Shown piece after piece: positions 1-27,542 of a stretch of DNA of 27,542 nt. The position numbers were made by a program, and so were the translations under genes. The stretch lies in UHGV virus genome UHGV-0088497; one strand, given 5' to 3'. The notes below the pieces were generated by a model. That model was not told the origin of the DNA. It did no database searches and was given only the letters and a program-made list of their open reading frames with translations. This stretch comes from a virus. How positions within the stretch are numbered: the stretch's first letter is position 1; each line of letters starts with the position of its first letter.

Positions 1-33
1 AGGAAAACATGGTCAGGCAAAAGTGTAGCGGTA

Positions 34-213
34 TTAGGCGCAGCTATTTAGCACCTCATCAATCACATTCAACATATCAGCGAGAATGTAAGCTCTGTTC
101 CCGCCGTTAGAGTACTGGGTATCATGCTGCAGGTGTTCACGTATCTGGTGCAGGCGATCGACTGATACAGGACCGTTCGCCGGGTGGTTAGTTGTCATTG
201 AGCCTTTATTCAT
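34..213 (-). CDS. Hypothetical early-left protein (59 aa)
   Basis: This is the ORF-track frame 34..255. I start it at ATG 213, which has GAGG about 9 nt upstream and overlaps the upstream stop at 206 by 8 nt. No domain recognised. Confidence 0.5.
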   Translation of the reverse strand: MNKGSMTTNHPANGPVSVDRLHQIREHLQHDTQYSNGGNRAYILADMLNVIDEVLNSCA

Positions 214-463
214 TACTGTTGTCCTCGCAGCAGTAGTGGCGTCCTTCTGGGTCATCGGTTACAAATCCACACTCGCTACAGGTAAATTCATCTGGGGGAG
301 ATAAATCATCCTGACGGTTGTTATTACAAAAAGGATTACCATCACCGCCAGGCCACTCTTCAAGTTCGTCTTCACGCTGACAGTTCCGGCATAGGTCATT
401 GCCAGCCCACATATCCTCTTTGCATCGAGGGCAACGGTCTAAATCTTCATCTTTCACTGGCAT
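206..463 (-). CDS. Acidic Cys-rich zinc-ribbon-like protein (about 85 aa)
   Basis: The ORF-track frame 206..475 begins with TTG. ATG 463 or GTG 457 (behind AGGAGG at 470..465) is more plausible. Contains the motifs CPRC, CRNC and CSEC. Confidence 0.55.
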   Translation of the reverse strand: MPVKDEDLDRCPRCKEDMWAGNDLCRNCQREDELEEWPGGDGNPFCNNNRQDDLSPPDEFTCSECGFVTDDPEGRHYCCEDNSNE

Positions 464-570
464 CCCTCCTGGCAATCGTGGTTTTCTGGCTCATCGGCTT
501 TGTAATACCCGCCACAAACAGGGCAGATAACTAGCGGCGTCTCATCGTAATTTGAAGTTCCAGTAATCAT
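454..570 (-). CDS. Small zinc-ribbon-like protein (38 aa), missing from the ORF track
   Basis: Hand translation gives MITGTSNYDETPLVICPVCGGYYKADEPENHDCQEGCQ. Its ATG at 570 overlaps the TGA of the upstream gene (ATGA coupling). It has a CxxC...CxxxC pattern. Confidence 0.4.
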   Translation of the reverse strand: MITGTSNYDETPLVICPVCGGYYKADEPENHDCQEGCQ

Positions 571-821
571 TGTGCTGCTCCCTGTCTGGCTCTATTCAAT
601 AGCTGGTTAAACATCATGGTTAGGCTGTTACTGCACCCAAACGGCATATCGTTAACACGGTATGTTGGAATGCCCTTGCGAACACCTGACTTCACGATCC
701 GGCCTGTGCCATAGAGTTGCGATAATGCGCCAGCGACCGCGGGTGTCTTTTTGTTCATACCTTTGGCGATTTCACCGCTGGTGGTATTCGGATGAGCCTG
801 GAGATATTCAAATACGGTCAT
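567..821 (-). CDS. Small winged-helix DNA-binding protein, FaeA/PapI-like (84 aa)
   Basis: VFEYLQAHPNTTSGEIAKGM...LSQLYGTGRIV...TYRV matches the layout of PapI/FaeA-type wHTH regulators as I remember them. It sits in the ATGA-coupled chain. Confidence 0.6.
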   Translation of the reverse strand: MTVFEYLQAHPNTTSGEIAKGMNKKTPAVAGALSQLYGTGRIVKSGVRKGIPTYRVNDMPFGCSNSLTMMFNQLLNRARQGAAQ

Positions 822-985
822 GGCGTTTTACCTTTACGTTCCTGTTCCAGTTGCACCAGAGACTCTTTTAATGCTGCGAACGTAGCTTCCAGTCTGGTGG
901 CGACTTCGCGCATAAGCGGTGCATGCTTTGGTGGCAATTCAGCAACGGAGGCAAAAGCCTCAGCTACGAGTTCTTTTACCTTCAT
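818..985 (-). CDS. Hypothetical helical protein (55 aa), missing from the ORF track
   Basis: Hand translation gives MKVKELVAEAFASVAELPPKHAPLMREVATRLEATFAALKESLVQLEQERKGKTP. ATG 985 overlaps the TGA of the HD gene, and its own TGA (820..818) overlaps ATG 821 of the next gene. Confidence 0.45.
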   Translation of the reverse strand: MKVKELVAEAFASVAELPPKHAPLMREVATRLEATFAALKESLVQLEQERKGKTP

Positions 986-1521
986 GCGGCGCATTGGCGC
1001 AGCTCCACCAGTTCGTTAAAGCGATTCATGAACAGGCCATAGGCTTGACCAGGGCGGAGAGGGATTACCTGAACGAGATCAGAGCAGGGAATACCTTCGA
1101 GAATTTCCCACTTCGAACCATCATCGATTTCCATATCACGGCGCTCGGTGGCTAACATGGTTAGATCGGCATATTTCACGACAGCAGCTTGTTCAAGTGA
1201 GATACCGAATTTAAAGCGGATAAGACCATCAACATAAGTTTCCATGCGCTGATAGTCAGGCAGCAAGGCTTTGAGCGGGGCTGGAATATCCTGGCAATAT
1301 GCCTCCGCAGCGTCGTGCATCAGCGCTTCAAAGGCGAACTCTGGCGGCACAATCTGGCTTACAAGCACAGAGTGCTGGGCCACACTGTAGAACTCTGGCA
1401 GATGCCCAGCGAATCGACAGATGTTGGAAAGCGCCGTCGCGATATCCTCAACATCGATATCGTCGATTGTGGCGGTCAGGTAGTTAAATTTTTTACCGCA
1501 TAATGTCTGAATGTAGCTCAT
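982..1521 (-). CDS. yfdR: HD-domain 5'-nucleotidase/phosphohydrolase, YfdR-like
   Basis: It carries HD-family motifs (AQHSVLVS, LMHDAAEAYCQD). Its length and sequence closely recall E. coli K-12 CPS-53 prophage YfdR. I moved the start to ATG 1521, which has GGAGAAAACC upstream. Confidence 0.85.
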   Translation of the reverse strand: MSYIQTLCGKKFNYLTATIDDIDVEDIATALSNICRFAGHLPEFYSVAQHSVLVSQIVPPEFAFEALMHDAAEAYCQDIPAPLKALLPDYQRMETYVDGLIRFKFGISLEQAAVVKYADLTMLATERRDMEIDDGSKWEILEGIPCSDLVQVIPLRPGQAYGLFMNRFNELVELRQCAA

Positions 1522-1677
1522 GGTTTTCTCCATATTGGCGCGCTGCACCGCGCAGATTTTGTTTGCACGAATCCCTCGCCAAAAGGCGAATAAAAGTTTG
1601 GGTTTCGTTTCAGTAAATGCCCCATCTATAGGTATTTAGCGCAACGGGTTGCTCCATCGTTATTATGCTGTTGTGTT

Positions 1678-1712
1678 AAATAGCTACCAAGATAGGTAGT
1701 GAGTAGCTATTT
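1678..1712. repeat. Perfect 10-bp inverted repeat AAATAGCTAC-N15-GTAGCTATTT with a nested CTACC/GGTAG repeat
   Basis: Read directly from the sequence. It lies at the junction of the AT-rich membrane-gene module and the early-left operon leader. It could be an operator or an RNA hairpin. Confidence 0.6.
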
Positions 1713-1773
1713 AACTACAGCAATGATTAGAGTAATCTGGATATCCTAATGTCTTTATTTTTAAGGTTTTTTT

Positions 1774-2259
1774 GTGGCTAGTGAAAAAAAATTAAAAATT
1801 CCATTCGATACCAACAAAAACTATTACAGTGGAATTCGTGGTGTTTTGAGCGGTATTGTTTGCTCTATGATCGGTGTTTATATTACCGGGCTATTTAGCG
1901 GAGCTATTAGTGTTGCTCAGATTTTTGAAATGCCAATAGTTATCATCAGTGCTTGGGTCGCTTTGTGTGCTTCTTTGTGGGCGATATCATATAAATTTGA
2001 AGATAGGGTTATATGCACATTTGGTCGTAATTGGGATTGTCCTAGAACAGCGAACTTTTTTTTATTTTTGCTTTACATAATGATAGGTGTCTTTTGTTCA
2101 CTTATATTCGAGGCCTTTCTGAAGGGGGGGGCCTCCCGCTCCTTATATGTTTCAATGGCGGGCTTTTTAGTTTTCTTACGACTTTTTTGTTTCTTCAGCA
2201 TTAAGAACTATGCTCAAATACAAAGCAAATCTGTTGATGAAACTAACCATGAAAAGTAA
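1774..2259 (+). CDS. AT-rich 4-TM membrane protein (161 aa), a moron in the immunity region and candidate superinfection-exclusion factor
   Basis: GTG start with AAGG upstream. Four hydrophobic segments: GVLSGIVCSMIGVYITGLF, PIVIISAWVALCASLWAI, FFLFLLYIMIGVFCSLIF, LYVSMAGFLVFLRLFCFF. It has its own terminator and runs opposite to all neighbouring genes. Confidence 0.7.
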   Translation: MASEKKLKIPFDTNKNYYSGIRGVLSGIVCSMIGVYITGLFSGAISVAQIFEMPIVIISAWVALCASLWAISYKFEDRVICTFGRNWDCPRTANFFLFLLYIMIGVFCSLIFEAFLKGGASRSLYVSMAGFLVFLRLFCFFSIKNYAQIQSKSVDETNHEK

Positions 2260-2294
2260 CCTGTATTAATAGGGTATCCAGATTGTTAAAGAGC

Positions 2295-2318
2295 GAAGCG
2301 TCCGATGGGCGCTTTTTT
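2295..2318 (+). terminator. Rho-independent terminator of the membrane moron
   Basis: Stem AAGCGTCC / GGGCGCTT (one G-U pair) with a short loop, followed by TTTTTT at 2313..2318. Confidence 0.7.
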
Positions 2319-2400
2319 GTTGCCTGCGAATCATCCGGTTATTCATATGCCACCGGCGGCTACTTCGTGGGCGTCCTGCCTGTTCGCTGTTGATGAATGA

Positions 2401-2429
2401 AATCTAACTTAACTTAGCTTTGAGATCAA
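2401..2429 (-). promoter_or_regulatory. Candidate pL promoter (TTGATC-17-TAGATT on the minus strand) overlapping the operator CTAACTTAACTTAG (2404..2417)
   Basis: The 14-bp CTAA-N6-TTAG palindrome has the same form as the two OR sites. The hexamers and the 17-nt spacing were read from the reverse complement. Confidence 0.5.
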
Positions 2430-2483
2430 GAAAAAACACCAAACCATTCTTAGCTTGATGTTAAGAGGAAGGTTAGAGGTGGG

Positions 2484-3110
2484 TTAAAGTTCGTACTGAA
2501 CGCCTTTGACAACTCCGATAATCAGGCAATTACCGTTTATTGAAATGTTTGGATAGCGTGGATTCAAGGGAACTAAGAACTTTTGAGGCCCATCGATGAC
2601 GAGTTTTTTTACAGTAGCCTCGCTTGTCCCATCAAGCCTGGCTACGACTATCTTTCCATTAAATGGCTCTGCATCAGGATCTACTATGACCGTTGCCCCT
2701 TCTGGGATTGTGGGGAGCCCATTAGGGTTTGTCATCGAATCACCTTTGACCTCCAATGCAAAGGAGCTATCACCTATCCTGAGTGATGTTTCTACCCACT
2801 TATCTACTTCACTGAAAACTTCTGCTGCTTTACATTCTGTAAACTGTCCAGCCTGAACCCAAGATATCACCGGAATCCTTCGCATCTTGGTTATCAGATT
2901 CCCTTCGAATTCAGTGCCATAAAGTATGTAATCAATTGATGTGTTGAAATACTTTGCAAGTTTCGCAAGTGACTCACCGCCTGGCACATTAATGTCTTTT
3001 TCCCAATACCCAACCGCCACATCGCTAACACCACAGAACTTACCCAGTTCTTTCTGCGAGGTTTTAGTTATGCGCCTGAGAGCTTTGATGCGCTGACCGA
3101 CAGTTTCCAT
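2484..3110 (-). CDS. cI: cI-type prophage repressor (XRE HTH plus S24 LexA-like autopeptidase)
   Basis: N-terminal HTH (SQKELGKFCGVSDVAVGYWEKD), an Ala-Gly site (VQAGQ), the GDSM serine motif and a downstream KKL lysine. I start it at ATG 3110 (METVGQ); the ORF-track start at 3143 is a TTG. Confidence 0.9.
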   Translation of the reverse strand: METVGQRIKALRRITKTSQKELGKFCGVSDVAVGYWEKDINVPGGESLAKLAKYFNTSIDYILYGTEFEGNLITKMRRIPVISWVQAGQFTECKAAEVFSEVDKWVETSLRIGDSSFALEVKGDSMTNPNGLPTIPEGATVIVDPDAEPFNGKIVVARLDGTSEATVKKLVIDGPQKFLVPLNPRYPNISINGNCLIIGVVKGVQYEL

Positions 3111-3135
3111 TTGAACACCATAAAAAATTAAAAGG

Positions 3136-3198
3136 CTAAGCAATCTTAGTTTTTATTGACCAAAGTTAGATTGGTTATTAATATCTAATCAAACTTAG
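3136..3198 (+). promoter_or_regulatory. OR region with two CTAA-N6-TTAG operators, one ACCAA-N7-TTGGT palindrome and PR
   Basis: Operators CTAAGCAATCTTAG (3136..3149) and CTAATCAAACTTAG (3185..3198). Palindrome ACCAA-N7-TTGGT (3159..3175). PR is TTGACC (3156..3161), a 17-nt spacer and TAATAT (3179..3184). The region lies between divergent cI and cro. Confidence 0.65.
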
Positions 3199-3211
3199 CT
3201 AAGGGGGCATT

Positions 3212-3439
3212 ATGACAACCGATGATATTGAAAACTACTTCGGCAGTACTGAGAAAGTTGCCGAGTTTTTTGGAATCACAAGCGAGGCCGTTTACCAGTG
3301 GCGTAATAGAACTGGTCGCCTAATCCCGAAAGGACGTGCAGCAGAAGCAGCCTATCGGACTGGGGGAAAATTGGTTTTCCATCCCGACCTTTACGAAAAG
3401 CGTAGCGATGCTTCAGTAAAACTCAAACCACAGGAATAA
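3212..3439 (+). CDS. cro: Cro/YdaS-like HTH regulator (75 aa)
   Basis: Divergent from cI, with an AAGGGGG RBS. The motif KVAEFFGITSEAVYQWRNR...IPKGRAAEAAYRTGGKL is typical of the Cro/YdaS family. Confidence 0.75.
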   Translation: MTTDDIENYFGSTEKVAEFFGITSEAVYQWRNRTGRLIPKGRAAEAAYRTGGKLVFHPDLYEKRSDASVKLKPQE

Positions 3440-3449
3440 GGGGGGAGCT

Positions 3450-4001
3450 GTGGGTAACGAACCTATTTGGAAAGTCGAACGTCAGCCAGCCTGGCTGGTG
3501 GCGGCGATAAAAAAAACGATCACCGATCTTCCTGGTGGTTATGCCGAGGCGGCGGAATGGTTGGGCGTGACAGAGAACGCATTGTTCAACCGCCTTCGTG
3601 TTGACGGCGACCAAATCTTCCCGCTGGGCTGGGCAATGGTTTTACAACGTGCTGGTGGTTCAACTCATATTGCTGATGCCGTTGCGCGCCATTCTCAGGG
3701 CGTATTTGTACCGCTGGCAGATGTCGATGATCTGGATAACGCCGATATCAACCAGCGCCTGATGGAGTCCATCGAATGGATAGGCCGTCATTCGAATTTT
3801 GTACGTAAAGCCACGGCTGATGGGGTAATTGACGCAGATGAGCGTGCTCAGATTGAGGAAAACAGCTATCAGGTTATCGCGAAGTTCCAGGAGCACGTAA
3901 CGCTTCTTTATCGAGTTTTTTGTGTCGCTGAAAAGAGTGACGCCCGCGAGTGTGCAGCTCCGGGCGCCTTGGCGAACAACTCTTCGAGTATGGAGAAATA
4001 A
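3450..4001 (+). CDS. cII-like regulatory protein (Phage_CP76-type, 183 aa)
   Basis: It occupies the position after cro. An HTH-like stretch (GGYAEAAEWLGVTENALFNRLR) resembles the CP76/CII family as I remember it. GTG start. Confidence 0.55.
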   Translation: MGNEPIWKVERQPAWLVAAIKKTITDLPGGYAEAAEWLGVTENALFNRLRVDGDQIFPLGWAMVLQRAGGSTHIADAVARHSQGVFVPLADVDDLDNADINQRLMESIEWIGRHSNFVRKATADGVIDADERAQIEENSYQVIAKFQEHVTLLYRVFCVAEKSDARECAAPGALANNSSSMEK

Positions 4002-4173
4002 TCCGCATGAGCAGTTTAACGGCTTTTAACCGTCTACCGCAACTCAGGATAATCCCGGTTTCGGGTACTCCGTTGTTTCGGTATGAACGCAGATTATCAA
4101 CCCGCTGGGTTCCGTGTAACCACAGTAGGGCGGTTTCAATTGTGGGGGTCTACAACCGGAGGGCAAAACGCCT

Positions 4174-4353
4174 GTGCGCGAACTTAACCGAAGGTTCAAA
4201 GACCACCGTGGAGTGCCAGTCCGTGTTATCCGCTGGGAGCCAGAAACACAGCGCGTTATCTATCTGCGTGATGGCTACCCGCACGAATGCTTCAGCCCAC
4301 TTGAGCATTTCAGGCAAAAATTCAGGGAGATAACGGACGATCATGAGCACTAA
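4174..4353 (+). CDS. Hypothetical protein (59 aa), missing from the ORF track
   Basis: Hand translation gives (V)AELNRRFKDHRGVPVRVIRWEPETQRVIYLRDGYPHECFSPLEHFRQKFREITDDHEH. GTG 4174 lies about 10 nt after GGAGGG. The stop overlaps the start of the O-like gene. It looks more protein-like than the overlapping 127-aa and antisense 66-aa track ORFs. Confidence 0.4.
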   Translation: MRELNRRFKDHRGVPVRVIRWEPETQRVIYLRDGYPHECFSPLEHFRQKFREITDDHEH

Positions 4354-5209
4354 ATTAACCGGCTACGTATGGGATGGTTGCGCGGCGTCGGGCATGAAGT
4401 TGTCTAGTGTCGCGATCATGGCTCGACTCGCTGATTTCAGCAGTGATGAGGGCGTATGCTGGCCGTCAATTGAAACTATTGCTCGCCAGCTTGGCGCAGG
4501 CCCGAGCACTATCAGAACGGCAATCGCAAAGCTTGAAAAAGATGGCTGGCTCACGCGTACACAGCGCCGTAATGGTAACCGTAATGCTTCGAACGTGTAC
4601 CGCCTGAATGTGGCGAAACTTCAGGCTGCCGCATTTTCTCAACTGTCAGATTCTGACACATCAAAATCTGACGCATCAAAATTTGACACCTCAAAAACTG
4701 ACCCGTCGAAATCCGGCAAAAACGGCGGTTTTGACCCGTCAGAATCTGGCGGGGATCCGTCAGTAAAATCAAAACAAGATCCACAAGTAACTTTAAAACC
4801 CTCTTGTCCGGTTGCGGCGCAACCCGACCCTGAGGTTGTGATTACTGATCAGGCCAGACAGGTTTTGTCTTACCTGAACCAGACAACTGGTTCACGCTAC
4901 CAGGTATGCAGCACGTCGCTGGAGAACATTCGCGCCCGTCTGCGGGAACAGTTCACTGTTGATGATCTGTGCCTTGTGGTGGATTACAAAAACGCTGATT
5001 GGCGTGATAGCGAGCAGGCTCAATACCTCCGCCCGGCAACTCTGTTTATTCCAAAAAACTTCCCCGGTTACCTGCAAAGCGCGACCAAATGGTCTGCCGC
5101 TGGGCGACCTGAACGCGTTAACGGTAAATGGGCGACTAACTCAGCCAGCCGCGCAAACTTCCAAAATGTTGACTATTCACTGCCAGAAAATTCGGGGTTC
5201 CGCTCTTGA
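4343..5209 (+). CDS. Replication initiator, lambda-O-like (N-terminal wHTH plus conserved phage C-terminal domain)
   Basis: N-terminal HTH (WPSIETIARQLGAGPSTIRTAIAKLEKDGWL). Internal iteron array. The C-terminal block (QVLSYLNQTTGSRY...DDLCLVVDYK...YLRPATLF) resembles the phage conserved C-terminal replication domain. Confidence 0.8.
   Translation: MSTKLTGYVWDGCAASGMKLSSVAIMARLADFSSDEGVCWPSIETIARQLGAGPSTIRTAIAKLEKDGWLTRTQRRNGNRNASNVYRLNVAKLQAAAFSQLSDSDTSKSDASKFDTSKTDPSKSGKNGGFDPSESGGDPSVKSKQDPQVTLKPSCPVAAQPDPEVVITDQARQVLSYLNQTTGSRYQVCSTSLENIRARLREQFTVDDLCLVVDYKNADWRDSEQAQYLRPATLFIPKNFPGYLQSATKWSAAGRPERVNGKWATNSASRANFQNVDYSLPENSGFRS
4652..4760 (+). repeat. Iteron array (candidate ori) inside the O-like gene
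   Basis: Four tandem 15-bp units: TCTGACACATCAAAA, TCTGACGCATCAAAA, TTTGACACCTCAAAA, ACTGACCCGTCGAAA. After a 19-bp gap comes TTTGACCCGTCAGAA and a degenerate copy. The array encodes the SK-rich linker SDTSKSDASKFDTSKTDPSKS. Confidence 0.65.
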
Positions 5210-6525
5210 TGCCAAATAAATATTGCCAGGCGCTGGCAGAACTGCGCAGTAAACCAGCTCACGAATTGAAAGAAGTTGGAGATCAGTGGAGGACACCTGA
5301 TCTGCTTTTCTGGGGGATCAACGCGTTATTTGGCCCATTAGTTCTGGACTTGTTTGCTGACGACGACAACGCGAAATGCCCGGCATGGTACACCGCCGAA
5401 GATAACGCGCTGACCCAGGACTGGTCTGAACGTCTGGCAAAACTGGGTGGTGCAGGTTATGGCAACCCACCGTATAGCCGTTCGCAGTACCACGAGAAAC
5501 AGGCGATCACTGGTATGACGCACATCATGAAGTACGCAGCAGCCCAGCGCGAGAAGGGCGGTCGCTATGTATTCCTGATAAAAGCCGCGCCAAGTGAAAC
5601 GTGGTGGCCGGAAGATGCCGATCACATTGTATTCATTCGCGGGCGCATTGGGTTCGATCTGCCTGTGTGGTTTGTACCTGCTGACGAAAAACAGAAGCCC
5701 ACCAGCGCGTTTTTTGCCGGTGCCATAGCTGTATTCGATAAGTCATGGCGTGGTGAGCGGTTCAGCTATATCAACCGTACCGAACTGGAGGCAAAAGGGC
5801 GGGCGTTTATGACTTTGGCGCAATTTGCTGCCAGCAAGTCTCAACCTGCAACTGCCACACCATCTGTAGCTGACAAGCCAGAAGCAGAGTTGCCACTTAC
5901 CCAGAAAGATATTTTTGATATCAGCGGTGTCGAGGCGTGGGCATGCGTTAGAGCTGCGTTCGGCGATAAAGAAGAATACACATTTAGTGAATCGAAGTTT
6001 GGGCATACCTGGGCGGCGGATTCTGTCGAAGCACCGGAATTCACTCAGGTATCACCATTAACGATCGACAAAGCGAAGCTGCTTATTCGTGAGAGTATTT
6101 TGTTCGGTGTGGATGAGTGGCTGTTGTCGATTGAATTCGATGACGCTGCTGCGCGCCTGGATATGTCGGAACGTATTCGTACTGTTGCCCTTGAAGCATC
6201 TGGTGAATATGGCATGAACAGTACTGATTTCATTGCAGCTATGGGAAGCCTGGATGTTTCCAGTTGGTCCAATATTCGCCAGATCCGCATGCACATCCGT
6301 GAGAAAACTAAACCAGTATCGGATCCGCTTCCCGAGTCCCGTATCTGGCCGCTGGAGGTTGGAATTGTATTCGACCAGGTAGACGGCGCTGACATGCTGG
6401 ATGAATCACAGCAGAACAAGCTGAAAGCCAACATCAATCAACTCTGGCTGGAACGAACGGCCACCAGCGAAATCATTACTGCTGCTTCTGAACTTGTTCG
6501 CAATATGCGGGGAGAGGCCGCGTGA
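5209..6525 (+). CDS. Phage Dam-type N6-adenine DNA methyltransferase fused to an uncharacterised C-terminal domain of about 220 aa
   Basis: The N-terminal third has QWRTPDLLF...LDLFADDDNAKCPAWYT...GYGNPPYS (NPPY catalytic motif), typical of the phage Dam family. I recognise no domain in residues about 215-438. ATG 5209 overlaps the upstream TGA. Confidence 0.8.
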   Translation: MPNKYCQALAELRSKPAHELKEVGDQWRTPDLLFWGINALFGPLVLDLFADDDNAKCPAWYTAEDNALTQDWSERLAKLGGAGYGNPPYSRSQYHEKQAITGMTHIMKYAAAQREKGGRYVFLIKAAPSETWWPEDADHIVFIRGRIGFDLPVWFVPADEKQKPTSAFFAGAIAVFDKSWRGERFSYINRTELEAKGRAFMTLAQFAASKSQPATATPSVADKPEAELPLTQKDIFDISGVEAWACVRAAFGDKEEYTFSESKFGHTWAADSVEAPEFTQVSPLTIDKAKLLIRESILFGVDEWLLSIEFDDAAARLDMSERIRTVALEASGEYGMNSTDFIAAMGSLDVSSWSNIRQIRMHIREKTKPVSDPLPESRIWPLEVGIVFDQVDGADMLDESQQNKLKANINQLWLERTATSEIITAASELVRNMRGEAA

Positions 6526-6968
6526 AACTGATCCTGCCTTTTCCTCCGAGCGTGAACACTTACTGGCGCGCCCCTAACAAGGGGCCGCTGGCCGGTCGTC
6601 ACCTCATTAGCGCTGATGGCCGTAAATACCAGAGCACTGCCTGCGTGGCGATCATTGAGCAATTACGACGTCTCCCGAAGCCATCGACCGAATTGGCAGC
6701 GGTAGAAATCACTCTGTACCCGCCGGATGCGCGCCGCAGGGATATCGATAATTACAACAAAGCCCTGTTTGACGCGCTGACGCATGCGGGTGTCTGGGAA
6801 GATGACAGCCAGATTAAGCGCATGCTGGTGGAATGGGGACCCGTTGTGCCGAAAGGTCGGGTAGAGATAACGATCAGCAGATATGAACCGGCGGGTGCAG
6901 CCGCCTTATATGGAGAAAAGTATGAGCCAGTTAATCGTGAATGGTGTAGTAACAATGTCCAGCCGTGA
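6522..6968 (+). CDS. rusA: RusA Holliday-junction resolvase
   Basis: Contains PPSVNTYWR and DIDNYNKALFDALTHAGVWEDDSQI. GTG 6522 overlaps the upstream stop (GTGA). The C-terminal tail overlaps the next gene. Confidence 0.85.
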   Translation: MKLILPFPPSVNTYWRAPNKGPLAGRHLISADGRKYQSTACVAIIEQLRRLPKPSTELAAVEITLYPPDARRRDIDNYNKALFDALTHAGVWEDDSQIKRMLVEWGPVVPKGRVEITISRYEPAGAAALYGEKYEPVNREWCSNNVQP

Positions 6969-7608
6969 TATTGCGGATCTGGTTCAGAGTAAACACAGTG
7001 ACGTGAAACGCTCGGCTGAGCGTCTTGTTGCTGCGGGAATTTTAACCGCGCCATTGGCGCAGTTCGATTTTGAGCATAACGGTAATGTGTACCAGGAGTA
7101 TCGTTTTAACAAACGCGACTCTCTGGTGATTGTTGCCAGATTATCACCTGAATTTACCGCCGCGGTCGTCGATCGCTGGCAGGAACTGGAAGAAGGACAG
7201 AGTGTCAGTGTTCCCCGCTCATTACCGGAAGCGCTTCGCCTGGCTGCTGATTTAGCCGAGCAGAAAGAGCAACTGACGATCCAGCTGGCAGCCGCGGCGC
7301 CAAAAGTGGAGTTTGTTGATCGTTATTGCTCTGCAAAAGGCTCCATGTCATTCCGGCAGGTAGCCAAATTGCTTAACGCAAAAGAAACTGAGTTTCGTCT
7401 GTTCCTTATTGAACGCAATATCCTGTATCGCCTCGGCGGCACACTTACCCCCATGGCGCAGCACATTTCCGCGGGAAGATTTGAAGTTAAGACGGGAACA
7501 TCGAGCACATCCAATCACGCATTCAGCCAGACGCGTTTCACTGCCAAGGGAGTACGCTGGATTGGTGGTTTGTGGGCTGAACATATTGCAGGGGGGCAGG
7601 CGGCGTGA
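6922..7608 (+). CDS. Rha-family regulator / KilAC-domain antirepressor
   Basis: Start ATG 6922 has GGAG 7 nt upstream. The N-terminus is Rha-like (SSRDIADLVQSKHSDVKRSAERL). The C-terminus is KilAC/ANT-like (VEFVDRY...FRQVAKLL...). Confidence 0.7.
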   Translation: MSQLIVNGVVTMSSRDIADLVQSKHSDVKRSAERLVAAGILTAPLAQFDFEHNGNVYQEYRFNKRDSLVIVARLSPEFTAAVVDRWQELEEGQSVSVPRSLPEALRLAADLAEQKEQLTIQLAAAAPKVEFVDRYCSAKGSMSFRQVAKLLNAKETEFRLFLIERNILYRLGGTLTPMAQHISAGRFEVKTGTSSTSNHAFSQTRFTAKGVRWIGGLWAEHIAGGQAA

Positions 7609-8600
7609 GGGCTTTGTTAACTCCTGAAGTCGCCCATCGCATGGGGATTGTGTTGTTTCGTCCCGGCGCGGAACTGATGCACCTCTTTATGCGTGGTCGC
7701 GTTTTGCTCGAGCCTGAACCAGAAGAAATGGCGTCATTCAGTACAGGAGCTGTTCCCGCCGCCATTCAGCCGCTGGCTGATGATCCGGTAATGCGGCAGG
7801 TCTTCGAGAATGATCGGGTTATTCAGCGTGCCGGTGGGCTTCCTTCCCTTGAGCAATGGTTGAGTACCCGGTTTGAATGCCAGTGGCCACATTCATCGTG
7901 GCACGATAAGAACTTCACAATAATGCGGCACCCACCAGGAAGTATTCACCTGTGCTGGCATTGCGATCACACTTTGTCGGGGCAACATACCGAACAGCTT
8001 GCAGGTATAGCGGCAGGAAACCTGGTATCCTGGATTCTGGAAGTCATTCGGCGTGATTCTGGTTTTCCCGAGTCGCATATCCTGACGCTTCCGGAACTGT
8101 GCTGGTGGATGGTCAGAAACGACCTGGCTGATGTTATTCCGGAAAGCGTTGCGCACAAGGGGCTACGCCTTCCGGATGAGAAGATCCGCTCGGTCATGAG
8201 GGAAAGCGATATTGTACCTTCCGTTTCTGCAACCAGCCTCGTGCAGGAGAAGGCGAAGAAGATCATCACGCTCTCTGTTGATCCGGAGTCTCCGGAATCT
8301 TTCATGCTCAGGCCAAAGCGACGCCGCTGGATAAATGAGACTTACACCCGCTGGGTAAAAACACAACCCTGTGAGTGTTGCCGACGGCCAGCAGATGATC
8401 CGCACCATATCGTAGGGCACGGTATGGGTGGTACAGCAACAAAAGCCCATGACCTCTTCGTGATCCCTCTGTGCAGAGAGTGCCACGACGAGTTACACGC
8501 CGATGTACCGGCATTCGAGCAGAAGCATGGTACGCAGCTTGAGCTGCTACTGCGTTTTATGGATCGGGCGCTGGCGATCGGTGTAATTGCGAAAGCTTAA
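7605..8600 (+). CDS. DUF968/Ref-like HNH-type protein with a long unknown N-terminal region (331 aa)
   Basis: The C-terminal block CECCRRPADDPHHIVGHGMGGTATKAHDLFVIPLCRECHDELH matches the DUF968 / P1 Ref-like metal-binding motif as I remember it. GTG 7605 overlaps the upstream stop. Confidence 0.6.
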   Translation: MRALLTPEVAHRMGIVLFRPGAELMHLFMRGRVLLEPEPEEMASFSTGAVPAAIQPLADDPVMRQVFENDRVIQRAGGLPSLEQWLSTRFECQWPHSSWHDKNFTIMRHPPGSIHLCWHCDHTLSGQHTEQLAGIAAGNLVSWILEVIRRDSGFPESHILTLPELCWWMVRNDLADVIPESVAHKGLRLPDEKIRSVMRESDIVPSVSATSLVQEKAKKIITLSVDPESPESFMLRPKRRRWINETYTRWVKTQPCECCRRPADDPHHIVGHGMGGTATKAHDLFVIPLCRECHDELHADVPAFEQKHGTQLELLLRFMDRALAIGVIAKA

Positions 8601-8617
8601 GTGTATGGAGAAAAGTG

Positions 8618-8983
8618 ATGCGTGATATTCAAATGTTACTTGAAAGATGGGGCGGGTGGGCTGCCAGTGATAGTTCTGGCGTGGACTATTCTCCTATAGC
8701 TGCAGGATTTAAGGGGCTGTTGCCGCAAACAGGTAGATCCCGACCGTCATGTACTGACGATGATGCGCTGATCATCGAAGGTTGCCTGGCGCGATTGAAA
8801 AGCCGGAAACCATATGAGCATTCACTGCTTGTAGCTCACTATCTGTATGGAATATCCAAGAGGAAGATCGCAAAAGTGCGTAAAAAAGATGAGAAATTGA
8901 TACGGATCGAGATACAGATGGCTGAGGGGTTTATTGATGGCTGCCTTTCAATGTTGGATGTAAGGCTTGATATGGATGAATAA
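8618..8983 (+). CDS. Late antiterminator Q (QuuD / phage-21 Q family)
   Basis: MRDIQMLLERWGGWAA...IAAGFKGLL...DDDALIIEGCLARLK closely recalls E. coli DLP12 QuuD. ATG 8618 has GGAG 7 nt upstream. Confidence 0.85.
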   Translation: MRDIQMLLERWGGWAASDSSGVDYSPIAAGFKGLLPQTGRSRPSCTDDDALIIEGCLARLKSRKPYEHSLLVAHYLYGISKRKIAKVRKKDEKLIRIEIQMAEGFIDGCLSMLDVRLDMDE

Positions 8984-8992
8984 CTAATTGTT

Positions 8993-9023
8993 AACATTAT
9001 GCCCCGTGTAGGGGCCTAATGTT
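8993..9023. terminator. 13-bp-stem hairpin between convergent Q and the 4-TM gene (no U-tract)
   Basis: AACATTATGCCCC gtgta GGGGCCTAATGTT with one mismatch. It overlaps the stop codon of the minus-strand gene. Confidence 0.45.
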
Positions 9024-9471
9024 ACAAGTGAGGGAAAATTCTACGCAGCACTAACCAACACCTACCAAATGTGCAAAGTGAAAGGAGCAGCGAAGACAAT
9101 CCTAACAGGAGAAATAAAAAATCAATTGGTTGAGCAAAGACCTTAACATCCTCTGGTAAGAACATAGCGATCAGTGGAAACAAGCAGGCCAAAATCAGCG
9201 TCAACCCTGTTGATAGCAAGCGATTTATCAATGTTGGTAATATATTATTCCTTTTGAGGGCGTTAATGGCCCCATCTTTGTCACTATCTGCGCTACTGAA
9301 TATAGATATAGCGGCGAGAACAAACCCAAAAAGAATTCCTGAAATTGTCGAAAGCACACCTGCTGTAGTTAACACATCAGCATGTTTCATAGGCTTAAAC
9401 AGTTTTGTCGCTGCATAAGTAATCAGAACTAAGAGGACCACTTTCCAAAAAAGAGTTAGAAATTCTCTCAT
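9022..9471 (-). CDS. 4-TM membrane protein (149 aa), RexB-like candidate effector
   Basis: GGGAGG RBS 5 nt upstream. Four hydrophobic helices at about residues 5-25, 34-60, 81-105 and 116-142. Size and topology match lambda RexB (144 aa). LSTISGILFGFVLAAISIF resembles RexB LSSYAGTMIAILIAALTFL as I remember it (unverified). Confidence 0.6.
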   Translation of the reverse strand: MREFLTLFWKVVLLVLITYAATKLFKPMKHADVLTTAGVLSTISGILFGFVLAAISIFSSADSDKDGAINALKRNNILPTLINRLLSTGLTLILACLFPLIAMFLPEDVKVFAQPIDFLFLLLGLSSLLLSLCTFGRCWLVLRRIFPHL

Positions 9472-9489
9472 TTTGTCCTCCCTTTTGCG

Positions 9490-10437
9490 TTACTGGTTTT
9501 TTTTTGCAAGCTCATACTGTGCAAGGTAATTTGCATTATCAATTTTAGCAGATATCATCGCCGTCCTGATATCAGAATCAGAAGGATAGCCGCTTTTTAC
9601 TACTATAGTTTTCGAGCCTATGAGCACTTGATCAAGTAGGCTTTTTGGCGCTGTATCTGATGGTTCTGTTACATCAATTTTCTTGATGTTTAGCCCGCCA
9701 GAGCCTTTGGGGAATAGTTCAAGCAGTTCTTTAATAGCATCAGTAACTGATGATTTAAGATAGTTGAAGCCTGCTCTTTTGGGACGAATGCGACCGCGCA
9801 TGTTAAGTCTCAGGTGTGAACCGCCCATACCAACCACCATATCAATGATGTCATTAGTAAGGTCATTCTTAATCTGATAATTAGCTTTATTGAAATTTCT
9901 TGGCGCTGCGACAGTGAGGTCAAAACTGCGAAGGATGTTCCCATCTTCAAGAAGTTCCTTCATGCTCTCGTGCTTCCAGATAGCCTCGAATGTAACATTT
10001 TTCATTTGTGTCTTGTTGTACAGAATGAAAGATAAATCATTCACTTTGGGGCCTAAATGGTTGAGAGTCATTGCTAGTAAATCTGTTTCAAAGTAGTAAA
10101 TAAAATATGTCCGTTCTACTACTGAATCTTTATCGCTAAGCGGTATCGTTCGCTCGCTTCCTGTGGTGCCATCCTCGATAAAAGGTAAGAGACAATCACG
10201 CCTCCACGAGACATACCCAAAATAACTCTGCTGCTTATCATCCTTTTCAAGAATGACAAGTTTTAAACCGCGGTTTTGGGTTTCTGCTGTCACCACTAAA
10301 GGGAATGTAACCGGAGTCGTGTTTGTCATTTGCTCGAATGCAAGTTTCGCTGTAGACAGACCGTCTTTTTTACTTCCATTTCCAGTGAAAAAGCCAACTC
10401 TTACGCGACGAGTTTTCTTCTTATCTTCTGTAGTCAT
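9490..10437 (-). CDS. Soluble 315-aa protein, RexA-like candidate sensor
   Basis: ATG 10437; the track start at 10443 is a TTG. It lies 18 bp upstream of the 4-TM gene on the same strand and is AT-rich. The block FETDLLAMTLNHLGPKVNDLSFIL resembles lambda RexA VEGDTIGFARTVFGPTTSDLTDFL as I remember it (unverified). Confidence 0.55.
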   Translation of the reverse strand: MTTEDKKKTRRVRVGFFTGNGSKKDGLSTAKLAFEQMTNTTPVTFPLVVTAETQNRGLKLVILEKDDKQQSYFGYVSWRRDCLLPFIEDGTTGSERTIPLSDKDSVVERTYFIYYFETDLLAMTLNHLGPKVNDLSFILYNKTQMKNVTFEAIWKHESMKELLEDGNILRSFDLTVAAPRNFNKANYQIKNDLTNDIIDMVVGMGGSHLRLNMRGRIRPKRAGFNYLKSSVTDAIKELLELFPKGSGGLNIKKIDVTEPSDTAPKSLLDQVLIGSKTIVVKSGYPSDSDIRTAMISAKIDNANYLAQYELAKKNQ

Positions 10438-10675
10438 TATCAATCCGATGAGAATTTCTGATAAACGGACGAAAAATACTATAAATAATTGAGAAGATCA
10501 TTAGCGCGGTCCGCAAAAAGTGATGTAACGTGTTAAGAGTGGTTACTTGGTCACATTGCTTAATCATCAAATTCAGCTTCTGAGTTTTGTTTTAACGATG
10601 CTTGATTGTGCGACTTATCTCTCTGAAACTTATCTTCTTTTCCTTGACTATGAATTTTCTATCTAAGGAGGTTCT

Positions 10676-10924
10676 ATGTTGGGAGTGTGTTCTTGTGGTG
10701 GTAGGCTTGATGAGTCGCAGTATTCCACCGATAGCCTAGGTAATACGTTCAAATCTTGTCCAAGATGTACGCAGATTTCCGGGCATCACGTTTTCTATCT
10801 TATTGAGGAGTTTGGCGAGAGGGATATGGGGGATGGCAGAGTTATAGTGCAACCATATTGCCCATCGTGCAGAAACTACCAAGAAAGATCATTAGTTCCT
10901 GCGTTTGAGTGCAGTGGTTCATGA
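10676..10924 (+). CDS. Zinc-ribbon protein (82 aa), function unknown
   Basis: Strong RBS (AAGGAGG, 5 nt, ATG). Motifs CSCGG, CPRC and CPSC. Followed by a canonical terminator. Divergent from the RexAB-like operon. Confidence 0.65.
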   Translation: MLGVCSCGGRLDESQYSTDSLGNTFKSCPRCTQISGHHVFYLIEEFGERDMGDGRVIVQPYCPSCRNYQERSLVPAFECSGS

Positions 10925-10943
10925 TCACAACATTCAATATAAG

Positions 10944-10965
10944 ACCACCTTCGGGTGGTTTTTTT
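10944..10965 (+). terminator. Rho-independent terminator
   Basis: ACCACC ttcg GGTGGT followed by TTTTTT. Confidence 0.8.
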
Positions 10966-11088
10966 ATGACAAATCAGACATGCGCGGCGCGTAAAGGCGC
11001 TGGTGGTCGCAGAATGGAATTCTTCTCTTGCTGGTGAAGCCAACCAGAGTTATCTGTATGTCACTCTAATTGTTTAAGGGTAAAAGGC

Positions 11089-11280
11089 ATGCTAAATCAG
11101 CAAGATATGACAGAAACCGCGAAGGCTGTTTTCAATGAGTTAAGCGATAAACCAGCATCGGTTGGGGAGATTGCACAGAATACCCACCTCAGCCGCGAAC
11201 GTTGCCAACTCATACTTACGCAATTGGTGATGGCGGGATTATCTGACTACCAGTTCGGATGTTATAAGCGTTTCCAGTGA
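11089..11280 (+). CDS. Small winged-helix protein (63 aa), same family as the 567..821 product
   Basis: VFNELSDKPASVGEIAQNTHLSRERCQLILTQLVMAGL aligns by eye with VFEYLQAHPNTTSGEIAKGMNKKTPAVAGALSQLYGTG of the 567..821 product. Confidence 0.55.
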   Translation: MLNQQDMTETAKAVFNELSDKPASVGEIAQNTHLSRERCQLILTQLVMAGLSDYQFGCYKRFQ

Positions 11281-11410
11281 TATGTTTTTTTGCACTATGT
11301 GAACTGCATCAACAGTTTAGTTTTTTCTTATTTCTGGCTTAAAAATAGTTTTTGACATAACTCTTTAGCTATTAAGATTTTTTACCTTATCAACTTGATA
11401 GAGGTGAAAA

Positions 11411-11743
11411 ATGAGTGTTGAAAATTATGAAATTGCTTTAAATGATGTTGACCCAACTAACCTGGGTGCGGTTAAAGACTTATTGGAGACACACTCCCAT
11501 CTTTTCAATGACTATTTTCTAGCCGGTTATGGCGGTGATGCCCGATACTCCGTTATTGATGGCTCATTTGAAGTTATCGGTATTGGAGATGGTTTTTTTG
11601 AGTATGAGGTTGGGATTGATTTTTTTGCTGGTTGCTCAGATATGAACGATACCCACGAAGACTCTGGGATACTTGAATATGAAGTTAGAGATGGAAGTAT
11701 TCACATTGAAGTGGATGAAGCTGTCTGGAGAGTAGACAATTAA
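11411..11743 (+). CDS. Highly acidic 110-aa protein, function unknown (possible DNA mimic or anti-defence factor)
   Basis: GAGGTG RBS. By my count it has 14 Asp and 11 Glu against 1 Lys and 3 Arg. No recognisable domain. Confidence 0.6.
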   Translation: MSVENYEIALNDVDPTNLGAVKDLLETHSHLFNDYFLAGYGGDARYSVIDGSFEVIGIGDGFFEYEVGIDFFAGCSDMNDTHEDSGILEYEVRDGSIHIEVDEAVWRVDN

Positions 11744-11933
11744 TTCCCGCTTACTGATCCTAATCGCGCCGCTATAAATGGTTTGGCGGCTTTCTGCTGT
11801 GGAAATGGGCGGCTGGTGGGTGTTAGCGCACCCAGTCAGCCATCAGCTCATGCTTTCAGGTCACAAGCTAACCAAGGCCCACTGCTTTAGCGCAAAAGCA
11901 ACGTGAGCCTATCAGAGTTACGCTTACTGATCT

Positions 11934-12986
11934 ATGAAAAATACTGTAAAAATAAACAGGGTTGAGTTAATCAACGCTGATAGCCTGCATTACGTCGCCA
12001 CCCTCCCGGATAACTCTATTGATCTGATTGTTACGGATCCTCCGTACTTCAAAGTGAAGCCTAACGGCTGGGACAACCAATGGAAGGGGGACGAGGACTA
12101 CTTACGCTGGCTTGATAGCTGCCTGGCTGAGTATGCTCGCGTTCTTAAACCTGCTGGCAGCATCTACCTGTTTTGCGGTCACCGACTGGCCTCAGACATA
12201 GAGATTATGATGCGTACCCGGTTCAAAGTTTTGAATCACATCATTTGGGCAAAACCATCGGGCCGCTGGAATGGATGTAACAAAGAAAGCCTGCGTGCGT
12301 ACTTTCCATCTACGGAACGGATTTTGTTTGCTGAGCACTATCTTGGGCCGTACACAGGTAAAGAGGATGTTTACGAAAGGAAAAGCACAGAGCTAAAGCA
12401 GCACATTATGACGCCGCTGATTGATTACTTCCGTAATGCCCGTGAATCACTGGGAGTCAGCTCGAAAGAAATAGCTGAGGCAACCGGAAAGAAAAACATG
12501 GCGTCACACTGGTTTGGTGCAAGCCAATGGCAACTACCAAATGAAGTGGACTATAGAAAATTGCAGGAACTGTTCACGCGGATCGCTATCGATAAGCACA
12601 TTCAGCAGAAGCTTGAACATCCTCACCACCAGCTGGTAGCCACCTATCAGTCATTAAACCGCAAGTATTCAGAATTGCTGGAGGAATACAAAACCCTCCG
12701 GCGCTGCTTCTCTGTTTCCGCTTTTGTTCCGTATACCGACGTATGGACGCATAAGCCTGTTCAGTTTTATCCAGGCAAACATCCATGCGAAAAACCTGCC
12801 GACATGCTGAAGCAGATCATTAGCGCCAGCAGCAGACCGGGGGATATCGTTGCCGATTTCTTTATGGGCTCTGGTTCAACTGTGAAAGCTGCAATAGAAC
12901 TTGGTCGTCGGGCGATCGGCGTAGAACTGGAAACCGACAGGTTTATTCAGACCACCGAAGAGGTGGAAAAACTCAACAAAACATAA
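11934..12986 (+). CDS. Orphan beta-class N6-adenine/N4-cytosine DNA methyltransferase
   Basis: Motif IV DPPY (LIVTDPPYF) is near the N-terminus and motif I FxGxG (ADFFMGSGST) near the C-terminus. No restriction endonuclease partner is evident. Confidence 0.85.
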   Translation: MKNTVKINRVELINADSLHYVATLPDNSIDLIVTDPPYFKVKPNGWDNQWKGDEDYLRWLDSCLAEYARVLKPAGSIYLFCGHRLASDIEIMMRTRFKVLNHIIWAKPSGRWNGCNKESLRAYFPSTERILFAEHYLGPYTGKEDVYERKSTELKQHIMTPLIDYFRNARESLGVSSKEIAEATGKKNMASHWFGASQWQLPNEVDYRKLQELFTRIAIDKHIQQKLEHPHHQLVATYQSLNRKYSELLEEYKTLRRCFSVSAFVPYTDVWTHKPVQFYPGKHPCEKPADMLKQIISASSRPGDIVADFFMGSGSTVKAAIELGRRAIGVELETDRFIQTTEEVEKLNKT

Positions 12987-13129
12987 CGATCATCACGCTC
13001 CCTGTTGCTGTGGTGATCACCATTTTCAGGCACCGGGAATCATCCTTACTTTTAGTTGAACAAAAGAGCCCGGTTGCCTGATCCCCTCCAATCACACACA
13101 GCGCCATCCGAAAAATCGGAGGTGAGGCT

Positions 13130-13408
13130 ATGACCAGAATGAGCACCATTTACAGCAGACTTTCATATGGATCAGGAACCACGCTTGCCGGCTGCGGTGT
13201 ATCAGCGAAGGCATATGCCGAAACAGCCAAAACAGCAAAAGAGGTGTCCTGGATGTTGGCCGACAGAATTGCAGGGTTAAGCCTGAGCGACTGGGCAATT
13301 ATTGTCGGTATCGCATGCACAGTTATCACCTGTGCAGTGAACTGGTATTTCCGCTGGAAAGAACGGGAGGATCGGCGCAATGGCTATGCCACCAAAGCTG
13401 AAGAATAA
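13130..13408 (+). CDS. Class II holin, phage-21 S (pinholin)-like, with an MTRM dual-start motif
   Basis: GGAGGTGAGG RBS. LSLSDWAIIVGIACTVITCAVNWYFRWKEREDRR parallels the S21 C-terminal half. Met1 and Met4 are separated by Arg. Confidence 0.75.
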   Translation: MTRMSTIYSRLSYGSGTTLAGCGVSAKAYAETAKTAKEVSWMLADRIAGLSLSDWAIIVGIACTVITCAVNWYFRWKEREDRRNGYATKAEE

Positions 13409-13928
13409 ACTGAGCGCAGCGGTCGTTGGTTTGATTCTTGCGGGGGCTTCCGCGCCCGTGATTCTCGATCAGTTTCTGGATGAGAAAGAGGGTAACAGCC
13501 TGACAGCATATCGCGACGGCGGCGGAATCTGGACTATTTGCCGTGGCGCCACGATGGTTGATGGTAAGCCAGTCGTTCAGGGGATGAAACTGACGCAAGC
13601 TAAGTGTGAACAGGTCAATGCCATTGAGCGTAACAAGGCGCTGGCGTGGGTTGAGCGAAATATCAGGGTACCGCTGAGCGAACCACAGAAAGCCGGGATC
13701 GCATCTTTCTGCCCATATAACATAGGCCCCGGAAAATGTTTCCCGTCCACGTTCTATAAGCGAATGAACGCCGGCGACACAAAAGGCGCGTGTGAAGCTA
13801 TTCGCTGGTGGATTAAAGACGGTGGCCGCGATTGTCGCCTGACCAAAGGCCAGAAAAATGGCTGTTATGGGCAGGTAGAACGACGAGATCAGGAAAGCGC
13901 GCTGACGTGCTGGGGGATAGACCAGTGA
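13380..13928 (+). CDS. SAR endolysin (lysozyme, phage-21 R-like)
   Basis: N-terminal weakly hydrophobic Gly/Ala-rich signal-anchor ([19 protein letters not shown]), then the catalytic E-8-D-5-T pattern ([16 protein letters not shown]). Confidence 0.85.
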
Positions 13929-14440
13929 GCCTGCGCTATCAGTTCATTGCTATTTCGGTGCTGGTGGCCGTCGCATTTATCGCCGGAAACGAGTGGAGTA
14001 ACCGCGGTTGGGAAAAAAAGTGGGCGGAACGTGACAGCGCGAAATCCTCGCAAACAGCGAACGCGCAGACCGCCGCCCGCATGATTGAACAAGGGCGAAT
14101 TATTGCCCGTGATGAGGCTGTAAAAGATGCACAAGCACAAGCCGCTAAATCTGCTGCGAATGCTGCTGGCCTGTCTGCCACTGTTAGCCAGCTGCGCACC
14201 GAAGCAACAAAGTTTGCCGCCCGCCTGGACGCCGCAAAGCACACCTCAGATCTTGCCGCTGCCGTCAGAAGCAAAACAGCCGGAGCCGACGCCAGAATGC
14301 TCGCCGACATGCTCGGAAGTATTGCAGAAGAAGCTCGATATTATGCTGAGCGATCTGACGAAAGCTACCGGGCTGGAATGACATGTGAGCGTGTTTACGA
14401 CTCGGTGAGACATTCGAATAACAACAGGGTTACACGATGA
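13925..14440 (+). CDS. Rz: i-spanin (Rz-like)
   Basis: GTG 13925 overlaps the endolysin stop (GTGA). It has an N-terminal TM ([15 protein letters not shown]) followed by an Ala/Gln-rich coiled-coil region. Confidence 0.8.
14127..14381 (+). CDS. Rz1: o-spanin lipoprotein (Rz1-like), fully embedded in the +1 frame of Rz
   Basis: Signal peptide with lipobox LASC (Cys23) and a proline-rich mature part. The start could alternatively be Met12 (14160). Confidence 0.75.
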
Positions 14441-14522
14441 ACGCCCACGTGCAGTGGCTGTGCTTGATGGTAGGATTGACGAGAAGAGGGAAAAACTTAA
14501 AGTGCTTGGGGTAACGATTACT

Positions 14523-14645
14523 TTAATTTTTACTGGTATATCGCTTTTGCAATTCAAGTTTCGCCCAGTGCATAAGGAACCCGATTATGGGAGCCGCATA
14601 AGGGGAAAGTGCGTTAAGAAAGTCAATTAGAGTTGTGTCTATCAT
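14523..14645 (-). CDS. Small hydrophobic peptide (40 aa), missing from the ORF track
   Basis: Hand translation gives MIDTTLIDFLNALSPYAAPIIGFLMHWAKLELQKRYTSKN. It has a near-perfect RBS (GAAGGAGATACAAT then ATG). Confidence 0.4.
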   Translation of the reverse strand: MIDTTLIDFLNALSPYAAPIIGFLMHWAKLELQKRYTSKN

Positions 14646-14912
14646 ATTGTATCTCCTTCAAACCAAAATTGTGGAGATGGCTGAGGATTTCAGTCATCTA
14701 TTGTAGGGCCTAATAGGTCTTCCCATTAGTGAGTCGTAAAGATTGCGACTCTTTAAAAGATTCATTACAGGAGATATGGAAATGGTTTCGCTTCGTTTGA
14801 ACAAAGCTGCGTTAATCAGCGCCACCGGCATTCACTGAGTGTCTGCGATCATTCTTTACTAAATAATTCATGGGTTTATCATGGTGACTCTTTGATAAAA
14901 GGAGTTTTGGTA

Positions 14913-15116
14913 ATGAAATTTCTCTGGGTTGTATGCATTATTTGCGGAGTTATTGGGTTTGTGCAGGGAATTATCGGGGTGTTCGGTGCTGTTAGTGCGC
15001 CTCAGCAGGCTGCTGGTGCAGCAATGGGCGTTGCATGGGCGGTAATCCCATATTGCATCTGTCGTGCTATCCAGCAGATGAGACCACAAGAAGTGGTAAT
15101 CAAAAAAGACGAATGA
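14913..15116 (+). CDS. Small 2-TM membrane protein (67 aa)
   Basis: AAAGGAG RBS 8 nt before ATG 14913; the track start at 14892 is a TTG. Two hydrophobic helices. Followed by a terminator. Confidence 0.6.
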   Translation: MKFLWVVCIICGVIGFVQGIIGVFGAVSAPQQAAGAAMGVAWAVIPYCICRAIQQMRPQEVVIKKDE

Positions 15117-15138
15117 TACTCAGCTATCACATCGAATA

Positions 15139-15163
15139 AGCCTCGCAAAAGCGGGGCTTTTTA
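15139..15163 (+). terminator. Rho-independent terminator
   Basis: AGCCTCGC aaaa GCGGGGCT followed by TTTTT. Confidence 0.75.
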
Positions 15164-15230
15164 ATGCCCGCCACCTATCATCGCAAGTGATAATCATTAT
15201 TAATAAATGGGTCCTCCTGGCAGGTTGGCC

Positions 15231-15262
15231 TGCCACGGGGCGGCGTGCTCGCGGAAAACGGC
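15231..15262 (+). other. cos site (cosN-like)
   Basis: GGGCGGCGTGCTCGCGG at 15238..15254 compares with the lambda left end GGGCGGCGACCTCGCGG: 15 of 17 overall, and 10 of 12 within the cohesive-end 12-mer. It lies about 130 bp upstream of the small terminase gene, as in lambda. Confidence 0.75.
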
Positions 15263-15366
15263 TAGTTTTTCAGATCTAAGGTCATCATCATCATTTGCGC
15301 AGGTTATTGATCTCATTGGAGGCGATTTCGTGCAGATGTCGAATCGTTTAAAAAGTGTTCACCATC

Positions 15367-15855
15367 ATGGACCAGGAAATTGCCACTTTAAAACTGAATA
15401 TCAACCAGTTGGCGGGGATCACTGGCGTACACCGTCAGACGGTCGCCGCCAGGCTGAAAAATATTGAACCGGCACCAGGTAGCAACAGCAAATTAAAGCT
15501 TTACCTGATCACCGACATTCTGACCGAACTGATGATCCCCACTGTGTCAGCCAATATCGATGACATGCTGCCATCGGACAGGCTTTCCCACTGGAAAGCG
15601 GAGAATGAGCGACTCAAGTTTGAGCAGGATACGGGGCAGCTCATTCCCGCTGATGAAGTGGCGCGCGAATTCTCATTGATGGCGAAAGCCGTCGTCATGG
15701 TACTTGAAACCCTCCCTGATGTACTTGAGCGTGACTGTGCATTAACGCCTGTTGCGGTTTCTCGCGTGCAGAGCGTTATTGATGACCTGCGCGATCAGAT
15801 GGCGGAGAGGGTGCAGGACGCTGAAGCAGAGGAGGAAGAGCCAGAGGAGGACTGA
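15367..15855 (+). CDS. Terminase small subunit (Nu1-like wHTH)
   Basis: LNINQLAGITGVHRQTVAARLKN resembles the lambda Nu1 N-terminal wHTH. Acidic C-terminus. It sits immediately upstream of TerL with a 1-nt overlap. The start is uncertain (GTG 15355 or ATG 15367). Confidence 0.75.
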   Translation: MDQEIATLKLNINQLAGITGVHRQTVAARLKNIEPAPGSNSKLKLYLITDILTELMIPTVSANIDDMLPSDRLSHWKAENERLKFEQDTGQLIPADEVAREFSLMAKAVVMVLETLPDVLERDCALTPVAVSRVQSVIDDLRDQMAERVQDAEAEEEEPEED

Positions 15856-17957
15856 TGGCAAAGCGGGCATCCGCCAGAGGCATCCGCCGCGATGTTTCCG
15901 GTATCTTACGTGCCCCGCGTCGAATGCAGGTGGCCGATGCGGTCAGTACTTATATGCGCGTGCCGATGGGGGCGGGTAACTCCGTTCCATGGGATCCGGA
16001 TCTGGCACCTTACGTGATTGAACCGATGAACTGCCTGGCATCGCGTGAATATGACGCGGTAGTGTTTGTTGGTCCGGCGCGAACGGGTAAAACCATTGGT
16101 CTGATTGATGGCTGGATTGTTTACAACGTTGTCTGTGATCCGGCTGATATGCTCCTGATTCAGATGACTGAGGAAAAGGCGCGCGAGCACTCCAAAAAGC
16201 GTCTTGATCGTACATTCCGTTGCAGCCCTGAAGTGAAATCCCGACTGAGCCCGCGGCGTAATGATAACAACGTATATGACCGCACGTTTCGCGCCGGGAA
16301 CTACCTGAAAATCGGCTGGCCATCGGTCAATATCATGTCCTCATCGGACTATAAATGCGTGGCACTGACCGACTATGACCGTTTCCCGGAAGACATTGAC
16401 GGGGAAGGTGACGCCTTTTCACTGGCATCAAAGCGAACAACAACGTTCATGTCGTCAGGAATGACACTGGTTGAGAGTTCGCCGGGCCGCGACATACGTG
16501 ACACAAAATGGCGCCGTAGCTCACCGCATGAAGCACCTCCTTCAACGGGGATTCTGGCGCTGTACAACCGTGGTGATCGCCGTCGCCTTTACTGGCCGTG
16601 CCCACATTGCGGTGAATATTTCCAGCCTGAAATGGACAATATGACAGGTTACCGCGATATCGCGGACCCTGTTCAGGCCAGCGAGAAAGCCTGTCTTCAA
16701 TGCCCTGCCTGTAAAGAGCACATCACTGCGGATATGAAGCGTTCGCTCAATATGAAAGGGAAGTGGCTGCGGGATGGGCAAACCATCGACAACGATGGTG
16801 TTATCACTGGGGAAGGGCGACGCTCGCGCATTGCCTCCTTCTGGATGGAAGGCCCTGCCGCCGCGTACCAGACCTGGGCGCAGCTCATCTATAAATTTCT
16901 TACCGCTGAGCAGGACTATCAGGCCACTGGCAGCGAGGAGGCACTGAAGACGGTAATCAACACCGACTTTGGGCGTCCGTATCTTCCTCGCTCCAGCATG
17001 GAACAGCGCAAAAGTGAACTGCTTGAGCAGCGTGCGGAGGTTGTACCAAAGCGCTCTGTTCCGGACGGGGTTTGTTTCCTTATGGCGACCGTCGATGTTC
17101 AGGCGGGGCGCAACCGGCGTTTTGTTGTTCAGGTTACTGGCTACGGCAGCATGGGAGAGCGCTGGCTGGTGGACCGCTACAATATCAGGCAGTCGATGCG
17201 CTATGACGCCAATGGCGAGAGCCAGCAGATTGACCCGGCAAGCTATCCGGAAGACTGGGATTTATTGCTGACCGATGTGTTTAACAAAGCCTGGCCAATG
17301 GCATCGGATCCGACTAGGTGTATGCGGCTGATGGCGATGGCCGTTGACTCCGGCGGTGAGGATGGTGTGACCGACAACGCTTATAAATTCTGGCGTAAGT
17401 GTCGTCGTGAAGGACTCGGAAAACAGATTTACCTGTTCAAAGGCGACAGTGTCCGCCGATCCAAACTTATCTCCCGAACCTTTCCTGATAATACCGGACG
17501 TTCAAGCCGACGGGCACAGGCTTCTGGTGATGTCCCGCTTTACTTGATCCAGACCGATGCTCTGAAAGACCGGGTGAACAACGCTTTGTGGCGTGATTCA
17601 CCAGGCCCTGGCTATGTGCATTTCCCTGACTGGCTCGGTAGCTGGTTTTACGATGAACTGACCTATGAGGAGCGATCGACTGATGGCAAATGGAGTAAGC
17701 CGGGACGTGGTGCAAACGAAGCATTTGACCTGCTGGTCTACGCTGATGCGCTCGCCATCCTCCACGGCTACGAGAAAATCAAATGGCCCGCTGCTCCTGA
17801 GTGGGCGAGGCGGGAAACCTGGCTGGAGAACGCGCCGCCGGAAGCTGGCGAAGCGGCATCCCAGACACCAGAACCAGTACCCACCAAAAAACGGAAGCGG
17901 AAAAAGCCCGTAACCGATGATTCTAACCCCTGGAGTACATCAGGAGGATGGTTGTGA
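15855..17957 (+). CDS. Terminase large subunit (lambda gpA family)
   Basis: 700 aa with a Walker A-like motif (VFVGPARTGKT) and a CPHCG...CPAC zinc-like motif. It has the size and position of lambda gpA. Confidence 0.9.
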   Translation: MAKRASARGIRRDVSGILRAPRRMQVADAVSTYMRVPMGAGNSVPWDPDLAPYVIEPMNCLASREYDAVVFVGPARTGKTIGLIDGWIVYNVVCDPADMLLIQMTEEKAREHSKKRLDRTFRCSPEVKSRLSPRRNDNNVYDRTFRAGNYLKIGWPSVNIMSSSDYKCVALTDYDRFPEDIDGEGDAFSLASKRTTTFMSSGMTLVESSPGRDIRDTKWRRSSPHEAPPSTGILALYNRGDRRRLYWPCPHCGEYFQPEMDNMTGYRDIADPVQASEKACLQCPACKEHITADMKRSLNMKGKWLRDGQTIDNDGVITGEGRRSRIASFWMEGPAAAYQTWAQLIYKFLTAEQDYQATGSEEALKTVINTDFGRPYLPRSSMEQRKSELLEQRAEVVPKRSVPDGVCFLMATVDVQAGRNRRFVVQVTGYGSMGERWLVDRYNIRQSMRYDANGESQQIDPASYPEDWDLLLTDVFNKAWPMASDPTRCMRLMAMAVDSGGEDGVTDNAYKFWRKCRREGLGKQIYLFKGDSVRRSKLISRTFPDNTGRSSRRAQASGDVPLYLIQTDALKDRVNNALWRDSPGPGYVHFPDWLGSWFYDELTYEERSTDGKWSKPGRGANEAFDLLVYADALAILHGYEKIKWPAAPEWARRETWLENAPPEAGEAASQTPEPVPTKKRKRKKPVTDDSNPWSTSGGWL

Positions 17958-18169
17958 ACCGTGTTGATATTGAAGCCATGATCCAGCGATATACCGAAGC
18001 CGAAATGGCGGTGCTGGATGGCAAAACTATCCGTTTCAATGGGCAGGAAATGACGATGGAGAACCTGTCTGAAATCCGAAAAGGGCGTCAGGAGTGGGAG
18101 CGTCGGCTCTCTTCTCTTATTTCTCATCGCCGCGGGCGACCCGGTTACCGACTGGCGAGGTTTGAATGA
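17954..18169 (+). CDS. Head-tail joining protein gpW-like
   Basis: GTG 17954 lies 6 nt after AGGAGG and overlaps the TerL stop. It is a small protein between the terminase and portal genes, as in lambda. Confidence 0.65.
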   Translation: MNRVDIEAMIQRYTEAEMAVLDGKTIRFNGQEMTMENLSEIRKGRQEWERRLSSLISHRRGRPGYRLARFE

Positions 18170-19674
18170 GCCTTTTAGATGATGCGATTGGGGTCTTTTC
18201 GCCTGGCTGGAAAGCAGCCCGTCTGCAGGCGCGCGCGAAAATCAGGGCATATGAAGCCGTTACCCCGACCAGAACGCACAAAGGGCGCCGTGAAAATCGT
18301 TCAGCTGATCAGCTCAGCAAAATGGGGGCGGTATCACTGCGGGAGCAGGCCCGGTGGCTCGATAACAATCACGATCTGGTGATTGGGGTGTTCGATAAGC
18401 TGGAAGAGCGGGTGGTTGGGAAAGCCGGAATTATTGTTGAACCCCATCCCAAACTGATGAACGGTAAAATCGCCAAAAAGCTTGCAGATCAGATCCGTAA
18501 TAAATGGGCAGAATGGTCTGTCAGGCCTGATGTCACGAACCAGTTTACCCGCCCGATGCTTGAGCGCCTGATGTTGCGCACCTGGCTGAGGGATGGCGAA
18601 GTGTTTGCCCAGCTTGTCAGTGGAACCGGGAATGGTCTTACGCCAGCAGCCGGTATCCCCTTCTGGCTTGAAGCGCTTGAACCAGATTTTATTCCCATGA
18701 ACAGCGATGCTGCCAGCCAGCTTAATCAGGGGGTATTCGTCGACAACTGGGGCAGACCAAGGAAATATCAGGTTTATAAAAGCCTGCCCGTTTCAGGCCG
18801 TCAGCTTGATACCAAAGAAGTGGATGCGGAAAACATGCTGCATCTTAAATTTGTCCGCCGTCTGCACCAGACCCGGGGAGTATCGATGCTGTCCGGTGTA
18901 CTGATGCGTCTGAGTGCACTCAAAGAGTATGAAGATGCTGAGCTCACCGCCGCACGTATTGCTGCTGCGCTGGGTATGTACATCAAAAAGGGGGACGGGC
19001 AAAGCTTAGAGGAGGGTAACAGTTCTTCCGATGATGATGATCGGGAATTGATGATTCAGCCTGGCATCATTTATGACGATCTGAAACCTGGTGAAGATAT
19101 CGGCATGGTGAAATCTGACCGGCCCAATCCTAACCTTGAAACCTTCCGAAATGGGCAACTTCGCGCTGTTGCAGCAGGTAGCCGACTCAGCTTTTCAAGC
19201 ACAGCCAGAAACTACAACGGCACCTACAGCGCGCAGCGGCAGGAACTGGTGGAATCAACAGATGGCTATCTCATTTTACAGGACTGGTTTATTGGCGCGG
19301 TGACCCGGCCAATGTACCGCGCCTGGCTGAAAATGGCGGTGGCCGCTGGCGAGATTAAATTACCCCGCGGTCTGGATATGGAGTCGCTGTACTCGGCGGT
19401 GTATTCCGGCCCTGTTATGCCGTGGATCGATCCGGTTAAAGAGGCCAATGCCTGGAAGTTACAGATCCGGGGCGGAGCGGCAACGGAATCCGACTGGGTC
19501 CGCGCCAGCGGACGTAACCCGAACGATGTGAAGGCGCGCCGGAAGGCAGAGATCGACGAAAACAAAGAGATGGGGCTGGTGTTTGACACTGACCCTGCCA
19601 ATGACAAAGGAGGCACAAGTGCCGAAGCCAAAGAACCGGGCGCACCACCGTCCGAAAGCCAGCGCAAAAAGTAA
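18166..19674 (+). CDS. Portal protein (lambda gpB family)
   Basis: 502 aa, ATGA-coupled to gpW, in the lambda-order position. Confidence 0.85.
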   Translation: MSLLDDAIGVFSPGWKAARLQARAKIRAYEAVTPTRTHKGRRENRSADQLSKMGAVSLREQARWLDNNHDLVIGVFDKLEERVVGKAGIIVEPHPKLMNGKIAKKLADQIRNKWAEWSVRPDVTNQFTRPMLERLMLRTWLRDGEVFAQLVSGTGNGLTPAAGIPFWLEALEPDFIPMNSDAASQLNQGVFVDNWGRPRKYQVYKSLPVSGRQLDTKEVDAENMLHLKFVRRLHQTRGVSMLSGVLMRLSALKEYEDAELTAARIAAALGMYIKKGDGQSLEEGNSSSDDDDRELMIQPGIIYDDLKPGEDIGMVKSDRPNPNLETFRNGQLRAVAAGSRLSFSSTARNYNGTYSAQRQELVESTDGYLILQDWFIGAVTRPMYRAWLKMAVAAGEIKLPRGLDMESLYSAVYSGPVMPWIDPVKEANAWKLQIRGGAATESDWVRASGRNPNDVKARRKAEIDENKEMGLVFDTDPANDKGGTSAEAKEPGAPPSESQRKK

Positions 19675-21643
19675 TTCCTGGTTCCGTATGCAGGCCAGCG
19701 CCGACAACGAAGCGGATATTTATATCTACGACGAGATCGGCTACTGGGGGGTGACGGCGCGCCAGTTTGTAAATGACCTGAAGGCGCTGGGCGATATTAC
19801 CCATATCAACCTTCATATCAATTCGCCCGGTGGCGATGTCTTTGATGGCATCGCCATTTTTAATGCCCTGAAGCATCACGGCGCGGCAATCACCGTTCAC
19901 ATTGATGGTCTGGCAGCTTCAATGGCTTCGGTGATTGCGATGGTTGGCAACCCGGTAATTATGCCGGAAAACACGATGATGATGATCCACAAACCATGGG
20001 GATTCGCAGGTGGCGATGCCAACGACATGCGGGATTATGCCGATCTGCTGGATAAGGTCGAGTCTGTCCTGATCCCGGCGTACGCGGAGAAAACAGGAAA
20101 AACGACCGATGAAATCGCCGCCATGCTGGACGATGAAACCTGGATGGATGGTAAAGAATGCTTAGCGCATGGCTTTGCCGATCAGGTCACTACATCTCTG
20201 CAGGCGATGGCCTGTATTCAATCAAAACGTATTGAGGACTTTGAAAAGATGCCAAACAGCATTCGTAACATGATCACCCCGCCGCGCAATACTACCCAGC
20301 GCGAACCGCAGCAACCGCAACCACAGGTGGCGGCAACGACGACCCCAGCGCCAGCGTCCACTTCTGATGAAGCCACTATCCGTGCACAGGTGCTTGCCGA
20401 GCAAAAGAACCGTGTTAACGCAATTAACGATCTCTTTGCGATGTTCGGTGGCAAGCATCATGAGCTGCAGAATAAATGCATCGCGGATCCGGAATGCACA
20501 GTGGCTCAGGCTAAAGATGAATTGCTGGCGGCGCTGGGCAAAAATGCCACACCGTCGAATAAAACTACGGATGCGCACATTTACGCCGGGAACGGTAACT
20601 TTGTTGGCGACGGAGTTCGTCAGGCACTGATGGCGCGCGCTGGCTTCGAGAGCCTGGAGCGGGACAACGTCTATAACGGCATGACGCTGCGCGAATATGC
20701 CCGTATGGCACTGACCGAACGCGGCATCGGCGTTTCCAGCTATAACCCGATGCAAATGGTCGGTATGGCACTGACGCACAGCACGTCTGACTTCGGTAAT
20801 ATCCTGCTCGACGTTGCTAATAAAGCGTTACTGCAGGGCTGGGAGGAAGCGGCAGAAACTTTTGAGCAGTGGACCAAGAAAGGCCAGTTGTCTGACTTTA
20901 AAACGGCGCATCGTGTCGGTCTGGGCGGCTTCTCATCCCTGCGTCAGGTACGCGAAGGTGCTGAATATAAGTATGTGACCACCAAAGATAAAGGTGAAAG
21001 CATCGCGCTGGCCACCTACGGTGAAATCTTCTCTATTACCCGTCAGGCGATCATCAATGACGATCTGAATCAGTTAACCGATGTACCTATGAAGATGGGC
21101 CGTGCAGCAAAAGGGACGATTGGCGACCTGGTGTATGCCATTCTGACCGAAAACGCGAAATTGTCTGATGGTAAGCCGCTGTTCCATGCTGATCACGGTA
21201 ATATTTCCGCAGGCGCGATTTCTGTAGCCAGCCTTGATGAAGCGCGCAAGATGATGCGTCTGCAGAAAGAGGGTGAGCGTCCCCTGAATATTCGCCCGGC
21301 ATTCATGCTGGTGCCAGTCGCGCTCGAAACCCTGGCAAACCAGACGATCAAGTCTGCCAGTGTGAAAGGGGCGGATATCAACGCCGGTATCATGAACCCA
21401 ATTCAGAACTTTGCTGATGTTATCGCGGAGCCGCGTCTTGACGCCAAAGACACCAGCGCCTGGTATCTGGCCGCCGCTAAGGGCACGGACACCATCGAAG
21501 TGGCATACCTGAACGGCGTTGATACTCCGTATATCGATCAGCAAGAAGGCTTCACTACCGACGGTATTGCCACCAAAGTGCGCATCGATGCCGGTGTATC
21601 ACCTCTGGATTATCGCGGCATGGCGAAATCAACCGGGAAATAA
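19619..21643 (+). CDS. ClpP/S49-type prohead protease fused to an HK97-fold major capsid protein
   Basis: The N-terminus has HINSPGGDVFDG...AASMAS...MMMIHKP. A Pro/Gln-rich linker follows, then a capsid-like domain of about 400 aa. Preferred start is GTG 19619 (AAGGAGG, 5 nt); ATG 19601 and ATG 19688 are alternatives. The start overlaps the portal 3' end. Confidence 0.8.
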   Translation: MPKPKNRAHHRPKASAKSNSWFRMQASADNEADIYIYDEIGYWGVTARQFVNDLKALGDITHINLHINSPGGDVFDGIAIFNALKHHGAAITVHIDGLAASMASVIAMVGNPVIMPENTMMMIHKPWGFAGGDANDMRDYADLLDKVESVLIPAYAEKTGKTTDEIAAMLDDETWMDGKECLAHGFADQVTTSLQAMACIQSKRIEDFEKMPNSIRNMITPPRNTTQREPQQPQPQVAATTTPAPASTSDEATIRAQVLAEQKNRVNAINDLFAMFGGKHHELQNKCIADPECTVAQAKDELLAALGKNATPSNKTTDAHIYAGNGNFVGDGVRQALMARAGFESLERDNVYNGMTLREYARMALTERGIGVSSYNPMQMVGMALTHSTSDFGNILLDVANKALLQGWEEAAETFEQWTKKGQLSDFKTAHRVGLGGFSSLRQVREGAEYKYVTTKDKGESIALATYGEIFSITRQAIINDDLNQLTDVPMKMGRAAKGTIGDLVYAILTENAKLSDGKPLFHADHGNISAGAISVASLDEARKMMRLQKEGERPLNIRPAFMLVPVALETLANQTIKSASVKGADINAGIMNPIQNFADVIAEPRLDAKDTSAWYLAAAKGTDTIEVAYLNGVDTPYIDQQEGFTTDGIATKVRIDAGVSPLDYRGMAKSTGK

Positions 21644-21734
21644 TCCCTTCCACTCAAGCAGCACATCACAGCCCATCAGGGTTTTTTTTGTATCTGAATT
21701 CGGCCCCGTATGGGGCTGGATGGAGACTGAATTT

Positions 21735-22061
21735 ATGGCGAAGAATTTTGTACAGCATGGCAAAACTATTGAGATTGCCAACACGGGCAGCGCTGCGATC
21801 CTGAGTGGTTCGCCGGTGATGGTGGGGAAAGTCGTGGCGATTGCCATTACTGATATTGCGGCAGGCCAGACAGGGGACGGTTTTTCCGAAGGTGTTTTCC
21901 TGCTGCCTAAGCTGACTACCGATGCGATCACCATCGGTGAGCAGGTTCATATCAAAGATGGAAAAGTGCAGAACGACGCGACAGGTGCCGATCTGGCCGG
22001 GGTTGCCTGGGAAGATGCTGCTGCCAGTTCCGCAATTGTAGCCGTGAAAATCAATGCCTAA
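21735..22061 (+). CDS. DUF2190-type head protein (decoration-like, 108 aa)
   Basis: ATG 21735 follows GGAG. The sequence (MAKNFVQHGKTIE...GQTGDGFSEGVF...) is typical of DUF2190. The upstream part of track ORF 21519.. overlaps the capsid gene and I discard it. Confidence 0.65.
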   Translation: MAKNFVQHGKTIEIANTGSAAILSGSPVMVGKVVAIAITDIAAGQTGDGFSEGVFLLPKLTTDAITIGEQVHIKDGKVQNDATGADLAGVAWEDAAASSAIVAVKINA

Positions 22062-22329
22062 TCCCTTTGACAGACTTGTCAGTCGCATGGATGCGGTCAC
22101 GGTGAACAAAATGGGCAAGCTAGCGACCATAAACGGGGAGCCCATGATTGTTATTCCGGCTGAGTTTCTGGAAGAAATGGGGCCTTTAAGCGGAACAGGG
22201 CGGTCGCTGGTGGTGTTTACCGTTGGCTACCAGCCACGCCGTAATGATGTGGTGATTTTTGAGGGGGAGGAATTCCATCTGACCCGTCACGAGCGCTTTA
22301 ACGGTAAGCCGCGCATCTTTATCGAATAG
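22054..22329 (+). CDS. Head-tail joining protein, gpFII-like
   Basis: It lies just before Z. The pattern FD.L......AT I....... then GEEF..TR resembles lambda FII. Confidence 0.55.
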   Translation: MPNPFDRLVSRMDAVTVNKMGKLATINGEPMIVIPAEFLEEMGPLSGTGRSLVVFTVGYQPRRNDVVIFEGEEFHLTRHERFNGKPRIFIE

Positions 22330-22337
22330 GAGGGGGG

Positions 22338-22916
22338 ATGTCGGTTAAAGGCCTGGAAAGGGCTATTCAGAATCTTAACAGCCTCAGCCGGTTAATCGTT
22401 CCTGAGGCAACTGCGAAAGCACTTAACCGTGTGGCCAGCAGAACGATAAGTCAGGGCAGCAAAACTGTAGCGAAAGAGGCAAAGGTGGATGATAACCGGA
22501 AAACGGGGCTTCCGGTTCGTCTGGTCCGGCAGCGTTCCCGTTTACGCAAGGCCCGCCACGATCGTCCGGTCGCATCGATAAAAATCAACCGCGGTAATCT
22601 CCCCGCGATAAAGCTCGGCACGGCGCGCGTCCGGCTGTCGCGTAAAAAAGGGGCCAGAAACGGATCGGGCAGTGTCCTTAAAATCGGACCCTATACCTTT
22701 CGCAATGCGTTTATTCAACAACTGGCGAACGGGCGCTGGCAGGTCATGCGGCGCGTAGGTCAGGCCCGTTATCCGATTGATGTGGTCAAAGTTCCTCTTG
22801 AGACACCGCTCACCGTGGCATTCACCTCTATTTCCAAGCGCCTTATTGAAAGCGATATGCCCAAAGAACTTTCCGCAGCTCTGAAAAACCAACTGAGGAT
22901 CCACCTGAAGCGATGA
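22338..22916 (+). CDS. Z: Tail completion protein Z
   Basis: MSVKGLERAIQNLNSLS...ALNRVASRTISQGSKTVAKE...YPIDVVKVPL parallels lambda gpZ almost along its full length. Confidence 0.9.
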   Translation: MSVKGLERAIQNLNSLSRLIVPEATAKALNRVASRTISQGSKTVAKEAKVDDNRKTGLPVRLVRQRSRLRKARHDRPVASIKINRGNLPAIKLGTARVRLSRKKGARNGSGSVLKIGPYTFRNAFIQQLANGRWQVMRRVGQARYPIDVVKVPLETPLTVAFTSISKRLIESDMPKELSAALKNQLRIHLKR

Positions 22917-23314
22917 ACAGACACAGCGCAATTCGTGCAGCCATTTTGGCAAAACTGAAAGCCGATATCACCGACACCGTCACCTGGTTTGACGGGCGCC
23001 CTGTTTTTCTGGAAGAGCAGGATCTCCCTGCATTGGCTGTTTACCTTTCTGACGCGGAGTACACCGGCGATTCGCTTGATGAAGATTCGTGGCAGGCGGT
23101 TGTTCACATCGAGGTATTTCTTAAAGCCTCCAGCCCCGACAGCGCGCTTGATTCCTGGATGGAAGAGAAAGTGTATCCGGCAATGGCCTTCATCCCGGGT
23201 CTGACCGAACTGGTCGAGACGTTCACCCCGCAGGGTTATGACTATCAGCGGGATGATGAAATGGCCACCTGGGGTTCAGTCGATTTCACGTACTTAATCA
23301 CCTATTCAATTTAA
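22913..23314 (+). CDS. U: Tail terminator protein U
   Basis: FDGRPVFLEEQDLPALAVYLSDAEYTGD...HIEVFL...GYDYQRDD...TYLITY parallels lambda gpU. Confidence 0.9.
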   Translation: MNRHSAIRAAILAKLKADITDTVTWFDGRPVFLEEQDLPALAVYLSDAEYTGDSLDEDSWQAVVHIEVFLKASSPDSALDSWMEEKVYPAMAFIPGLTELVETFTPQGYDYQRDDEMATWGSVDFTYLITYSI

Positions 23315-23323
23315 GAGGTACTT

Positions 23324-24067
23324 ATGCCTACACCCAATCCACTGGCACCCGTGAAAGGCGCCGGTACCACACTCTGGCTTTACACAGGAACGGGTAACGC
23401 TTTCGCTAACCCACTCTCGGATATCGACTGGAACCGTCTGGCGAAAATTAAAGAGCTGACGCCGGGCGAAATGACCGCCGAATCGTATGACGACACCTAC
23501 CTTGATGATGAGGACGCCGACTGGAGCGCGACCGCTCAGGGTGCAAAATCGGCAGGGGATACATCACTTACGCTTGCCTGGAAGCCGGGAGAACAGGGAC
23601 AGAAAGAACTGGTCACCTGGTTTAACGATGGTTCTGTCCGGGTGTACAAGATTAAATATCCGAATGGTACCGTCGACGTTTTCCGCGGCTGGTGCAGCAG
23701 TCTGGGTAAAGCTATCCCGGCAAAAGAGGTCATTACCCGCACAGCGAAAATCACCAATACCGGCAAGCCCGAACTGGCTGAAGAAAGTGGTTCTGCGTCC
23801 ATTGCTGTTACAGGCGTTACGCTGGATAAATCCACGGCAAGCGTCGCCGTTGCAGCGACCATCGCGCTCAATGTGACGGTTAATCCTGCCAGTGCATCGG
23901 ATCCTTCTTTCCGCGTGGCAACCTCTGATGGGGCAAAAGCGACGGTATCTGTAAGCGGCAACACGATCACCGTAACGGGTGTAGCAGCCGGTAACGCTGA
24001 CATTATTGTTATGACCAGCGACGGCAATTTCGTTGCAGTCAGCAAAGTCACTGTCACCGCTTCCTGA
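23324..24067 (+). CDS. V: Major tail protein V with a C-terminal Ig-like (Big_2) domain
   Basis: [12 protein letters not shown]...[37 protein letters not shown] is near-identical in pattern to lambda gpV. The C-terminus ends VTVTAS. Confidence 0.95.
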
Positions 24068-24077
24068 GGAGGGGGAT

Positions 24078-24509
24078 ATGTTCCTCAAAAAAGAACCATT
24101 TAACTACCTTGGCGAATCCACCACGCTGAATGAACTGTCAGCGCTTCAGCGTATTGAGTACCTTGAATTTCTGGCTGCGGAAGAAAAGACACTTGGTCAT
24201 GAAAGCGACAGCATCAGCGATCAGGAAATGACTGCCCGTCTGGTGGGTTCAAACATCCGCTGCGGTGCGCGCGTGATCGCACTTTCTCTCTGGCATAATG
24301 ACCCCGCAGGTCCCGACGAAGAAGCGCTTTACCAGCAGGTTCTCAAAGGCTGGCCGCCGGAAGCGATCGGCAAGGCTGAAATGCAGGTTAAGTTGCTCTC
24401 CGGCATGCTCGTTCCGGTTGATGATGACAACACTGACGATCCAGGTGCCCCATCAGAGGCCGAAGGCGCAGAAGCTGTTACGGCGGAAAAGCCCTTGCCA
24501 GCGAGCTGA
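24078..24509 (+). CDS. G: Tail assembly chaperone G
   Basis: MFLKKEPFNY...LNELSALQRIEYL parallels lambda gpG. ATG 24078 follows GAGGAGGGGG. Confidence 0.9.
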   Translation: MFLKKEPFNYLGESTTLNELSALQRIEYLEFLAAEEKTLGHESDSISDQEMTARLVGSNIRCGARVIALSLWHNDPAGPDEEALYQQVLKGWPPEAIGKAEMQVKLLSGMLVPVDDDNTDDPGAPSEAEGAEAVTAEKPLPAS

Positions 24510-24832
24510 AATTTGTCCTGAATCTGGCGCGCGAGTTCGGGCGACCCGACTGGCGCGCCATGCTGGCTGGAATGACTTCTGGTGAGCTGGGTGACTGGCA
24601 CCAGTTCTACCGGGAACATTATTTTCAGGACGCGCAGCTCGATGCGCATTTTTCCGGGCTGCTTTATTCCATCTCTTCTATTTTCTTCCGCGATCCGGAA
24701 CTTACCCCCGCACATTTCAGCCTGCTTTCTCCTTCCGGCAGCATCATCAGTGATGATGAACCGGATGATGACACGCTGATGGCCGCAGCTGAGGGGATCA
24801 CAGGAGGTATCCGATATGGCCCAGCAGATTAG
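24078..24832 (+). CDS. T: Tail assembly chaperone G-T, made by a programmed -1 frameshift
   Basis: The -1 frame is open from 24485 (GGA AAA GCC...) through KFVLNLAREFGRPDWRAMLAGM to 24832, and parallels lambda gpT. The slip site is G GAA AAG at 24485..24491, the position equivalent to lambda G GGA AAG. Confidence 0.8.
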
Positions 24833-27176
24833 CGATCTGGTCATCAACCTTGATGTCGACAGCGCCACGTTCAGCGAGCAGGTTGCCCGCATAAAGGGCC
24901 AACTCACAGGGATGGCTGATGATTCTGAAAAAGTCCAGACGCGAATGCAGCGCGCCTCAGAGCGACAGGTTGCAGCATTAAAAAGTGTGGGGGATGCAGG
25001 AGCTTCTGCAGCGGCGGAAATCAAATCCCGCCAGGCAGACGCCACGGAAGGGTTGGCTCAAAACTGGCAAAAAGTATCTAAATCCGTTGATGAAACACAC
25101 CGCCGGGTGACAGACCTCAGCCAGCGCATGCGTGAGAATGACGGCCAGGCGGCAGTGCTCGCAAGGCGGCAGGATGAACTTGCTGCATCTTTTTTTCGCC
25201 AGATAGACAGTGTTCGCCAGTTGAACGGAGAAACACAATCTCTCGCTAATGTGCAGGCACGCTTTCGTGCCGCAAGGGCTCAGGGAAATATTACCCAGCA
25301 GGATTACCTTGCGTTGATCTCTCATACGACAGCCCGACAGAAAGAGCTTCAGATTGTCGAAGAGAAAGCAGGGATTGCACGGGCGCGTTTTCTCCGTCAA
25401 CTGAAGTCTCAGGTTGTGGAGCAAAAGCTCTCCGGTACCGAACTGCTGCGAATGAAGGCTGCACAGGTTGGAGCCAGTGATGCCGCAGAAGTTTATATCC
25501 GTAAGCTTGAAGCGGCTAAAGTCGCCACGCACGGGCTGGGTCTGCAAAGTGCTGCGGCGCGTCGGGAACTTGGCGTTCTGATGGGCGAAGTCATGCGCGG
25601 TAACTTTGGTGCCCTTCGTGGTTCCGGTATTACGCTGGCCAACCGCGCCGGATGGATAGATCAGCTGATGACTTTACGCGGGCTGGGCATGGCCGGCATG
25701 GTCGGGGGGGTTGCTGCGGCGGTTGTTGGGTTGGGTAAAGCCTGGTATGACGGCAGCAAAGAGTCTGAGGAATTTAATAAACAGCTAATCCTGACCGGGA
25801 ACTACGCGGGTAAAACATCCGGTCAGCTTCAGGCGCTGGCGCGCTCGCTGGCCGGTAATGGTATCACTCAGCATGCCGCTGCAGGCGTGCTGGCGCAGGT
25901 CGTTGGAAGCGGCGCGTTCAGCGGTAATGACGTCAGCATGGTCAGCAATGTCGCCGCCAGGCTGCAGCAGGCTACCGGGCAGGCCGTCGACGAAACCATA
26001 AATCAGTTTAAACGCCTGAAGGATGATCCGGTTAACGCGGTCGCGACGCTCAATGATTCCCTGCATTTTCTGACGGCCACCCAGTATGAACAGATTTCCT
26101 CTGCTCAGGCGCTGGGGGATTCGCAGAAAGCAGCCGAGCTGGCAATGCGGGCATATTCTGACGCCGTTATACAACGAGCGGGGGCTGTAGAGGACAATCT
26201 TGGTTCTCTCGAAAAAGCGTGGAACTGGGTGAAGAATGCTGCTTCCGGGGCGTGGGATGCGATGCTGGGCGTAGGGCGTAATCCTGACACCGCGATGAAG
26301 CGCCAGGACTCTTTCGCTGAATGGCAGGCAGCAGAGAAAGAGTACCGCGCGCTGTCCAGCAATCTTAAAGTCGACCCAGATTATGCCGGTAACAACGTTC
26401 TGCAGAAAGCTGATGCGGAAAGGCTGAGAAACGCGCGCCAGCAGGTGGAGCTTAAAAAGCAGGCTTATGATCTGGCTGATCAGCAATATGCCCAGGAAGG
26501 ACTGACAGCCGCGCGGGAAAAAATGCGGACGGATCAGCAAACTCAGGCAATCCGCAGCCAGCAGCAGTTTAACCAGTTGGTGGAATCCGGCGCGACGGCG
26601 GCAGAAAAGCGGGCTTCAGCAGAGAAAAAGCTCAGTCAGCTTATTGAGAAAAACCGTCAGGATGCGAAAGACGGTATCGCCACGCTGTGGACTGACAAGG
26701 ACATTGCTGCAGCGCGGGCAGGGATCGAAAAGCAGTTTAAGGACGCCAAAACCCCAAAAGGCAAAAGCTATTCAACGCCAGCCGGGGACAAAGCTGAAGA
26801 AAAAGCACAGGCCGAACTTCTCACCCTTCAGGCCCAGCTTAAAACGCTTGAGCAGCATACCAGCGTGAACGATGTTATCAGCAAACAGCGTCAGGACCTC
26901 TGGCAGACTGAAAATCAGTTCACAGTTCTTCAGGAGGCCGCTGGTCGTCGTCAGCTTACGGCGCAGGAAAAATCCCTGCTGTTCCAGGTCGAGCAGGCCG
27001 AAGCCTCCAAGCGGGAACTCGTGGCCGGAGGGCTCAAGGTTTCCCAGCTCGAAGACGAAGAACAGTGGAAAAAAGTCGCCATTGAAAAGGTGTGGCCTGA
27101 AATGGCGGACTTCGTGGGCGGCAAGGATGCCATCAACGAATATCTGAAGGCTTGCGGCAAGCAGCCCTGGAACTAA
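24816..27176 (+). CDS. H: Tape measure protein (gpH-like), probably 3'-truncated or fused
   Basis: MAQQISDLVINLDVDSATFSEQVARIKG parallels the lambda gpH N-terminus. It is coiled-coil-rich with a central Gly/Ala hydrophobic segment. No tail-tip genes follow. The ORF ends 15 bp before a host-type bidirectional terminator. Confidence 0.8.
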   Translation: MAQQISDLVINLDVDSATFSEQVARIKGQLTGMADDSEKVQTRMQRASERQVAALKSVGDAGASAAAEIKSRQADATEGLAQNWQKVSKSVDETHRRVTDLSQRMRENDGQAAVLARRQDELAASFFRQIDSVRQLNGETQSLANVQARFRAARAQGNITQQDYLALISHTTARQKELQIVEEKAGIARARFLRQLKSQVVEQKLSGTELLRMKAAQVGASDAAEVYIRKLEAAKVATHGLGLQSAAARRELGVLMGEVMRGNFGALRGSGITLANRAGWIDQLMTLRGLGMAGMVGGVAAAVVGLGKAWYDGSKESEEFNKQLILTGNYAGKTSGQLQALARSLAGNGITQHAAAGVLAQVVGSGAFSGNDVSMVSNVAARLQQATGQAVDETINQFKRLKDDPVNAVATLNDSLHFLTATQYEQISSAQALGDSQKAAELAMRAYSDAVIQRAGAVEDNLGSLEKAWNWVKNAASGAWDAMLGVGRNPDTAMKRQDSFAEWQAAEKEYRALSSNLKVDPDYAGNNVLQKADAERLRNARQQVELKKQAYDLADQQYAQEGLTAAREKMRTDQQTQAIRSQQQFNQLVESGATAAEKRASAEKKLSQLIEKNRQDAKDGIATLWTDKDIAAARAGIEKQFKDAKTPKGKSYSTPAGDKAEEKAQAELLTLQAQLKTLEQHTSVNDVISKQRQDLWQTENQFTVLQEAAGRRQLTAQEKSLLFQVEQAEASKRELVAGGLKVSQLEDEEQWKKVAIEKVWPEMADFVGGKDAINEYLKACGKQPWN

Positions 27177-27191
27177 ACGACATCCCTCCAC

Positions 27192-27227
27192 AAAAAAGCC
27201 CGGACGGTTTTTGTCCGGGCTTTTTTT
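27192..27227. terminator. Bidirectional rho-independent terminator
   Basis: AAAAAA GCCCGGAC ggttttt GTCCGGGC TTTTTTT. Confidence 0.85.
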
Positions 27228-27269
27228 GCGGGAAGAGGGAAAACGCCGTTGCCCGTCTGCGGAAAGGCG

Positions 27270-27542
27270 TCAGGCCCGGCCCTGCTTCCAGCACCATACC
27301 TTTCCGAGTGCCATCGCGGGAATCATGGACAAGGCAGGGATAAGCGAAACCAGCGAACCCGCGAGGATAAACAGGACGCCCACCACCATGCTCACCGGAA
27401 TGGCTTCCTGCAGAAAAACCAAGGCCAGCACGGGCGCGAGGGCGGGCTTGAAGAAGAAGACCAATGAGGCGGTGATCGGAGAGGTCGCCTCCATCGCCAT
27501 AAAGTAGCAGGCAAAGCCCGCCCCGGTCACGCCGACGCAGAT
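27270..27542 (-). CDS. EamA/DMT-family transporter, C-terminal part (gene continues beyond the window)
   Basis: Hydrophobic helices (ATSPITASLVFFFKPALAPVLALVFLQEAIP...VGVLFILAGSL) are typical of an EamA domain. It is GC-rich and convergent with the prophage, so it looks like host flank. Confidence 0.65.
   Translation of the reverse strand: MCVGVTGAGFACYFMAMEATSPITASLVFFFKPALAPVLALVFLQEAIPVSMVVGVLFILAGSLVSLIPALSMIPAMALGKVWCWKQGRA

What the first reader, a model, noticed from the sequence alone, without database searches (positions are those of the whole stretch)
1620..2430. AT-rich 4-TM membrane moron at the rex position, oriented head-on against the predicted pL promoter
The 161-aa 4-TM protein (1774..2259, plus strand) sits between cI and the early-left operon, exactly where lambda carries rexAB. 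It is on the opposite strand and has its own terminator. A pL-like promoter (TTGATC-17-TAGATT, minus strand, 2401..2429) overlaps an operator of the same CTAA-N6-TTAG form as the OR sites. It would fire leftward straight through this gene in antisense to reach the YfdR-like operon, which starts at 1521. That predicts mutually exclusive expression: the moron is on in the lysogen while pL is repressed, and it is silenced by convergent transcription after induction. The protein itself is a candidate superinfection-exclusion or Abi effector, with SieB-like or RexB-like topology but no partner gene.
Basis: inference. Interest (0 to 1): 0.6.

Follow-up and report, generated by a model that had tools for sequence, protein, structure and literature searches.

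The report
Reverse-facing membrane gene behind new leader RNA
A small four-helix membrane gene sits backwards inside a prophage's early leftward operon, as the known exclusion gene sieB does, and the operon starts with a widespread structured leader RNA, absent from Rfam, followed by a boxA antitermination signal.

Summary
There is an AT-rich 161-aa ORF (1774..2259, +) with four TM helices, under purifying selection (dN/dS about 0.2). It has its own one-way terminator, and a pL-like promoter overlaps a significant CTAA-N6-TTAG operator. The gene is not at the rex position: it lies downstream of pL on the opposite strand, which is how lambda and Rac carry sieB. It is unrelated to SieB or RexB and has no fold match. 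Close and distant homologs always occupy this slot, which holds other cargo, including a true SieB, in related phages. A roughly 62-nt three-way-junction RNA (2326..2387, minus) starts at about +8 of the pL transcript. It is absent from Rfam, has strong covariation, and occurs across Enterobacterales, in a T5-like phage and in K-12 e14. An exact rrn-type boxA (2283..2294, minus) follows it. BoxA follows this RNA in about 24% of loci, against 0-3% in controls. pL must cross 873 nt of untranslated, C-rich antisense RNA, so boxA-mediated anti-Rho antitermination is the likely way through. The protein's exclusion role and the RNA's function remain inferred.

The parts
1774..2259 (+). 161-aa four-TM membrane protein gene (orphan family), reverse-oriented cargo inside the pL operon
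   Evidence: ORF. 4 TM. dN/dS 0.10-0.23 against homologs. Only 6 close clusters and 10 distant representatives. No Pfam, PHROG or PADLOC hit.
2295..2315 (+). One-way intrinsic terminator of the membrane gene (T-run to about 2325)
   Evidence: 9-bp stem plus T-run. -12.1 kcal/mol on the + strand, against -7.4 kcal/mol and no U-run on the minus strand. The same module flanks different cargo genes in other phages.
2283..2294 (-). boxA (GCTCTTTAACAA; with C2295 it reads CGCTCTTTAACAA) on the leftward transcript
   Evidence: Only copy in the window. Identical to the rrn boxA core ugcucuuuaacaa (PMC2724277). The boxA core follows the leader RNA in 37/155 loci, against 0-5/155 in eight controls.
2326..2387 (-). 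Structured leader RNA, a three-way junction. P1 2387-2383 with 2330-2326. Pa hairpin 2380-2378 with 2372-2370. Invariant single strand CACGAAGUAGC 2369-2359. P2 2358-2352 with 2339-2335 and 2333-2332. Conserved 12-nt loop 2351-2340.
   Evidence: 96.2 bits with model R1, single copy. Covariation: 98.1% paired against 75.6% in shuffles, and 96.4% against 73.9% in an independent genome set. No Rfam match.
2401..2429 (-). pL-like promoter TTGATC-17-TAGATT (-35 2429-2424, -10 2406-2401); inferred TSS about 2394
   Evidence: Sequence. Aligns with the called promoters of SfV and ZF40. 8/12 to consensus, so the scan does not call it.
2404..2417 (.). OL operator CTAACTTAACTTAG overlapping the pL spacer and -10
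   Evidence: 3 sites against 0.23 expected.
2435..2462 (-). Terminator of the cI transcript, upstream of pL
   Evidence: 12-pair stem plus T-run on the minus strand. Equivalent cI terminators precede pL in SfV, ST64B and ZF40.
2484..3110 (-). cI repressor (HTH_3 + Peptidase_S24)
   Evidence: Pfam 96 and 39.9 bits.
3136..3198 (.). OR operators (CTAAGCAATCTTAG at 3136, CTAATCAAACTTAG at 3185) between cI and cro
982..1521 (-). YfdR-like deoxyribonucleoside 5'-monophosphate phosphatase, the first translated gene of the early-left operon
   Evidence: phrog_318 at 310 bits. 873 nt of untranslated leader separate it from the inferred pL start.
1522..2282 (-). Untranslated, C-rich antisense stretch that pL transcription must cross
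   Evidence: 761 nt, C/G 1.30 against 0.99 in the downstream coding region. C>G tract about 2074-1892. Longest ORF 42 codons.
1662..1690 (-). Promoter-like match TTGGTA-17-CATAAT facing left (a possible independent early-left promoter; not significant)
   Evidence: 9/12. 2 such matches found against 4.6 expected in the region.
1679..1713 (.). Perfect 9-bp inverted repeat AATAGCTAC-N15-GTAGCTATT upstream of the membrane gene, conserved within the cassette
   Evidence: Seen in the sequence, picked up as a stem by cmsearch, invariant in five cassette copies.

Best explanation
The 161-aa gene is a genuine, rare, horizontally exchanged cargo gene (moron). It occupies a recurrent slot at the head of the early-left (pL) operon in reverse orientation. 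Lambda, P22 and Rac carry sieB in this way; rexAB are placed differently. The slot begins just after a roughly 62-nt structured leader RNA that starts about 8 nt into the pL transcript. In the lysogen, cI bound at the operator over pL keeps leftward transcription off, and the membrane gene can be transcribed rightward and stopped by its own one-way terminator (shown: the anatomy; inferred: expression). After induction, pL fires. The nascent RNA first forms the leader structure and then exposes an exact boxA, which recruits NusB/S10 and the Nus complex. The modified polymerase resists Rho across 873 nt of untranslated, C-rich RNA antisense to the membrane gene and reaches the YfdR-like genes (inferred from known boxA biology). 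Head-on transcription then opposes the membrane gene (inferred; the excludon logic). From its position and topology, the protein is most likely a membrane-level superinfection-exclusion or abortive-infection effector (inferred from position only). The role of the leader RNA is unknown. Its fixed place at the 5' end of pL transcripts and its recurrent pairing with boxA point to a co-transcriptional role in making early-left transcription processive.
For: Gene reality: dN/dS 0.10-0.23 and conserved motifs across 14 family members. Slot: all close homologs and distant ones lie between a repressor gene and the leftward operon, on the opposite strand, in at least five immunity types including Rac-type. 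The same slot holds a true SieB (PF14163, 77 bits) in L079 and other unrelated cargo elsewhere. Lambda and Rac annotations show sieB placed the same way. Leader RNA: single copy at 96.2 bits, covariation in two data sets, G.U pairs valid only on the leftward strand, always at a fixed distance from a promoter preceded by a cI terminator. boxA: exact match, enriched 37/155 against 0-5/155, median +33, in at least 8 unrelated contexts. Need for anti-Rho: 873-nt untranslated leader, C/G 1.30. BoxA protects untranslated RNA from Rho (PMC7665894). One-way terminator. The ST64B leader carrying the same RNA is induced together with lytic genes and is read through a terminator (PMC7067206). sieB-ydaF and ymfI-ymfJ are listed as convergent excludons.
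Against: No promoter for the membrane gene was found, so expression in the lysogen is unproven. The window's pL matches the consensus at only 8/12. A leftward promoter-like site at 1690..1662 inside the cassette could feed the YfdR-like genes without pL. The protein has no sequence or fold similarity to any exclusion protein. About 76% of loci with the leader RNA lack a consensus boxA within 400 nt, and co-oriented intrinsic terminators are not enriched after the RNA, so the RNA need not be an antitermination device. No boxB hairpin or N gene was found in the window.
Confidence: 0.55

Rival explanations
1. The cassette carries its own outward-facing promoter (1690..1662, TTGGTA-17-CATAAT) that drives the YfdR-like operon. 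pL transcripts are then not needed beyond the leader, and the membrane gene is not subject to head-on transcription.
For: A 9/12 promoter-like match on the leftward strand lies inside the conserved cassette and overlaps a perfect 9-bp inverted repeat that could be an operator.
Against: Matches of this quality are not above chance (2 found against 4.6 expected). An exact boxA on the leftward strand upstream of the gene would then have no purpose. The terminator is weak leftward.
Confidence: 0.15
2. The leader RNA is itself a put-like, protein-independent antiterminator or anti-pausing RNA that binds RNA polymerase, and boxA is an accessory.
For: It sits at the same position as HK022 and HK639 putL, immediately after pL. 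It has a very conserved core with covarying stems. No conserved adjacent protein partner exists. It is present in a T5-like phage that uses host polymerase. The ST64B leader is read through a terminator.
Against: The covariance model gives no score on HK022 or HK639 put. The RNA coexists with N-like genes and boxA-hairpin nut-like sites in Xenorhabdus and Photorhabdus prophages. Co-oriented terminators are not enriched downstream. There is no second copy in the pR operon.
Confidence: 0.25
3. The leader RNA acts after transcription. It could be a 5' stabiliser or processing signal for the pL mRNA, or a binding site or sponge for a host RNA-binding protein, for example through the conserved GGA in the Pa loop.
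For: It is a 5'-terminal structured element. GGA is kept in the Pa loop despite loop-length changes (AGGAC, AAGGAAA, AUGGA, ACGGAUA). Most loci lack boxA.
Against: No direct evidence exists. The boxA association is directional and strong where present.
Confidence: 0.2
4. The membrane protein is not a defence factor. It could be a small transporter or channel, an immunity protein or a lysis regulator, or another kind of lysogenic-conversion or housekeeping membrane protein.
For: No match to any defence model. Generic four-helix bundle. A weak sub-threshold EutH hit (16 bits).
Against: Its location is strictly conserved at the slot that holds sieB in lambda, Rac and L079. It is a single gene with no metabolic neighbours.
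Confidence: 0.35

Closest known systems
sieB of lambda, P22 and the Rac prophage (superinfection exclusion protein B, PF14163)
   Same: A single small membrane-protein gene embedded in the early-left operon on the opposite strand, downstream of pL. A true SieB occupies the same slot behind the same leader RNA in L079. Distant homologs of the window protein replace sieB in Rac-type prophages. sieB-ydaF is reported as a convergent excludon.
   Different: No sequence relationship (no Pfam hit; hhalign probability 0.1%). Four TM helices spanning the whole protein. No evidence of an internal Esc-type start or a sas-type antisense RNA.
RexB of lambda
   Same: Small protein (144 aa against 161 aa) with four TM segments, encoded near the immunity region.
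   Different: rexB lies between cI and oL on the cI strand, is co-transcribed with cI and needs RexA. The window gene is downstream of pL, on the opposite strand, with no partner. hhalign probability 0.1%.
HK022 putL and the HK639 putL-like antiterminator RNA
   Same: A structured RNA encoded immediately downstream of pL. HK639 has a copy only in the left operon.
   Different: The covariance model does not score either put RNA. The architecture is a three-way junction, not two tandem stem-loops. It coexists with N-like genes in some phages. Antitermination activity has not been shown.
BoxA/Nus-factor antitermination (rrn operons, CRISPR arrays) and lambda nutL
   Same: Exact rrn-type boxA core near the 5' end of a long untranslated transcript. 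BoxA is known to block premature Rho termination of untranslated RNA (PMC7665894). Lambda pL also crosses sieB in antisense under N/nutL control.
   Different: No boxB hairpin and no N gene were found in the window. boxA is preceded by an additional conserved structured RNA not known from rrn or lambda.

Membership tests
SieB (PF14163) | Sequence membership in the SieB family | tested here: not met
   No Pfam hit. hhalign of the family alignment against lambda SieB gives probability 0.1%.
SieB (PF14163) | Gene lies inside the early-left operon on the strand opposite to pL | tested here: met
   Window layout compared with the lambda and Rac annotations.
SieB (PF14163) | Aborts or excludes superinfecting phage when expressed from the prophage | not testable with these tools
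   Needs plating and infection assays.
RexAB | Located between cI and oL/pL, on the cI strand, co-transcribed with cI | tested here: not met
   Lambda annotation. The window gene is downstream of pL and on the opposite strand.
RexAB | Two-component system: RexB channel plus RexA sensor | tested here: not met
   No partner ORF in the cassette in any of 12 loci.
RexAB | Sequence or profile similarity to RexB | tested here: not met
   hhalign probability 0.1%.
HK022-type put RNA | Sequence and structure similarity to putL or putR | tested here: not met
   cmsearch with filters off finds no hit in the HK022 or HK639 put regions.
HK022-type put RNA | Encoded just downstream of an early promoter and acts in cis | tested here: inconclusive
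   The position requirement is met. Action in cis is not testable here.
HK022-type put RNA | Substitutes for N in phages that lack N | tested here: not met
   The RNA coexists with N-like genes (ARM motif; PF25694 at 22-27.5 bits, just under the 27.9 cutoff) and boxA-hairpin sites in Xenorhabdus and Photorhabdus loci.
Lambda-type nut site | boxA followed by a boxB hairpin, plus an N gene | tested here: not met
   boxA is present. No boxB-like hairpin was seen after it by eye, and no N-like gene lies in the window's left arm.
BoxA/Nus antitermination | Consensus boxA on the nascent RNA near the start of a long untranslated transcript | tested here: met
   GCTCTTTAACAA at 2283..2294 on the minus strand equals the rrn boxA core. 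761 nt of untranslated RNA follow it.
BoxA/Nus antitermination | NusB/S10 and SuhB recruitment and Rho resistance | not testable with these tools
   Needs ChIP, bicyclomycin and nus-mutant reporter assays.
Any Rfam family | Match to a curated covariance model | tested here: not met
   No hit at E<=1 on 1400..3500 and none at the gathering score in the whole window.

The most novel reading that the evidence does not exclude
The 62-nt three-way-junction leader RNA is a new class of phage regulatory RNA. It acts co-transcriptionally on host RNA polymerase, alone or together with boxA and the Nus factors, to make early-left transcription processive without a phage protein. It thereby creates a protected landing pad where reverse-oriented defence genes can be inserted without cutting off the operon.
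Probability: 0.3. Interest if true: 0.8.

Novelty: new variant of a known kind. Interest (0 to 1): 0.6.

Why it matters
The larger result is the leader RNA. A match to the ~210-bp segment that carries it occurs in about a quarter of complete E. coli genomes, and the RNA itself is found across Enterobacterales, in a lytic T5-like phage and in K-12's e14 prophage. It has clear covariation, yet no Rfam family and no paper in the searchable library contains its core sequence. Its recurrent pairing with boxA suggests an undescribed layer of early-transcription control in temperate phages. It also gives a rationale for how phages tolerate reverse-oriented cargo inside an essential operon. Both the RNA and the protein are directly testable in standard strains.

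Tried and rejected
- **Rfam.** Searched the region at E<=1 and the whole window at the gathering score: nothing.
- **Protein families and folds.** Pfam, PHROGs and PADLOC give nothing for the protein except a sub-threshold EutH hit. Foldseek against PDB and BFVD has no match below E 0.4. afdb50 was unavailable.
- **RexB and SieB.** Profile comparison gives no relation.
- **Homology to HK022 or HK639 put.** Rejected by the covariance model. The King 2011 paper on put-like RNAs could not be read.
- **A second, pR-side copy of the RNA.** None found.
- **My first structure.** A long-range P1b pairing (cols 12-14 with 32-34) was replaced by the local Pa hairpin after indels were seen in its loop.
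- **STnc1310 of ST64B as the same RNA.** Rejected: it maps about 140 nt downstream.
- **Enrichment of co-oriented intrinsic terminators after the RNA.** Not found.
- **A conserved partner protein encoded next to the RNA.** Not found.
- **Single-sequence folding of the region.** Gave no signal (z = 0.77), so the structure rests on covariation only.
- **Promoter for the membrane gene.** None recognisable.
- **Riboswitch paper mentioning ymfK.** It refers to a different locus.
Full report
**1. The observation**

The window is the immunity and early region of a lambdoid prophage.
- cI lies at 2484..3110 (minus strand; HTH_3 plus Peptidase_S24).
- A P22-Cro-type cro lies at 3212..3439 and a cII-like gene at 3450..4001.
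- On the left, a YfdR-like dNMP phosphatase starts at 1521 on the minus strand.
- Further right are Dam, RusA, Rha/ANT, DUF968 and a Q antiterminator.

Between cI and the YfdR-like gene lies the reported ORF.
- It spans 1774..2259 on the + strand, with a GTG start, and encodes 161 aa.
- It sits in a trough of GC 0.33-0.39, against about 0.5 in the flanks.
- It has four hydrophobic segments and a confident four-helix model (pLDDT 82.5, pTM 0.73).
- A 9-bp hairpin plus T-run at 2295..2315 ends it.

TTGATC-17-TAGATT is present on the minus strand at 2429..2401. CTAA-N6-TTAG occurs three times, once over that promoter and twice between cI and cro, against 0.23 expected. There are two caveats: the promoter matches the consensus at only 8/12 and the scan does not call it, and no promoter for the ORF itself was found.

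**2. The gene is real but nearly an orphan**

It has no DNA match in 50,697 phage records or 5,426 complete E. coli genomes. Only six protein clusters match closely, at 89-94% identity, in Kluyvera, Citrobacter and Atlantibacter. An exhaustive profile-free search of 1.8 billion representatives finds ten more, at 26-52% identity and 145-163 aa. dN/dS is 0.20-0.23 among close copies and 0.10 to a 52% homolog, and the family alignment keeps N14, Y17, Y18, G20, S31, G34, C108 and F138.

There is no Pfam, PHROG or PADLOC assignment. Profile similarity to lambda RexB or SieB is absent (probability 0.1%). No structural neighbour appears in PDB or BFVD (best E about 0.5).

**3. Position: sieB-like, not rex-like**

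Lambda's own annotation places rexA and rexB between cI and oL on the cI strand, which is upstream of pL. It places sieB on the opposite strand inside the pL operon, between N and ral. In Rac, sieB likewise sits reversed within the racR-ydaG-ydaF-kilS-kilR leftward operon.

Every homolog examined keeps this position. That covers eight loci of close relatives with four different repressor types, a 52% homolog, and a 34% homolog in Rac-type prophages, between a Phage_CI_repr repressor and KilR/YdfE, where Rac has sieB.

The gene travels in a block of about 790 bp (window about 1530-2320) that is 92-95% identical between loci whose pL and operator sequences differ.

**4.

The segment 2267..2480 is the only part of the region with matches elsewhere. 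It is found in 52 phage records and 1,426 of 5,426 E. coli genomes, and is almost never annotated.

Its core always lies just downstream of the repressor gene and in the leftward orientation. From these, 85 distinct 72-nt versions align without gaps.

The first structure tested (P1, P2 and a long-range P1b) gave strong results:
- 98.1% of cells paired, against 75.6% in shuffles (0 of 500 reach the observed value) and 18-51% with slid partners.
- Nine of 13 pairs have double compensatory changes, with up to six pair types each.

A genome scan with a looser pattern gave about 75 true members among the first 100 of the 120 sampled genome loci. They span Kosakonia, Kluyvera, Leclercia, Xenorhabdus, Photorhabdus, Yersinia, Serratia, Pantoea, Erwinia, Rouxiella, Klebsiella, Enterobacter, Citrobacter and Buttiauxella, and one Pseudomonas.

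The divergent members refine the model:
- P1 has 5 bp.
- A small hairpin Pa (GGC-loop-GCC) has a loop that varies from 5 to 7 nt but keeps GGA.
- An invariant single strand reads CACGAAGUAGC.
- P2 has 7 bp with a bulged A.
- P2 carries a conserved 12-nt loop, GGCRUAYGAAnn.

On this independent set the refined structure gives 96.4% paired against 73.9% in shuffles and 21-44% slid. Ten of 15 pairs show double changes. The two added P2 pairs are mostly U.G or G.U (87 cells), which are valid only on the leftward strand.

Two caveats apply. The invariance of the anchor words is partly imposed by the way the sequences were retrieved, although the covariation in P1 and P2 is not. Pa never varies, so indel placement is its only support.

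Other properties of the RNA:
- Rfam 15 has no match, and no paper in the library contains the core sequence.
- The covariance model finds one copy in the window (96.2 bits) and does not score HK022 putL or the annotated HK639 putL-like RNA.
- Copies with covarying stems occur in a T5-like Providencia phage (67 bits) and an Aeromonas phage (61 bits). There are none in lambda or in Rac-type loci.
- E. coli K-12 carries a copy in prophage e14, between ymfK and ymfJ (73 bits, NC_000913.3 about 1,202,107-1,202,179, minus strand), and it is unannotated.

**5. The RNA is the 5' leader of the pL transcript**

In SfV and ZF40 the scan independently calls strong promoters (11/12 and 10/12) ending 13-16 nt before P1. 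In SfV, ST64B and ZF40 a cI terminator lies upstream of the pL position. The window, Kati and ST64B align to the same positions with their own -35 and -10 hexamers and immunity-specific operators. P1 therefore starts at about +8 to +11.

Published transcriptomics of the ST64B prophage show that the region downstream of its cI is induced together with the lytic genes (PMC7067206).
- That region includes ncRNA STnc1310, which I map about 140 nt downstream of the element and which ends at a co-oriented terminator.
- TPM is about 2,250-2,370 for STnc1310 and about 1,085-1,280 for the next gene, so there is partial read-through.

**6. boxA**

Immediately 3' of the RNA on the leftward strand the window has GCTCTTTAACAA (2283..2294), its only copy. 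This is identical to the rrn boxA core (PMC2724277 Table 1).

Across loci, the core GCTCTT[TA]A lies on the sense strand within 400 nt after the RNA in 37 of 155 cases, at a median position of +33. Eight strand and position controls give 0-5 of 155. It appears in at least eight unrelated flanking contexts.

In Xenorhabdus and Photorhabdus prophages boxA is followed by a hairpin, with a lambda-like GAAAA loop in L250. In most of those loci the first gene after it has an arginine-rich N-terminal motif, and two of the three such proteins scanned match Pfam N_peptide just below its cutoff. The RNA therefore coexists with N-type systems and does not replace them.

In the window and its relatives, boxA is fused to the rightward-facing terminator. 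Behind that pair lies a reverse-oriented cargo gene of at least 130 aa in 30 of 41 boxA loci, against 18 of 153 loci without boxA. The cargo differs between phages:
- the four-TM protein;
- a 2-TM plus soluble protein (phrog_6315);
- a soluble protein (phrog_5286);
- an LprI-like secreted protein.

A true SieB occupies the same slot in L079, though without boxA.

**7. Mechanism**

Shown:
- The terminator hairpin is directional: -12.1 kcal/mol with a T-run rightward, against -7.4 kcal/mol with no U-run leftward.
- No leftward intrinsic terminator lies in 1..2450.
- From the inferred start (about 2394) to the YfdR-like ATG (1521) there are 873 nt with no ORF longer than 42 codons.
- After boxA the RNA has C/G 1.30, against 0.99 in the downstream genes, with a continuous C>G tract at about 2074-1892.

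Established knowledge: BoxA nucleates the Nus complex and prevents premature Rho termination of untranslated RNA (PMC7665894). Lambda pL likewise crosses sieB in antisense under N/nutL control.

Inferred:
- After induction, pL transcripts form the leader, load Nus factors at boxA, resist Rho across the antisense stretch and reach the early-left genes.
- cI at the operator blocks this in the lysogen.
- Head-on transcription then opposes the membrane gene. Convergent pairs of this type, sieB-ydaF and ymfI-ymfJ, are reported as excludons in K-12 (PMC12288877).

**8. What remains open**

- The membrane gene's promoter is unknown. A perfect 9-bp inverted repeat at 1679..1713 and a leftward 9/12 promoter-like match at 1690..1662 lie upstream, and the latter is not above chance. 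An independent early-left promoter cannot be excluded.
- The protein's role rests on position only.
- The leader RNA's function is unknown. Co-oriented terminators are not enriched after it, no partner protein is encoded beside it, and most loci lack a consensus boxA. A put-like action on polymerase, help in Nus complex assembly, and a post-transcriptional role all remain possible.

**9. Verdict**

The finding is a real but fairly ordinary kind of arrangement, a sieB-type reverse cargo gene, carrying a new orphan membrane family. The unexpected result is the conserved, uncatalogued leader RNA with its boxA partner, which raises the interest of the locus.

Noticed in passing
L002 (ST64B) 3067-3222; L133 about 4484-4690; L135 about 4484-4900: A second structured module of about 150-170 nt, closed by a roughly 16-bp stem (GTGTCTTCGGGAGGGG ... 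CCCCGCCCGAAGATAC), follows the leader RNA in ST64B and many viral contigs. It forms the 'insertion' between the RNA and the terminator/boxA in L133 and L135. It has no Rfam match.
   Followed up: partly
L002 (ST64B) about 3210-3285: The published ncRNA STnc1310 maps here, inside the pL leader, and ends at a co-oriented terminator (CTGGCGG...CCGCCAGCTTTTT) that the simple scan missed. The genes beyond it are still induced, which implies read-through.
   Followed up: partly
NC_000913.3 about 1,202,107-1,202,179 (L263 6608-6680, minus): E. coli K-12 prophage e14 carries an unannotated copy of the leader RNA between ymfK and ymfJ. Just downstream, ymfI is reverse-oriented and is listed with ymfJ as a convergent excludon.
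   Followed up: partly
L005 (Providencia phage PR1, T5-like) 1480-1553: A lytic T5-like phage has the leader RNA, with covarying stems and a 2-nt loop insertion, in its terminal repeat. A boxA-like GCTCTTTAAAAA follows at +11, ahead of an early gene.
   Followed up: partly
window 9022..9471 and 9490..10443 (minus strand): Two reverse-oriented ORFs (149 and 317 aa) with no Pfam match sit immediately after the Q antiterminator gene, at the position where Stx phages carry toxin cargo. This may be a second moron locus.
   Followed up: no
window 2124..2131: An 8-G homopolymer lies inside the membrane gene (AAG GGG GGG GCC). Homologs have GGGGAGTG or GGGTAATG here, so this is a possible slipped-strand or sequencing-error site.
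   Followed up: no
window 1679..1713: A perfect 9-bp inverted repeat AATAGCTAC-N15-GTAGCTATT, with an inner CTACC/GGTAG pair, lies about 60-95 nt upstream of the membrane gene's start and is invariant in five cassette copies. It could be an operator or an RNA hairpin.
   Followed up: no
window 1538..1590; L002 5050-5069; L001 5302-5315: The 5' UTR of the yfdR-like gene is conserved across phages. It contains a rightward-facing terminator-like hairpin (GCGCGCTGCACCGCGC + AGATTTTGTT) and a UCGCC-UUUU-GGCGA hairpin on the leftward RNA.
   Followed up: no
L008, L025, L054, L071, L104, L099 (reverse ORF just after the leader RNA): The commonest alternative cargo in the slot is a protein of about 150-166 aa with two N-terminal TM helices and a soluble C-terminal domain (phrog_6315, function unknown). 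It has no Pfam or PADLOC hit and is a candidate defence gene.
   Followed up: partly
L002 (ST64B) 745-933 and 3355-3473: The ST64B right operon has Rfam C4 antisense RNA (79.7 bits) and isrK (64.3 bits). Its pL leader has a sub-threshold STnc100 match (35 bits against a cutoff of 47). The window has none of these.
   Followed up: no
window 5206..6525: A Dam-type methyltransferase domain (residues 19-199) is fused to an uncharacterised C-terminal extension of about 240 aa.
   Followed up: no

Follow-up and report, generated by a model that had tools for sequence, protein, structure and literature searches.

The 438-aa product of ORF 5209–6525 in the window, the whole 27,542-nt stretch of viral DNA analysed here, is best explained as a phage adenine methyltransferase that carries two mobile adaptor or oligomerisation modules and is encoded in a DNA-modification cassette. 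Replication would then be initiator-only, with the helicase loader not replaced. We give this reading a probability of about 0.6. The first-pass annotation had seen a Dam-type methyltransferase in the place of a loader and had speculated that its C-terminal domain recruits host replication factors or targets the enzyme to the origin. The architecture, the gene position and the missing loader have held up, whereas the loader role of the C-terminal half has not. The features relevant to this argument are:

4343–5209, + strand: lambda-O-type initiator, 288 aa, composed of a winged HTH_36 domain, a low-complexity linker and Phg_2220_C, with the C-terminal peptide ...VDYSLPENSGFRS
4645–4800, no strand assigned: probable origin, iteron-like repeats and then A+T-rich DNA containing GATC twice
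5209–6525, + strand: methyltransferase ORF as a whole (Dam-family domain, linker, insert, tail), 438 aa, ending with the stop codon at 6523–6525
5209–5823, + strand: predicted N6-adenine methyltransferase catalytic domain, residues 1–205 (PF05869, TIGR01712, PADLOC MTase_II)
5824–5883, + strand: flexible Pro/Ala/Thr-rich linker, residues 206–225
5884–6318, + strand: insert module, residues 226–370, nine helices and a small hairpin, acidic
6334–6522, + strand: tail module, residues 376–438, three-helix bundle
6522–6968, + strand: rusA, Holliday-junction resolvase (PF05866, E 1e-15), its start overlapping the methyltransferase stop

Gene and catalytic domain

The methyltransferase ORF starts with ATG 5209; an alternative TTG at 5206 corresponds to the PGAP start in relatives. 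As noticed before, this ATG (5209–5211) overlaps the stop codon of the O-like initiator gene (TGA, 5207–5209) by one base, nt 5209, in the context ...TTGATG..., and at the 3′ end the ORF overlaps the rusA start in the sequence GTGA (6522–6525). Besides these two genes, the interval 5209–8600 contains only an Ant-type antirepressor gene and a DUF968/HNH gene. The methyltransferase gene is real and conserved: of 5426 complete E. coli genomes, 25, Nissle 1917 among them, contain copies of 95–97% identity, and the 90%-identity cluster of the window protein comprises 337 members from E. coli, Citrobacter and Salmonella. The Nissle copy was described as non-inducible (PMC5987069).

Judged by its sequence, the product is a member of the PF05869/TIGR01712 family of phage N6-adenine methyltransferases, in agreement with the Dam-family assignment made earlier, and the existing annotation of the gene as a phage methyltransferase is already correct. 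Pfam Dam (PF05869) spans residues 18–198 (E 2e-43, 148.4 bits versus a cut-off of 28.1), NCBIfam TIGR01712 'phage N-6-adenine-methyltransferase' scored 206.9 bits (cut-off 97.05), and the PADLOC MTase_II model PDLC03332 matched the window protein with E 5e-160. The Dam proteins of phages T1, VT2-Sa and HP1 belong to the same PF05869/TIGR01712 grouping. The tetrapeptide NPPY (residues 86–89, nt 5464–5475) conforms to the catalytic motif IV, (D/N)PP(Y/F), and is kept in all aligned homologues that cover the catalytic region. The dN/dS of the Dam domain was 0.02–0.09. The window methyltransferase is presumably an active enzyme. As a possible clue to its specificity we counted GATC sites, of which 132 were observed versus 110 expected, a difference that carries no information. 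Hia5-type non-specific adenine methyltransferases, which form a separate (DPPY/FxGxG) family, were set aside.

We picture the product as an orphan phage N6-adenine DNA methyltransferase. Translational coupling ties its gene to that of the initiator on the upstream side and to rusA on the downstream side, so that the early-right operon presumably supplies the protein while the phage is replicating. It presumably methylates both phage and host DNA, self-protection from restriction being the usual role.

Composition of the C-terminal half

The roughly 220-aa C-terminal half had been left unassigned, and indeed Pfam, NCBIfam and the PDB yielded no credible match. For residues ~206–438 there were zero Pfam matches at E ≤ 10, the lone NCBIfam match (ATP-synthase epsilon, E 0.05) was judged spurious, and the only PHROGs matched were 'DNA methyltransferase' families of which the tail is already a part. 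A phmmer search of the full-length protein against PDB sequences gave no match at E ≤ 1, and profiles of insert and tail gave only sub-threshold PDB matches at E ≤ 10. We discounted a marginal HisE/MazG-like PDB match to the second half of the insert (E 0.02), since the acidic motif that would bind metal is not preserved. In the literature we found neither the C-terminal extension nor sb44 of Salmonella phage ST64B as the subject of a paper.

The C-terminal half is, however, not the one domain for which it had been taken; it starts with a linker that evolves fast, continues with an acidic, helical insert of 145 aa and ends in a 60-aa tail of three helices. Its AF2 model (mean pLDDT 92) comprises two helical domains parted by a disordered hinge (residues 371–374), and the alignment likewise separates two modules. 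The linker (residues 206–225) is variable in length and unalignable across homologues, scores less than 50 in pLDDT when the full-length protein is modelled, and evolves with a dN/dS of 0.35–0.68, compared with about 0.1 in the flanking domains. In the insert (pLDDT ~95; dN/dS 0.08–0.12), P229, A249, F251, S262, H266, W268, D271, P276, V281, R322, N355 and R357 are invariant in the alignment; in the tail (pLDDT ~96; dN/dS 0.09–0.17), this holds for W380, P381, E383, L397, I409, N410, I422 and A426.

Could the C-terminal half be a non-functional scar left by mosaic phage exchange? Mosaic junctions are evident, for instance in a protein made of Dam, half an insert and the C-terminus of a C5 methyltransferase (P0010), or in one whose catalytic core is deleted (P0006). 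Yet both modules show a dN/dS of about 0.1 at synonymous saturation, which indicates purifying selection, their invariant residues persist in homologues of 30–40% identity, the AF2 model is confident, and the modules are retained across hundreds of genomes. We therefore regard a scar as extremely improbable.

The insert of the window protein has a net charge of –10 and a pI of 4.6, and in nine out of ten fusions its charge lies between –6 and –14, with –1 in the remaining one (P0127). This acidity speaks for protein and against DNA as the binding partner. Stand-alone forms of the tail are close to neutral. Taken together, fold type, charge and gene context make it most likely that insert and tail serve DNA-modification proteins as adaptors to other proteins or as a means of oligomerisation, and that they are not replication factors.

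Initiator, candidate origin and the missing loader

The upstream protein matched PF13730 (E 8e-12) and PF09524 (E 1.3e-25) as well as PHROG replication-initiation families, and the alignment revealed the conserved C-terminal motif ...VDYSLPENSGFRS. Inside its gene, a repeat search located four to five iteron-like repeats of ~15 nt (TCTGACnCATCAAAA) at 4645–4750, and the A+T-rich stretch that follows carries GATC at 4754 and 4778. In analogy to the lambda ori within O, the segment 4645–4800 probably represents the origin. The stretch 4174–5209 comprises DUF4222, the O-like gene and the iterons. Lambda O shows the HTH_36 + PF09524 architecture and is normally paired with P (PMC5509034), so that the question of what replaces P is a legitimate one.

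Pfam searches of the early region and the 9–13 kb island, supplemented by PHROGs for the early region, revealed no member of the P, DnaC/IstB or DnaB families. Nor did any scanned ORF of the window match an AAA+/RecA-type ATPase in Pfam, NCBIfam or PHROGs. Among the scanned ORFs, the earlier statement that no loader is visible between 5209 and 8600 was thus borne out. We found no paper on PF09524 initiators without loaders.

The C-terminal half might itself replace a loader of the lambda-P/DnaC type and bridge the O-like initiator and host DnaB. Its model is all-helical and without a P-loop fold, however, and comparison with ten lambda-P-like proteins by hhalign gave probabilities of 0.4% for the insert and 0.2% for the tail. 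Profiles of both modules likewise remained below 1% against the initiator's own domains, and no profile or fold likeness to a DnaD/Phg_2220_C-like primosomal domain was seen. These results, and the genomic data below, render the loader role highly improbable.

The interval downstream of the initiator

We surveyed 67 complete O-like-to-DUF968 intervals with an initiator identity of 61–100%; since the phages surveyed here and below are related lambdoid prophages, some of them maybe defective, none of the counts is phylogenetically independent. Of ~600 IMG/VR loci, 80 were retrieved for the analysis. At least one methyltransferase was present in 63 intervals and none in the other four. A PF05869 Dam was found in 45; the further types were C5 enzymes of three kinds, MT-A70 or EcoDam-like. 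Insert and tail were both missing in 24 of the 67, so that the two modules are not present in all phages sharing this initiator, as an obligatory component should be. A lambda-P-like gene occurred in 0/67, and the leftover unidentified ORFs contained no loader domain, as far as Pfam on representative ORFs and tblastn with lambda-P-like probes can tell, a novel loader family escaping both. Given that 24 intervals have neither module and that a loader is recognisable in none, the replication module appears to work without insert and tail. The survey thus suggests that the slot is a hypervariable DNA-modification cassette and that replication in this phage lineage relies on the initiator alone. 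The lambda-O-type protein, whose gene contains the iterons, would presumably recruit host DnaB/DnaC by itself. Annotators should accordingly treat the post-initiator position in these phages as the site of a DNA-modification cassette instead of a replication-gene slot.

The neighbourhood of the tail points in the same direction. In the first locus set, the tail was paired with a C5 methyltransferase in 34/34 cases, and in an independent sample, for which the C5 enzyme served as seed, it was encoded directly upstream of the type-a C5 methyltransferase in all 78 phages. At least eight of these 78 also possess a lambda-P-like gene upstream, in the order O – P – ... – tail – C5 methyltransferase. 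Where P exists, the methyltransferase cassette therefore lies downstream of the loader slot, not inside it, which speaks against the idea that the methyltransferase occupies that slot. Tails that coexist with a P-like gene are at odds with a loader role. We assume that the tail is a dedicated partner module of the ~640-aa C5 cytosine methyltransferase encoded directly downstream in related phages; in the window, the C5 gene is absent and the tail alone is left. Such strict pairing suggests that the tail is an accessory subunit or adaptor of phage methyltransferases that has so far escaped notice.

Distribution of insert and tail

According to the alignment, most homologues (292 aa, including ST64B Sb44) consist of Dam, linker and tail, and a minority have the 145-aa insert. 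The combinations observed were Dam–tail, Dam–insert, Dam–insert–tail, ParB–insert and stand-alone tail, the last in proteins of 86–134 aa. In ParB-like proteins encoded at the same genomic position as the window Dam gene, the insert forms the C-terminus. An exhaustive HMMER search over 1.84 billion representatives returned only 43 clusters, all of them enterobacterial prophage proteins, and the insert profile uncovered no further architectures. Three apparently 'stand-alone' insert–tail proteins (P0012, P0007, P0022) turned out to be artefacts that arose when genes were called on a disrupted Dam fusion; the disruption is a run of unknown bases in locus L004, seen as X residues in the translation and presumably Ns. 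Two possible origins of the insert were dismissed: it has no BLASTP similarity to the adjoining C5 methyltransferase, and no evident similarity to ST64B sb43/PerC-like proteins, the sb43 translation being compared by eye only. E. coli K-12 yfdM was dropped as a tail because K-12-type genomes gave no DNA match.

We thus envisage two independently mobile, acidic-to-neutral helical modules tethered to the enzyme via a freely evolving linker. The insert, common to the Dam and ParB-like proteins of the cassette, would take the place of the ParB dimerisation domain.

An acidic module restricted to Enterobacterales prophages, conserved in its acidity across fusions and lying in a cassette whose other genes serve DNA modification, might also be an anti-restriction or anti-defence decoy, DNA-mimic-like or an inhibitor, with insert and/or tail fused to a protective methyltransferase. 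Its charge density is modest, though, compared with the known DNA mimics Ocr and ArdA, which carry about –25 to –30 per monomer, and the fold comparison returned neither ArdA nor Ocr nor any other inhibitor. PADLOC matched only the methyltransferase domain and the tail, the latter being part of the methyltransferase model, and the near-neutral charge of stand-alone tails does not fit a mimic either. We consider a decoy very unlikely.

A further alternative is docking: the insert, or with lower likelihood the tail, would anchor the enzyme to the initiator, the origin complex or the replisome. Phage DNA would then be methylated as soon as it has been replicated, and the ParB-like proteins would be docked likewise. 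In 23 of 26 genome loci, drawn from at least eight enterobacterial genera, the insert and this initiator family are syntenic, and the insert keeps its position beside the initiator even when its N-terminal partner is swapped from Dam to ParB; this synteny may, however, reflect descent from one prophage backbone. Translational coupling to the initiator, and the invariant polar residues S262, H266, D271, R322, N355 and R357 of the acidic helical insert, which suggest a conserved binding surface, would suit docking. All initiators have at their C-terminus a conserved IPEGFRG-like peptide, a possible docking motif, and the insert was absent from the eight phages with a P-like gene, which is compatible with a replication link. 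On the other hand, one Dam–insert protein (locus L037) is encoded remote from any initiator, beside an MT-A70-like gene near an integrase, many phages with the same initiator use a Dam without insert, and the insert showed no covariation with the initiator domain type. Docking of this kind is therefore rather unlikely. In an extended form that we rate as unlikely, the insert would be a new docking domain tethering Dam or ParB-like proteins to the loader-less lambda-O-type complex or to DnaB/DnaC, and the tail, separately, an accessory subunit of a Dam + C5 'methylation complex'. If true, insert docking would couple methylation to phage replication or aid helicase recruitment without P.

Comparison with known systems

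The adaptor reading overturns nothing in current understanding. The analysis defines two small domain families that are absent from databases, with boundaries, invariant residues and confident models, confined to Enterobacterales prophages. It also marks a lambdoid prophage lineage, represented in the probiotic E. coli Nissle 1917, that has a lambda-O-type initiator and no recognisable helicase loader; the IPEGFRG-like peptide is a concrete lead on how DnaB is obtained. The window initiator shares with the lambda O–P module the O architecture and iteron-like repeats in the coding sequence. Unlike in lambda, neither P (PF06992) nor DnaC/IstB was found, and O is followed by a methyltransferase whose extension does not resemble P-like profiles. 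The 230-residue extension also lies outside the PF05869 and TIGR01712 models, which cover ~165–170 residues. Prophage ParB-like proteins in the same slot combine a ParB N-domain and HTH_ParB with the C-terminal insert; the insert, acidic, all-helical and here attached to a methyltransferase, has no sequence or fold likeness to known ParB C-terminal domains.

The closest relatives are ST64B Sb44 and the ~292–297-aa Dams of Citrobacter, Salmonella and E. coli prophages (PADLOC/REBASE-derived model PDLC03332), which have the Dam domain, the linker position and the tail in common with the window protein. What sets the window protein apart is the additional insert of 145 aa that separates linker from tail. 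In their first 620 nt, sb44 and the window gene are 79.6% identical, and the ST64B neighbourhood is the same as in the window (replication protein ... Dam ... RusA ... DUF968 ... Q). In ST64B, the PerC-like sb43 is situated between the replication gene and Dam, and in many Citrobacter relatives the gene for a C5 methyltransferase of 644 aa separates Dam from rusA.

The methyltransferase gene and its operon

The ORF at 5209–6525 (+) encodes 438 aa, of which residues 18–198 matched Pfam Dam (PF05869, E 2e-43) and residues 15–196 matched NCBIfam TIGR01712, 'phage N-6-adenine-methyltransferase' (206.9 bits, cut-off 97). Together with the NPPY motif at residues 86–89, these matches confirmed the Dam-family domain of the first-pass annotation. 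Adenine methyltransferase activity and specificity are predicted from the family to which the protein belongs; counting GATC sites across the window was uninformative on specificity. As had also been noted, the gene directly follows an O-like initiator gene, whose TGA stop shares one base with its ATG (TTGATG). At the 3' end the gene overlaps rusA, whose GTG start shares bases with its stop (GTGA). Through these overlaps at both ends, the initiator gene, 5209–6525 and rusA are translationally coupled within the early-right operon.

Genes of the early region (neighbours assigned with Pfam/PHROGs)
2484–3143 (-), cI
3212–3439, cro
3450–4001, cII/YmfL-like
4174–4353, DUF4222
4343–5209, O-like initiator
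5209–6525 (+), Dam-family methyltransferase
6522–6968, rusA
6883–7608, Ant
7605–8600, DUF968/HNH
8615–8983, Q

The rusA ORF (148 aa) and the longest Ant ORF overlap by 86 nt (6883–6968). Since relatives have rusA annotated as 128–132 aa with a later Ant start, the true Ant start probably lies downstream of 6883.

The exact methyltransferase protein is present in public collections, and its 90%-identity cluster comprises 337 members (E. coli, Citrobacter, Salmonella), all named 'phage N-6-adenine-methyltransferase'. Among 5426 complete E. coli genomes, 25 carried a copy 95–97% identical and in the same gene order; one of these copies lies in the lambdoid prophage of Nissle 1917. The Nissle prophage could not be induced by Bury et al. 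(PMC5987069), and some of the prophages surveyed may be defective.

The replication module

No member of the P, DnaC/IstB or DnaB families was found among the ORFs of the early region (Pfam, PHROGs) or of the 9–13 kb island (Pfam); the earlier observation that no loader is visible thus holds for recognisable families. The upstream protein (4343–5209) combines HTH_36 and Phg_2220_C, the architecture reported for lambda O from HHpred (Brezellec et al., PMC5509034). Four to five iteron-like repeats of ~15 nt (TCTGACnCATCAAAA) were located at 4645–4750, where the O-like gene encodes its linker; an A+T-rich stretch with two GATC sites (4754, 4778) comes next. In analogy to lambda ori, where repeats within the O gene likewise precede an A+T-rich stretch, 4645–4800 is a probable origin of replication. 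A C-terminal ...(V)DY..IPEGFRG peptide was conserved in all aligned initiators (window 5170–5206 and the related loci L016, L017, L010, L002, L004, L022 and L032), even where their N- or C-terminal domains were unrelated. The peptide is a candidate for a short motif on which a shared partner, possibly of the host, docks, and may be relevant to how loader-less initiators obtain DnaB. We infer that host DnaB/DnaC is recruited directly by the initiator. 'Initiator-solo' phage replication modules have reportedly been described by Weigel and Seitz (2006).

Contents of the post-initiator interval

A survey unbiased by the methyltransferase was obtained by fetching 80 phage contigs with the initiator alone (61–100% identity), 67 of which contained the complete interval from initiator to DUF968/Q. 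The surveyed phages share one backbone, and the counts are not independent events.

Contents of the 67 complete intervals
At least one DNA methyltransferase, 63/67
PF05869 Dam, 45/67
Tail (residues 376–438 of the window protein), 32/67
Insert (residues 226–370), 27/67
Insert and tail, 16/67
Neither insert nor tail, 24/67
No methyltransferase, 4/67
Lambda-P-like gene, 0/67

Outside PF05869, the methyltransferases comprised three types of C5 enzyme, MT-A70, and a fusion of an EcoDam-like domain with a C5 enzyme. Pfam assigned PerC-like, HTH and MT-A70 domains to the remaining slot ORFs, and no loader or helicase. More distant relatives that carry a P-like gene have it directly after the initiator, with a cassette of tail and C5 methyltransferase further downstream. 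Taken together, slot contents and P placement indicate that the post-initiator position is a hypervariable DNA-modification cassette and that the lineage as a whole lacks recognisable loader families. In one contig (L097, 6451–9012), the slot is taken by an 853-aa ORF in which a C5 cytosine methyltransferase and a classical adenine methyltransferase of EcoDam-like (DPPY) type are fused. The DUF968/HNH-like gene (~330 aa; window 7605–8600) ends the interval just before Q in 67/67 loci by construction, since DUF968 or Q served as end marker; it was found in most other related loci too.

Two modules in the C-terminal half

Residues 205–438 as query matched 599 proteins, nearly all of them Dam fusions of differing length. 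The alignment revealed a common form of 292–297 aa (Dam, linker and ~60-aa tail), to which Sb44 of Salmonella phage ST64B belongs, and a minority form, including the window protein, which has an extra insert of ~145 aa between linker and tail. AlphaFold2 modelling of the C-terminal 217 residues (29-sequence alignment, mean pLDDT 92) gave a domain of nine helices plus one small hairpin (protein residues ~230–367), a disordered hinge (371–374) and a three-helix bundle (~382–433). The C-terminal half, previously regarded as one domain, thus resolves into two modules. dN/dS values (Nei–Gojobori, seven orthologues) were 0.02–0.09 for the Dam domain, 0.08–0.12 for the insert, 0.09–0.17 for the tail and 0.35–0.68 for the linker (206–225). 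Model and dN/dS together show that insert and tail are folded, selected domains on a flexible tether and not recombination debris, leaving a neutral scar with a negligible probability. The insert is acidic (net -10, pI 4.6; net -6 to -14 in 9/10 homologues) and the tail mildly acidic to neutral, which argues for protein binding over DNA binding.

Residues ~206–438 had no match in Pfam (E<=10) or NCBIfam, and phmmer with the full-length protein gave none among PDB sequences (E<=1); insert and tail profiles yielded only sub-threshold PDB matches (E<=10). Foldseek found nothing in PDB at E<=0.001 and nothing significant in BFVD, and of 1.84 billion representatives scanned exhaustively with HMMER, only 43 clusters matched. 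Insert and tail constitute two domain families without previous description. Profile–profile comparison of both with the initiator alignment and with ten lambda-P-like proteins gave probabilities <1%. Hence, of the first-pass reading, the position and the unassignable C-terminus stood, but the proposal that this half substitutes for a helicase loader did not: 24 phages lack both modules, the tail co-occurs with P, and profile and fold comparisons were negative, which makes replacement of the loader highly improbable.

The exhaustive search also revealed the tail as stand-alone proteins of 86–134 aa, each encoded by a gene whose stop overlaps the start codon of the next gene, for a C5 cytosine methyltransferase of ~640–660 aa; these phages have a DUF1376 + lambda-P replication module. 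In Citrobacter-type relatives of the window the Dam-tail gene precedes this C5 gene, whose start again overlaps it. Tail-coding sequence lay directly upstream of every such C5 gene among the loci first collected (34/34) and in 78/78 usable loci of an independent sample (80 loci gathered from IMG/VR with the C5 enzyme as seed), in the latter fused to Dam in ~55 and stand-alone in ~23; eight of the 78 had a lambda-P-like gene upstream. This context indicates that the tail is a methyltransferase-associated module. The strict association may point to an accessory subunit not recognised before. The window itself lacks the C5 gene but retains the tail. At ~640–660 aa, the C5 enzyme is about twice the usual size (L010–L014, L004, L005, L008, L124–L203).

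The insert also forms the end of ParB-like proteins (~435–446 aa; ParB N-domain, HTH_ParB, insert), at the position where ParB has its dimerisation domain. Among 26 genome loci retrieved with the insert profile (Mixta, Enterobacter, Buttiauxella, Phytobacter, Kosakonia, Atlantibacter, Leclercia, Mangrovibacter, Erwinia, Pantoea), Dam and ParB fusions numbered 13 each. In 23/26 the gene lay downstream of DUF4222 and the O-like initiator and upstream of rusA/DUF968/Q; in one (L037) it stood elsewhere, beside an MT-A70-like methyltransferase near an integrase. The insert stays syntenic with this initiator family whether it is joined to Dam or to ParB, and it is absent from the eight P-containing loci. 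Both observations would fit a role of the insert in docking the enzyme to the origin or the replisome, which we consider unlikely. A decoy or anti-restriction role of the modules appears more improbable still. We favour, with a probability of roughly 0.6, an early-expressed orphan adenine methyltransferase whose two C-terminal modules would be accessory protein–protein modules. The tail would serve as partner or adaptor for the C5 methyltransferase of the cassette, retained where the C5 gene was lost, and the insert would probably act as an oligomerisation or partner-binding domain.

Other features of the window

The stretch at 9000–13000, which separates Q from the late-region ORFs downstream, is low in GC (41%) and probably represents a moron or defence island. 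Besides several small ORFs, of which one has a DprA-like winged helix, it contains the following:
9022–9471 (-), ORF of 149 aa, membrane-like by eye, no Pfam or PADLOC match
9490–10443 (-), ORF of 317 aa, no Pfam or PADLOC match
11934–12986, second DNA methyltransferase (N6_N4_Mtase)

The Nissle prophage keeps the N6_N4_Mtase, but its neighbour differs (an SDH-family Clp-fold protease). In the early-left region, a weakly YfbR-like ORF (HD-domain 5'-deoxynucleotidase) was observed at 982–1548 (-); a similar ORF lies near methyltransferases in L037 (2836–3366).

Follow-up and report, generated by a model that had tools for sequence, protein, structure and literature searches.

Where does late transcription begin in a phage whose Q antiterminator gene lies 4,146 bp from its lysis genes? 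The question is raised by UHGV-0088497, a virus genome of 27,542 nucleotides (the window, to which all coordinates refer). Its Q gene (8615–8983, + strand), an intact 122-aa open reading frame, has a full-length match to PF06530 (E 1.7e-53), the Q21 family (PMC9388147), and a distant match to the Q21 structures 6P18/6JNX (E 2e-5). The holin gene, with which the lysis genes of the late operon begin, lies at 13130–13408 (+ strand; PF16080, E 1.9e-11; PF04971), and a lysozyme gene comes next (13380–13928). A first-pass annotation had described about 4.1 kb of mosaic DNA between Q and holin, and different segments of it do match different prophages. It proposed that late transcription either starts in one of four intergenic regions further downstream (10444–10675, 10966–11088, 11281–11410 and 12987–13129, all of which are real) or runs antisense through a RexAB-like operon. 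We consider it very likely that this phage has a split late regulatory cassette, in which Q would act in trans on a PR'/qut element at approximately 10493–10563, 1.5 kb downstream, and the cargo in between would be outside the Q-dependent unit.

The region directly after Q is as previously described, with a convergent 149-aa ORF ending in a hairpin at 9022, 38 bp past the Q stop. We saw no promoter-like or conserved sequence right after the stop, and among the relatives compared, near-identical Q genes in different phages are followed by wholly different DNA, which bears out the reported absence of PR'/qut at this position: the sequence is specific to the cassette. The convergent ORF belongs to a two-gene operon (9022–10443, − strand) encoding a RexA-like protein and a membrane protein (9022–9471, − strand; phrog_8552, E 1.6e-43). 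The latter resembles lambda RexB in topology, with four predicted transmembrane segments (4–22, 39–57, 85–103 and 118–136), and has no Pfam or PADLOC match. Unlike in lambda, where RexA-RexB sits in the immunity region, the operon here lies between Q and PR', and it has no sequence or profile similarity to RexA-RexB (hhalign probability 0.4%); Pfam and PADLOC gave no match to RexA or RexB, Foldseek finds nothing, and homologues are annotated as DUF6731. The hairpin (8988–9027; 16 pairs in three runs), whose 3' arm includes the 149-aa gene's stop codon, has folding energies of −21.2 kcal/mol (+ strand) and −19.3 kcal/mol (− strand), with z approximately −4 for both, and none of 200 shuffles is as stable. 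Homologous cassettes retain a hairpin at this position with different stem sequences, and it probably marks where the cargo operon ends, as its 3' end or terminator. This operon presumably has a promoter of its own that is active in the lysogen.

The limits of the cargo are given by a relative, L007, that matches the window at 8400–8979 and 10499–12868 (94% nucleotide identity) and nowhere between. Because L007 shares both Q and the downstream DNA but has a different three-gene cassette between them, the module boundaries are fixed, and comparison shows 8984–10498 (− strand; Q stop to approximately −40 of the promoter) to be an exchangeable cargo slot. GC content is 0.39–0.43 over 9001–11500 compared with 0.52–0.55 in flanking phage genes. 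Q and the PR' element are separated by 0.5–3.8 kb of variable cargo in 247 of 256 loci. Of the approximately 43 cassette types that occupy the gap, almost all lie on the other strand. The types include Kiwa, TIR, KAP NTPase, HNH and the NmpC porin of DLP12, and nearly every one opens with its own hairpin right past the Q stop.

The predicted PR' with qut (10493–10563, + strand) is a conserved core of approximately 70 bp that falls inside the first of the proposed regions, 10444–10675, in line with the suggestion of a late start further downstream. The core is conserved in 76 phage records and has one match in the window, with none expected by chance. Its parts are an A-tract position, which is degenerate in this window, a Q-clade-specific box, a −10 hexamer, a start region and an initially transcribed region that is itself conserved. 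In a conservation profile built from 60 unique core sequences, the palindromic box GCGGTCCGCA (10506–10515, −32 to −23, + strand), the candidate Q-binding element, shows at least 92% conservation at every position. The −10 hexamer TAACGT (10526–10531, + strand; TAnnnT) is constrained at T-12 (98%), A-11 (100%) and T-7 (100%) while −10 to −8 vary freely, and is followed by GTTAAGAGTGGT (10532–10543, + strand; 85–100% conserved) with a predicted start at A10538. Within GTTAAGAGTGGT, the −10-like TAAGAG/AAGAGT followed by GG is a candidate sigma-dependent pause element, tentatively so because it overlaps the predicted start (−4 to +3, versus +1 to +6 in lambda and +2 to +8 in phage 21) and lies nearer the −10 than in either phage. 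The element has no recognizable −35, a generic sigma-70 scan left it unflagged, and we found no published start site, pause or Q-dependence measurements for this phage group. In cargo-free relatives (Stx2 phage L003, L032, APSE-7, Kosakonia and Klebsiella) the core lies 13–37 bp past the Q stop, the canonical position of PR'.

Each of three box variants goes with one of three Q clades in all 256 loci (GCGGTCCGCA in 63/63, CGCGTACGCA in 95/95 and TACGTACGTA in 98/98), counted over related and partly redundant IMG/VR contigs that are not independent events. The same cassette types are found with different Q clades, and by this comparison the core is shown to be a module linked to Q. It could instead be a constitutive promoter with a short leader RNA or attenuator of the lysis module, the box being the operator of another regulator and Q acting elsewhere. 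Indeed, the link between Q and box comes from comparing sequences, and because Q clades only 42–56% identical share the core's downstream half, the core could travel with the lysis module. This explanation seems improbable, given that the box variants follow the Q clades without exception despite variable cargo and lysis genes, that the core adjoins Q where cargo is missing, that no other conserved candidate element was found from Q to holin, and that the layout parallels the phage 21 PR' element by element.

The phage 21 Q21/PR'21 cassette (PMC6606751, bioRxiv 10.1101/651190; annotated in OL657228), prototype of the family, has the layout predicted here: its Q also belongs to PF06530, its Q-binding element (QBE) precedes the −10, a −10-like element containing TAAG stands at the transcript start, a terminator comes within approximately 50 nt, and lysis genes follow. 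In phage 21 the QBE occupies the stretch from the −35 to the −10, the SDPE is TAAGCTG and the terminator is at +3 to +50; the 28 nt from box start to TAAG here equal the distance from QBEu start to SDPE. The two also differ: the −35 of phage 21, a consensus TTGACA, begins 7 nt past the Q stop, whereas here 1.5 kb of inverted cargo intervenes and the predicted PR' lacks a −35; its QBE is a direct repeat (ATTGAGCA/AATGAGCA) rather than a single 10-bp palindrome; the −10-like element lies 13 nt from the −10 instead of 8–9 nt; and Q has 162 aa compared with 122 aa. In lambda, the Q family is unrelated and PR', with a proper −35, starts 78 bp past Q. Common to lambda and the arrangement predicted here are a constitutive late promoter, a −10-like pause element close to the promoter with G residues after it, and a terminated leader (6S RNA/tR') with Q-dependent read-through, in lambda into S-R-Rz. 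In the PR' pause region, the lambda leader AACGATGGGTTAATTCG resembles AAGAGTGGTTACTTCG of most relatives of this phage.

The same split is seen in DLP12, a cryptic prophage of E. coli K-12 (quuD–nmpC–essD), whose QuuD is 50% identical to this Q and of the same subfamily. There, a convergent porin gene separates Q from a copy of the core upstream of essD (NC_000913.3, approximately 577,198–577,255), and 82 of 98 QuuD-clade loci have the NmpC porin in the slot. DLP12 differs in its box variant, TACGTACGTA, and in carrying a porin rather than an exclusion-like operon. We came across no publication putting PR' downstream of nmpC. The lc porin arrangement of PA-2 is, we assume, comparable to the Q–porin split of DLP12.

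In the antisense proposal, PR'/qut would coincide with the 3' part of Q or with the 38-bp spacer, so that Q-modified polymerase silences the RexAB-like operon during lytic growth. The convergent geometry suits it, as does the lack of a + strand U-run after the hairpin at 8988–9027, and there is precedent in the 'noncontiguous operon' taiEcA/atiEcA of phi80, in which an inverted immune gene, placed by the authors inside the Q-controlled late operon, is lowered by Q expression (PMC11364771). Such lowering by Q is the mechanism proposed in the first-pass annotation, and the two cases also share an inverted immune gene in a lambdoid prophage late region. However, the anatomy differs, because the phi80 gene sits downstream of a PR' annotated directly after a lambda-type Q, whereas the inverted cargo here is upstream of the predicted PR'. 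With no conserved motif past the Q stop, where same-Q phages have cassette-specific sequence, and the Q-clade-specific element downstream of the cargo operon, the proposal finds no support and is extremely unlikely.

Downstream of the core, a hairpin of −6 kcal/mol or better with a T-run is present in 63 of 69 distinct core copies, ending at a median of +54; the stems vary widely, as is the PR'–tR' signature. The hairpin and T-run at that position in the window (10569–10593, +32 to +56, + strand) are weak (−5.1 to −5.4 kcal/mol, no better than shuffles), and L007 has a stronger one (−6.9/−8.5) with changes on both arms. With a weak proximal terminator and a degenerate A-tract, this copy of PR' is atypical. 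The first strong intrinsic terminator after the core is at 10941–10966 (+404 to +429, + strand; −13.8 kcal/mol, z −4.1, then U7). As the core of L003 joins directly to a homologue of 10945 onward, approximately 10564–10940 is an insertion; the strong terminator is positionally homologous to the one after the core in L003 and is likely the effective tR' in this phage. Upstream of it, in the PR' leader, sits an 82-aa Cys-rich, zinc-ribbon-like ORF (ORF82, 10676–10924, + strand; phrog_7682, E 3.8e-20) with a strong Shine-Dalgarno sequence (AAGGAGG), also found in L007. Beyond it follow a 63-aa winged-helix protein (wHTH; 11089–11280, + strand; phrog_331, E 7.6e-33; DprA_WH, E 8e-5) common to the Nissle prophage, an inserted module (11282–11783, + strand) with a 110-aa ORF (ORF110, 11411–11743; phrog_13663, E 4.1e-31), and an N6/N4 DNA methyltransferase (11934–12986, + strand; PF01555, E 3.5e-44; MTase_II, E 4.6e-142). 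The methyltransferase gene has no restriction partner in the region and occupies the same place in the Nissle, cdtI and mEp460 prophages. From the predicted PR', all four genes would lie inside the late operon, the methyltransferase just before the lysis genes.

A late promoter right before the holin (12987–13129), or in 10966–11088 or 11281–11410, would instead put all 4.1 kb of cargo outside the late operon. These stretches are truly intergenic and 11281–11410 is AT-rich with a TTGACA, but none contains the Q-linked core. The Nissle prophage, with a Q of an unrelated family, is 96% identical over 11784–13499 and also shares 10929–11281; 11282–11783 is missing in close relatives (in Nissle and L011, 11281 joins 11784 directly); and a scan of 12987–13129 gave no promoter-like site. 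A start in any of the three is hardly credible.

In the split cassette that we favor, sigma-70 RNA polymerase would start constitutively near A10538 from a good −10 without a −35, and be held at TAAGAG/AAGAGT-GG around the start while Q binds the box and loads onto it. The modified polymerase would then pass the weak hairpin and the strong terminator at 10941–10966 and continue via ORF82, wHTH, ORF110 and the methyltransferase to holin, lysozyme and structural genes. Because PR' is predicted downstream of the RexA-like/4-TM operon and directs transcription away from it, that operon, divergent from PR', would lie outside both the late operon and the Q-dependent unit. Compatible with this, induced early rightward transcription may pass Q and the hairpin at 8988–9027 and run antisense over the cargo operon, so that shut-off of the cargo would be tied to the lytic switch independently of Q. 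Such read-through is possible but rather doubtful. In its favor, a long co-directional early operon ends with Q and the hairpin lacks a + strand U-run. Against it, the hairpin has a very stable fold, the window shows no N-like antiterminator, and many other cassettes begin with canonical two-way terminators (A-run, GC stem, T-run), pointing to insulation as a general design.

Defense hotspots are known from P2-like phages and P4-like satellites (PMC9122126), where a fixed position in a temperate phage, bordered by conserved genes, likewise receives many unrelated anti-phage cassettes. The slot described here is in another phage group and position, its borders are a regulatory gene and that gene's own cis-acting target, and its cargo is almost always inverted. 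Across a large group of enterobacterial phages, the separation of Q from PR' would be the norm, and there it marks a hotspot for anti-phage genes.

[quoted passage not shown] The Q gene of the window (8615-8983, + strand) is an intact ORF of 122 aa that can be assigned to this family by its profile match to PF06530 (E 1.7e-53, residues 2-119 on profile positions 1-118 of 118, Pfam search), which is the Q21 family according to Yin et al. (PMC9388147). It also matches phrog_79 (E 8.6e-46), and weakly the solved Q21 chains 6P18/6JNX (E 2.2e-5, residues 8-88). From the Q stop at 8983 to the holin start (13130, + strand) there are 4146 bp, in agreement with the gap of ~4.1 kb described in the first-pass annotation, and GC is 0.39-0.43 across 9001-11500 with flanks at 0.52-0.55. 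The same annotation saw no PR'/qut directly after Q, and this holds: a generic sigma-70 scan finds nothing promoter-like there, and the palindromic box of the late promoter predicted below starts 1523 bp after the Q stop, with cargo in between. An Rfam search of the window at gathering thresholds gave zero matches.

The late promoter was located by comparison with relatives among E. coli genomes, of which WY517-2 and Nissle were the informative ones. WY517-2 has a Q that is 75% identical and both convergent genes, followed by a 296-bp spacer and the holin, and its homology to the window runs ~120 bp beyond the cargo start, up to 10563. Nissle shares DUF968 and 11784-13499 (96%) as common flanks, and its Q is an unrelated protein of 229 aa. 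The stretch 10494-10563 is matched by 76 phage records, which we cross-tabulated with tblastn matches of Q. This conserved element of ~70 bp (10493-10563, hereafter the core), the predicted PR' with qut, follows a homologous Q at ~19-26 bp from its stop codon in Stx2a phages, phage 1720a-02 and APSE phages, and is 1.5-2.5 kb past Q in SfIV, phage cdtI and WY517-2. Its motif is present in 81 of the 86 loci with a Q at least 74% identical, adjacent to Q in two and at 833-2732 bp in 79. In the closest relative (L007), Q is 94% identical at the nucleotide level up to 8979 and 10499-12868 is also 94% identical, with a different three-gene cassette in between. Because only the cassette is swapped, the exchangeable interval (the slot) can be set to 8984-10498, and the core is part of the late module and not of the cargo. 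The core pattern occurs once in the window, where none is expected by chance, and of the downstream stretches proposed earlier as late starts it lies in 10444-10675, with a late start in the others very unlikely. It was not flagged by the generic sigma-70 and terminator scan of the window because it has no -35.

A profile built from 60 unique core copies, numbered from the predicted start A10538, describes a predicted promoter with a conserved -10 element. The -10 hexamer TAACGT (10526-10531, + strand) has T-12, A-11 and T-7 at 98-100% and free middle positions, GTTAAGAGTGGT from -6 to +6 (+ strand) is almost invariant, and conserved positions continue out to A+26. Upstream are the 10-bp box GCGGTCCGCA (10506-10515, -32 to -23, + strand), at least 92% conserved, an A/T-only stretch at -22 to -19 and an A-tract at -45 to -41 (82-97% A, degenerate in the window), which would occupy the place expected of an UP element; no -35 is present in the profile. 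Around the box, TTGAGA/TTGAAA as -35 and CAWWWW as -10 were rejected, as was TGnTAAGAG as an extended -10, since the needed positions are not conserved in the 60 copies. A hairpin of -6 kcal/mol or lower with a T-run ends at a median of +54 in 63 of 69 unique copies, with many different stem sequences; an intrinsic terminator thereby separates the predicted promoter from the late genes.

The predicted elements stand in the same order as in phage 21, whose prototype layout we took from the fully annotated record. In phage 21, a -35 TTGACA begins 7 nt past the Q stop, the QBE (ATTGAGCA and AATGAGCA) lies between -35 and -10, and the transcription start is accompanied by a sigma-dependent pause element (SDPE) TAAGCTG at +2 to +8 and a terminator at +3 to +50. 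The box of the window starts 28 nt upstream of TAAG, the same as the QBEu-to-SDPE distance in phage 21. An invariant TAAGAG/AAGAGT with GG at -4 to +5 resembles TAAGCTG of phage 21 and AACGATGGG of lambda and is a candidate SDPE, a tentative assignment given the overlap with the predicted start. The lambda pause region AACGATGGGTTAATTCG also resembles the leader AAGAGTGGTTACTTCG found in most relatives of the window core. A possible 5-bp hairpin, GUGGU...GCCAC, is seen in the leader at 10539-10554 (+2 to +17 of the predicted transcript), with partial covariation among relatives (T+7/C+14 versus C+7/A+14) and some exceptions; an RNA element would explain it, as would shared ancestry alone.

Relatives with a more distant Q keep the downstream half of the core and have another palindrome at the position of the box, namely CGCGTACGCA in Stx1a phages, SfII, a Klebsiella phage and mEp460, and TACGTACGTA in DLP12. 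The three core versions were scanned across IMG/VR and one genome per species, and the nearest upstream Q was typed at each locus. Box and Q clade pair at 63/63, 95/95 and 98/98 of the 256 loci with both Q and core, with zero mismatches, counts that are to be read as coming from related and partly redundant loci. Several cassette types, including that of the window, are found with box A as well as with box B, and cassettes are therefore swapped while Q and box stay matched. Such matching despite cassette exchange is what a protein and the site it recognises should show and, given the swapping between Q clades without a mismatched pair, implies selection on a split cis/trans pair. Each of the three box variants is a palindrome (GCGG-T-CCGC, GCGTACGC and ACGTACGT), positioned at 10506-10515 in the window, ~4198-4207 in the DLP12 locus (L087) and ~2998-3007 in L088, L089, L090 and L092. 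The QBE of Q21 in phage 21 is a direct repeat, whereas the candidate QBE in the Q branch of the window is a palindrome, a hint that this part of the Q21 family may bind in another way.

The slot is variable and almost always occupied. A distance of at least 500 bp separates Q from the core in 247 of the 256 loci, with the two adjacent in nine, and the slot ORFs of the 247 loci form 59 protein clusters and ~43 cassette types. Nearly all slot ORFs of at least 90 aa (362/378) are on the opposite strand, and nearly each cassette type opens with its own strong hairpin directly past the Q stop, many of them shaped as a two-way terminator. Many unrelated cassettes thus share one position, bordered by the Q stop and ~-40 of the core, and known anti-phage systems are among them, as expected of a defence hotspot. 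The cassettes include Kiwa (KwaA, E 1.6e-82; KwaB, E 5e-144), TIR-TM in mEp390 (E 1.6e-57), the PDC-S20 KAP NTPase (PADLOC, E 2.5e-168), PDC-M53A/B in SfII, a NYN nuclease (Pfam/PADLOC) and, by PADLOC, PDC-S42, an HNH effector-like protein and an OLD/ATPase-Toprim-like protein. In 82 loci of the QuuD clade the slot holds an NmpC/Lc-type porin that matches nmpC of DLP12 and has no family match. Many cassettes lack any match. Among the frequent cassettes sampled (L119, L128, L169, L218, L227, L194 and others), most gave zero PADLOC matches, such as those of 177+310 aa, 427 aa and 404+391 aa and one with a 272-aa membrane protein encoded on the + strand; a further cassette is of 1050 aa. Such cassettes may encode defence or lysogenic-conversion functions not yet described. 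HepS of Gifsy-1 was considered as an occupant of the same site and rejected, given its different genome position.

The cassette of the window, of a type present in 27 loci, encodes a 315/317-aa protein (9490-10443, - strand), with homologues annotated as DUF6731 and a 100% identical protein in Citrobacter freundii, and directly downstream, 18 bp after this gene, a small partner of 149 aa with four TM segments (9022-9471, - strand). As noted in the first-pass annotation, the small gene converges on Q and ends 38 bp past its stop within a hairpin (8988-9027; -21.2 kcal/mol on the + strand, -19.3 on the - strand, z ~-4), the 3' arm of which holds the stop codon. The four hydrophobic segments are at similar positions to the TM segments of lambda RexB. 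For the cassette proteins, no Pfam match was found at E <=0.01 and no PADLOC match except PDC-M67A (E 0.003); for the large protein, hhalign against RexA gave a probability of 0.4% and Foldseek no support for RexA likeness. The label 'RexAB-like' suits the architecture and perhaps the fold, and should not be read as family membership. The cargo operon and PR' stand back to back across 10444-10500. A possible cargo -10, TATAGT (10483-10478, - strand), is only ~25 bp from the box, and the two divergent promoters could affect each other.

Q had been suggested to drive antisense transcription through the RexAB-like operon. A precedent is phi80, in which Q lowers the inverted immune gene taiEcA, placed by the authors inside the Q-controlled late operon (PMC11364771). 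Unlike in the window, PR' of phi80 is annotated directly after Q. The cargo operon of the window (9022-10443) is upstream of, and divergent from, the predicted PR' start at ~10538, hence Q-modified polymerase should never cross it, the inverted genes would be outside the Q-dependent transcription unit and the suggestion is not supported. The sole remaining antisense route would be early transcripts that pass the hairpin at 8988-9027; the hairpin has no U-run on the + strand, which favors such read-through, although we consider this route rather unlikely.

With the cargo operon outside the late transcription unit, the genes predicted to be expressed late are those past the core. In the Stx2 phage L003, a terminator comes directly after the core, and with it DNA homologous to the window from 10945 onward. 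Because ~10564-10940 is absent there, this stretch, common to the window and L007 only, has been inserted into the PR' leader. It carries ORF82 (10676-10924, + strand), an 82-aa Cys-rich ORF (CxC...CxxC...CxxC) with a strong Shine-Dalgarno and zero tblastn matches in the phage genome collection. Where a terminator usually stands, a weak hairpin is all that the window shows (10569-10587, -5.4 kcal/mol); past the core, no strong terminator comes before that at 10941-10966 (-13.8 kcal/mol, z -4.1), which the generic scan listed on the - strand only. PR' is constitutive in lambda and Stx phages (PMC7547250); if this applies here, ORF82, lying between the predicted PR' and the first strong terminator, would be transcribed from PR' without Q and hence in the lysogen. 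Further downstream on the + strand are a 63-aa winged-helix protein (11089-11280), the 110-aa ORF110 (11411-11743, phrog_13663) and an N6/N4 DNA methyltransferase (11934-12986), which is found directly before the lysis genes in several relatives with different Q types. ORF110 is on a second insertion (11282-11783), missing from Nissle and the relative L011; a 130-bp AT-rich stretch with TTGACA precedes the ORF110 module and could be its own promoter. No strong terminator was found between 10966 and the holin.

Sequence comparison establishes the location and conservation of the core, its linkage to Q and the boundaries of the slot. In the mechanism we propose, transcription would start near 10538, Q would bind the box and load at a promoter-proximal pause, and the Q-modified polymerase would pass 10569-10593, 10941-10966 and 2.6 kb of cargo to reach the lysis and structural genes.

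A 161-aa multi-TM ORF (1774-2259, + strand) in a low-GC patch (0.38-0.40) adjoins a CI-like repressor gene (2484-3143, - strand). It seems to mark a second site for cargo, within the immunity region, which in lambda contains rexAB. An early-operon ORF of 439 aa (5206-6525) is methyltransferase-like by eye in its N-terminal part, and in related prophages its position is occupied by a phage N-6-adenine-methyltransferase. No restriction enzyme gene was identified in 1-6000 and 7605-13928.

The split layout is physically present in DLP12, SfII, SfIV, cdtI and Stx1a phages, and no late promoter is annotated at the core in the database records examined for such phages. DLP12 of K-12 MG1655 (NC_000913.3, ~577,198-577,270) has a full core copy and terminator between nmpC and essD, with a predicted start at ~577,229; no position for an experimental start site was found in the DLP12 literature. 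In the Stx1a phage Stx1_14040 (LC567819.1, locus 455-3515), three unannotated convergent genes of 220, 130 and 350 aa, without Pfam or PADLOC match, are situated between Q and core, and the core is ~490 bp upstream of stx1A. With the core past the cargo, the predicted late promoter driving stx1 in such Stx1a phages is not adjacent to Q; the Stx PR' literature deals with another Q family.

The individual parts are already known, namely an antiterminator of the Q21 family, a sigma-70 late promoter whose leader is terminated, and morons close to Q. Our literature search found no description of the Q/PR' split, the box variants or the slot as a defence hotspot. Taken jointly, the Q-qut gap could be a dedicated and insulated integration hotspot, used throughout enterobacterial lambdoid phages for defence genes that the lysogen expresses, combined with Q-independent avoidance of self-immunity and a new Q loading geometry, a combination we put forward as speculative. 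Slot cargo may be on in the lysogen and opposed by convergent early transcription upon induction, which would avoid self-immunity without Q. The Q21 branch of the window may use one palindromic site and load at a start-overlapping pause element, a geometry unlike that of Q21, Q-lambda and Q82. If true, the sequence-defined borders (Q stop codon and Q-specific box) could serve to mine new defence systems.

For the window, the predicted layout would settle which cargo is expressed late and which is not. Across three Q21-family clades, including DLP12, Stx1a-converting phages and Shigella SfII and SfIV, Q and PR'/qut are usually 0.5-3.8 kb apart yet matched, and the late promoter, and thus the stx1 promoter in those Stx1a phages, should be sought past the inverted cargo. 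For defence discovery, the slot offers sharp borders and ~43 cassette types, most without a PADLOC match, and for the mechanism of antitermination the palindromic candidate QBE and start-overlapping pause-like element contrast with Q21.

Follow-up and report, generated by a model that had tools for sequence, protein, structure and literature searches.

The stretch of virus DNA analysed here (UHGV-0088497, 27,542 nucleotides, referred to as the window) carries two adjacent minus-strand genes that probably form one operon encoding a RexAB-type two-component phage-exclusion (abortive-infection) module of a Citrobacter freundii lambdoid prophage. By analogy with the described systems, the pair most likely guards the lysogen against other phages. 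No abortive-infection system has been known for longer than RexAB. According to the count of a 2026 paper, only five Rex-like systems have been described so far, and validated examples of divergent RexAB-type systems, discovered by the same approach, are already on record (PMC12894663). The module adds a member to this accepted kind at a non-canonical site and brings no new principle.

The large, rexA-like gene is located at 9490..10437 on the minus strand and codes for a 315-aa soluble protein (PHROG 7651). The small, rexB-like gene follows at 9022..9471 on the same strand and codes for a 149-aa membrane protein with four predicted TM helices (PHROG 8552). Both reading frames, 10437->9490 and 9471->9022, were found at the coordinates given in an earlier note on this DNA. 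The mechanical ORF of the large gene starts with the TTG at 10443, whereas the ATG at 10437 yields the 315 residues that are also the length of P0001, a Citrobacter freundii protein with 100% identity. Between the two genes lies a spacer of 18 nt (9472..9489, minus strand) with the sequence CGCAAAAGGGAGGACAAA on the coding strand, in which GGGAGG is the predicted ribosome-binding site of the small gene. In the relatives, the large and the small gene are likewise separated by a short gap, or they overlap. The order, the sizes and the topology of the products, a soluble protein of 315 aa and then one of 149 aa with four TM segments, correspond to lambda rexA-rexB as the earlier note had claimed.

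The pair was also described there as AT-rich, and a GC content of 40.4% was indeed computed for 9022-10443, compared with 54.6% in the late genes and 50.8% in the window. The low-GC tract extends to about 11933 and is larger than the two-gene module. Low GC and an antisense orientation, as seen for the pair, are typical of accessory cargo. At lower coordinates than the module, PHROGs identified an anti-repressor (Ant), an HNH/DUF968 gene and the antiterminator Q (8615-8983, plus strand), and past the module three small genes without assigned function, a DNA methyltransferase, the holin (13130-13408), the endolysin and Rz. The two genes run towards Q and antisense to the lysis operon, in agreement with the first reading of the sequence. 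Its assignment to the site between Q and the lysis genes holds as well, but about 2.7 kb of other cargo intervenes before the holin is reached. It was further said to stand outside the cI-rex immunity operon, which is the case in the window, where it is convergent with Q.

The databases name the family 'hypothetical' or 'DUF6731', and in RefSeq both E. coli homologues are hypothetical proteins. PHROGs 7651 and 8552, where the two window proteins fall, are families without assigned function. Homologues of the large protein were found at 42-88% identity, about half of them with Pfam DUF6731, and those at 46-70% identity carry the NCBI name 'DUF6731 family protein'. The model (PF20505) was matched by 14 of 27 close and by 123 of 140 deep relatives, with a best E-value of 1.2e-26, and it gave no match to the window protein at E<=1. 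Neither window protein matched any Pfam family. With PADLOC, the window proteins showed a weak match to PDC-M67A (E 0.003) and none to PDC-M67B. Among the deep relatives, PDC-M67A was matched by 18 of 140 (best E 1.6e-8), and PDC-M67B gave a weak match in one distant partner (0.017). The large protein thus resembles DUF6731/PDC-M67 in its 42-88% identity to proteins that match or bear the name DUF6731, and differs in lying below the Pfam threshold and reaching PDC-M67A at 0.003 only. By transitive homology it is apparently a divergent branch of DUF6731. The PDC-x systems of PADLOC are unpublished candidates, and neither DUF6731 nor PDC-M67 has a described function. No paper that mentions DUF6731, PDC-M67, the RefSeq accessions or the PHROG ids was found in the literature searched.

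The relation of the large protein to RexA was analysed at the levels of fold and profile. The protein has a K/R-rich N-terminus and no hydrophobic segment in the hydropathy plot, and is soluble by this measure. Its structural model starts with an N-terminal sheet with helices, continues with a beta-alpha-beta-alpha-beta-alpha-beta insert and closes with one more strand and a helix at the C-terminus. This order of elements fits the split globular domain and the inserted dimerisation domain published for RexA. The hallmarks of the RexA fold, a split globular beta-sheet domain and a four-strand/four-helix dimerisation insert, RdgC-like, were both found in the model. The RexA fold was the top structural match of the large protein, at an identity to RexA of about 12-13%. 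Foldseek against the PDB gave nothing significant, and against BFVD it returned four uncharacterised phage proteins and nothing else. No match was obtained with phmmer and hmmsearch against the PDB sequences, and the Pfam and PADLOC models of RexA did not match the window protein at E<=1.

A shallow profile of the large protein (A1) was insignificant against RexA (E 0.04), and a deep alignment was therefore needed. The family profile was run against 1.84 billion representatives. The family is rare, since only 171 matches were obtained at E<=1e-3, from which the deep alignment of 140 sequences (A2) was drawn. When A2 was compared by hhalign with a RexA profile of 26 sequences (A3), an E-value of 4e-7 was reached over 255 colinear columns, where positions 11-292 were aligned to 2-273, essentially the full length. 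For a control, sixty full-column and sixty local-window shuffles were compared; in our own run the score was 47.8, whereas the shuffles had a mean of 14 and a maximum of 28, which places the match more than 10 SD above them. The hhalign probability of A2 against A3 varied with the settings, with 92.8% in the tool and 8% in our own run at similar E-values, and weight was therefore placed on the E-value and on the shuffle controls. The RexA HMM gave many weak colinear matches to the family, and one of the 140 members of A2 matched Pfam RexA (2.3e-4). A phmmer search with lambda RexA among 187 family members found nothing significant, and a jackhmmer iteration seeded with the large protein reached convergence with no RexA among its matches. 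The earlier note had named a short block shared with RexA, and hhalign reproduced it, with residues 117-145 of the large protein aligned to RexA 95-123. These profile comparisons support the 315-aa protein as a remote homologue of lambda RexA that stands outside the curated RexA family (PF15969).

The small protein was expected to span the membrane four times, and four hydrophobic segments were observed in the Kyte-Doolittle plot. Its AlphaFold model contains four long helices at 2-24, 30-60, 77-104 and 116-145 (pLDDT 80). The protein had no direct match to the Pfam and PADLOC models of RexB and no BLASTP match to lambda RexB. For the profile comparison, a RexB set of seven sequences was taken from loci beside diverse RexA homologues. 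The family of window-type small proteins (A5) was linked to RexB by hhalign with an E-value of 4e-4, and a profile of 73 partner sequences with 1.2e-4, a score that was reached by none of 100 local shuffles. When the partners were scanned with the PADLOC RexB model, with lambda RexB as a positive control, it was the top match for 5 of 9 distant partners, with E-values of 4.6e-5 to 0.012 and a colinear alignment along most of its length. The best value of Pfam RexB among the distant partners was 0.064, in one partner.

An iterative search pointed in the same direction. The window small protein was used as the jackhmmer seed, and the target was the six-frame translation of every locus that had been collected, 2,628 ORFs with about 2,500 decoys among them. 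Lambda RexB entered in round 3 at E 3.2e-5, when the profile was still free of any RexB. In the end state, 10 of 10 distinct RexB-type ORFs from rex loci and no decoys were included, with at most one match per locus, all on the strand of the module. The block of RexB named in the earlier note was likewise found by hhalign, which aligned residues 30-82 of the small protein to RexB 38-85. The link spans mainly TM2, the next loop and the start of TM3, and a TM2-loop motif common to the partners and the window protein reads approximately G-(T/I)-L-(F/L)-G-F-x-x-A-A-x-x-I, followed by (D/N)-(R/K)-x-L-I-x-N-(L/M)-x-(K/R)-T-G-H-(F/Y). In RexB it is read as GTMIAILIAALTFL...RRLAKIREYGYM, and no other part of the small protein is as well conserved. 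The transitive profile link supports the view that the 149-aa four-helix membrane protein is a remote homologue of RexB.

In related prophages the pair was intact and adjacent at 82 of 83 close loci, and at nearly all of them the convergent Q and DUF968 genes come next; the module was found next to Q in 76 of 80. Across 80 loci, the identities of the large and the small protein to the window pair correlated with r = 0.99, whereas the correlation with the identity of Q was about 0.1. As the two identities co-vary and are unrelated to that of Q, the pair moves as a cassette. The two genes are inherited as a unit. Distant DUF6731 loci were obtained by exact look-up (2 loci), from metagenomes (49 loci) and from viral contigs (26 loci). 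Where such a locus was sufficiently complete for assessment, the end of the large gene was in nearly all cases followed or overlapped by a gene whose product has four TM helices and about 141-180 aa. In 11 loci of other lambdoid prophages, the Q-convergent site was likewise occupied, by very divergent alleles of about 20% identity. A further group of distant members was located directly downstream, and on the same strand, of a Peptidase_S24 CI-like repressor gene, with a Cro-like gene in divergent orientation to the repressor. Lambda cI-rexA-rexB has this arrangement, and the S24 repressor was confirmed by Pfam in loci such as L169, L184 and L187. The family has two recurrent prophage sites, one next to CI and one convergent with Q. 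In one further locus (L168), the module was observed beside the lysis genes in the same orientation. Rex-like pairs away from the immunity-operon position are already accepted in the literature. The proposal of a remotely RexA/RexB-like pair is supported by the hhalign match to RexA (E 4e-7), the transitive link to RexB, the equal order, sizes and topology, and the distant members adjacent to cI.

Two non-coding elements flank the genes. A strong hairpin at 8988..9027, between the convergent stops of Q (8983) and of the small gene (9022-9024), is a candidate terminator for both the module and Q. Its folding energy was -20.2 kcal/mol with a z-score of -4.85, and none of 200 shuffles folded as well. 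A conserved non-coding block at 10472..10562 on the minus strand, 35-125 nt upstream of the large gene and with a core at 10505-10548, is a candidate promoter/operator. A palindrome, GCGGACCGC, is found in it together with the inverted repeat GTAAC-N12-GTTAC and a hexamer, TATAGT, that resembles a -10 element. In an alignment of 10 loci (A8) it was nearly invariant although the proteins had diverged to 62% identity, and it was present at the same place in 63 of 83 window-type loci with at most 10 mismatches in 44 positions. A scan for consensus promoters found sites no more numerous than in shuffles. In most relatives, the block is followed by a hairpin and a T-run on the late-gene strand. It is conceivable, if quite improbable, that the 90-bp block 10472-10562 is a shared divergent control region of the pR'/qut/tR' type and that the Rex-like module is wired to the Q-dependent late switch. 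If this were true, the module might, for example, be silenced or its sensor redirected once the resident phage enters the lytic cycle, and self/non-self discrimination would be provided for a Rex-type abortive system.

The fixed position of the module beside Q, at 76 of 80 close loci and at 11 distant ones, and a block between the module and the late genes that is more conserved than the coding sequence might also be expected if the pair served the prophage's own development rather than defence. The roles to be considered are a bias of the lysis-lysogeny decision, the shielding of replication proteins or the countering of host death modules, as reported for RexB, and the timing of late transcription or lysis, in view of the place of the module where Q meets the late operon. 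Lambda RexA is reported to act on the bistable switch without a need for RexB (PMC11077077). A developmental function is nevertheless unlikely. The identities of the two proteins were uncorrelated with that of Q, which argues for cassette exchange and not for co-evolution with Q; the same family also resides next to CI and, in L168, beside the lysis genes; and the low GC and the antisense orientation are those of accessory cargo.

For the preferred reading, phage exclusion by a RexAB-type module, a course of events can be proposed. The soluble large protein would be a DNA-binding dimer, as inferred from lambda RexAB and from RexABpp of Pseudomonas putida. It would sense a superinfection event, probably a replication or recombination intermediate of the incoming phage or a phage protein. 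The activated large protein would then switch on its membrane partner, which may oligomerise into a channel or pore. The membrane potential and the ATP level would drop, growth would halt and the cycle of the incoming phage would stay incomplete. Transcription would probably start from the module's own promoter in 10472-10562, directed away from the late operon, and end at the hairpin shared with Q. With its own promoter and a shared terminator, the module could be expressed in the lysogen independently of Q.

The roles of the two partners could also be reversed within a RexAB ancestry. Toxicity or antiviral action would then come from the soluble protein as the effector, with the membrane protein serving only to sequester or restrain it. 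The computed results fit either partner as the effector, and in the mycobacteriophage Butters (gp30/gp31) a cytosolic RexA-like effector is active and defence does not require the membrane protein, so that both logics exist among the Rex-like systems (PMC12894663). However, the membrane protein is the effector in four of the five described systems (PMC12894663), and the motif shared with RexB in TM2 and the loop, the small protein's most conserved part, suits an active channel better than a passive anchor. We regard the reversed arrangement as distinctly doubtful.

A surface superinfection exclusion or a lysis-related membrane function (Sie-like or holin/antiholin-like), in which Rex-type sensing plays no part, is very improbable. 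The small protein is multi-pass, is encoded near the lysis cassette and has a weak NCBIfam match to the MusI-family membrane protein (MusI_fam, E 0.006), as such a function would suggest, but the strict pairing with a cytoplasmic protein of RexA fold and the specific profile link to RexB would be left unexplained, and the strand of the pair is opposite to that of the lysis operon. Kiwa, a KwaA membrane sensor with the DUF4868 effector KwaB, was the main alternative of the earlier note and shares with the pair the superficial likeness of a 4-TM protein next to a soluble protein of about 315 aa, but it was rejected as extremely unlikely, as neither the window protein nor the 140 relatives had DUF4868 in Pfam, no Kwa model matched in PADLOC, the KwaA-first gene order is absent and reversed here, and the best fold and profile matches were RexA and RexB.

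When compared with lambda RexA/RexB (PF15969/PF15968; PDB 8TWQ), the exclusion module proposed here agrees in having co-oriented adjacent genes, of which the first codes for the soluble protein and the second for a four-TM protein of about 145 aa, and in being carried by a lambdoid prophage. It differs in its low identity to RexA (about 12-13%), in a large protein that is 36 residues longer and in its site, which is not downstream of cI but where the late region begins, in convergent orientation to Q. Since this site is outside the immunity operon, its regulation is presumably different from that of lambda rex. RexABpp of the Pseudomonas putida prophage P1 (PP_5643/PP_5644; PMC12894663) lies two genes downstream of a CI-like repressor, unlike the window module, and has a longer membrane protein of at least 181 aa; it was set against the window pair by description only. 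The residue fingerprint published for RexBpp was absent from all 26 viral-contig partners (L166-L191). The Rex-like pairs of actinobacteriophages (Sbash gp30/31, CarolAnn gp44/43 and Butters gp30/31) are likewise exclusion modules of a soluble and a membrane protein in temperate phages. Their sequences bear little resemblance to lambda Rex, and their place with respect to the repressor varies. These pairs, from another host phylum, were compared by description only, and the effector logic of Butters is reversed.

With these comparisons an unannotated family, DUF6731 with its four-TM partner (PHROGs 7651 and 8552), is tied to RexA/RexB, and a second recurrent prophage site is added. The PADLOC models of RexA and RexB, as well as Pfam, overlook this module. 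Well over a hundred co-varying pairs are at hand for a prediction of the RexA-RexB interface, and the enterobacterial alleles of the family should be easy to test.

The spread of the module was followed at the DNA level and in the hosts of the family. A megablast search against the phage collection gave no match, and a scan of the genome contigs found 3 loci only. Among 5,426 complete E. coli genomes, 225 (about 4%) contained DNA of about 75% identity. In the best 20 of these 225 records, the antiterminator Q adjoins the module, and in L001, the one examined in detail, a holin gene follows directly. Besides E. coli, the hosts of the family were Citrobacter, Serratia, Yersinia, Aeromonas, Shewanella and Vibrio, and many members came from metagenomes.

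The identity of the RexA-like/RexB-like pair was compared with that of the adjoining Q gene at loci L024-L106, and the two were uncorrelated. Alleles of the pair that are 45% identical, for instance, were found beside Q genes of 92% identity. This lack of correlation indicates that cassettes are frequently exchanged at the Q site among lambdoid prophages. The segment comprising Q and the module was also found in E. coli plasmid records at 3 places, and is carried by the E. coli match H8 (NZ_CP104632.1, a record of 100,861 bp). The plasmid records with this segment are possibly phage-plasmids.

The low GC content continues past the module into 10676-12986 of the window. Within this tract and ahead of the holin gene, three small plus-strand genes of unassigned function encode proteins of 82 residues with CxxC pairs (phrog_7682), 63 residues (phrog_331) and 110 residues (phrog_13663), and a further gene encodes a DNA adenine methyltransferase of 350 residues. 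The small genes and the methyltransferase thus add to the accessory cargo carried where the module sits. The methyltransferase and the 63-residue protein are common to some relatives, while in others, such as the E. coli locus L001, the holin gene directly follows the module. In the same E. coli locus (strain WY517-2, L001:5670-7995), the DUF968 gene adjoining the module is split by an IS3 element. In the prophage at L059, the match to the large gene (6001-6690) is restricted to residues 3-238 and the small gene was not detected; the module is therefore probably disrupted there.

A non-coding block at 10472-10562, with a core at 10505-10548, was recognised by its conservation above that of the flanking coding sequence. 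At loci L027-L099 it is located upstream of the large gene, at a distance of about 105-175 nt. Inside it are the palindrome GCGGACCGC and the inverted repeat GTAAC-N12-GTTAC. The block could be the promoter/operator of the module; alternatively, it could belong to a late control region resembling pR'/qut/tR'. Just beyond the block, most relatives have a terminator-like GC hairpin on the late-gene strand, between an A-run and a T-run, with compensatory changes from locus to locus, though it is absent from the window itself.

When the deep alignment of the large-protein family (140 sequences) was compared with the RexA profile alignment (26 sequences), two hhalign runs gave probabilities of 92.8% (E 4e-7) and 8% (E 3e-6), at similar E-values; the probability depends on the settings used and is not to be cited by itself.

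Two more low-GC stretches were observed at 1501-2500 and 14501-15000 (38-41% versus a window average of about 51%), and these may be additional acquired cargo.

Follow-up and report, generated by a model that had tools for sequence, protein, structure and literature searches.

A conserved, highly acidic protein encoded in a cargo slot between Q and the lysis genes of lambda-like prophages: a possible decoy for nucleic-acid-binding proteins

In a stretch of viral DNA of 27,542 nucleotides (UHGV virus genome UHGV-0088497; hereafter the window, meaning the whole stretch that was analyzed), one short open reading frame encodes an extremely acidic protein of 110 residues. The question raised by this locus is what such a protein does in a prophage and whether the genes beside it are part of the answer. 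A preliminary description of the DNA had placed the gene between a small wHTH gene and an orphan methyltransferase gene, and had proposed a possible DNA-mimic factor against restriction or another defence, in an arrangement recalling an Aca-like regulator. The arrangement itself is present in the window. The reading built upon it needed considerable revision.

The acidic gene and its family

The window represents a lambda-like prophage, and its type is that of a lambda-like cos prophage of Citrobacter/Salmonella. The genes around the acidic gene are as follows:

7605-8600: DUF968/NinG-like gene, upstream of Q
8615-8983, + strand: Q late-gene antiterminator (PF06530, E 1.7e-53), upstream edge of the cargo slot
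9022-10443, reverse strand: two cargo genes
11089-11280, + strand: wHTH protein of 63 aa (phrog_331; DprA_WH, E 8e-5, only just above the Pfam cut-off), outside the cassette described below
11411-11743, + strand: acidic-protein coding sequence (PHROG 13663), from the ORF list, translation, profile match, dN/dS and AF2 model
11934-12986, + strand: orphan N6/N4 DNA methyltransferase (PF01555, E 3.5e-44; PADLOC MTase_II PDLC03265, 471 bits)
13130-13408, + strand: holin, the first lysis gene, closing the cargo slot on the downstream side; identity to the holins of loci L001 and L014 is 93-100%

Behind the reverse-strand cargo genes come a zinc-ribbon ORF of 82 aa and a strong terminator hairpin at about 10944-10966. 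Beside the methyltransferase, no ORF with a nuclease match was found, and the next gene downstream is the holin. The lysis genes run in the order holin, lysozyme, Rz, and a lambda-type terminase begins at 15355; the product of the L001 holin gene carries Phage_holin_2_3.

The composition count for the acidic protein gave 14 D, 11 E, 1 K, 3 R and 4 H among 110 aa, with a computed pI of 4.05 and a charge of -21.1 at pH 7. The earlier figures (14 D, 11 E, four basic residues, net charge about -21) were reproduced exactly upon recounting. Twenty-five acidic residues against four basic ones represent a high carboxylate density of the kind that marks DNA mimics. The window has 86 ORFs of 60 aa or more that start with ATG; their mean net charge per residue is +0.04 (sd 0.09), and this protein has the lowest value, -0.19. 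It has neither a signal peptide nor a membrane segment.

Among 5.8 billion clustered proteins, 15 clusters were found with 45-93% identity to the acidic protein, and a profile search of 1.8 billion representative proteins returned 46 family representatives. An identical copy of the protein is recorded in Citrobacter (multispecies) and in Salmonella enterica. Klebsiella, Raoultella, Leclercia, E. coli and Shigella all have relatives of it, and further ones come from Franconibacter, Atlantibacter, Cronobacter and Providencia. Other alleles of the gene lie on hundreds of Klebsiella contigs. The E. coli allele WP_000606308.1 (UTI89) is 33% identical to the protein of the window. Of 5426 complete E. 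coli genomes, 131 carry the E. coli-type subfamily, among them UTI89, S88 and APEC O1. Every source annotates these proteins as hypothetical.

Pairwise dN/dS values of the acidic gene range from 0.09 to 0.27, with dS up to 1.2, which indicates purifying selection. All small family members are negatively charged, with net charges from -2 to -23, and the lowest magnitudes belong to truncated fragments; the strong acidity remarked upon earlier is thus a conserved property of the family. A divergent member from Providencia (P0060) has a net charge of only -4 and is without the GC.D.N motif. Purifying selection, about 46 representatives and the acidity kept in the small members establish that the ORF is a genuine, conserved accessory gene. 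The giant TPS-domain exoproteins P0033, P0034, P0046 and P0051, which were also hit by the family profile, were rejected as artefacts; their scores are sums of many weak matches, of 3-17 bits each, to beta-helix repeats of about 81 aa.

Database comparison gave the family a number and little else. PHROG 13663 is matched over its full length: residues 3-108 of the protein align with positions 4-110 of the 111-position profile (E 4.1e-31, 108.7 bits). This membership names the family and explains nothing about function, because the PHROG is without functional annotation. Pfam (at E <= 0.1), NCBIfam and PADLOC returned no match for the protein, Pfam over all 45 aligned family members returned no recurring family, and nothing among PDB sequence profiles matched. 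The family was not found by tblastn with two of its members against 50,697 phage records (INPHARED). A profile scan of genome contigs with the alignment of close relatives alone gave no match, and the two broader family alignments were too diverse to serve for locus scans. Literature queries by accession, peptide string and topic found no paper on the family. It is therefore an uncharacterised family, for which a PHROG was found and a Pfam family, a named homologue or a paper was not.

A cassette between Q and the lysis genes

In a global alignment with the prophage of E. coli Nissle (L012), window positions 11079-11280 correspond to L012 3146-3347 at 92% identity and positions 11784-12050 correspond to L012 3348-3614 at 97% identity, with no L012 sequence between the two blocks. 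Since the wHTH and methyltransferase genes are joined directly in the Nissle prophage, positions 11281-11783 are an insertion. It begins right behind the wHTH stop codon and contains the following elements:

11281-11783, + strand: 503-bp cassette (promoter-like block, gene, 3' hairpin), an insertion relative to the E. coli Nissle prophage
11330-11361, + strand: conserved non-coding block ATTTCTGGCTTAAAAATAGTTTTTGACATAAC, an A-tract followed by a -35-like TTGACA (11352-11357)
11373-11378, + strand: -10-like hexamer TAAGAT, 15 nt past TTGACA, as read from the sequence
11401-11406, + strand: Shine-Dalgarno sequence GAGGTG, 4 nt before the ATG; relatives keep GAGGTG or AGGTGG
11766-11799, + strand: weak terminator-like hairpin, a GCCGC...GCGGC stem followed by TTTCTGCTG, from the RNA fold of 11744-11933

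The GC content of the cassette is 0.35-0.42, against 0.51 for the whole window; the longer segment 9000-11750 has 0.35-0.46, against about 0.54 on either side.

The GAGGTG ribosome-binding site and the upstream TTGACA, both pointed out in the preliminary description, were found at 11401-11406 and 11352-11357. In an alignment of nine loci, whose acidic proteins are only 45-95% identical, TGACATAA is invariant together with parts of the A/T-rich stretch directly upstream. The core of the block is 63-91% identical where synonymous dS is 0.6-1.2, and its conservation thus exceeds that of synonymous sites. In L058 and L059, whose proteins are 41-42% identical, the block also precedes the gene, there with TTGGCA. 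At the -10-like position the relatives have TAATAT (L016), TATGCT (L009 and others) or TAGCAT (L059), and the spacer is 15 nt in all of these as well as in the window. A strict promoter scan, which accepts spacers of 16-18 nt, called no promoter here in three of the four loci scanned (the window, L009 and L046). The upstream block may act as a promoter, and its 15-nt spacer would be suboptimal for this role.

At the 3' end, the leader of the methyltransferase gene (11744-11933) folds only slightly better than shuffled sequences (z -1.8). Equivalent GCCGCC/GGCGGC hairpins occur in L001, L014 and L016, and similar hairpins 3' of the gene are visible in L006 and L018-L032. Where the acidic gene has no other cargo beside it, the place of the hairpin is taken by a strong intrinsic terminator (L009, 8359-8380) or, in L046, by a terminator-like hairpin that was reported on the minus strand (4341-4377). 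Rfam had no match anywhere in the window.

About 45 lambdoid loci were recovered, and in all of them the acidic gene is located between the Q antiterminator and the lysis genes, with protein identities down to 25%. In most lineages the gene stands alone between Q/tR' and the holin, immediately upstream of the holin, as in these two examples:

L009: pR' 7833-7862, tR' 7896-7917, acidic gene 8001-8333, intrinsic terminator 8359-8380, holin
UTI89 (L046): Q, tR' 3921-3942, acidic gene 4001-4336, terminator-like hairpin 4341-4377, holin

The cassette has the look of a moron: a promoter-like block, a gene and a terminator behind tR' and before the lysis genes. Presence and absence between close genomes is seen in the 503-bp insertion, with flanks of 92-97% identity. 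Deviating GC (0.39 against 0.51) and a terminator are both present if the L009 and L046 hairpins are considered, while the window itself has only the weak hairpin. The lambdoid morons and other cargo carried between Q and the lysis genes, such as the stx genes, the orphan methylase module and cspB/cspF/ynfU of Qin, occupy the identical slot and share the presence/absence pattern, the deviating GC, a promoter-like element and a terminator. The acidic protein differs in being unrelated to any characterised moron product, and its cassette also occurs outside lambdoid phages. A moron encoding a small acidic accessory protein is nonetheless a familiar kind of thing. The position of a promoter-like block and its gene between two terminators makes a natural insulated transcription unit inside a lethal operon.

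Such a position may also be read as that of a late-operon helper, a protein that modulates lysis timing (by binding the holin at its basic cytoplasmic tail), Q or the methyltransferase; in a variant, the protein would be a shield against methylation-dependent (type IV) restriction once the phage methylase has been turned on. In most lineages the holin gene directly follows the acidic gene, Q always lies upstream, and in several lineages the methylase gene comes after the acidic gene, all of which suits a helper. However, the acidic gene is found with Q proteins of three unrelated families (PF06530, PF03589 and DUF1133-type) and with several holin types, and a partnership with either was rejected, as the acidic gene co-varies with neither. 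The lack of co-variation across no fewer than three unrelated Q families and several holin families, a terminator between the acidic gene and the holin, and homologues that function outside any phage, in integrons and in the Cronobacter chromosome, make a helper role highly improbable.

Neighbouring genes and the predicted fold

The adjacent wHTH and methyltransferase genes had been taken as meaningful partners. The wHTH protein is 50-57% identical to counterparts in E. coli and Providencia prophages, where its gene precedes a methyltransferase gene whose product is 63-80% identical to that of the window. This wHTH-methyltransferase pair occurs without the acidic gene in the E. coli prophages L012, L047 and L048, and conversely the acidic gene is without any wHTH gene in most of the lineages examined. 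In L064 the wHTH and methyltransferase genes come first and the acidic gene follows behind the methylase. By these comparisons the wHTH gene belongs with the methyltransferase and not with the acidic gene. The Aca-like regulator was rejected, for Acr-Aca pairs are recognised by an HTH gene that travels with the inhibitor gene and such a gene was not found; at one distant locus, L043, a DUF6471 HTH gene is located directly upstream of the acidic gene.

The acidic gene adjoins the same methyltransferase family in four gene orders:

wHTH, acidic gene, methyltransferase: window, L016
acidic gene, methyltransferase: L050
acidic gene, nuclease, methyltransferase remnant: L055
wHTH, methyltransferase, acidic gene: L064

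Three prophages that have a Q gene and leader closely related to those of the window and no acidic gene were inspected. Two of them carry the methyltransferase module in the same slot, and the third carries cspF/cspB/ynfU. Because the module is frequent in the slot even where the acidic gene is missing, co-location is expected without any functional link, and an enrichment of methyltransferase adjacency was dropped from consideration on account of these two of three prophages. The adjacency is not a feature of the family; the module is simply common cargo of the same slot, and its adjacency is given no weight as a sign of functional coupling.

These results bear directly on the proposal that the acidic protein is an Ocr/ArdA-type DNA mimic against type I restriction or BREX, sharing an island with an orphan methyltransferase and controlled by the wHTH protein. 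Like Ocr (T7 gp0.3) and ArdA, the protein is small, cytoplasmic, extremely acidic and borne on a mobile element with its own expression signals, and a net charge of -21 on 110 aa is within the range of known mimics; Ocr, for one, is described as a very acidic monomer of 116 aa (PMC3439906). By this analogy, a role as a decoy for DNA-binding enzymes is plausible. According to the classical view, lambda DNA is ejected last-in-first-out, and a gene with a putative promoter of its own about 3.8 kb from the cos end would enter among the first DNA. Adjacency to the same methyltransferase family in all four gene orders also agrees with the proposal. Against it, PMC10287942 challenges the last-in-first-out rule itself in vitro. 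The wHTH gene stays with the methyltransferase when the acidic gene is absent and is missing where the acidic gene stands alone, and the methyltransferase module fills the slot in two of three gene-free prophages with a related Q. The acidic protein belongs to neither the ocr nor the ArdA family of Pfam, and no similarity in sequence or fold was found to either protein or to any other solved mimic. Ocr is an all-helical dimer and ArdA has an elongated fold of three domains; the acidic protein, predicted to be beta-rich, resembles neither. An Ocr-type mimic with this set of partners is very unlikely.

With a 45-sequence alignment, the AF2 model of the acidic protein reached pLDDT 89.2 and pTM 0.76, with the topology b1-a1-a2-b2-b3-b4-b5. 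An earlier model from 16 sequences had the identical topology at pLDDT 77. The predicted fold, a small alpha+beta roll, is thus of high confidence. Acidic and hydrophobic residues alternate on the predicted strands b2-b5 (positions 64/66/68/70, 89/91/93 and 100/102/103), so that carboxylates probably cover one face of the sheet without a break.

Foldseek against viral models found nothing at E <= 1e-3, and the nearest folds in the structure search were NTF2-like. VirB8-like domains, SnoaL-like enzymes and NTF2-fold immunity proteins are among the closest known of these NTF2-like or cystatin-like alpha+beta rolls. As modelled, the fold is without a close solved relative. The preliminary description had named a match to a structural or unrelated family as part of an outcome that would speak against an anti-defence role; the predicted fold matched no structural or housekeeping family and is therefore compatible with a decoy or anti-defence protein. 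Ugi, SAUGI, AcrIIA4 and AcrIF2 are strongly acidic proteins of about 85-115 aa, with about two helices on an antiparallel sheet, that act as stoichiometric inhibitors on their own. The acidic protein as modelled would be like them in size, in acidity and in having helices packed on a sheet.

The best-conserved positions of the family differ from the acidic bulk. The most conserved residues are F32, C75 and W106 (at least 96%), followed by D43, R45, Y46, G74 and D77, and the family motifs are GD.RY, GC.D.N and LDE..W. Since the best-conserved residues are not the acidic bulk, a pocket or an active site has to be considered: the protein might be a small NTF2-like cone that binds a small molecule, for example as a sponge for an immune signalling nucleotide, or a small enzyme using the near-invariant Cys75. 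The conservation pattern and the NTF2-like structural neighbours both agree with a pocket protein, which is nevertheless judged quite unlikely.

Relatives outside lambdoid phages and possible roles

A subfamily with an ELP..W C-terminus, 25-30% identical to the acidic protein, occurs in several non-lambdoid settings. In a Rhodocyclaceae MAG and in Luteimonas (loci L034 and L035), members are single-gene cassettes of chromosomal integron arrays, each bordered by attC-like CCTAAC...GTTAGGC repeats, of which there are at least 16 and 13. The cassettes neighbouring them encode Imm33-like, DUF7832, AbiJ_NTD4 and DUF4145 proteins. Other members of the subfamily have HicAB, a resolvase/integrase island, or a C5-methylase with a DUF6471 HTH gene as neighbours. 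In Cronobacter and Franconibacter, a separate subfamily is fixed in the chromosome as a lone gene behind ydbH-ynbE-ydbL, and the Franconibacter copy lies at the edge of a variable island with AbiH, HNH and a metallo-beta-lactamase-fold gene (Apyc1-family match). The common denominator is a single small gene in cargo sites, functioning without an encoded partner. Cargo slots of this sort are known collectors of conflict genes: integron cassettes include phage-defence genes, according to 10.1101/2024.07.02.601719 and PMC12614218, and anti-defence genes cluster on mobile elements (PMC7648647).

Information of this kind may suggest cargo that protects the lysogen. The protein would then be an orphan immunity protein against an incoming nuclease toxin (colicin, CDI or T6SS), or a single-protein superinfection exclusion factor sequestering a DNA-binding protein of another phage. 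In L054 and L055 the acidic gene is located directly upstream of a lipoprotein-type DNA/RNA non-specific endonuclease gene (PF01223, E 2.6e-47). Secreted nucleases of the PF01223 type have small acidic cytoplasmic inhibitors, as in the pair NucA-NuiA, and the endonuclease directly downstream in these two loci counts in favour of protection. The layout of promoter-like block, gene and terminator, with terminators on both sides, suits expression in a lysogen beside lethal lysis genes. Homologues sit in integrons beside Imm33-like, DUF7832 and AbiJ_NTD4 cassettes, and the report of phage-defence genes among integron cassettes in 10.1101/2024.07.02.601719 points the same way, as do the fixed Cronobacter/Franconibacter copies at the edge of a variable island with AbiH and HNH.

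Protection of the lysogen nevertheless meets several difficulties. No adjacent cognate toxin was found in about 45 loci, and the nuclease neighbour is confined to one lineage. No Imm family of Pfam and no PADLOC model matched, and the Imm33-like genes are only separate integron cassettes. Neither of the usual marks of polymorphic-toxin immunity, an adjacent toxin or Imm membership, was seen in the window or in most loci. Moreover, strict retention between Q and the lysis genes suggests that late, Q-driven expression matters, for which immunity has no need. A lysogen-protective role is judged unlikely.

The reading tentatively put forward is that of a stand-alone acidic decoy, produced from an autonomous cassette, that blocks a nucleic-acid-binding protein. 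A moron cassette inserted in the leader of the late operon would have its own sigma-70 promoter and be weakly but constitutively transcribed from it, in the lysogen as well as on an incoming genome. Late in lytic growth, Q-antiterminated read-through would strongly boost its expression. The protein would act alone, as a stoichiometric polyanionic decoy on the basic nucleic-acid-binding surface of its target, and the likeliest class of target would be a nuclease-type or DNA-binding weapon.

Composition, predicted fold and context may point to this mechanism, although with a good deal of reserve. The conserved acidity and the cargo-slot and integron settings are taken, with the same caution, as support for a decoy. 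Several observations were counted against it. The best-conserved residues would suit a specific pocket or an active site no less than a diffuse charge mimic, and the closest folds are NTF2-like, a typical scaffold of small-molecule-binding proteins or enzymes. The family is absent from INPHARED, and P0060 has a charge of only -4.

Whether such a decoy would serve the phage or its host is a separate matter. A counter-defence role on the side of the phage, which is slightly preferred over protection of the lysogen, is itself on the unlikely side; the slight lean derives from the strict retention in the leader of the late operon and from early entry under the last-in-first-out view. That Cronobacter has stable copies in its chromosome speaks against a role confined to the phage. 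The more general proposition, an undescribed family of stand-alone, beta-sheet-faced polyanionic decoys directed against a nucleic-acid-binding immune effector or toxin in at least four genomic settings, is doubtful.

If the protein truly inhibits a defence nuclease or a toxin, a new fold would be added to the few protein mimics of nucleic acids, and a function would be given to a gene found in clinically important Enterobacteriaceae. If it has no function in conflict, it is an ordinary prophage gene without an assigned role.

Four settings of the family were observed: the leader of the lambdoid late operon, a tail-sheath site of myoviruses, integron cassettes and the edge of a chromosomal island in Cronobacter. 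The second is represented by the myovirus prophages L033 and L037, in which the member adjoins the tail sheath gene; in L033 its neighbours on the other side are tail-fibre-like genes. The locus resembles the Z/fun position of P2. Its identification with the published P2 hotspot was rejected, as that hotspot is the cos-proximal old/tin locus (PMC9122126).

Variable cargo behind Q

Behind Q, the late-gene antiterminator, the following features are located:

9022-10443, minus strand: two cargo genes, directly after Q
10676-10966: an 82-aa ORF, then a strong hairpin terminator

The reverse-strand pair has a GC content of about 0.40. Its 317-aa product belongs to phrog_7651 (E 5e-135) and matches PDC-M67A weakly in PADLOC (E 0.003), with nothing matched in Pfam or PDB; the other product is a 149-aa multi-pass membrane protein of phrog_8552. 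The closest relatives (L001-L005) carry other genes at this position, with products of 140, 69 and 289 aa; thus, 9022-10443 is a second variable cargo site. The two genes possibly form a two-gene defence system.

The 82-aa product contains two CxxC pairs, belongs to phrog_7682 and matches YnfU weakly. In the E. coli Qin prophage (L049), ynfU likewise occupies the Q-to-lysis slot, the cargo region between Q and the holin gene. The terminator 3' of this ORF reads ACCACCTTCGGGTGGTTTTTTT.

The wHTH-methylase module and its leader

Many prophages of Enterobacteriaceae, among them that of E. coli Nissle 1917 (L012), carry in their late-operon leader a conserved two-gene module that encodes a wHTH protein (63-67 aa, phrog_331) and an N6/N4 methyltransferase (350 aa). 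The module was also found in loci L047, L048 and L064. In the window its members lie at 11089-11280 and 11934-12986, and the phrog_331 protein may be a controller of the methylase. Between the acidic gene and the methylase are two elements:

11748-11759 and 11921-11932: 12-nt direct repeat CGCTTACTGATC
11806-11838: GC-rich 12-bp hairpin in the methylase leader, arms GGCTGGTGGGTG...CACCCAGTCAGCC

The hairpin shows 97% conservation in Nissle. The complete methylase leader folds only marginally better than its shuffles (z -1.8), and no Rfam match was found in it. The first copy of the repeat lies 5 nt past the stop of the acidic gene and the second lies directly 5' of the methylase ATG. A target-site duplication is ruled out, since the copies are away from the insertion junctions; the repeat may instead be a trace of the recombination that brought in the cassette carrying the acidic gene.

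The acidic gene in related loci

In L054 (6531-7400) and L055 (6469-7802), a DNA/RNA non-specific endonuclease (PF01223) with a lipoprotein signal is encoded in the Q-to-lysis slot, immediately 3' of the homologue of the acidic gene. Downstream of the endonuclease, L055 retains a remnant of the methylase C-terminus (residues 262-348). The ORF that contains this remnant matches, over its first ~15 residues, the beginning of the L054 holin-like ORF.

Homologues were also found outside phages. Two chromosomal integron cassette arrays, from a Rhodocyclaceae MAG (L034, 1-7915) and Luteimonas composti (L035, 1-6508), contain at least 16 and at least 13 attC-like repeats, respectively, with one small gene between each; their cassettes include Imm33-like, DUF7832, AbiJ_NTD4 and DUF4145 genes and a distant acidic-protein homologue. 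In Cronobacter and Franconibacter (L060-L063), the homologue is chromosomal and non-phage, directly downstream of ydbH-ynbE-ydbL; that of Franconibacter adjoins a variable island with AbiH, HNH and a metallo-beta-lactamase-fold gene matching the Apyc1 family.

In L006, L009 and L018-L032, about 100 nt separate the terminator of the acidic gene from the holin ATG. This leader holds CCCCTC...GAGGGGG, two stretches that could pair and thereby occlude the holin Shine-Dalgarno. Even where the holin body differs, the leader is kept, and it may be a translational control element.

The L009 prophage carries, together with the acidic gene, a gene for a 624-aa Avs-like NACHT/NB-ARC protein (3575-5449), situated in the early region upstream of NinG and Q.

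Follow-up and report, generated by a model that had tools for sequence, protein, structure and literature searches.

An orphan T7-group promoter precedes a ~40-residue peptide gene at a prophage cargo site and may respond to the RNA polymerase of an invading phage

The gap between the spanin genes and the cohesive end of a lambdoid Citrobacter prophage raises the question of what two tiny genes on opposite strands are doing there and what might switch them on. We analyzed this interval within a 27,542-nucleotide stretch of viral DNA (UHGV-0088497; hereafter the window, whose numbering is used throughout), for which a preliminary description had proposed a divergent pair of membrane-peptide genes sharing one 267-bp control region. 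The placement between spanins and cos holds, with cos assigned to 15238–15249 by comparison with the cohesive end annotated in phage LLS, and so does the notion of a moron hot spot, because relatives hold other genes or almost nothing between Rz and cos. The shared control region does not hold: the interval resolves into two independent cargo cassettes, each with its own homology boundaries, lying end to end in the hot spot between the lysis genes and cos. As read from the sequence, pep40 on the minus strand and p67 on the plus strand are both real genes, yet they form no functional pair. The earlier account had missed the feature that tells most about the interval, a T7-type promoter at the head of the pep40 cassette. 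We hold this layout, jointly with the proposal that the polymerase of an invading phage reads that promoter, with moderate confidence, as a matter finely balanced.

Table 1 Features of the interval, in window coordinates.
Feature	Position	Strand	Description	Basis
pep40 (payload allele a1)	14523..14645	-	40 codons + stop, MIDTTLIDFLNALSPYAAPIIGFLMHWAKLELQKRYTSKN	
pep40 Shine-Dalgarno	14651..14658	-	AAGGAGAT, 5 nt upstream of ATG	
Element complementary to Shine-Dalgarno (GGAGAT)	14673..14680	-	CCATCTCC; ATCTCC invariant in all window-type leaders	
Leader hairpin	14675..14699	either	AGAUGACUGA-AAUCC-UCAGCCAUCU	RNAalifold
T7-group (Berlinvirus/T7-type) RNA-polymerase promoter	14719..14741	-	-17 to +6, CTTTACGACTCACTAAT-GGGAAG	sequence match + PWM
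Inverted repeat	14731..14751	.	GAGTCG ... CGACTC	fold
Middle segment	14742..14844	.	usually beside promoter block	shared homology
p67 sigma-70-type promoter	14855..14882	+	TTTACT-16 nt-TATCAT	scan + conservation
p67 Shine-Dalgarno	14897..14904	+	AAAAGGAG; (A/T)GGAG kept in family	sequence
p67	14913..15116	+	67 aa, two-helix inner-membrane protein, PHROG 12304	
p67 intrinsic terminator	15138..15164	+	AAGCCTCGC-AAAA-GCGGGGCTT then TTT	fold + conservation

The peptide cassette (14441–14741, -, usually together with 14742–14844) consists of an orphan T7-group promoter, a 79-nt structured leader and a gene for a peptide of ~40 residues. The 40-codon frame and the ribosome-binding site originally proposed for it (GAAGGAGATACAAT-ATG) are confirmed, and every homologue of pep40 retains the ribosome-binding site, the ATG and the open frame. 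Relatives fall into seven protein clusters at 80–95% identity, and the exact pep40 sequence is present in 27 contigs, among them Citrobacter freundii by name; a scan of species-representative genomes found no relatives. Compared with the most divergent relative (locus L090; related loci are numbered with the prefix L), pN/pS is 0.24 in the sole stop-free frame, whereas four of the five control frames give ratios >2, and the fifth (0.29), an antisense frame with coinciding third codon positions, contains stop codons. By this comparison pep40 evolves as a protein, i.e. it is coding. A 58-aa plus-strand ORF overlapping pep40 was rejected, as it has no ribosome-binding site and its frame shows pN/pS >2 or contains stops.

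The peptide had been called hydrophobic, which is partly correct. Its N-terminal two-thirds are moderately hydrophobic and are followed by a conserved basic tail (HWAKLELQKRY), but its best 19-residue Kyte-Doolittle window reaches 1.42, a borderline value for a helix in the membrane. The T7-type promoter precedes four distinct payload alleles of this size (a1–a4, of which pep40 is a1) in Citrobacter and Escherichia coli prophages with differing backbones. Payload lengths are 37–42 aa, the best hydropathy reaches 1.83 in a2 and 2.29 in a3, and all alleles keep an (A)GGAGA Shine-Dalgarno sequence. The position of the cassette is constant, at the end of the lysis cassette and on the opposite strand, in lambda-like prophages as well as in those with HNH/P27 terminases. 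Mosaic joints are frequent at these loci, exemplified by a duplicated Rz 3' end in L084–L086 and a chimeric leader in L017.

Payload family scans covered alleles a1 to a3, the E. coli payload a4 lying outside this set. The a1 peptide of the window matched no Pfam, NCBIfam, PHROG or PADLOC model; a2, a3 and the L090 variant of a1 matched no Pfam or NCBIfam family even at E ≤ 10, and a2 matched no PADLOC model. Neither the PADLOC defense-system models, for a1 and a2, nor, for a1 to a3, the profiles of described type I toxin families (Hok, Ldr, TisB, Ibs, ShoB, Zor, DinQ and others) returned a match. PGAP places no annotation at the E. coli copies of the cassette.

The 23-bp block at the head of the leader is, at the level of sequence identity, an orphan T7-group promoter. 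It is identical at 20 of 23 positions to phi1.1 of Kluyvera phage Kvp1 (CAATACGACTCACTAATGGGAAA) and shares with T7 promoters 12 contiguous matches (-14 to -3) plus GGGA. Promoter models were derived from the 17 annotated promoters of T7 and the 14 of Kvp1. The block scores 18.1 bits with the T7 PWM and 29.2 bits with the Kvp1 PWM, for which genuine Kvp1 promoters reach 21.4–37.2 bits (leave-one-out); the next best site in the window has 5.8 bits and the maximum of 300 shuffles is 17.0, a statistic that is post hoc because the likeness to a promoter was noticed after inspection of the alignment. In common with the promoters of Kvp1 and T7, the block has a 23-bp architecture, a CGACTCACTA core, an A/T-rich stretch from -4 to -1, a GGGA start, a score in the genuine range and the same natural variants at -2 and -1, so that its substitutions at these two positions remain within the genuine-promoter set. 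It differs in that the window copy departs from consensus at -16 and -15, and in that the gene downstream is not T7-like. Transcription is predicted to start at G 14724 (-), which gives the 79-nt leader. Unlike in T7-group phages, the promoter stands alone, as one orphan copy within a prophage of the lambdoid or HK97-like kind that has no polymerase gene: tblastn with a T7 RNA polymerase homologue found no single-subunit RNA polymerase, either in the leader-bearing loci or in the window, where the best hit had E 6.5.

Across 905 kb of prophage or host DNA, all sites scoring ≥20 bits are this promoter block, one per locus. The block exists in several variants, CACTAAT-GGGAAG in the window, CACTATT-GGGAAG in L083 and CACTATTA-GGGAA in L090, the last of which equals T7 phi2.5 (TAATACGACTCACTATTAGGGAAGA) from -12 to +6. 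All three are variants that real T7-like phages use, with occurrences in Kvp1 and in ~40-kb metagenomic contigs encoding a T7 RNA polymerase homologue (1566 bits to PDB 1CEZ). A copy from an E. coli prophage (CAATACGACTCACTAATGGGGAG) is near-consensus at 36.3 bits. The low scorers L210, L017 and L083 span 17.5–21.4 bits, with L210 at 17.5; L017 has a different T7-type block (19.5 bits) and unrelated upstream sequence, with the same payload behind it. The promoter core is invariant across divergent leaders, and in L083 the block forms the boundary of the cassette. Between the window and L007, the promoter block is 100% identical, the rest of the leader 69% and the coding sequence 55%. The sequence sets behind these analyses are small, and their members are phylogenetically related.

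Downstream of the promoter, the leader contains an element complementary to the Shine-Dalgarno sequence (CCATCTCC) that could possibly act as a translational attenuator of pep40. Minimum-energy folds sequester part of the Shine-Dalgarno sequence in all four leader variants, with partners that differ and z-scores that are mostly non-significant. A hairpin in the same region comprises nine pairs in RNAalifold, four with double compensatory changes and none broken; its folding energy is -8.6 kcal/mol on the strand of pep40 and -13.7 kcal/mol on the opposite strand, where an A·C mismatch turns into G·U. The GAGTCG/CGACTC inverted repeat reported previously exists, but its coordinates need correction: the arms lie at 14731–14736 and 14746–14751 with 9 nt between them. 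Further pairing lengthens it to 9 bp of stem around a 3-nt loop (-12 kcal/mol, z -4.85). A role as a conserved operator finds no support in the relatives, where a single arm is conserved, and that arm (14731–14736) is the core of the T7-group promoter. The other arm falls in the middle segment and is missing in L083 and L165 and imperfect in L090.

We propose that these elements would work together as follows. In the lysogen, pep40 would be silent; this silence until infection is proposed because the prophage has no T7-type polymerase and pep40 has no recognizable host promoter. When a T7-like phage with the promoter specificity of Berlinvirus/T7 enters and produces its RNA polymerase, this enzyme would transcribe pep40, and the peptide would harm the cell envelope or stop the invader in some other way. 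The lysogen population would be shielded by abortive infection or exclusion. This protection would be directed at phages whose promoters are of the CGACTCAC type and would need the promoter as well as the ORF. That an invading T7-like phage's polymerase expresses a harmful prophage peptide to this end is, in our judgment, an evenly poised proposition, in which the transcription by the invader, the harm done by the peptide and the defensive outcome are what we infer. Cultured cognate phages of E. coli include BA14, 285P and T7. CR44b, SH3 and SH4 were considered as cognate Citrobacter phages and rejected, since all three are Kayfunaviruses with a different promoter; these being the three checkable cultured T7-like phages of Citrobacter, a cognate cultured phage is undocumented for that genus. 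Counted against the proposal are the -16/-15 deviations, the low scores of L210, L017 and L083, an A-to-T change at promoter position -3 in L084–L086, where the peptide is also truncated, the borderline hydropathy of pep40, the greater stability of the hairpin on the opposite strand and a conserved TACAAT at 14700–14705 (-).

The last two points lead to a different explanation, in which pep40 would be a type I toxin-antitoxin-like toxin run by the host polymerase and the T7-type block would be incidental or a relic. Its mRNA would come from a weak or activator-dependent host promoter, of which TACAAT could be the -10 element; a plus-strand antisense RNA with the strong hairpin(s), or late read-through transcription, would prevent its translation, and the peptide would aid prophage maintenance or the phage's own lysis. 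We consider this account unlikely, although a small peptide with a strong ribosome-binding site and an element complementary to the Shine-Dalgarno sequence suits it. The covarying hairpin is ~5 kcal/mol more stable on the plus strand, which fits an antisense RNA and hence the logic of a type I toxin-antitoxin system, and pep40 adjoins the lysis cassette, convergent with it. There is also a precedent in hokW-sokW of the lambdoid prophage Sp5, a type I system whose toxin promotes release of that phage (PMC8621323), and the action of hok/sok against T4 has been re-evaluated (PMC13047441). pep40 resembles these membrane toxins in its tiny gene, its strong ribosome-binding site and a structured leader that may occlude the Shine-Dalgarno sequence; like hokW-sokW it sits in a lambdoid prophage, and membrane damage tied to phage infection is a plausible outcome.

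The searches for the other parts of a type I system count against it. We found no recurrent sigma-70-like promoter for a pep40 mRNA or an antisense RNA on either strand in any allele type, and a candidate site at 14675–14646 (-) was rejected because its start would lie within the ORF. Rfam, run on 14000–15500, gave sub-threshold matches to the terminator hairpin only. With no recognizable host promoter, no recognizable antisense RNA gene and, for a1 to a3, no match to a curated type I toxin family or toxin-family HMM, the classical type I toxin reading is not supported; toxin or exclusion factor is still the most plausible function class for the peptide. A type I reading also leaves unexplained why a T7-group block of promoter quality is maintained, correctly oriented, in front of four different payloads across two host genera, and why that block exists in several natural variants, one of them within unrelated flanking sequence. 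The triggers differ as well: a type I system fires when a labile antitoxin is lost, whereas pep40, as proposed here, would respond to transcription gained from a foreign polymerase.

Alternatively, the T7-type block could be a non-functional remnant of recombination with a T7-like phage, and the peptides ordinary prophage cargo expressed from an unrecognized host promoter or via read-through. The mosaic joints common at these loci, including the duplicated Rz end and the chimeric leader, are in keeping with such an origin, as are the poor copies in L210 and L017 and the combination of a -3 substitution with a truncated peptide in L084–L086. We nevertheless regard a relic as quite improbable. 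Apart from the promoter, a comparison with 281 kb of T7-like genomes found nothing significantly similar to the leaders or payloads, which also led us to reject a captured T7-like gene. Between allele types, no part of the leader is conserved as well as the block, as the comparison of the window with L007 illustrates, its -2/-1 substitutions stay inside the genuine-promoter set, and the E. coli copy is close to consensus.

The neighboring p67 cassette (14845–15165, +) is organized differently. Its 67-aa ORF was correctly recognized at the outset, with a ribosome-binding site that reads AAAAGGAG-N8-ATG, and the strong terminator is equally evident as a GC-rich stem of 9 bp with UUUUU behind it (-16.7 kcal/mol, z -2.95), which a simple pattern scan passed over and folding picked up. 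The assignment of two transmembrane segments agrees with a best hydropathy of 2.58 and with an AF2 model that consists of a two-helix hairpin (res. 2–24 and 29–56; pLDDT 81.5). The protein aligns over residues 1–67 with positions 1–67 of the 67-position profile of PHROG 12304 (E 4.8e-41), a family that spans 40 clusters, at least 112 viral contigs and, in a profile search, 964 representatives. Residues W5, A29-P30-Q31, A33-A34, A36 and P46-Y47 are invariant, and Q32 and R51 nearly so. In divergent loci the promoter boxes TTTACT and TATC(A/C)T always stand 16 nt apart, with a spacer that itself varies in sequence, and the terminator keeps its stem while the loop varies. Homology starts at 14845–14854 and ends at ~15162–15167 in most loci, with unrelated flanks. 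This unit is, by its predicted parts, a classical moron with its own promoter, ORF and terminator, and p67 is probably expressed from the prophage.

The site of p67 is one at which lambda carries bor, and the HK97 exclusion protein gp15 is likewise encoded by a lambdoid moron. Like these two, p67 forms an autonomous promoter-ORF-terminator unit between conserved late genes; the peptide cassette differs from such morons in having no recognizable host promoter. Unlike Bor, p67 is no lipoprotein, and it shows no relation to Bor or to any other named family: neither p67 nor pep40 reached the threshold of any Pfam family or contains a lipobox, and weak sub-threshold matches of p67 to T4SS_pilin, DUF4282 and MotA_ExbB were discarded. 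The neighborhoods and domain fusions of distant p67 homologues revealed no consistent partner and no clue to function. Our guess is a membrane-level function in lysogenic conversion or exclusion. With about a thousand clusters at 50% identity, a strongly conserved motif and no annotation, the family merits definition.

That pep40 and p67 instead form one functional unit, as toxin and immunity protein or as co-regulated partners under shared 267-bp control, accords with their divergent adjacency in the window and 10 related loci and their convergent adjacency in L017, but is extremely improbable and already contradicted by the distribution: p67 lies where the lysis and terminase genes meet in no fewer than 80 viral contigs, with the peptide cassette present in 11 of 80 and absent in 69; the cassette occurs without p67 in L083–L086, L090, L165 and about 21 E. 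coli genomes; in E. coli, what lies upstream of the cassette is a gene unrelated to p67; and homology breakpoints divide the p67 unit from the peptide cassette. The middle segment between them is common to loci without pep40 (L008, L010–L012) and without p67 (L084–L086) and recurs at ~80% identity in 20 E. coli genomes. It holds no conserved ORF, Rfam match or sigma-70-like site; ORF20 (14776–14838, +) and a 45-aa ORF (14694–14831, -) were rejected as genes, being frameshifted or truncated in relatives. A near-identity search with the interval gave no match in deposited phage genomes and, in E. coli, the Rz end alone, and a plasmid search yielded two E. coli records only, which match a fragment of the middle segment plus the promoter block.

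T7-like promoters outside T7-like phages have reportedly been noted before. Chen and Schneider reportedly described, in 2006, islands in enterobacterial genomes that bear such promoters in tandem; the islands are reported to be 4–13 kb long, to be integrated at tRNA genes, to carry a P4-type integrase and two or three tandem promoters that drive several phage-like proteins, and to have been proposed as satellites. The cassette resembles these islands, as so reported, in placing a T7-like promoter in an enterobacterial genome where the matching polymerase gene is missing, which implies that a T7-like phage must infect to supply the enzyme. It departs from that definition in having one promoter per locus and one ~40-aa peptide, and in lying between the lysis and terminase genes, at the lysis-to-packaging junction of ordinary temperate prophages of the lambdoid or HK97-like kind.

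Known anti-phage systems use dedicated sensor proteins to detect phage proteins, nucleic acids or host shut-off. A literature search for defense based on promoters for phage polymerases found no description. A parallel is the lactococcal abortive-infection gene AbiD1, where a protein of the infecting phage turns on translation of an mRNA that is already there (PMC2661086). In AbiD1 and in the proposal made here, a defense gene stays off until a product of the invading phage switches it on; unlike AbiD1, the invader's RNA polymerase would itself make the mRNA, from a mimicked phage promoter.

More broadly, orphan promoters for foreign-phage polymerases could represent a natural principle of anti-phage sensing, with a T7-group promoter placed by temperate phages of Citrobacter and E. 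coli before interchangeable, harmful peptides of ~40 residues, a generalization that we put forward tentatively and would not yet wager on. Were it true, the polymerase that the invader cannot do without would execute the abortive response, and no host sensor protein would be required. The sensor would be about 23 bp of DNA mimicking the invader's promoter and the effector would fall below standard gene-caller size, together the smallest defense module described. The idea is directly testable in E. coli with the standard phages T7 and BA14, and phage-polymerase promoter models run over prophage hot spots provide a search recipe. Escape would demand joint re-tuning of the invader's polymerase and its promoters, and the module would be aimed at a component that is hard for a phage to change. 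It would also account for the persistence of orphan T7-like promoters in enterobacterial genomes.

The window is a lambdoid prophage in which the lysis genes (holin, endolysin, Rz/Rz1) are followed by the interval holding pep40, a 40-aa peptide gene, and p67, a 67-aa two-helix membrane protein gene, then by cos and the small and large terminase genes. Exact protein copies bear source names from the Citrobacter freundii complex and Leclercia. The probable cohesive end, GGGCGGCGTGCT, and the cos annotated in phage LLS, GGGCGGCGCGCT, differ at a single base. Sequence, ORF calls and the terminator fold bore out both ORFs, their RBSs and the terminator reported in the preliminary description; the inverted repeat noted between the two genes exists, but its coordinates needed correcting, and it extends to a 9-bp stem when folded. 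In the closest deposited phages, Eeyore and Flotzy (~80% identity), the Rz-to-cos gap contains other cargo or is nearly empty, confirming a variable cargo site, as the earlier proposal of a moron hotspot had it. The variety of cargo is illustrated by Flotzy, which carries a serine-threonine kinase and two hypothetical genes there (L002, 2968–4533). In three comparison loci (L084–L086), a second, partial Rz 3' end (residues 125–197, ~3575–3793) directly follows the peptide cassette, a recombination scar that marks the end of Rz as the point of cassette insertion or exchange.

Features of the lysis-to-terminase region in the window, and payload alleles found behind the T7-type promoter
Feature	Position	Remark
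Holin	13130–13408	lysis gene
Endolysin	13380–13928	lysis gene
Rz	ends 14440	contains embedded Rz1
Rz1	14127–14381	inside Rz
Cassette 2	14441–14741 (−)	T7-type promoter, leader, pep40
pep40	14645–14523 (−)	carries allele a1
Leader hairpin	14675–14699
T7-type promoter block	14741–14719 (pep40 strand)
Inverted repeat	14731–14751
Intervening segment	14742–14844
Rejected ORF	14776–14838 (+)	20 codons
Cassette 1	14845–15165 (+)	p67 unit
p67	14913–15116 (+)
cos (probable)	15238–15249	placed via annotated cohesive end of LLS
Small terminase subunit	15355–15855	downstream of cos
Large terminase subunit	15855–17957
Payload a1		MIDTTLIDFLNALSPYAAPIIGFLMHWAKLELQKRYTSKN
Payload a2		MLEIYVFKILFYSTYLILGVLAHWAKLELTKRYERKK
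Payload a3		MEASNVLVTILFAPATATILWFILSLIHFRLTGVPLV
Payload a4		MLRSKSQLTVIITTSPYAEDLFRFTLSLIHFYLTGSPLSF (E. coli)

p67 is a moron of the ordinary kind, and its membrane-protein family is large and uncharacterised. It matches PHROG 12304 over its full length (E 4.8e-41), and homologues form 40 protein clusters in Enterobacterales and are spread over at least 112 viral contigs. Across 80 retrieved loci, p67 lies on the late-gene strand; where flanks are recognisable, lysis genes stand upstream and terminase genes downstream, and these endolysins and terminases vary widely. Homology to the window is in most of these loci confined to ~14845–14854 through ~15162–15167, from the −35 box to the terminator end. 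Among divergent members, the promoter boxes TTTACT and TATC(A/C)T keep a fixed 16-nt spacing with variable spacer sequence, and the terminator stem AGCCTCGC/GCGGGGCT is preserved around a variable loop. Constant boxes and stem within a unit-sized span of homology argue for a functional, autonomous promoter–ORF–terminator unit. The model is a two-helix hairpin (helices 2–24 and 29–56, pLDDT 81.5). A profile search of 1.84 billion representatives yielded 964 relatives at E ≤ 1e-3; W5, A29-P30-Q31, A33-A34, A36 and P46-Y47 are invariant, and Q32 and R51 nearly so, as far out as Xanthomonadales, Acidobacteria and Bacteroidota. Neither Pfam nor NCBIfam has a model for this family. Distant members, fused to zinc ribbons or a kinase fragment, sit in variable islands with no constant neighbour. 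An N-terminal CxxC...CPxCG zinc ribbon is seen in Dokdonella and Tahibacter homologues (L100, L109, L111–L114), and other members have a kinase fragment or a double zinc ribbon. Near the genome end of Shigella phage SfI (NC_027339, 37827–37895), the C-terminal 23 residues of p67 survive as a remnant without annotation.

The interesting part of the interval is the pep40 cassette. Relatives of pep40 form seven clusters (38–42 aa, 80–95% identity), and the RBS sequence AGGAGATA, the ATG and the open frame are kept at every homologous locus. Compared with L090, the most divergent copy at 24 substitutions, the pep40 frame has a pN/pS of 0.24 and is the sole stop-free frame; four of five control frames exceed 2, and the fifth, antisense with third codon positions coinciding with those of pep40, reaches 0.29 but contains stops. 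Constraint of this kind, with the kept RBS, start and frame, indicates a real protein-coding gene. A 20-codon ORF between pep40 and p67, MEMVSLRLNKAALISATGIH, has an AGGAG RBS but is probably not a gene, since an 11-nt deletion disrupts it in L090 and the L009 version has lost the stop codon.

The two genes had been read as a divergent pair, an interpretation we reject: pep40 is not a partner of p67. The peptide cassette is present at only 11 of the 80 p67 loci, occurs without p67 at L083–L086, L090, L165 and in E. coli, and is convergent with p67 in L017, where it stops at an apparent p67 terminator hairpin (~4280–4600, minus strand).

Where loci have the upstream region in common, the peptide encoded at that position can differ between them: the leader stays constant and the peptide is exchanged. 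Allele a1 is related to a2 and a3 to a4, and links between the two pairs are only weak. PGAP leaves the payload ORFs that follow the T7-type promoter on E. coli chromosomes (L209, 1738–1860; L210, 1703–1822) unannotated: the annotation tables of both loci have no forward-strand gene there, and for L209 and 19 similar genomes no feature was listed beneath the match.

The best-conserved upstream block, CTTTACGACTCACTAAT-GGGAAG, is a T7-type promoter sequence (numbered −17 to +6). Compared with 17 annotated T7 promoters it is exact at −14 to −3 and +1 to +4, and its deviating bases at −2/−1 are present in T7's own phi1.5, phi1.6, phi4.3 and phi2.5. Among 14 annotated promoters of the Berlinvirus Kvp1, a Kluyvera phage, phi1.1 is identical at 20 of 23 positions. 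A Kvp1 position-weight model gives the block 29.2 bits, within the leave-one-out range of genuine promoters (21.4–37.2) and above four of them; the next window site scores 5.8 bits and the best in 300 shuffles 17.0. In the 905 kb of prophage and host DNA scanned, this element accounts for all sites scoring 20 bits or more; the same scan of phages found 16 such sites in T7 and none in Kayfunavirus CR44b. Block variants at other loci are likewise natural promoter variants: CACTATT-GGGAAG (L083, L165) is that of Kvp1 phi13, phi17 and phi19.2, and CACTATTA-GGGAA (L090) equals T7 phi2.5 across −12 to +6. The AAT variant is annotated as a promoter in the Kvp1 and BA14 records. A metagenome scan recovered ~40-kb contigs, each with several such promoters and encoding a T7 RNA polymerase homologue (1566 bits vs PDB 1CEZ).

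Homology of L083 to the window starts exactly at the block's upstream edge, and L017 has the same payload and proximal leader under unrelated upstream sequence with a different T7-type block, AATTACGACTCACTACT-GGAGAA. The L017 leader (~4280–4600, minus strand) is a chimera, distally like E. coli L209 and proximally of window type. Diverged cassette copies occupy the same lysis/HNH-terminase junction in 21 E. coli genomes, 20 of which match only the intervening segment and the promoter block. L209, read for those 20, has the block CAATACGACTCACTAATGGGGAG (36.3 bits, equalling Kvp1's best promoters), then a different leader, then a4. In L084–L086 (~3905 in each) the block reads CACTTAT, with A-to-T at −3 (23.4 bits), and the peptide is truncated to 38 aa, perhaps the mark of a copy in decay.

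Within the leader, a hairpin shows four double compensatory changes and no broken pairs. On the opposite strand it is more stable (−13.7 vs −8.6 kcal/mol on the pep40 strand), because an invariant A·C mismatch becomes G·U there. An invariant ATCTCC could pair with the Shine-Dalgarno sequence (SD), and minimum-energy folds hide part of the SD in all variants, with differing partners and mostly weak z-scores. The intervening segment usually goes with the promoter: Citrobacter loci have it, as do 20 E. coli genomes at ~80% identity, but L083/L165 lack it. No conserved ORF, Rfam match or sigma-70-like site was seen in the segment, which contains TATCTCCT, complementary to the payload's SD.

No T7-type polymerase is encoded in the window or any leader-bearing locus, and leaders and payloads show no similarity to T7-like genomes beyond the promoter. 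None of the allele types shows a recurring sigma-70-like promoter that could serve the peptide gene or an antisense RNA, and L007 and L008 have just one such site, the promoter belonging to p67. Read most economically, cassette 2 would stay silent during lysogeny until a T7-like phage infects and its RNA polymerase transcribes the cassette; the peptide then made would be harmful to the infected cell or to the infection. The main rival, a host-driven module resembling type I toxin-antitoxins, has a lambdoid prophage precedent in hokW-sokW (PMC8621323) and is supported by the plus-strand bias of the hairpin; it lacks a recognisable promoter, a recognisable antitoxin gene and, for the payloads scanned (a1–a3), a family match, and leaves a T7-type block of promoter quality unexplained. 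That the block is a relic is disfavoured by its conservation relative to its flanks and by the near-consensus E. coli copy.

An ecological caveat attaches to the phage that would trigger cassette 2: the three cultured Citrobacter T7-like phages checked have promoters differing from the block's type; for E. coli, cognate T7-like phages are well known. Our literature search found no natural defence with a foreign phage-polymerase promoter as trigger. Chen & Schneider (2006) reportedly described orphan T7-like promoters in enterobacterial islands, said to be integrase-bearing, with tandem promoters, and proposed as satellites. Unlike those islands, the pep40 cassette is a single-promoter micro-cassette: judged from sequence, prophages of two genera carry an orphan T7-group promoter placed before mini-peptides that can be exchanged. 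Mechanistically, the cassette would represent a new, directly testable variant of phage-triggered abortive or exclusion systems.
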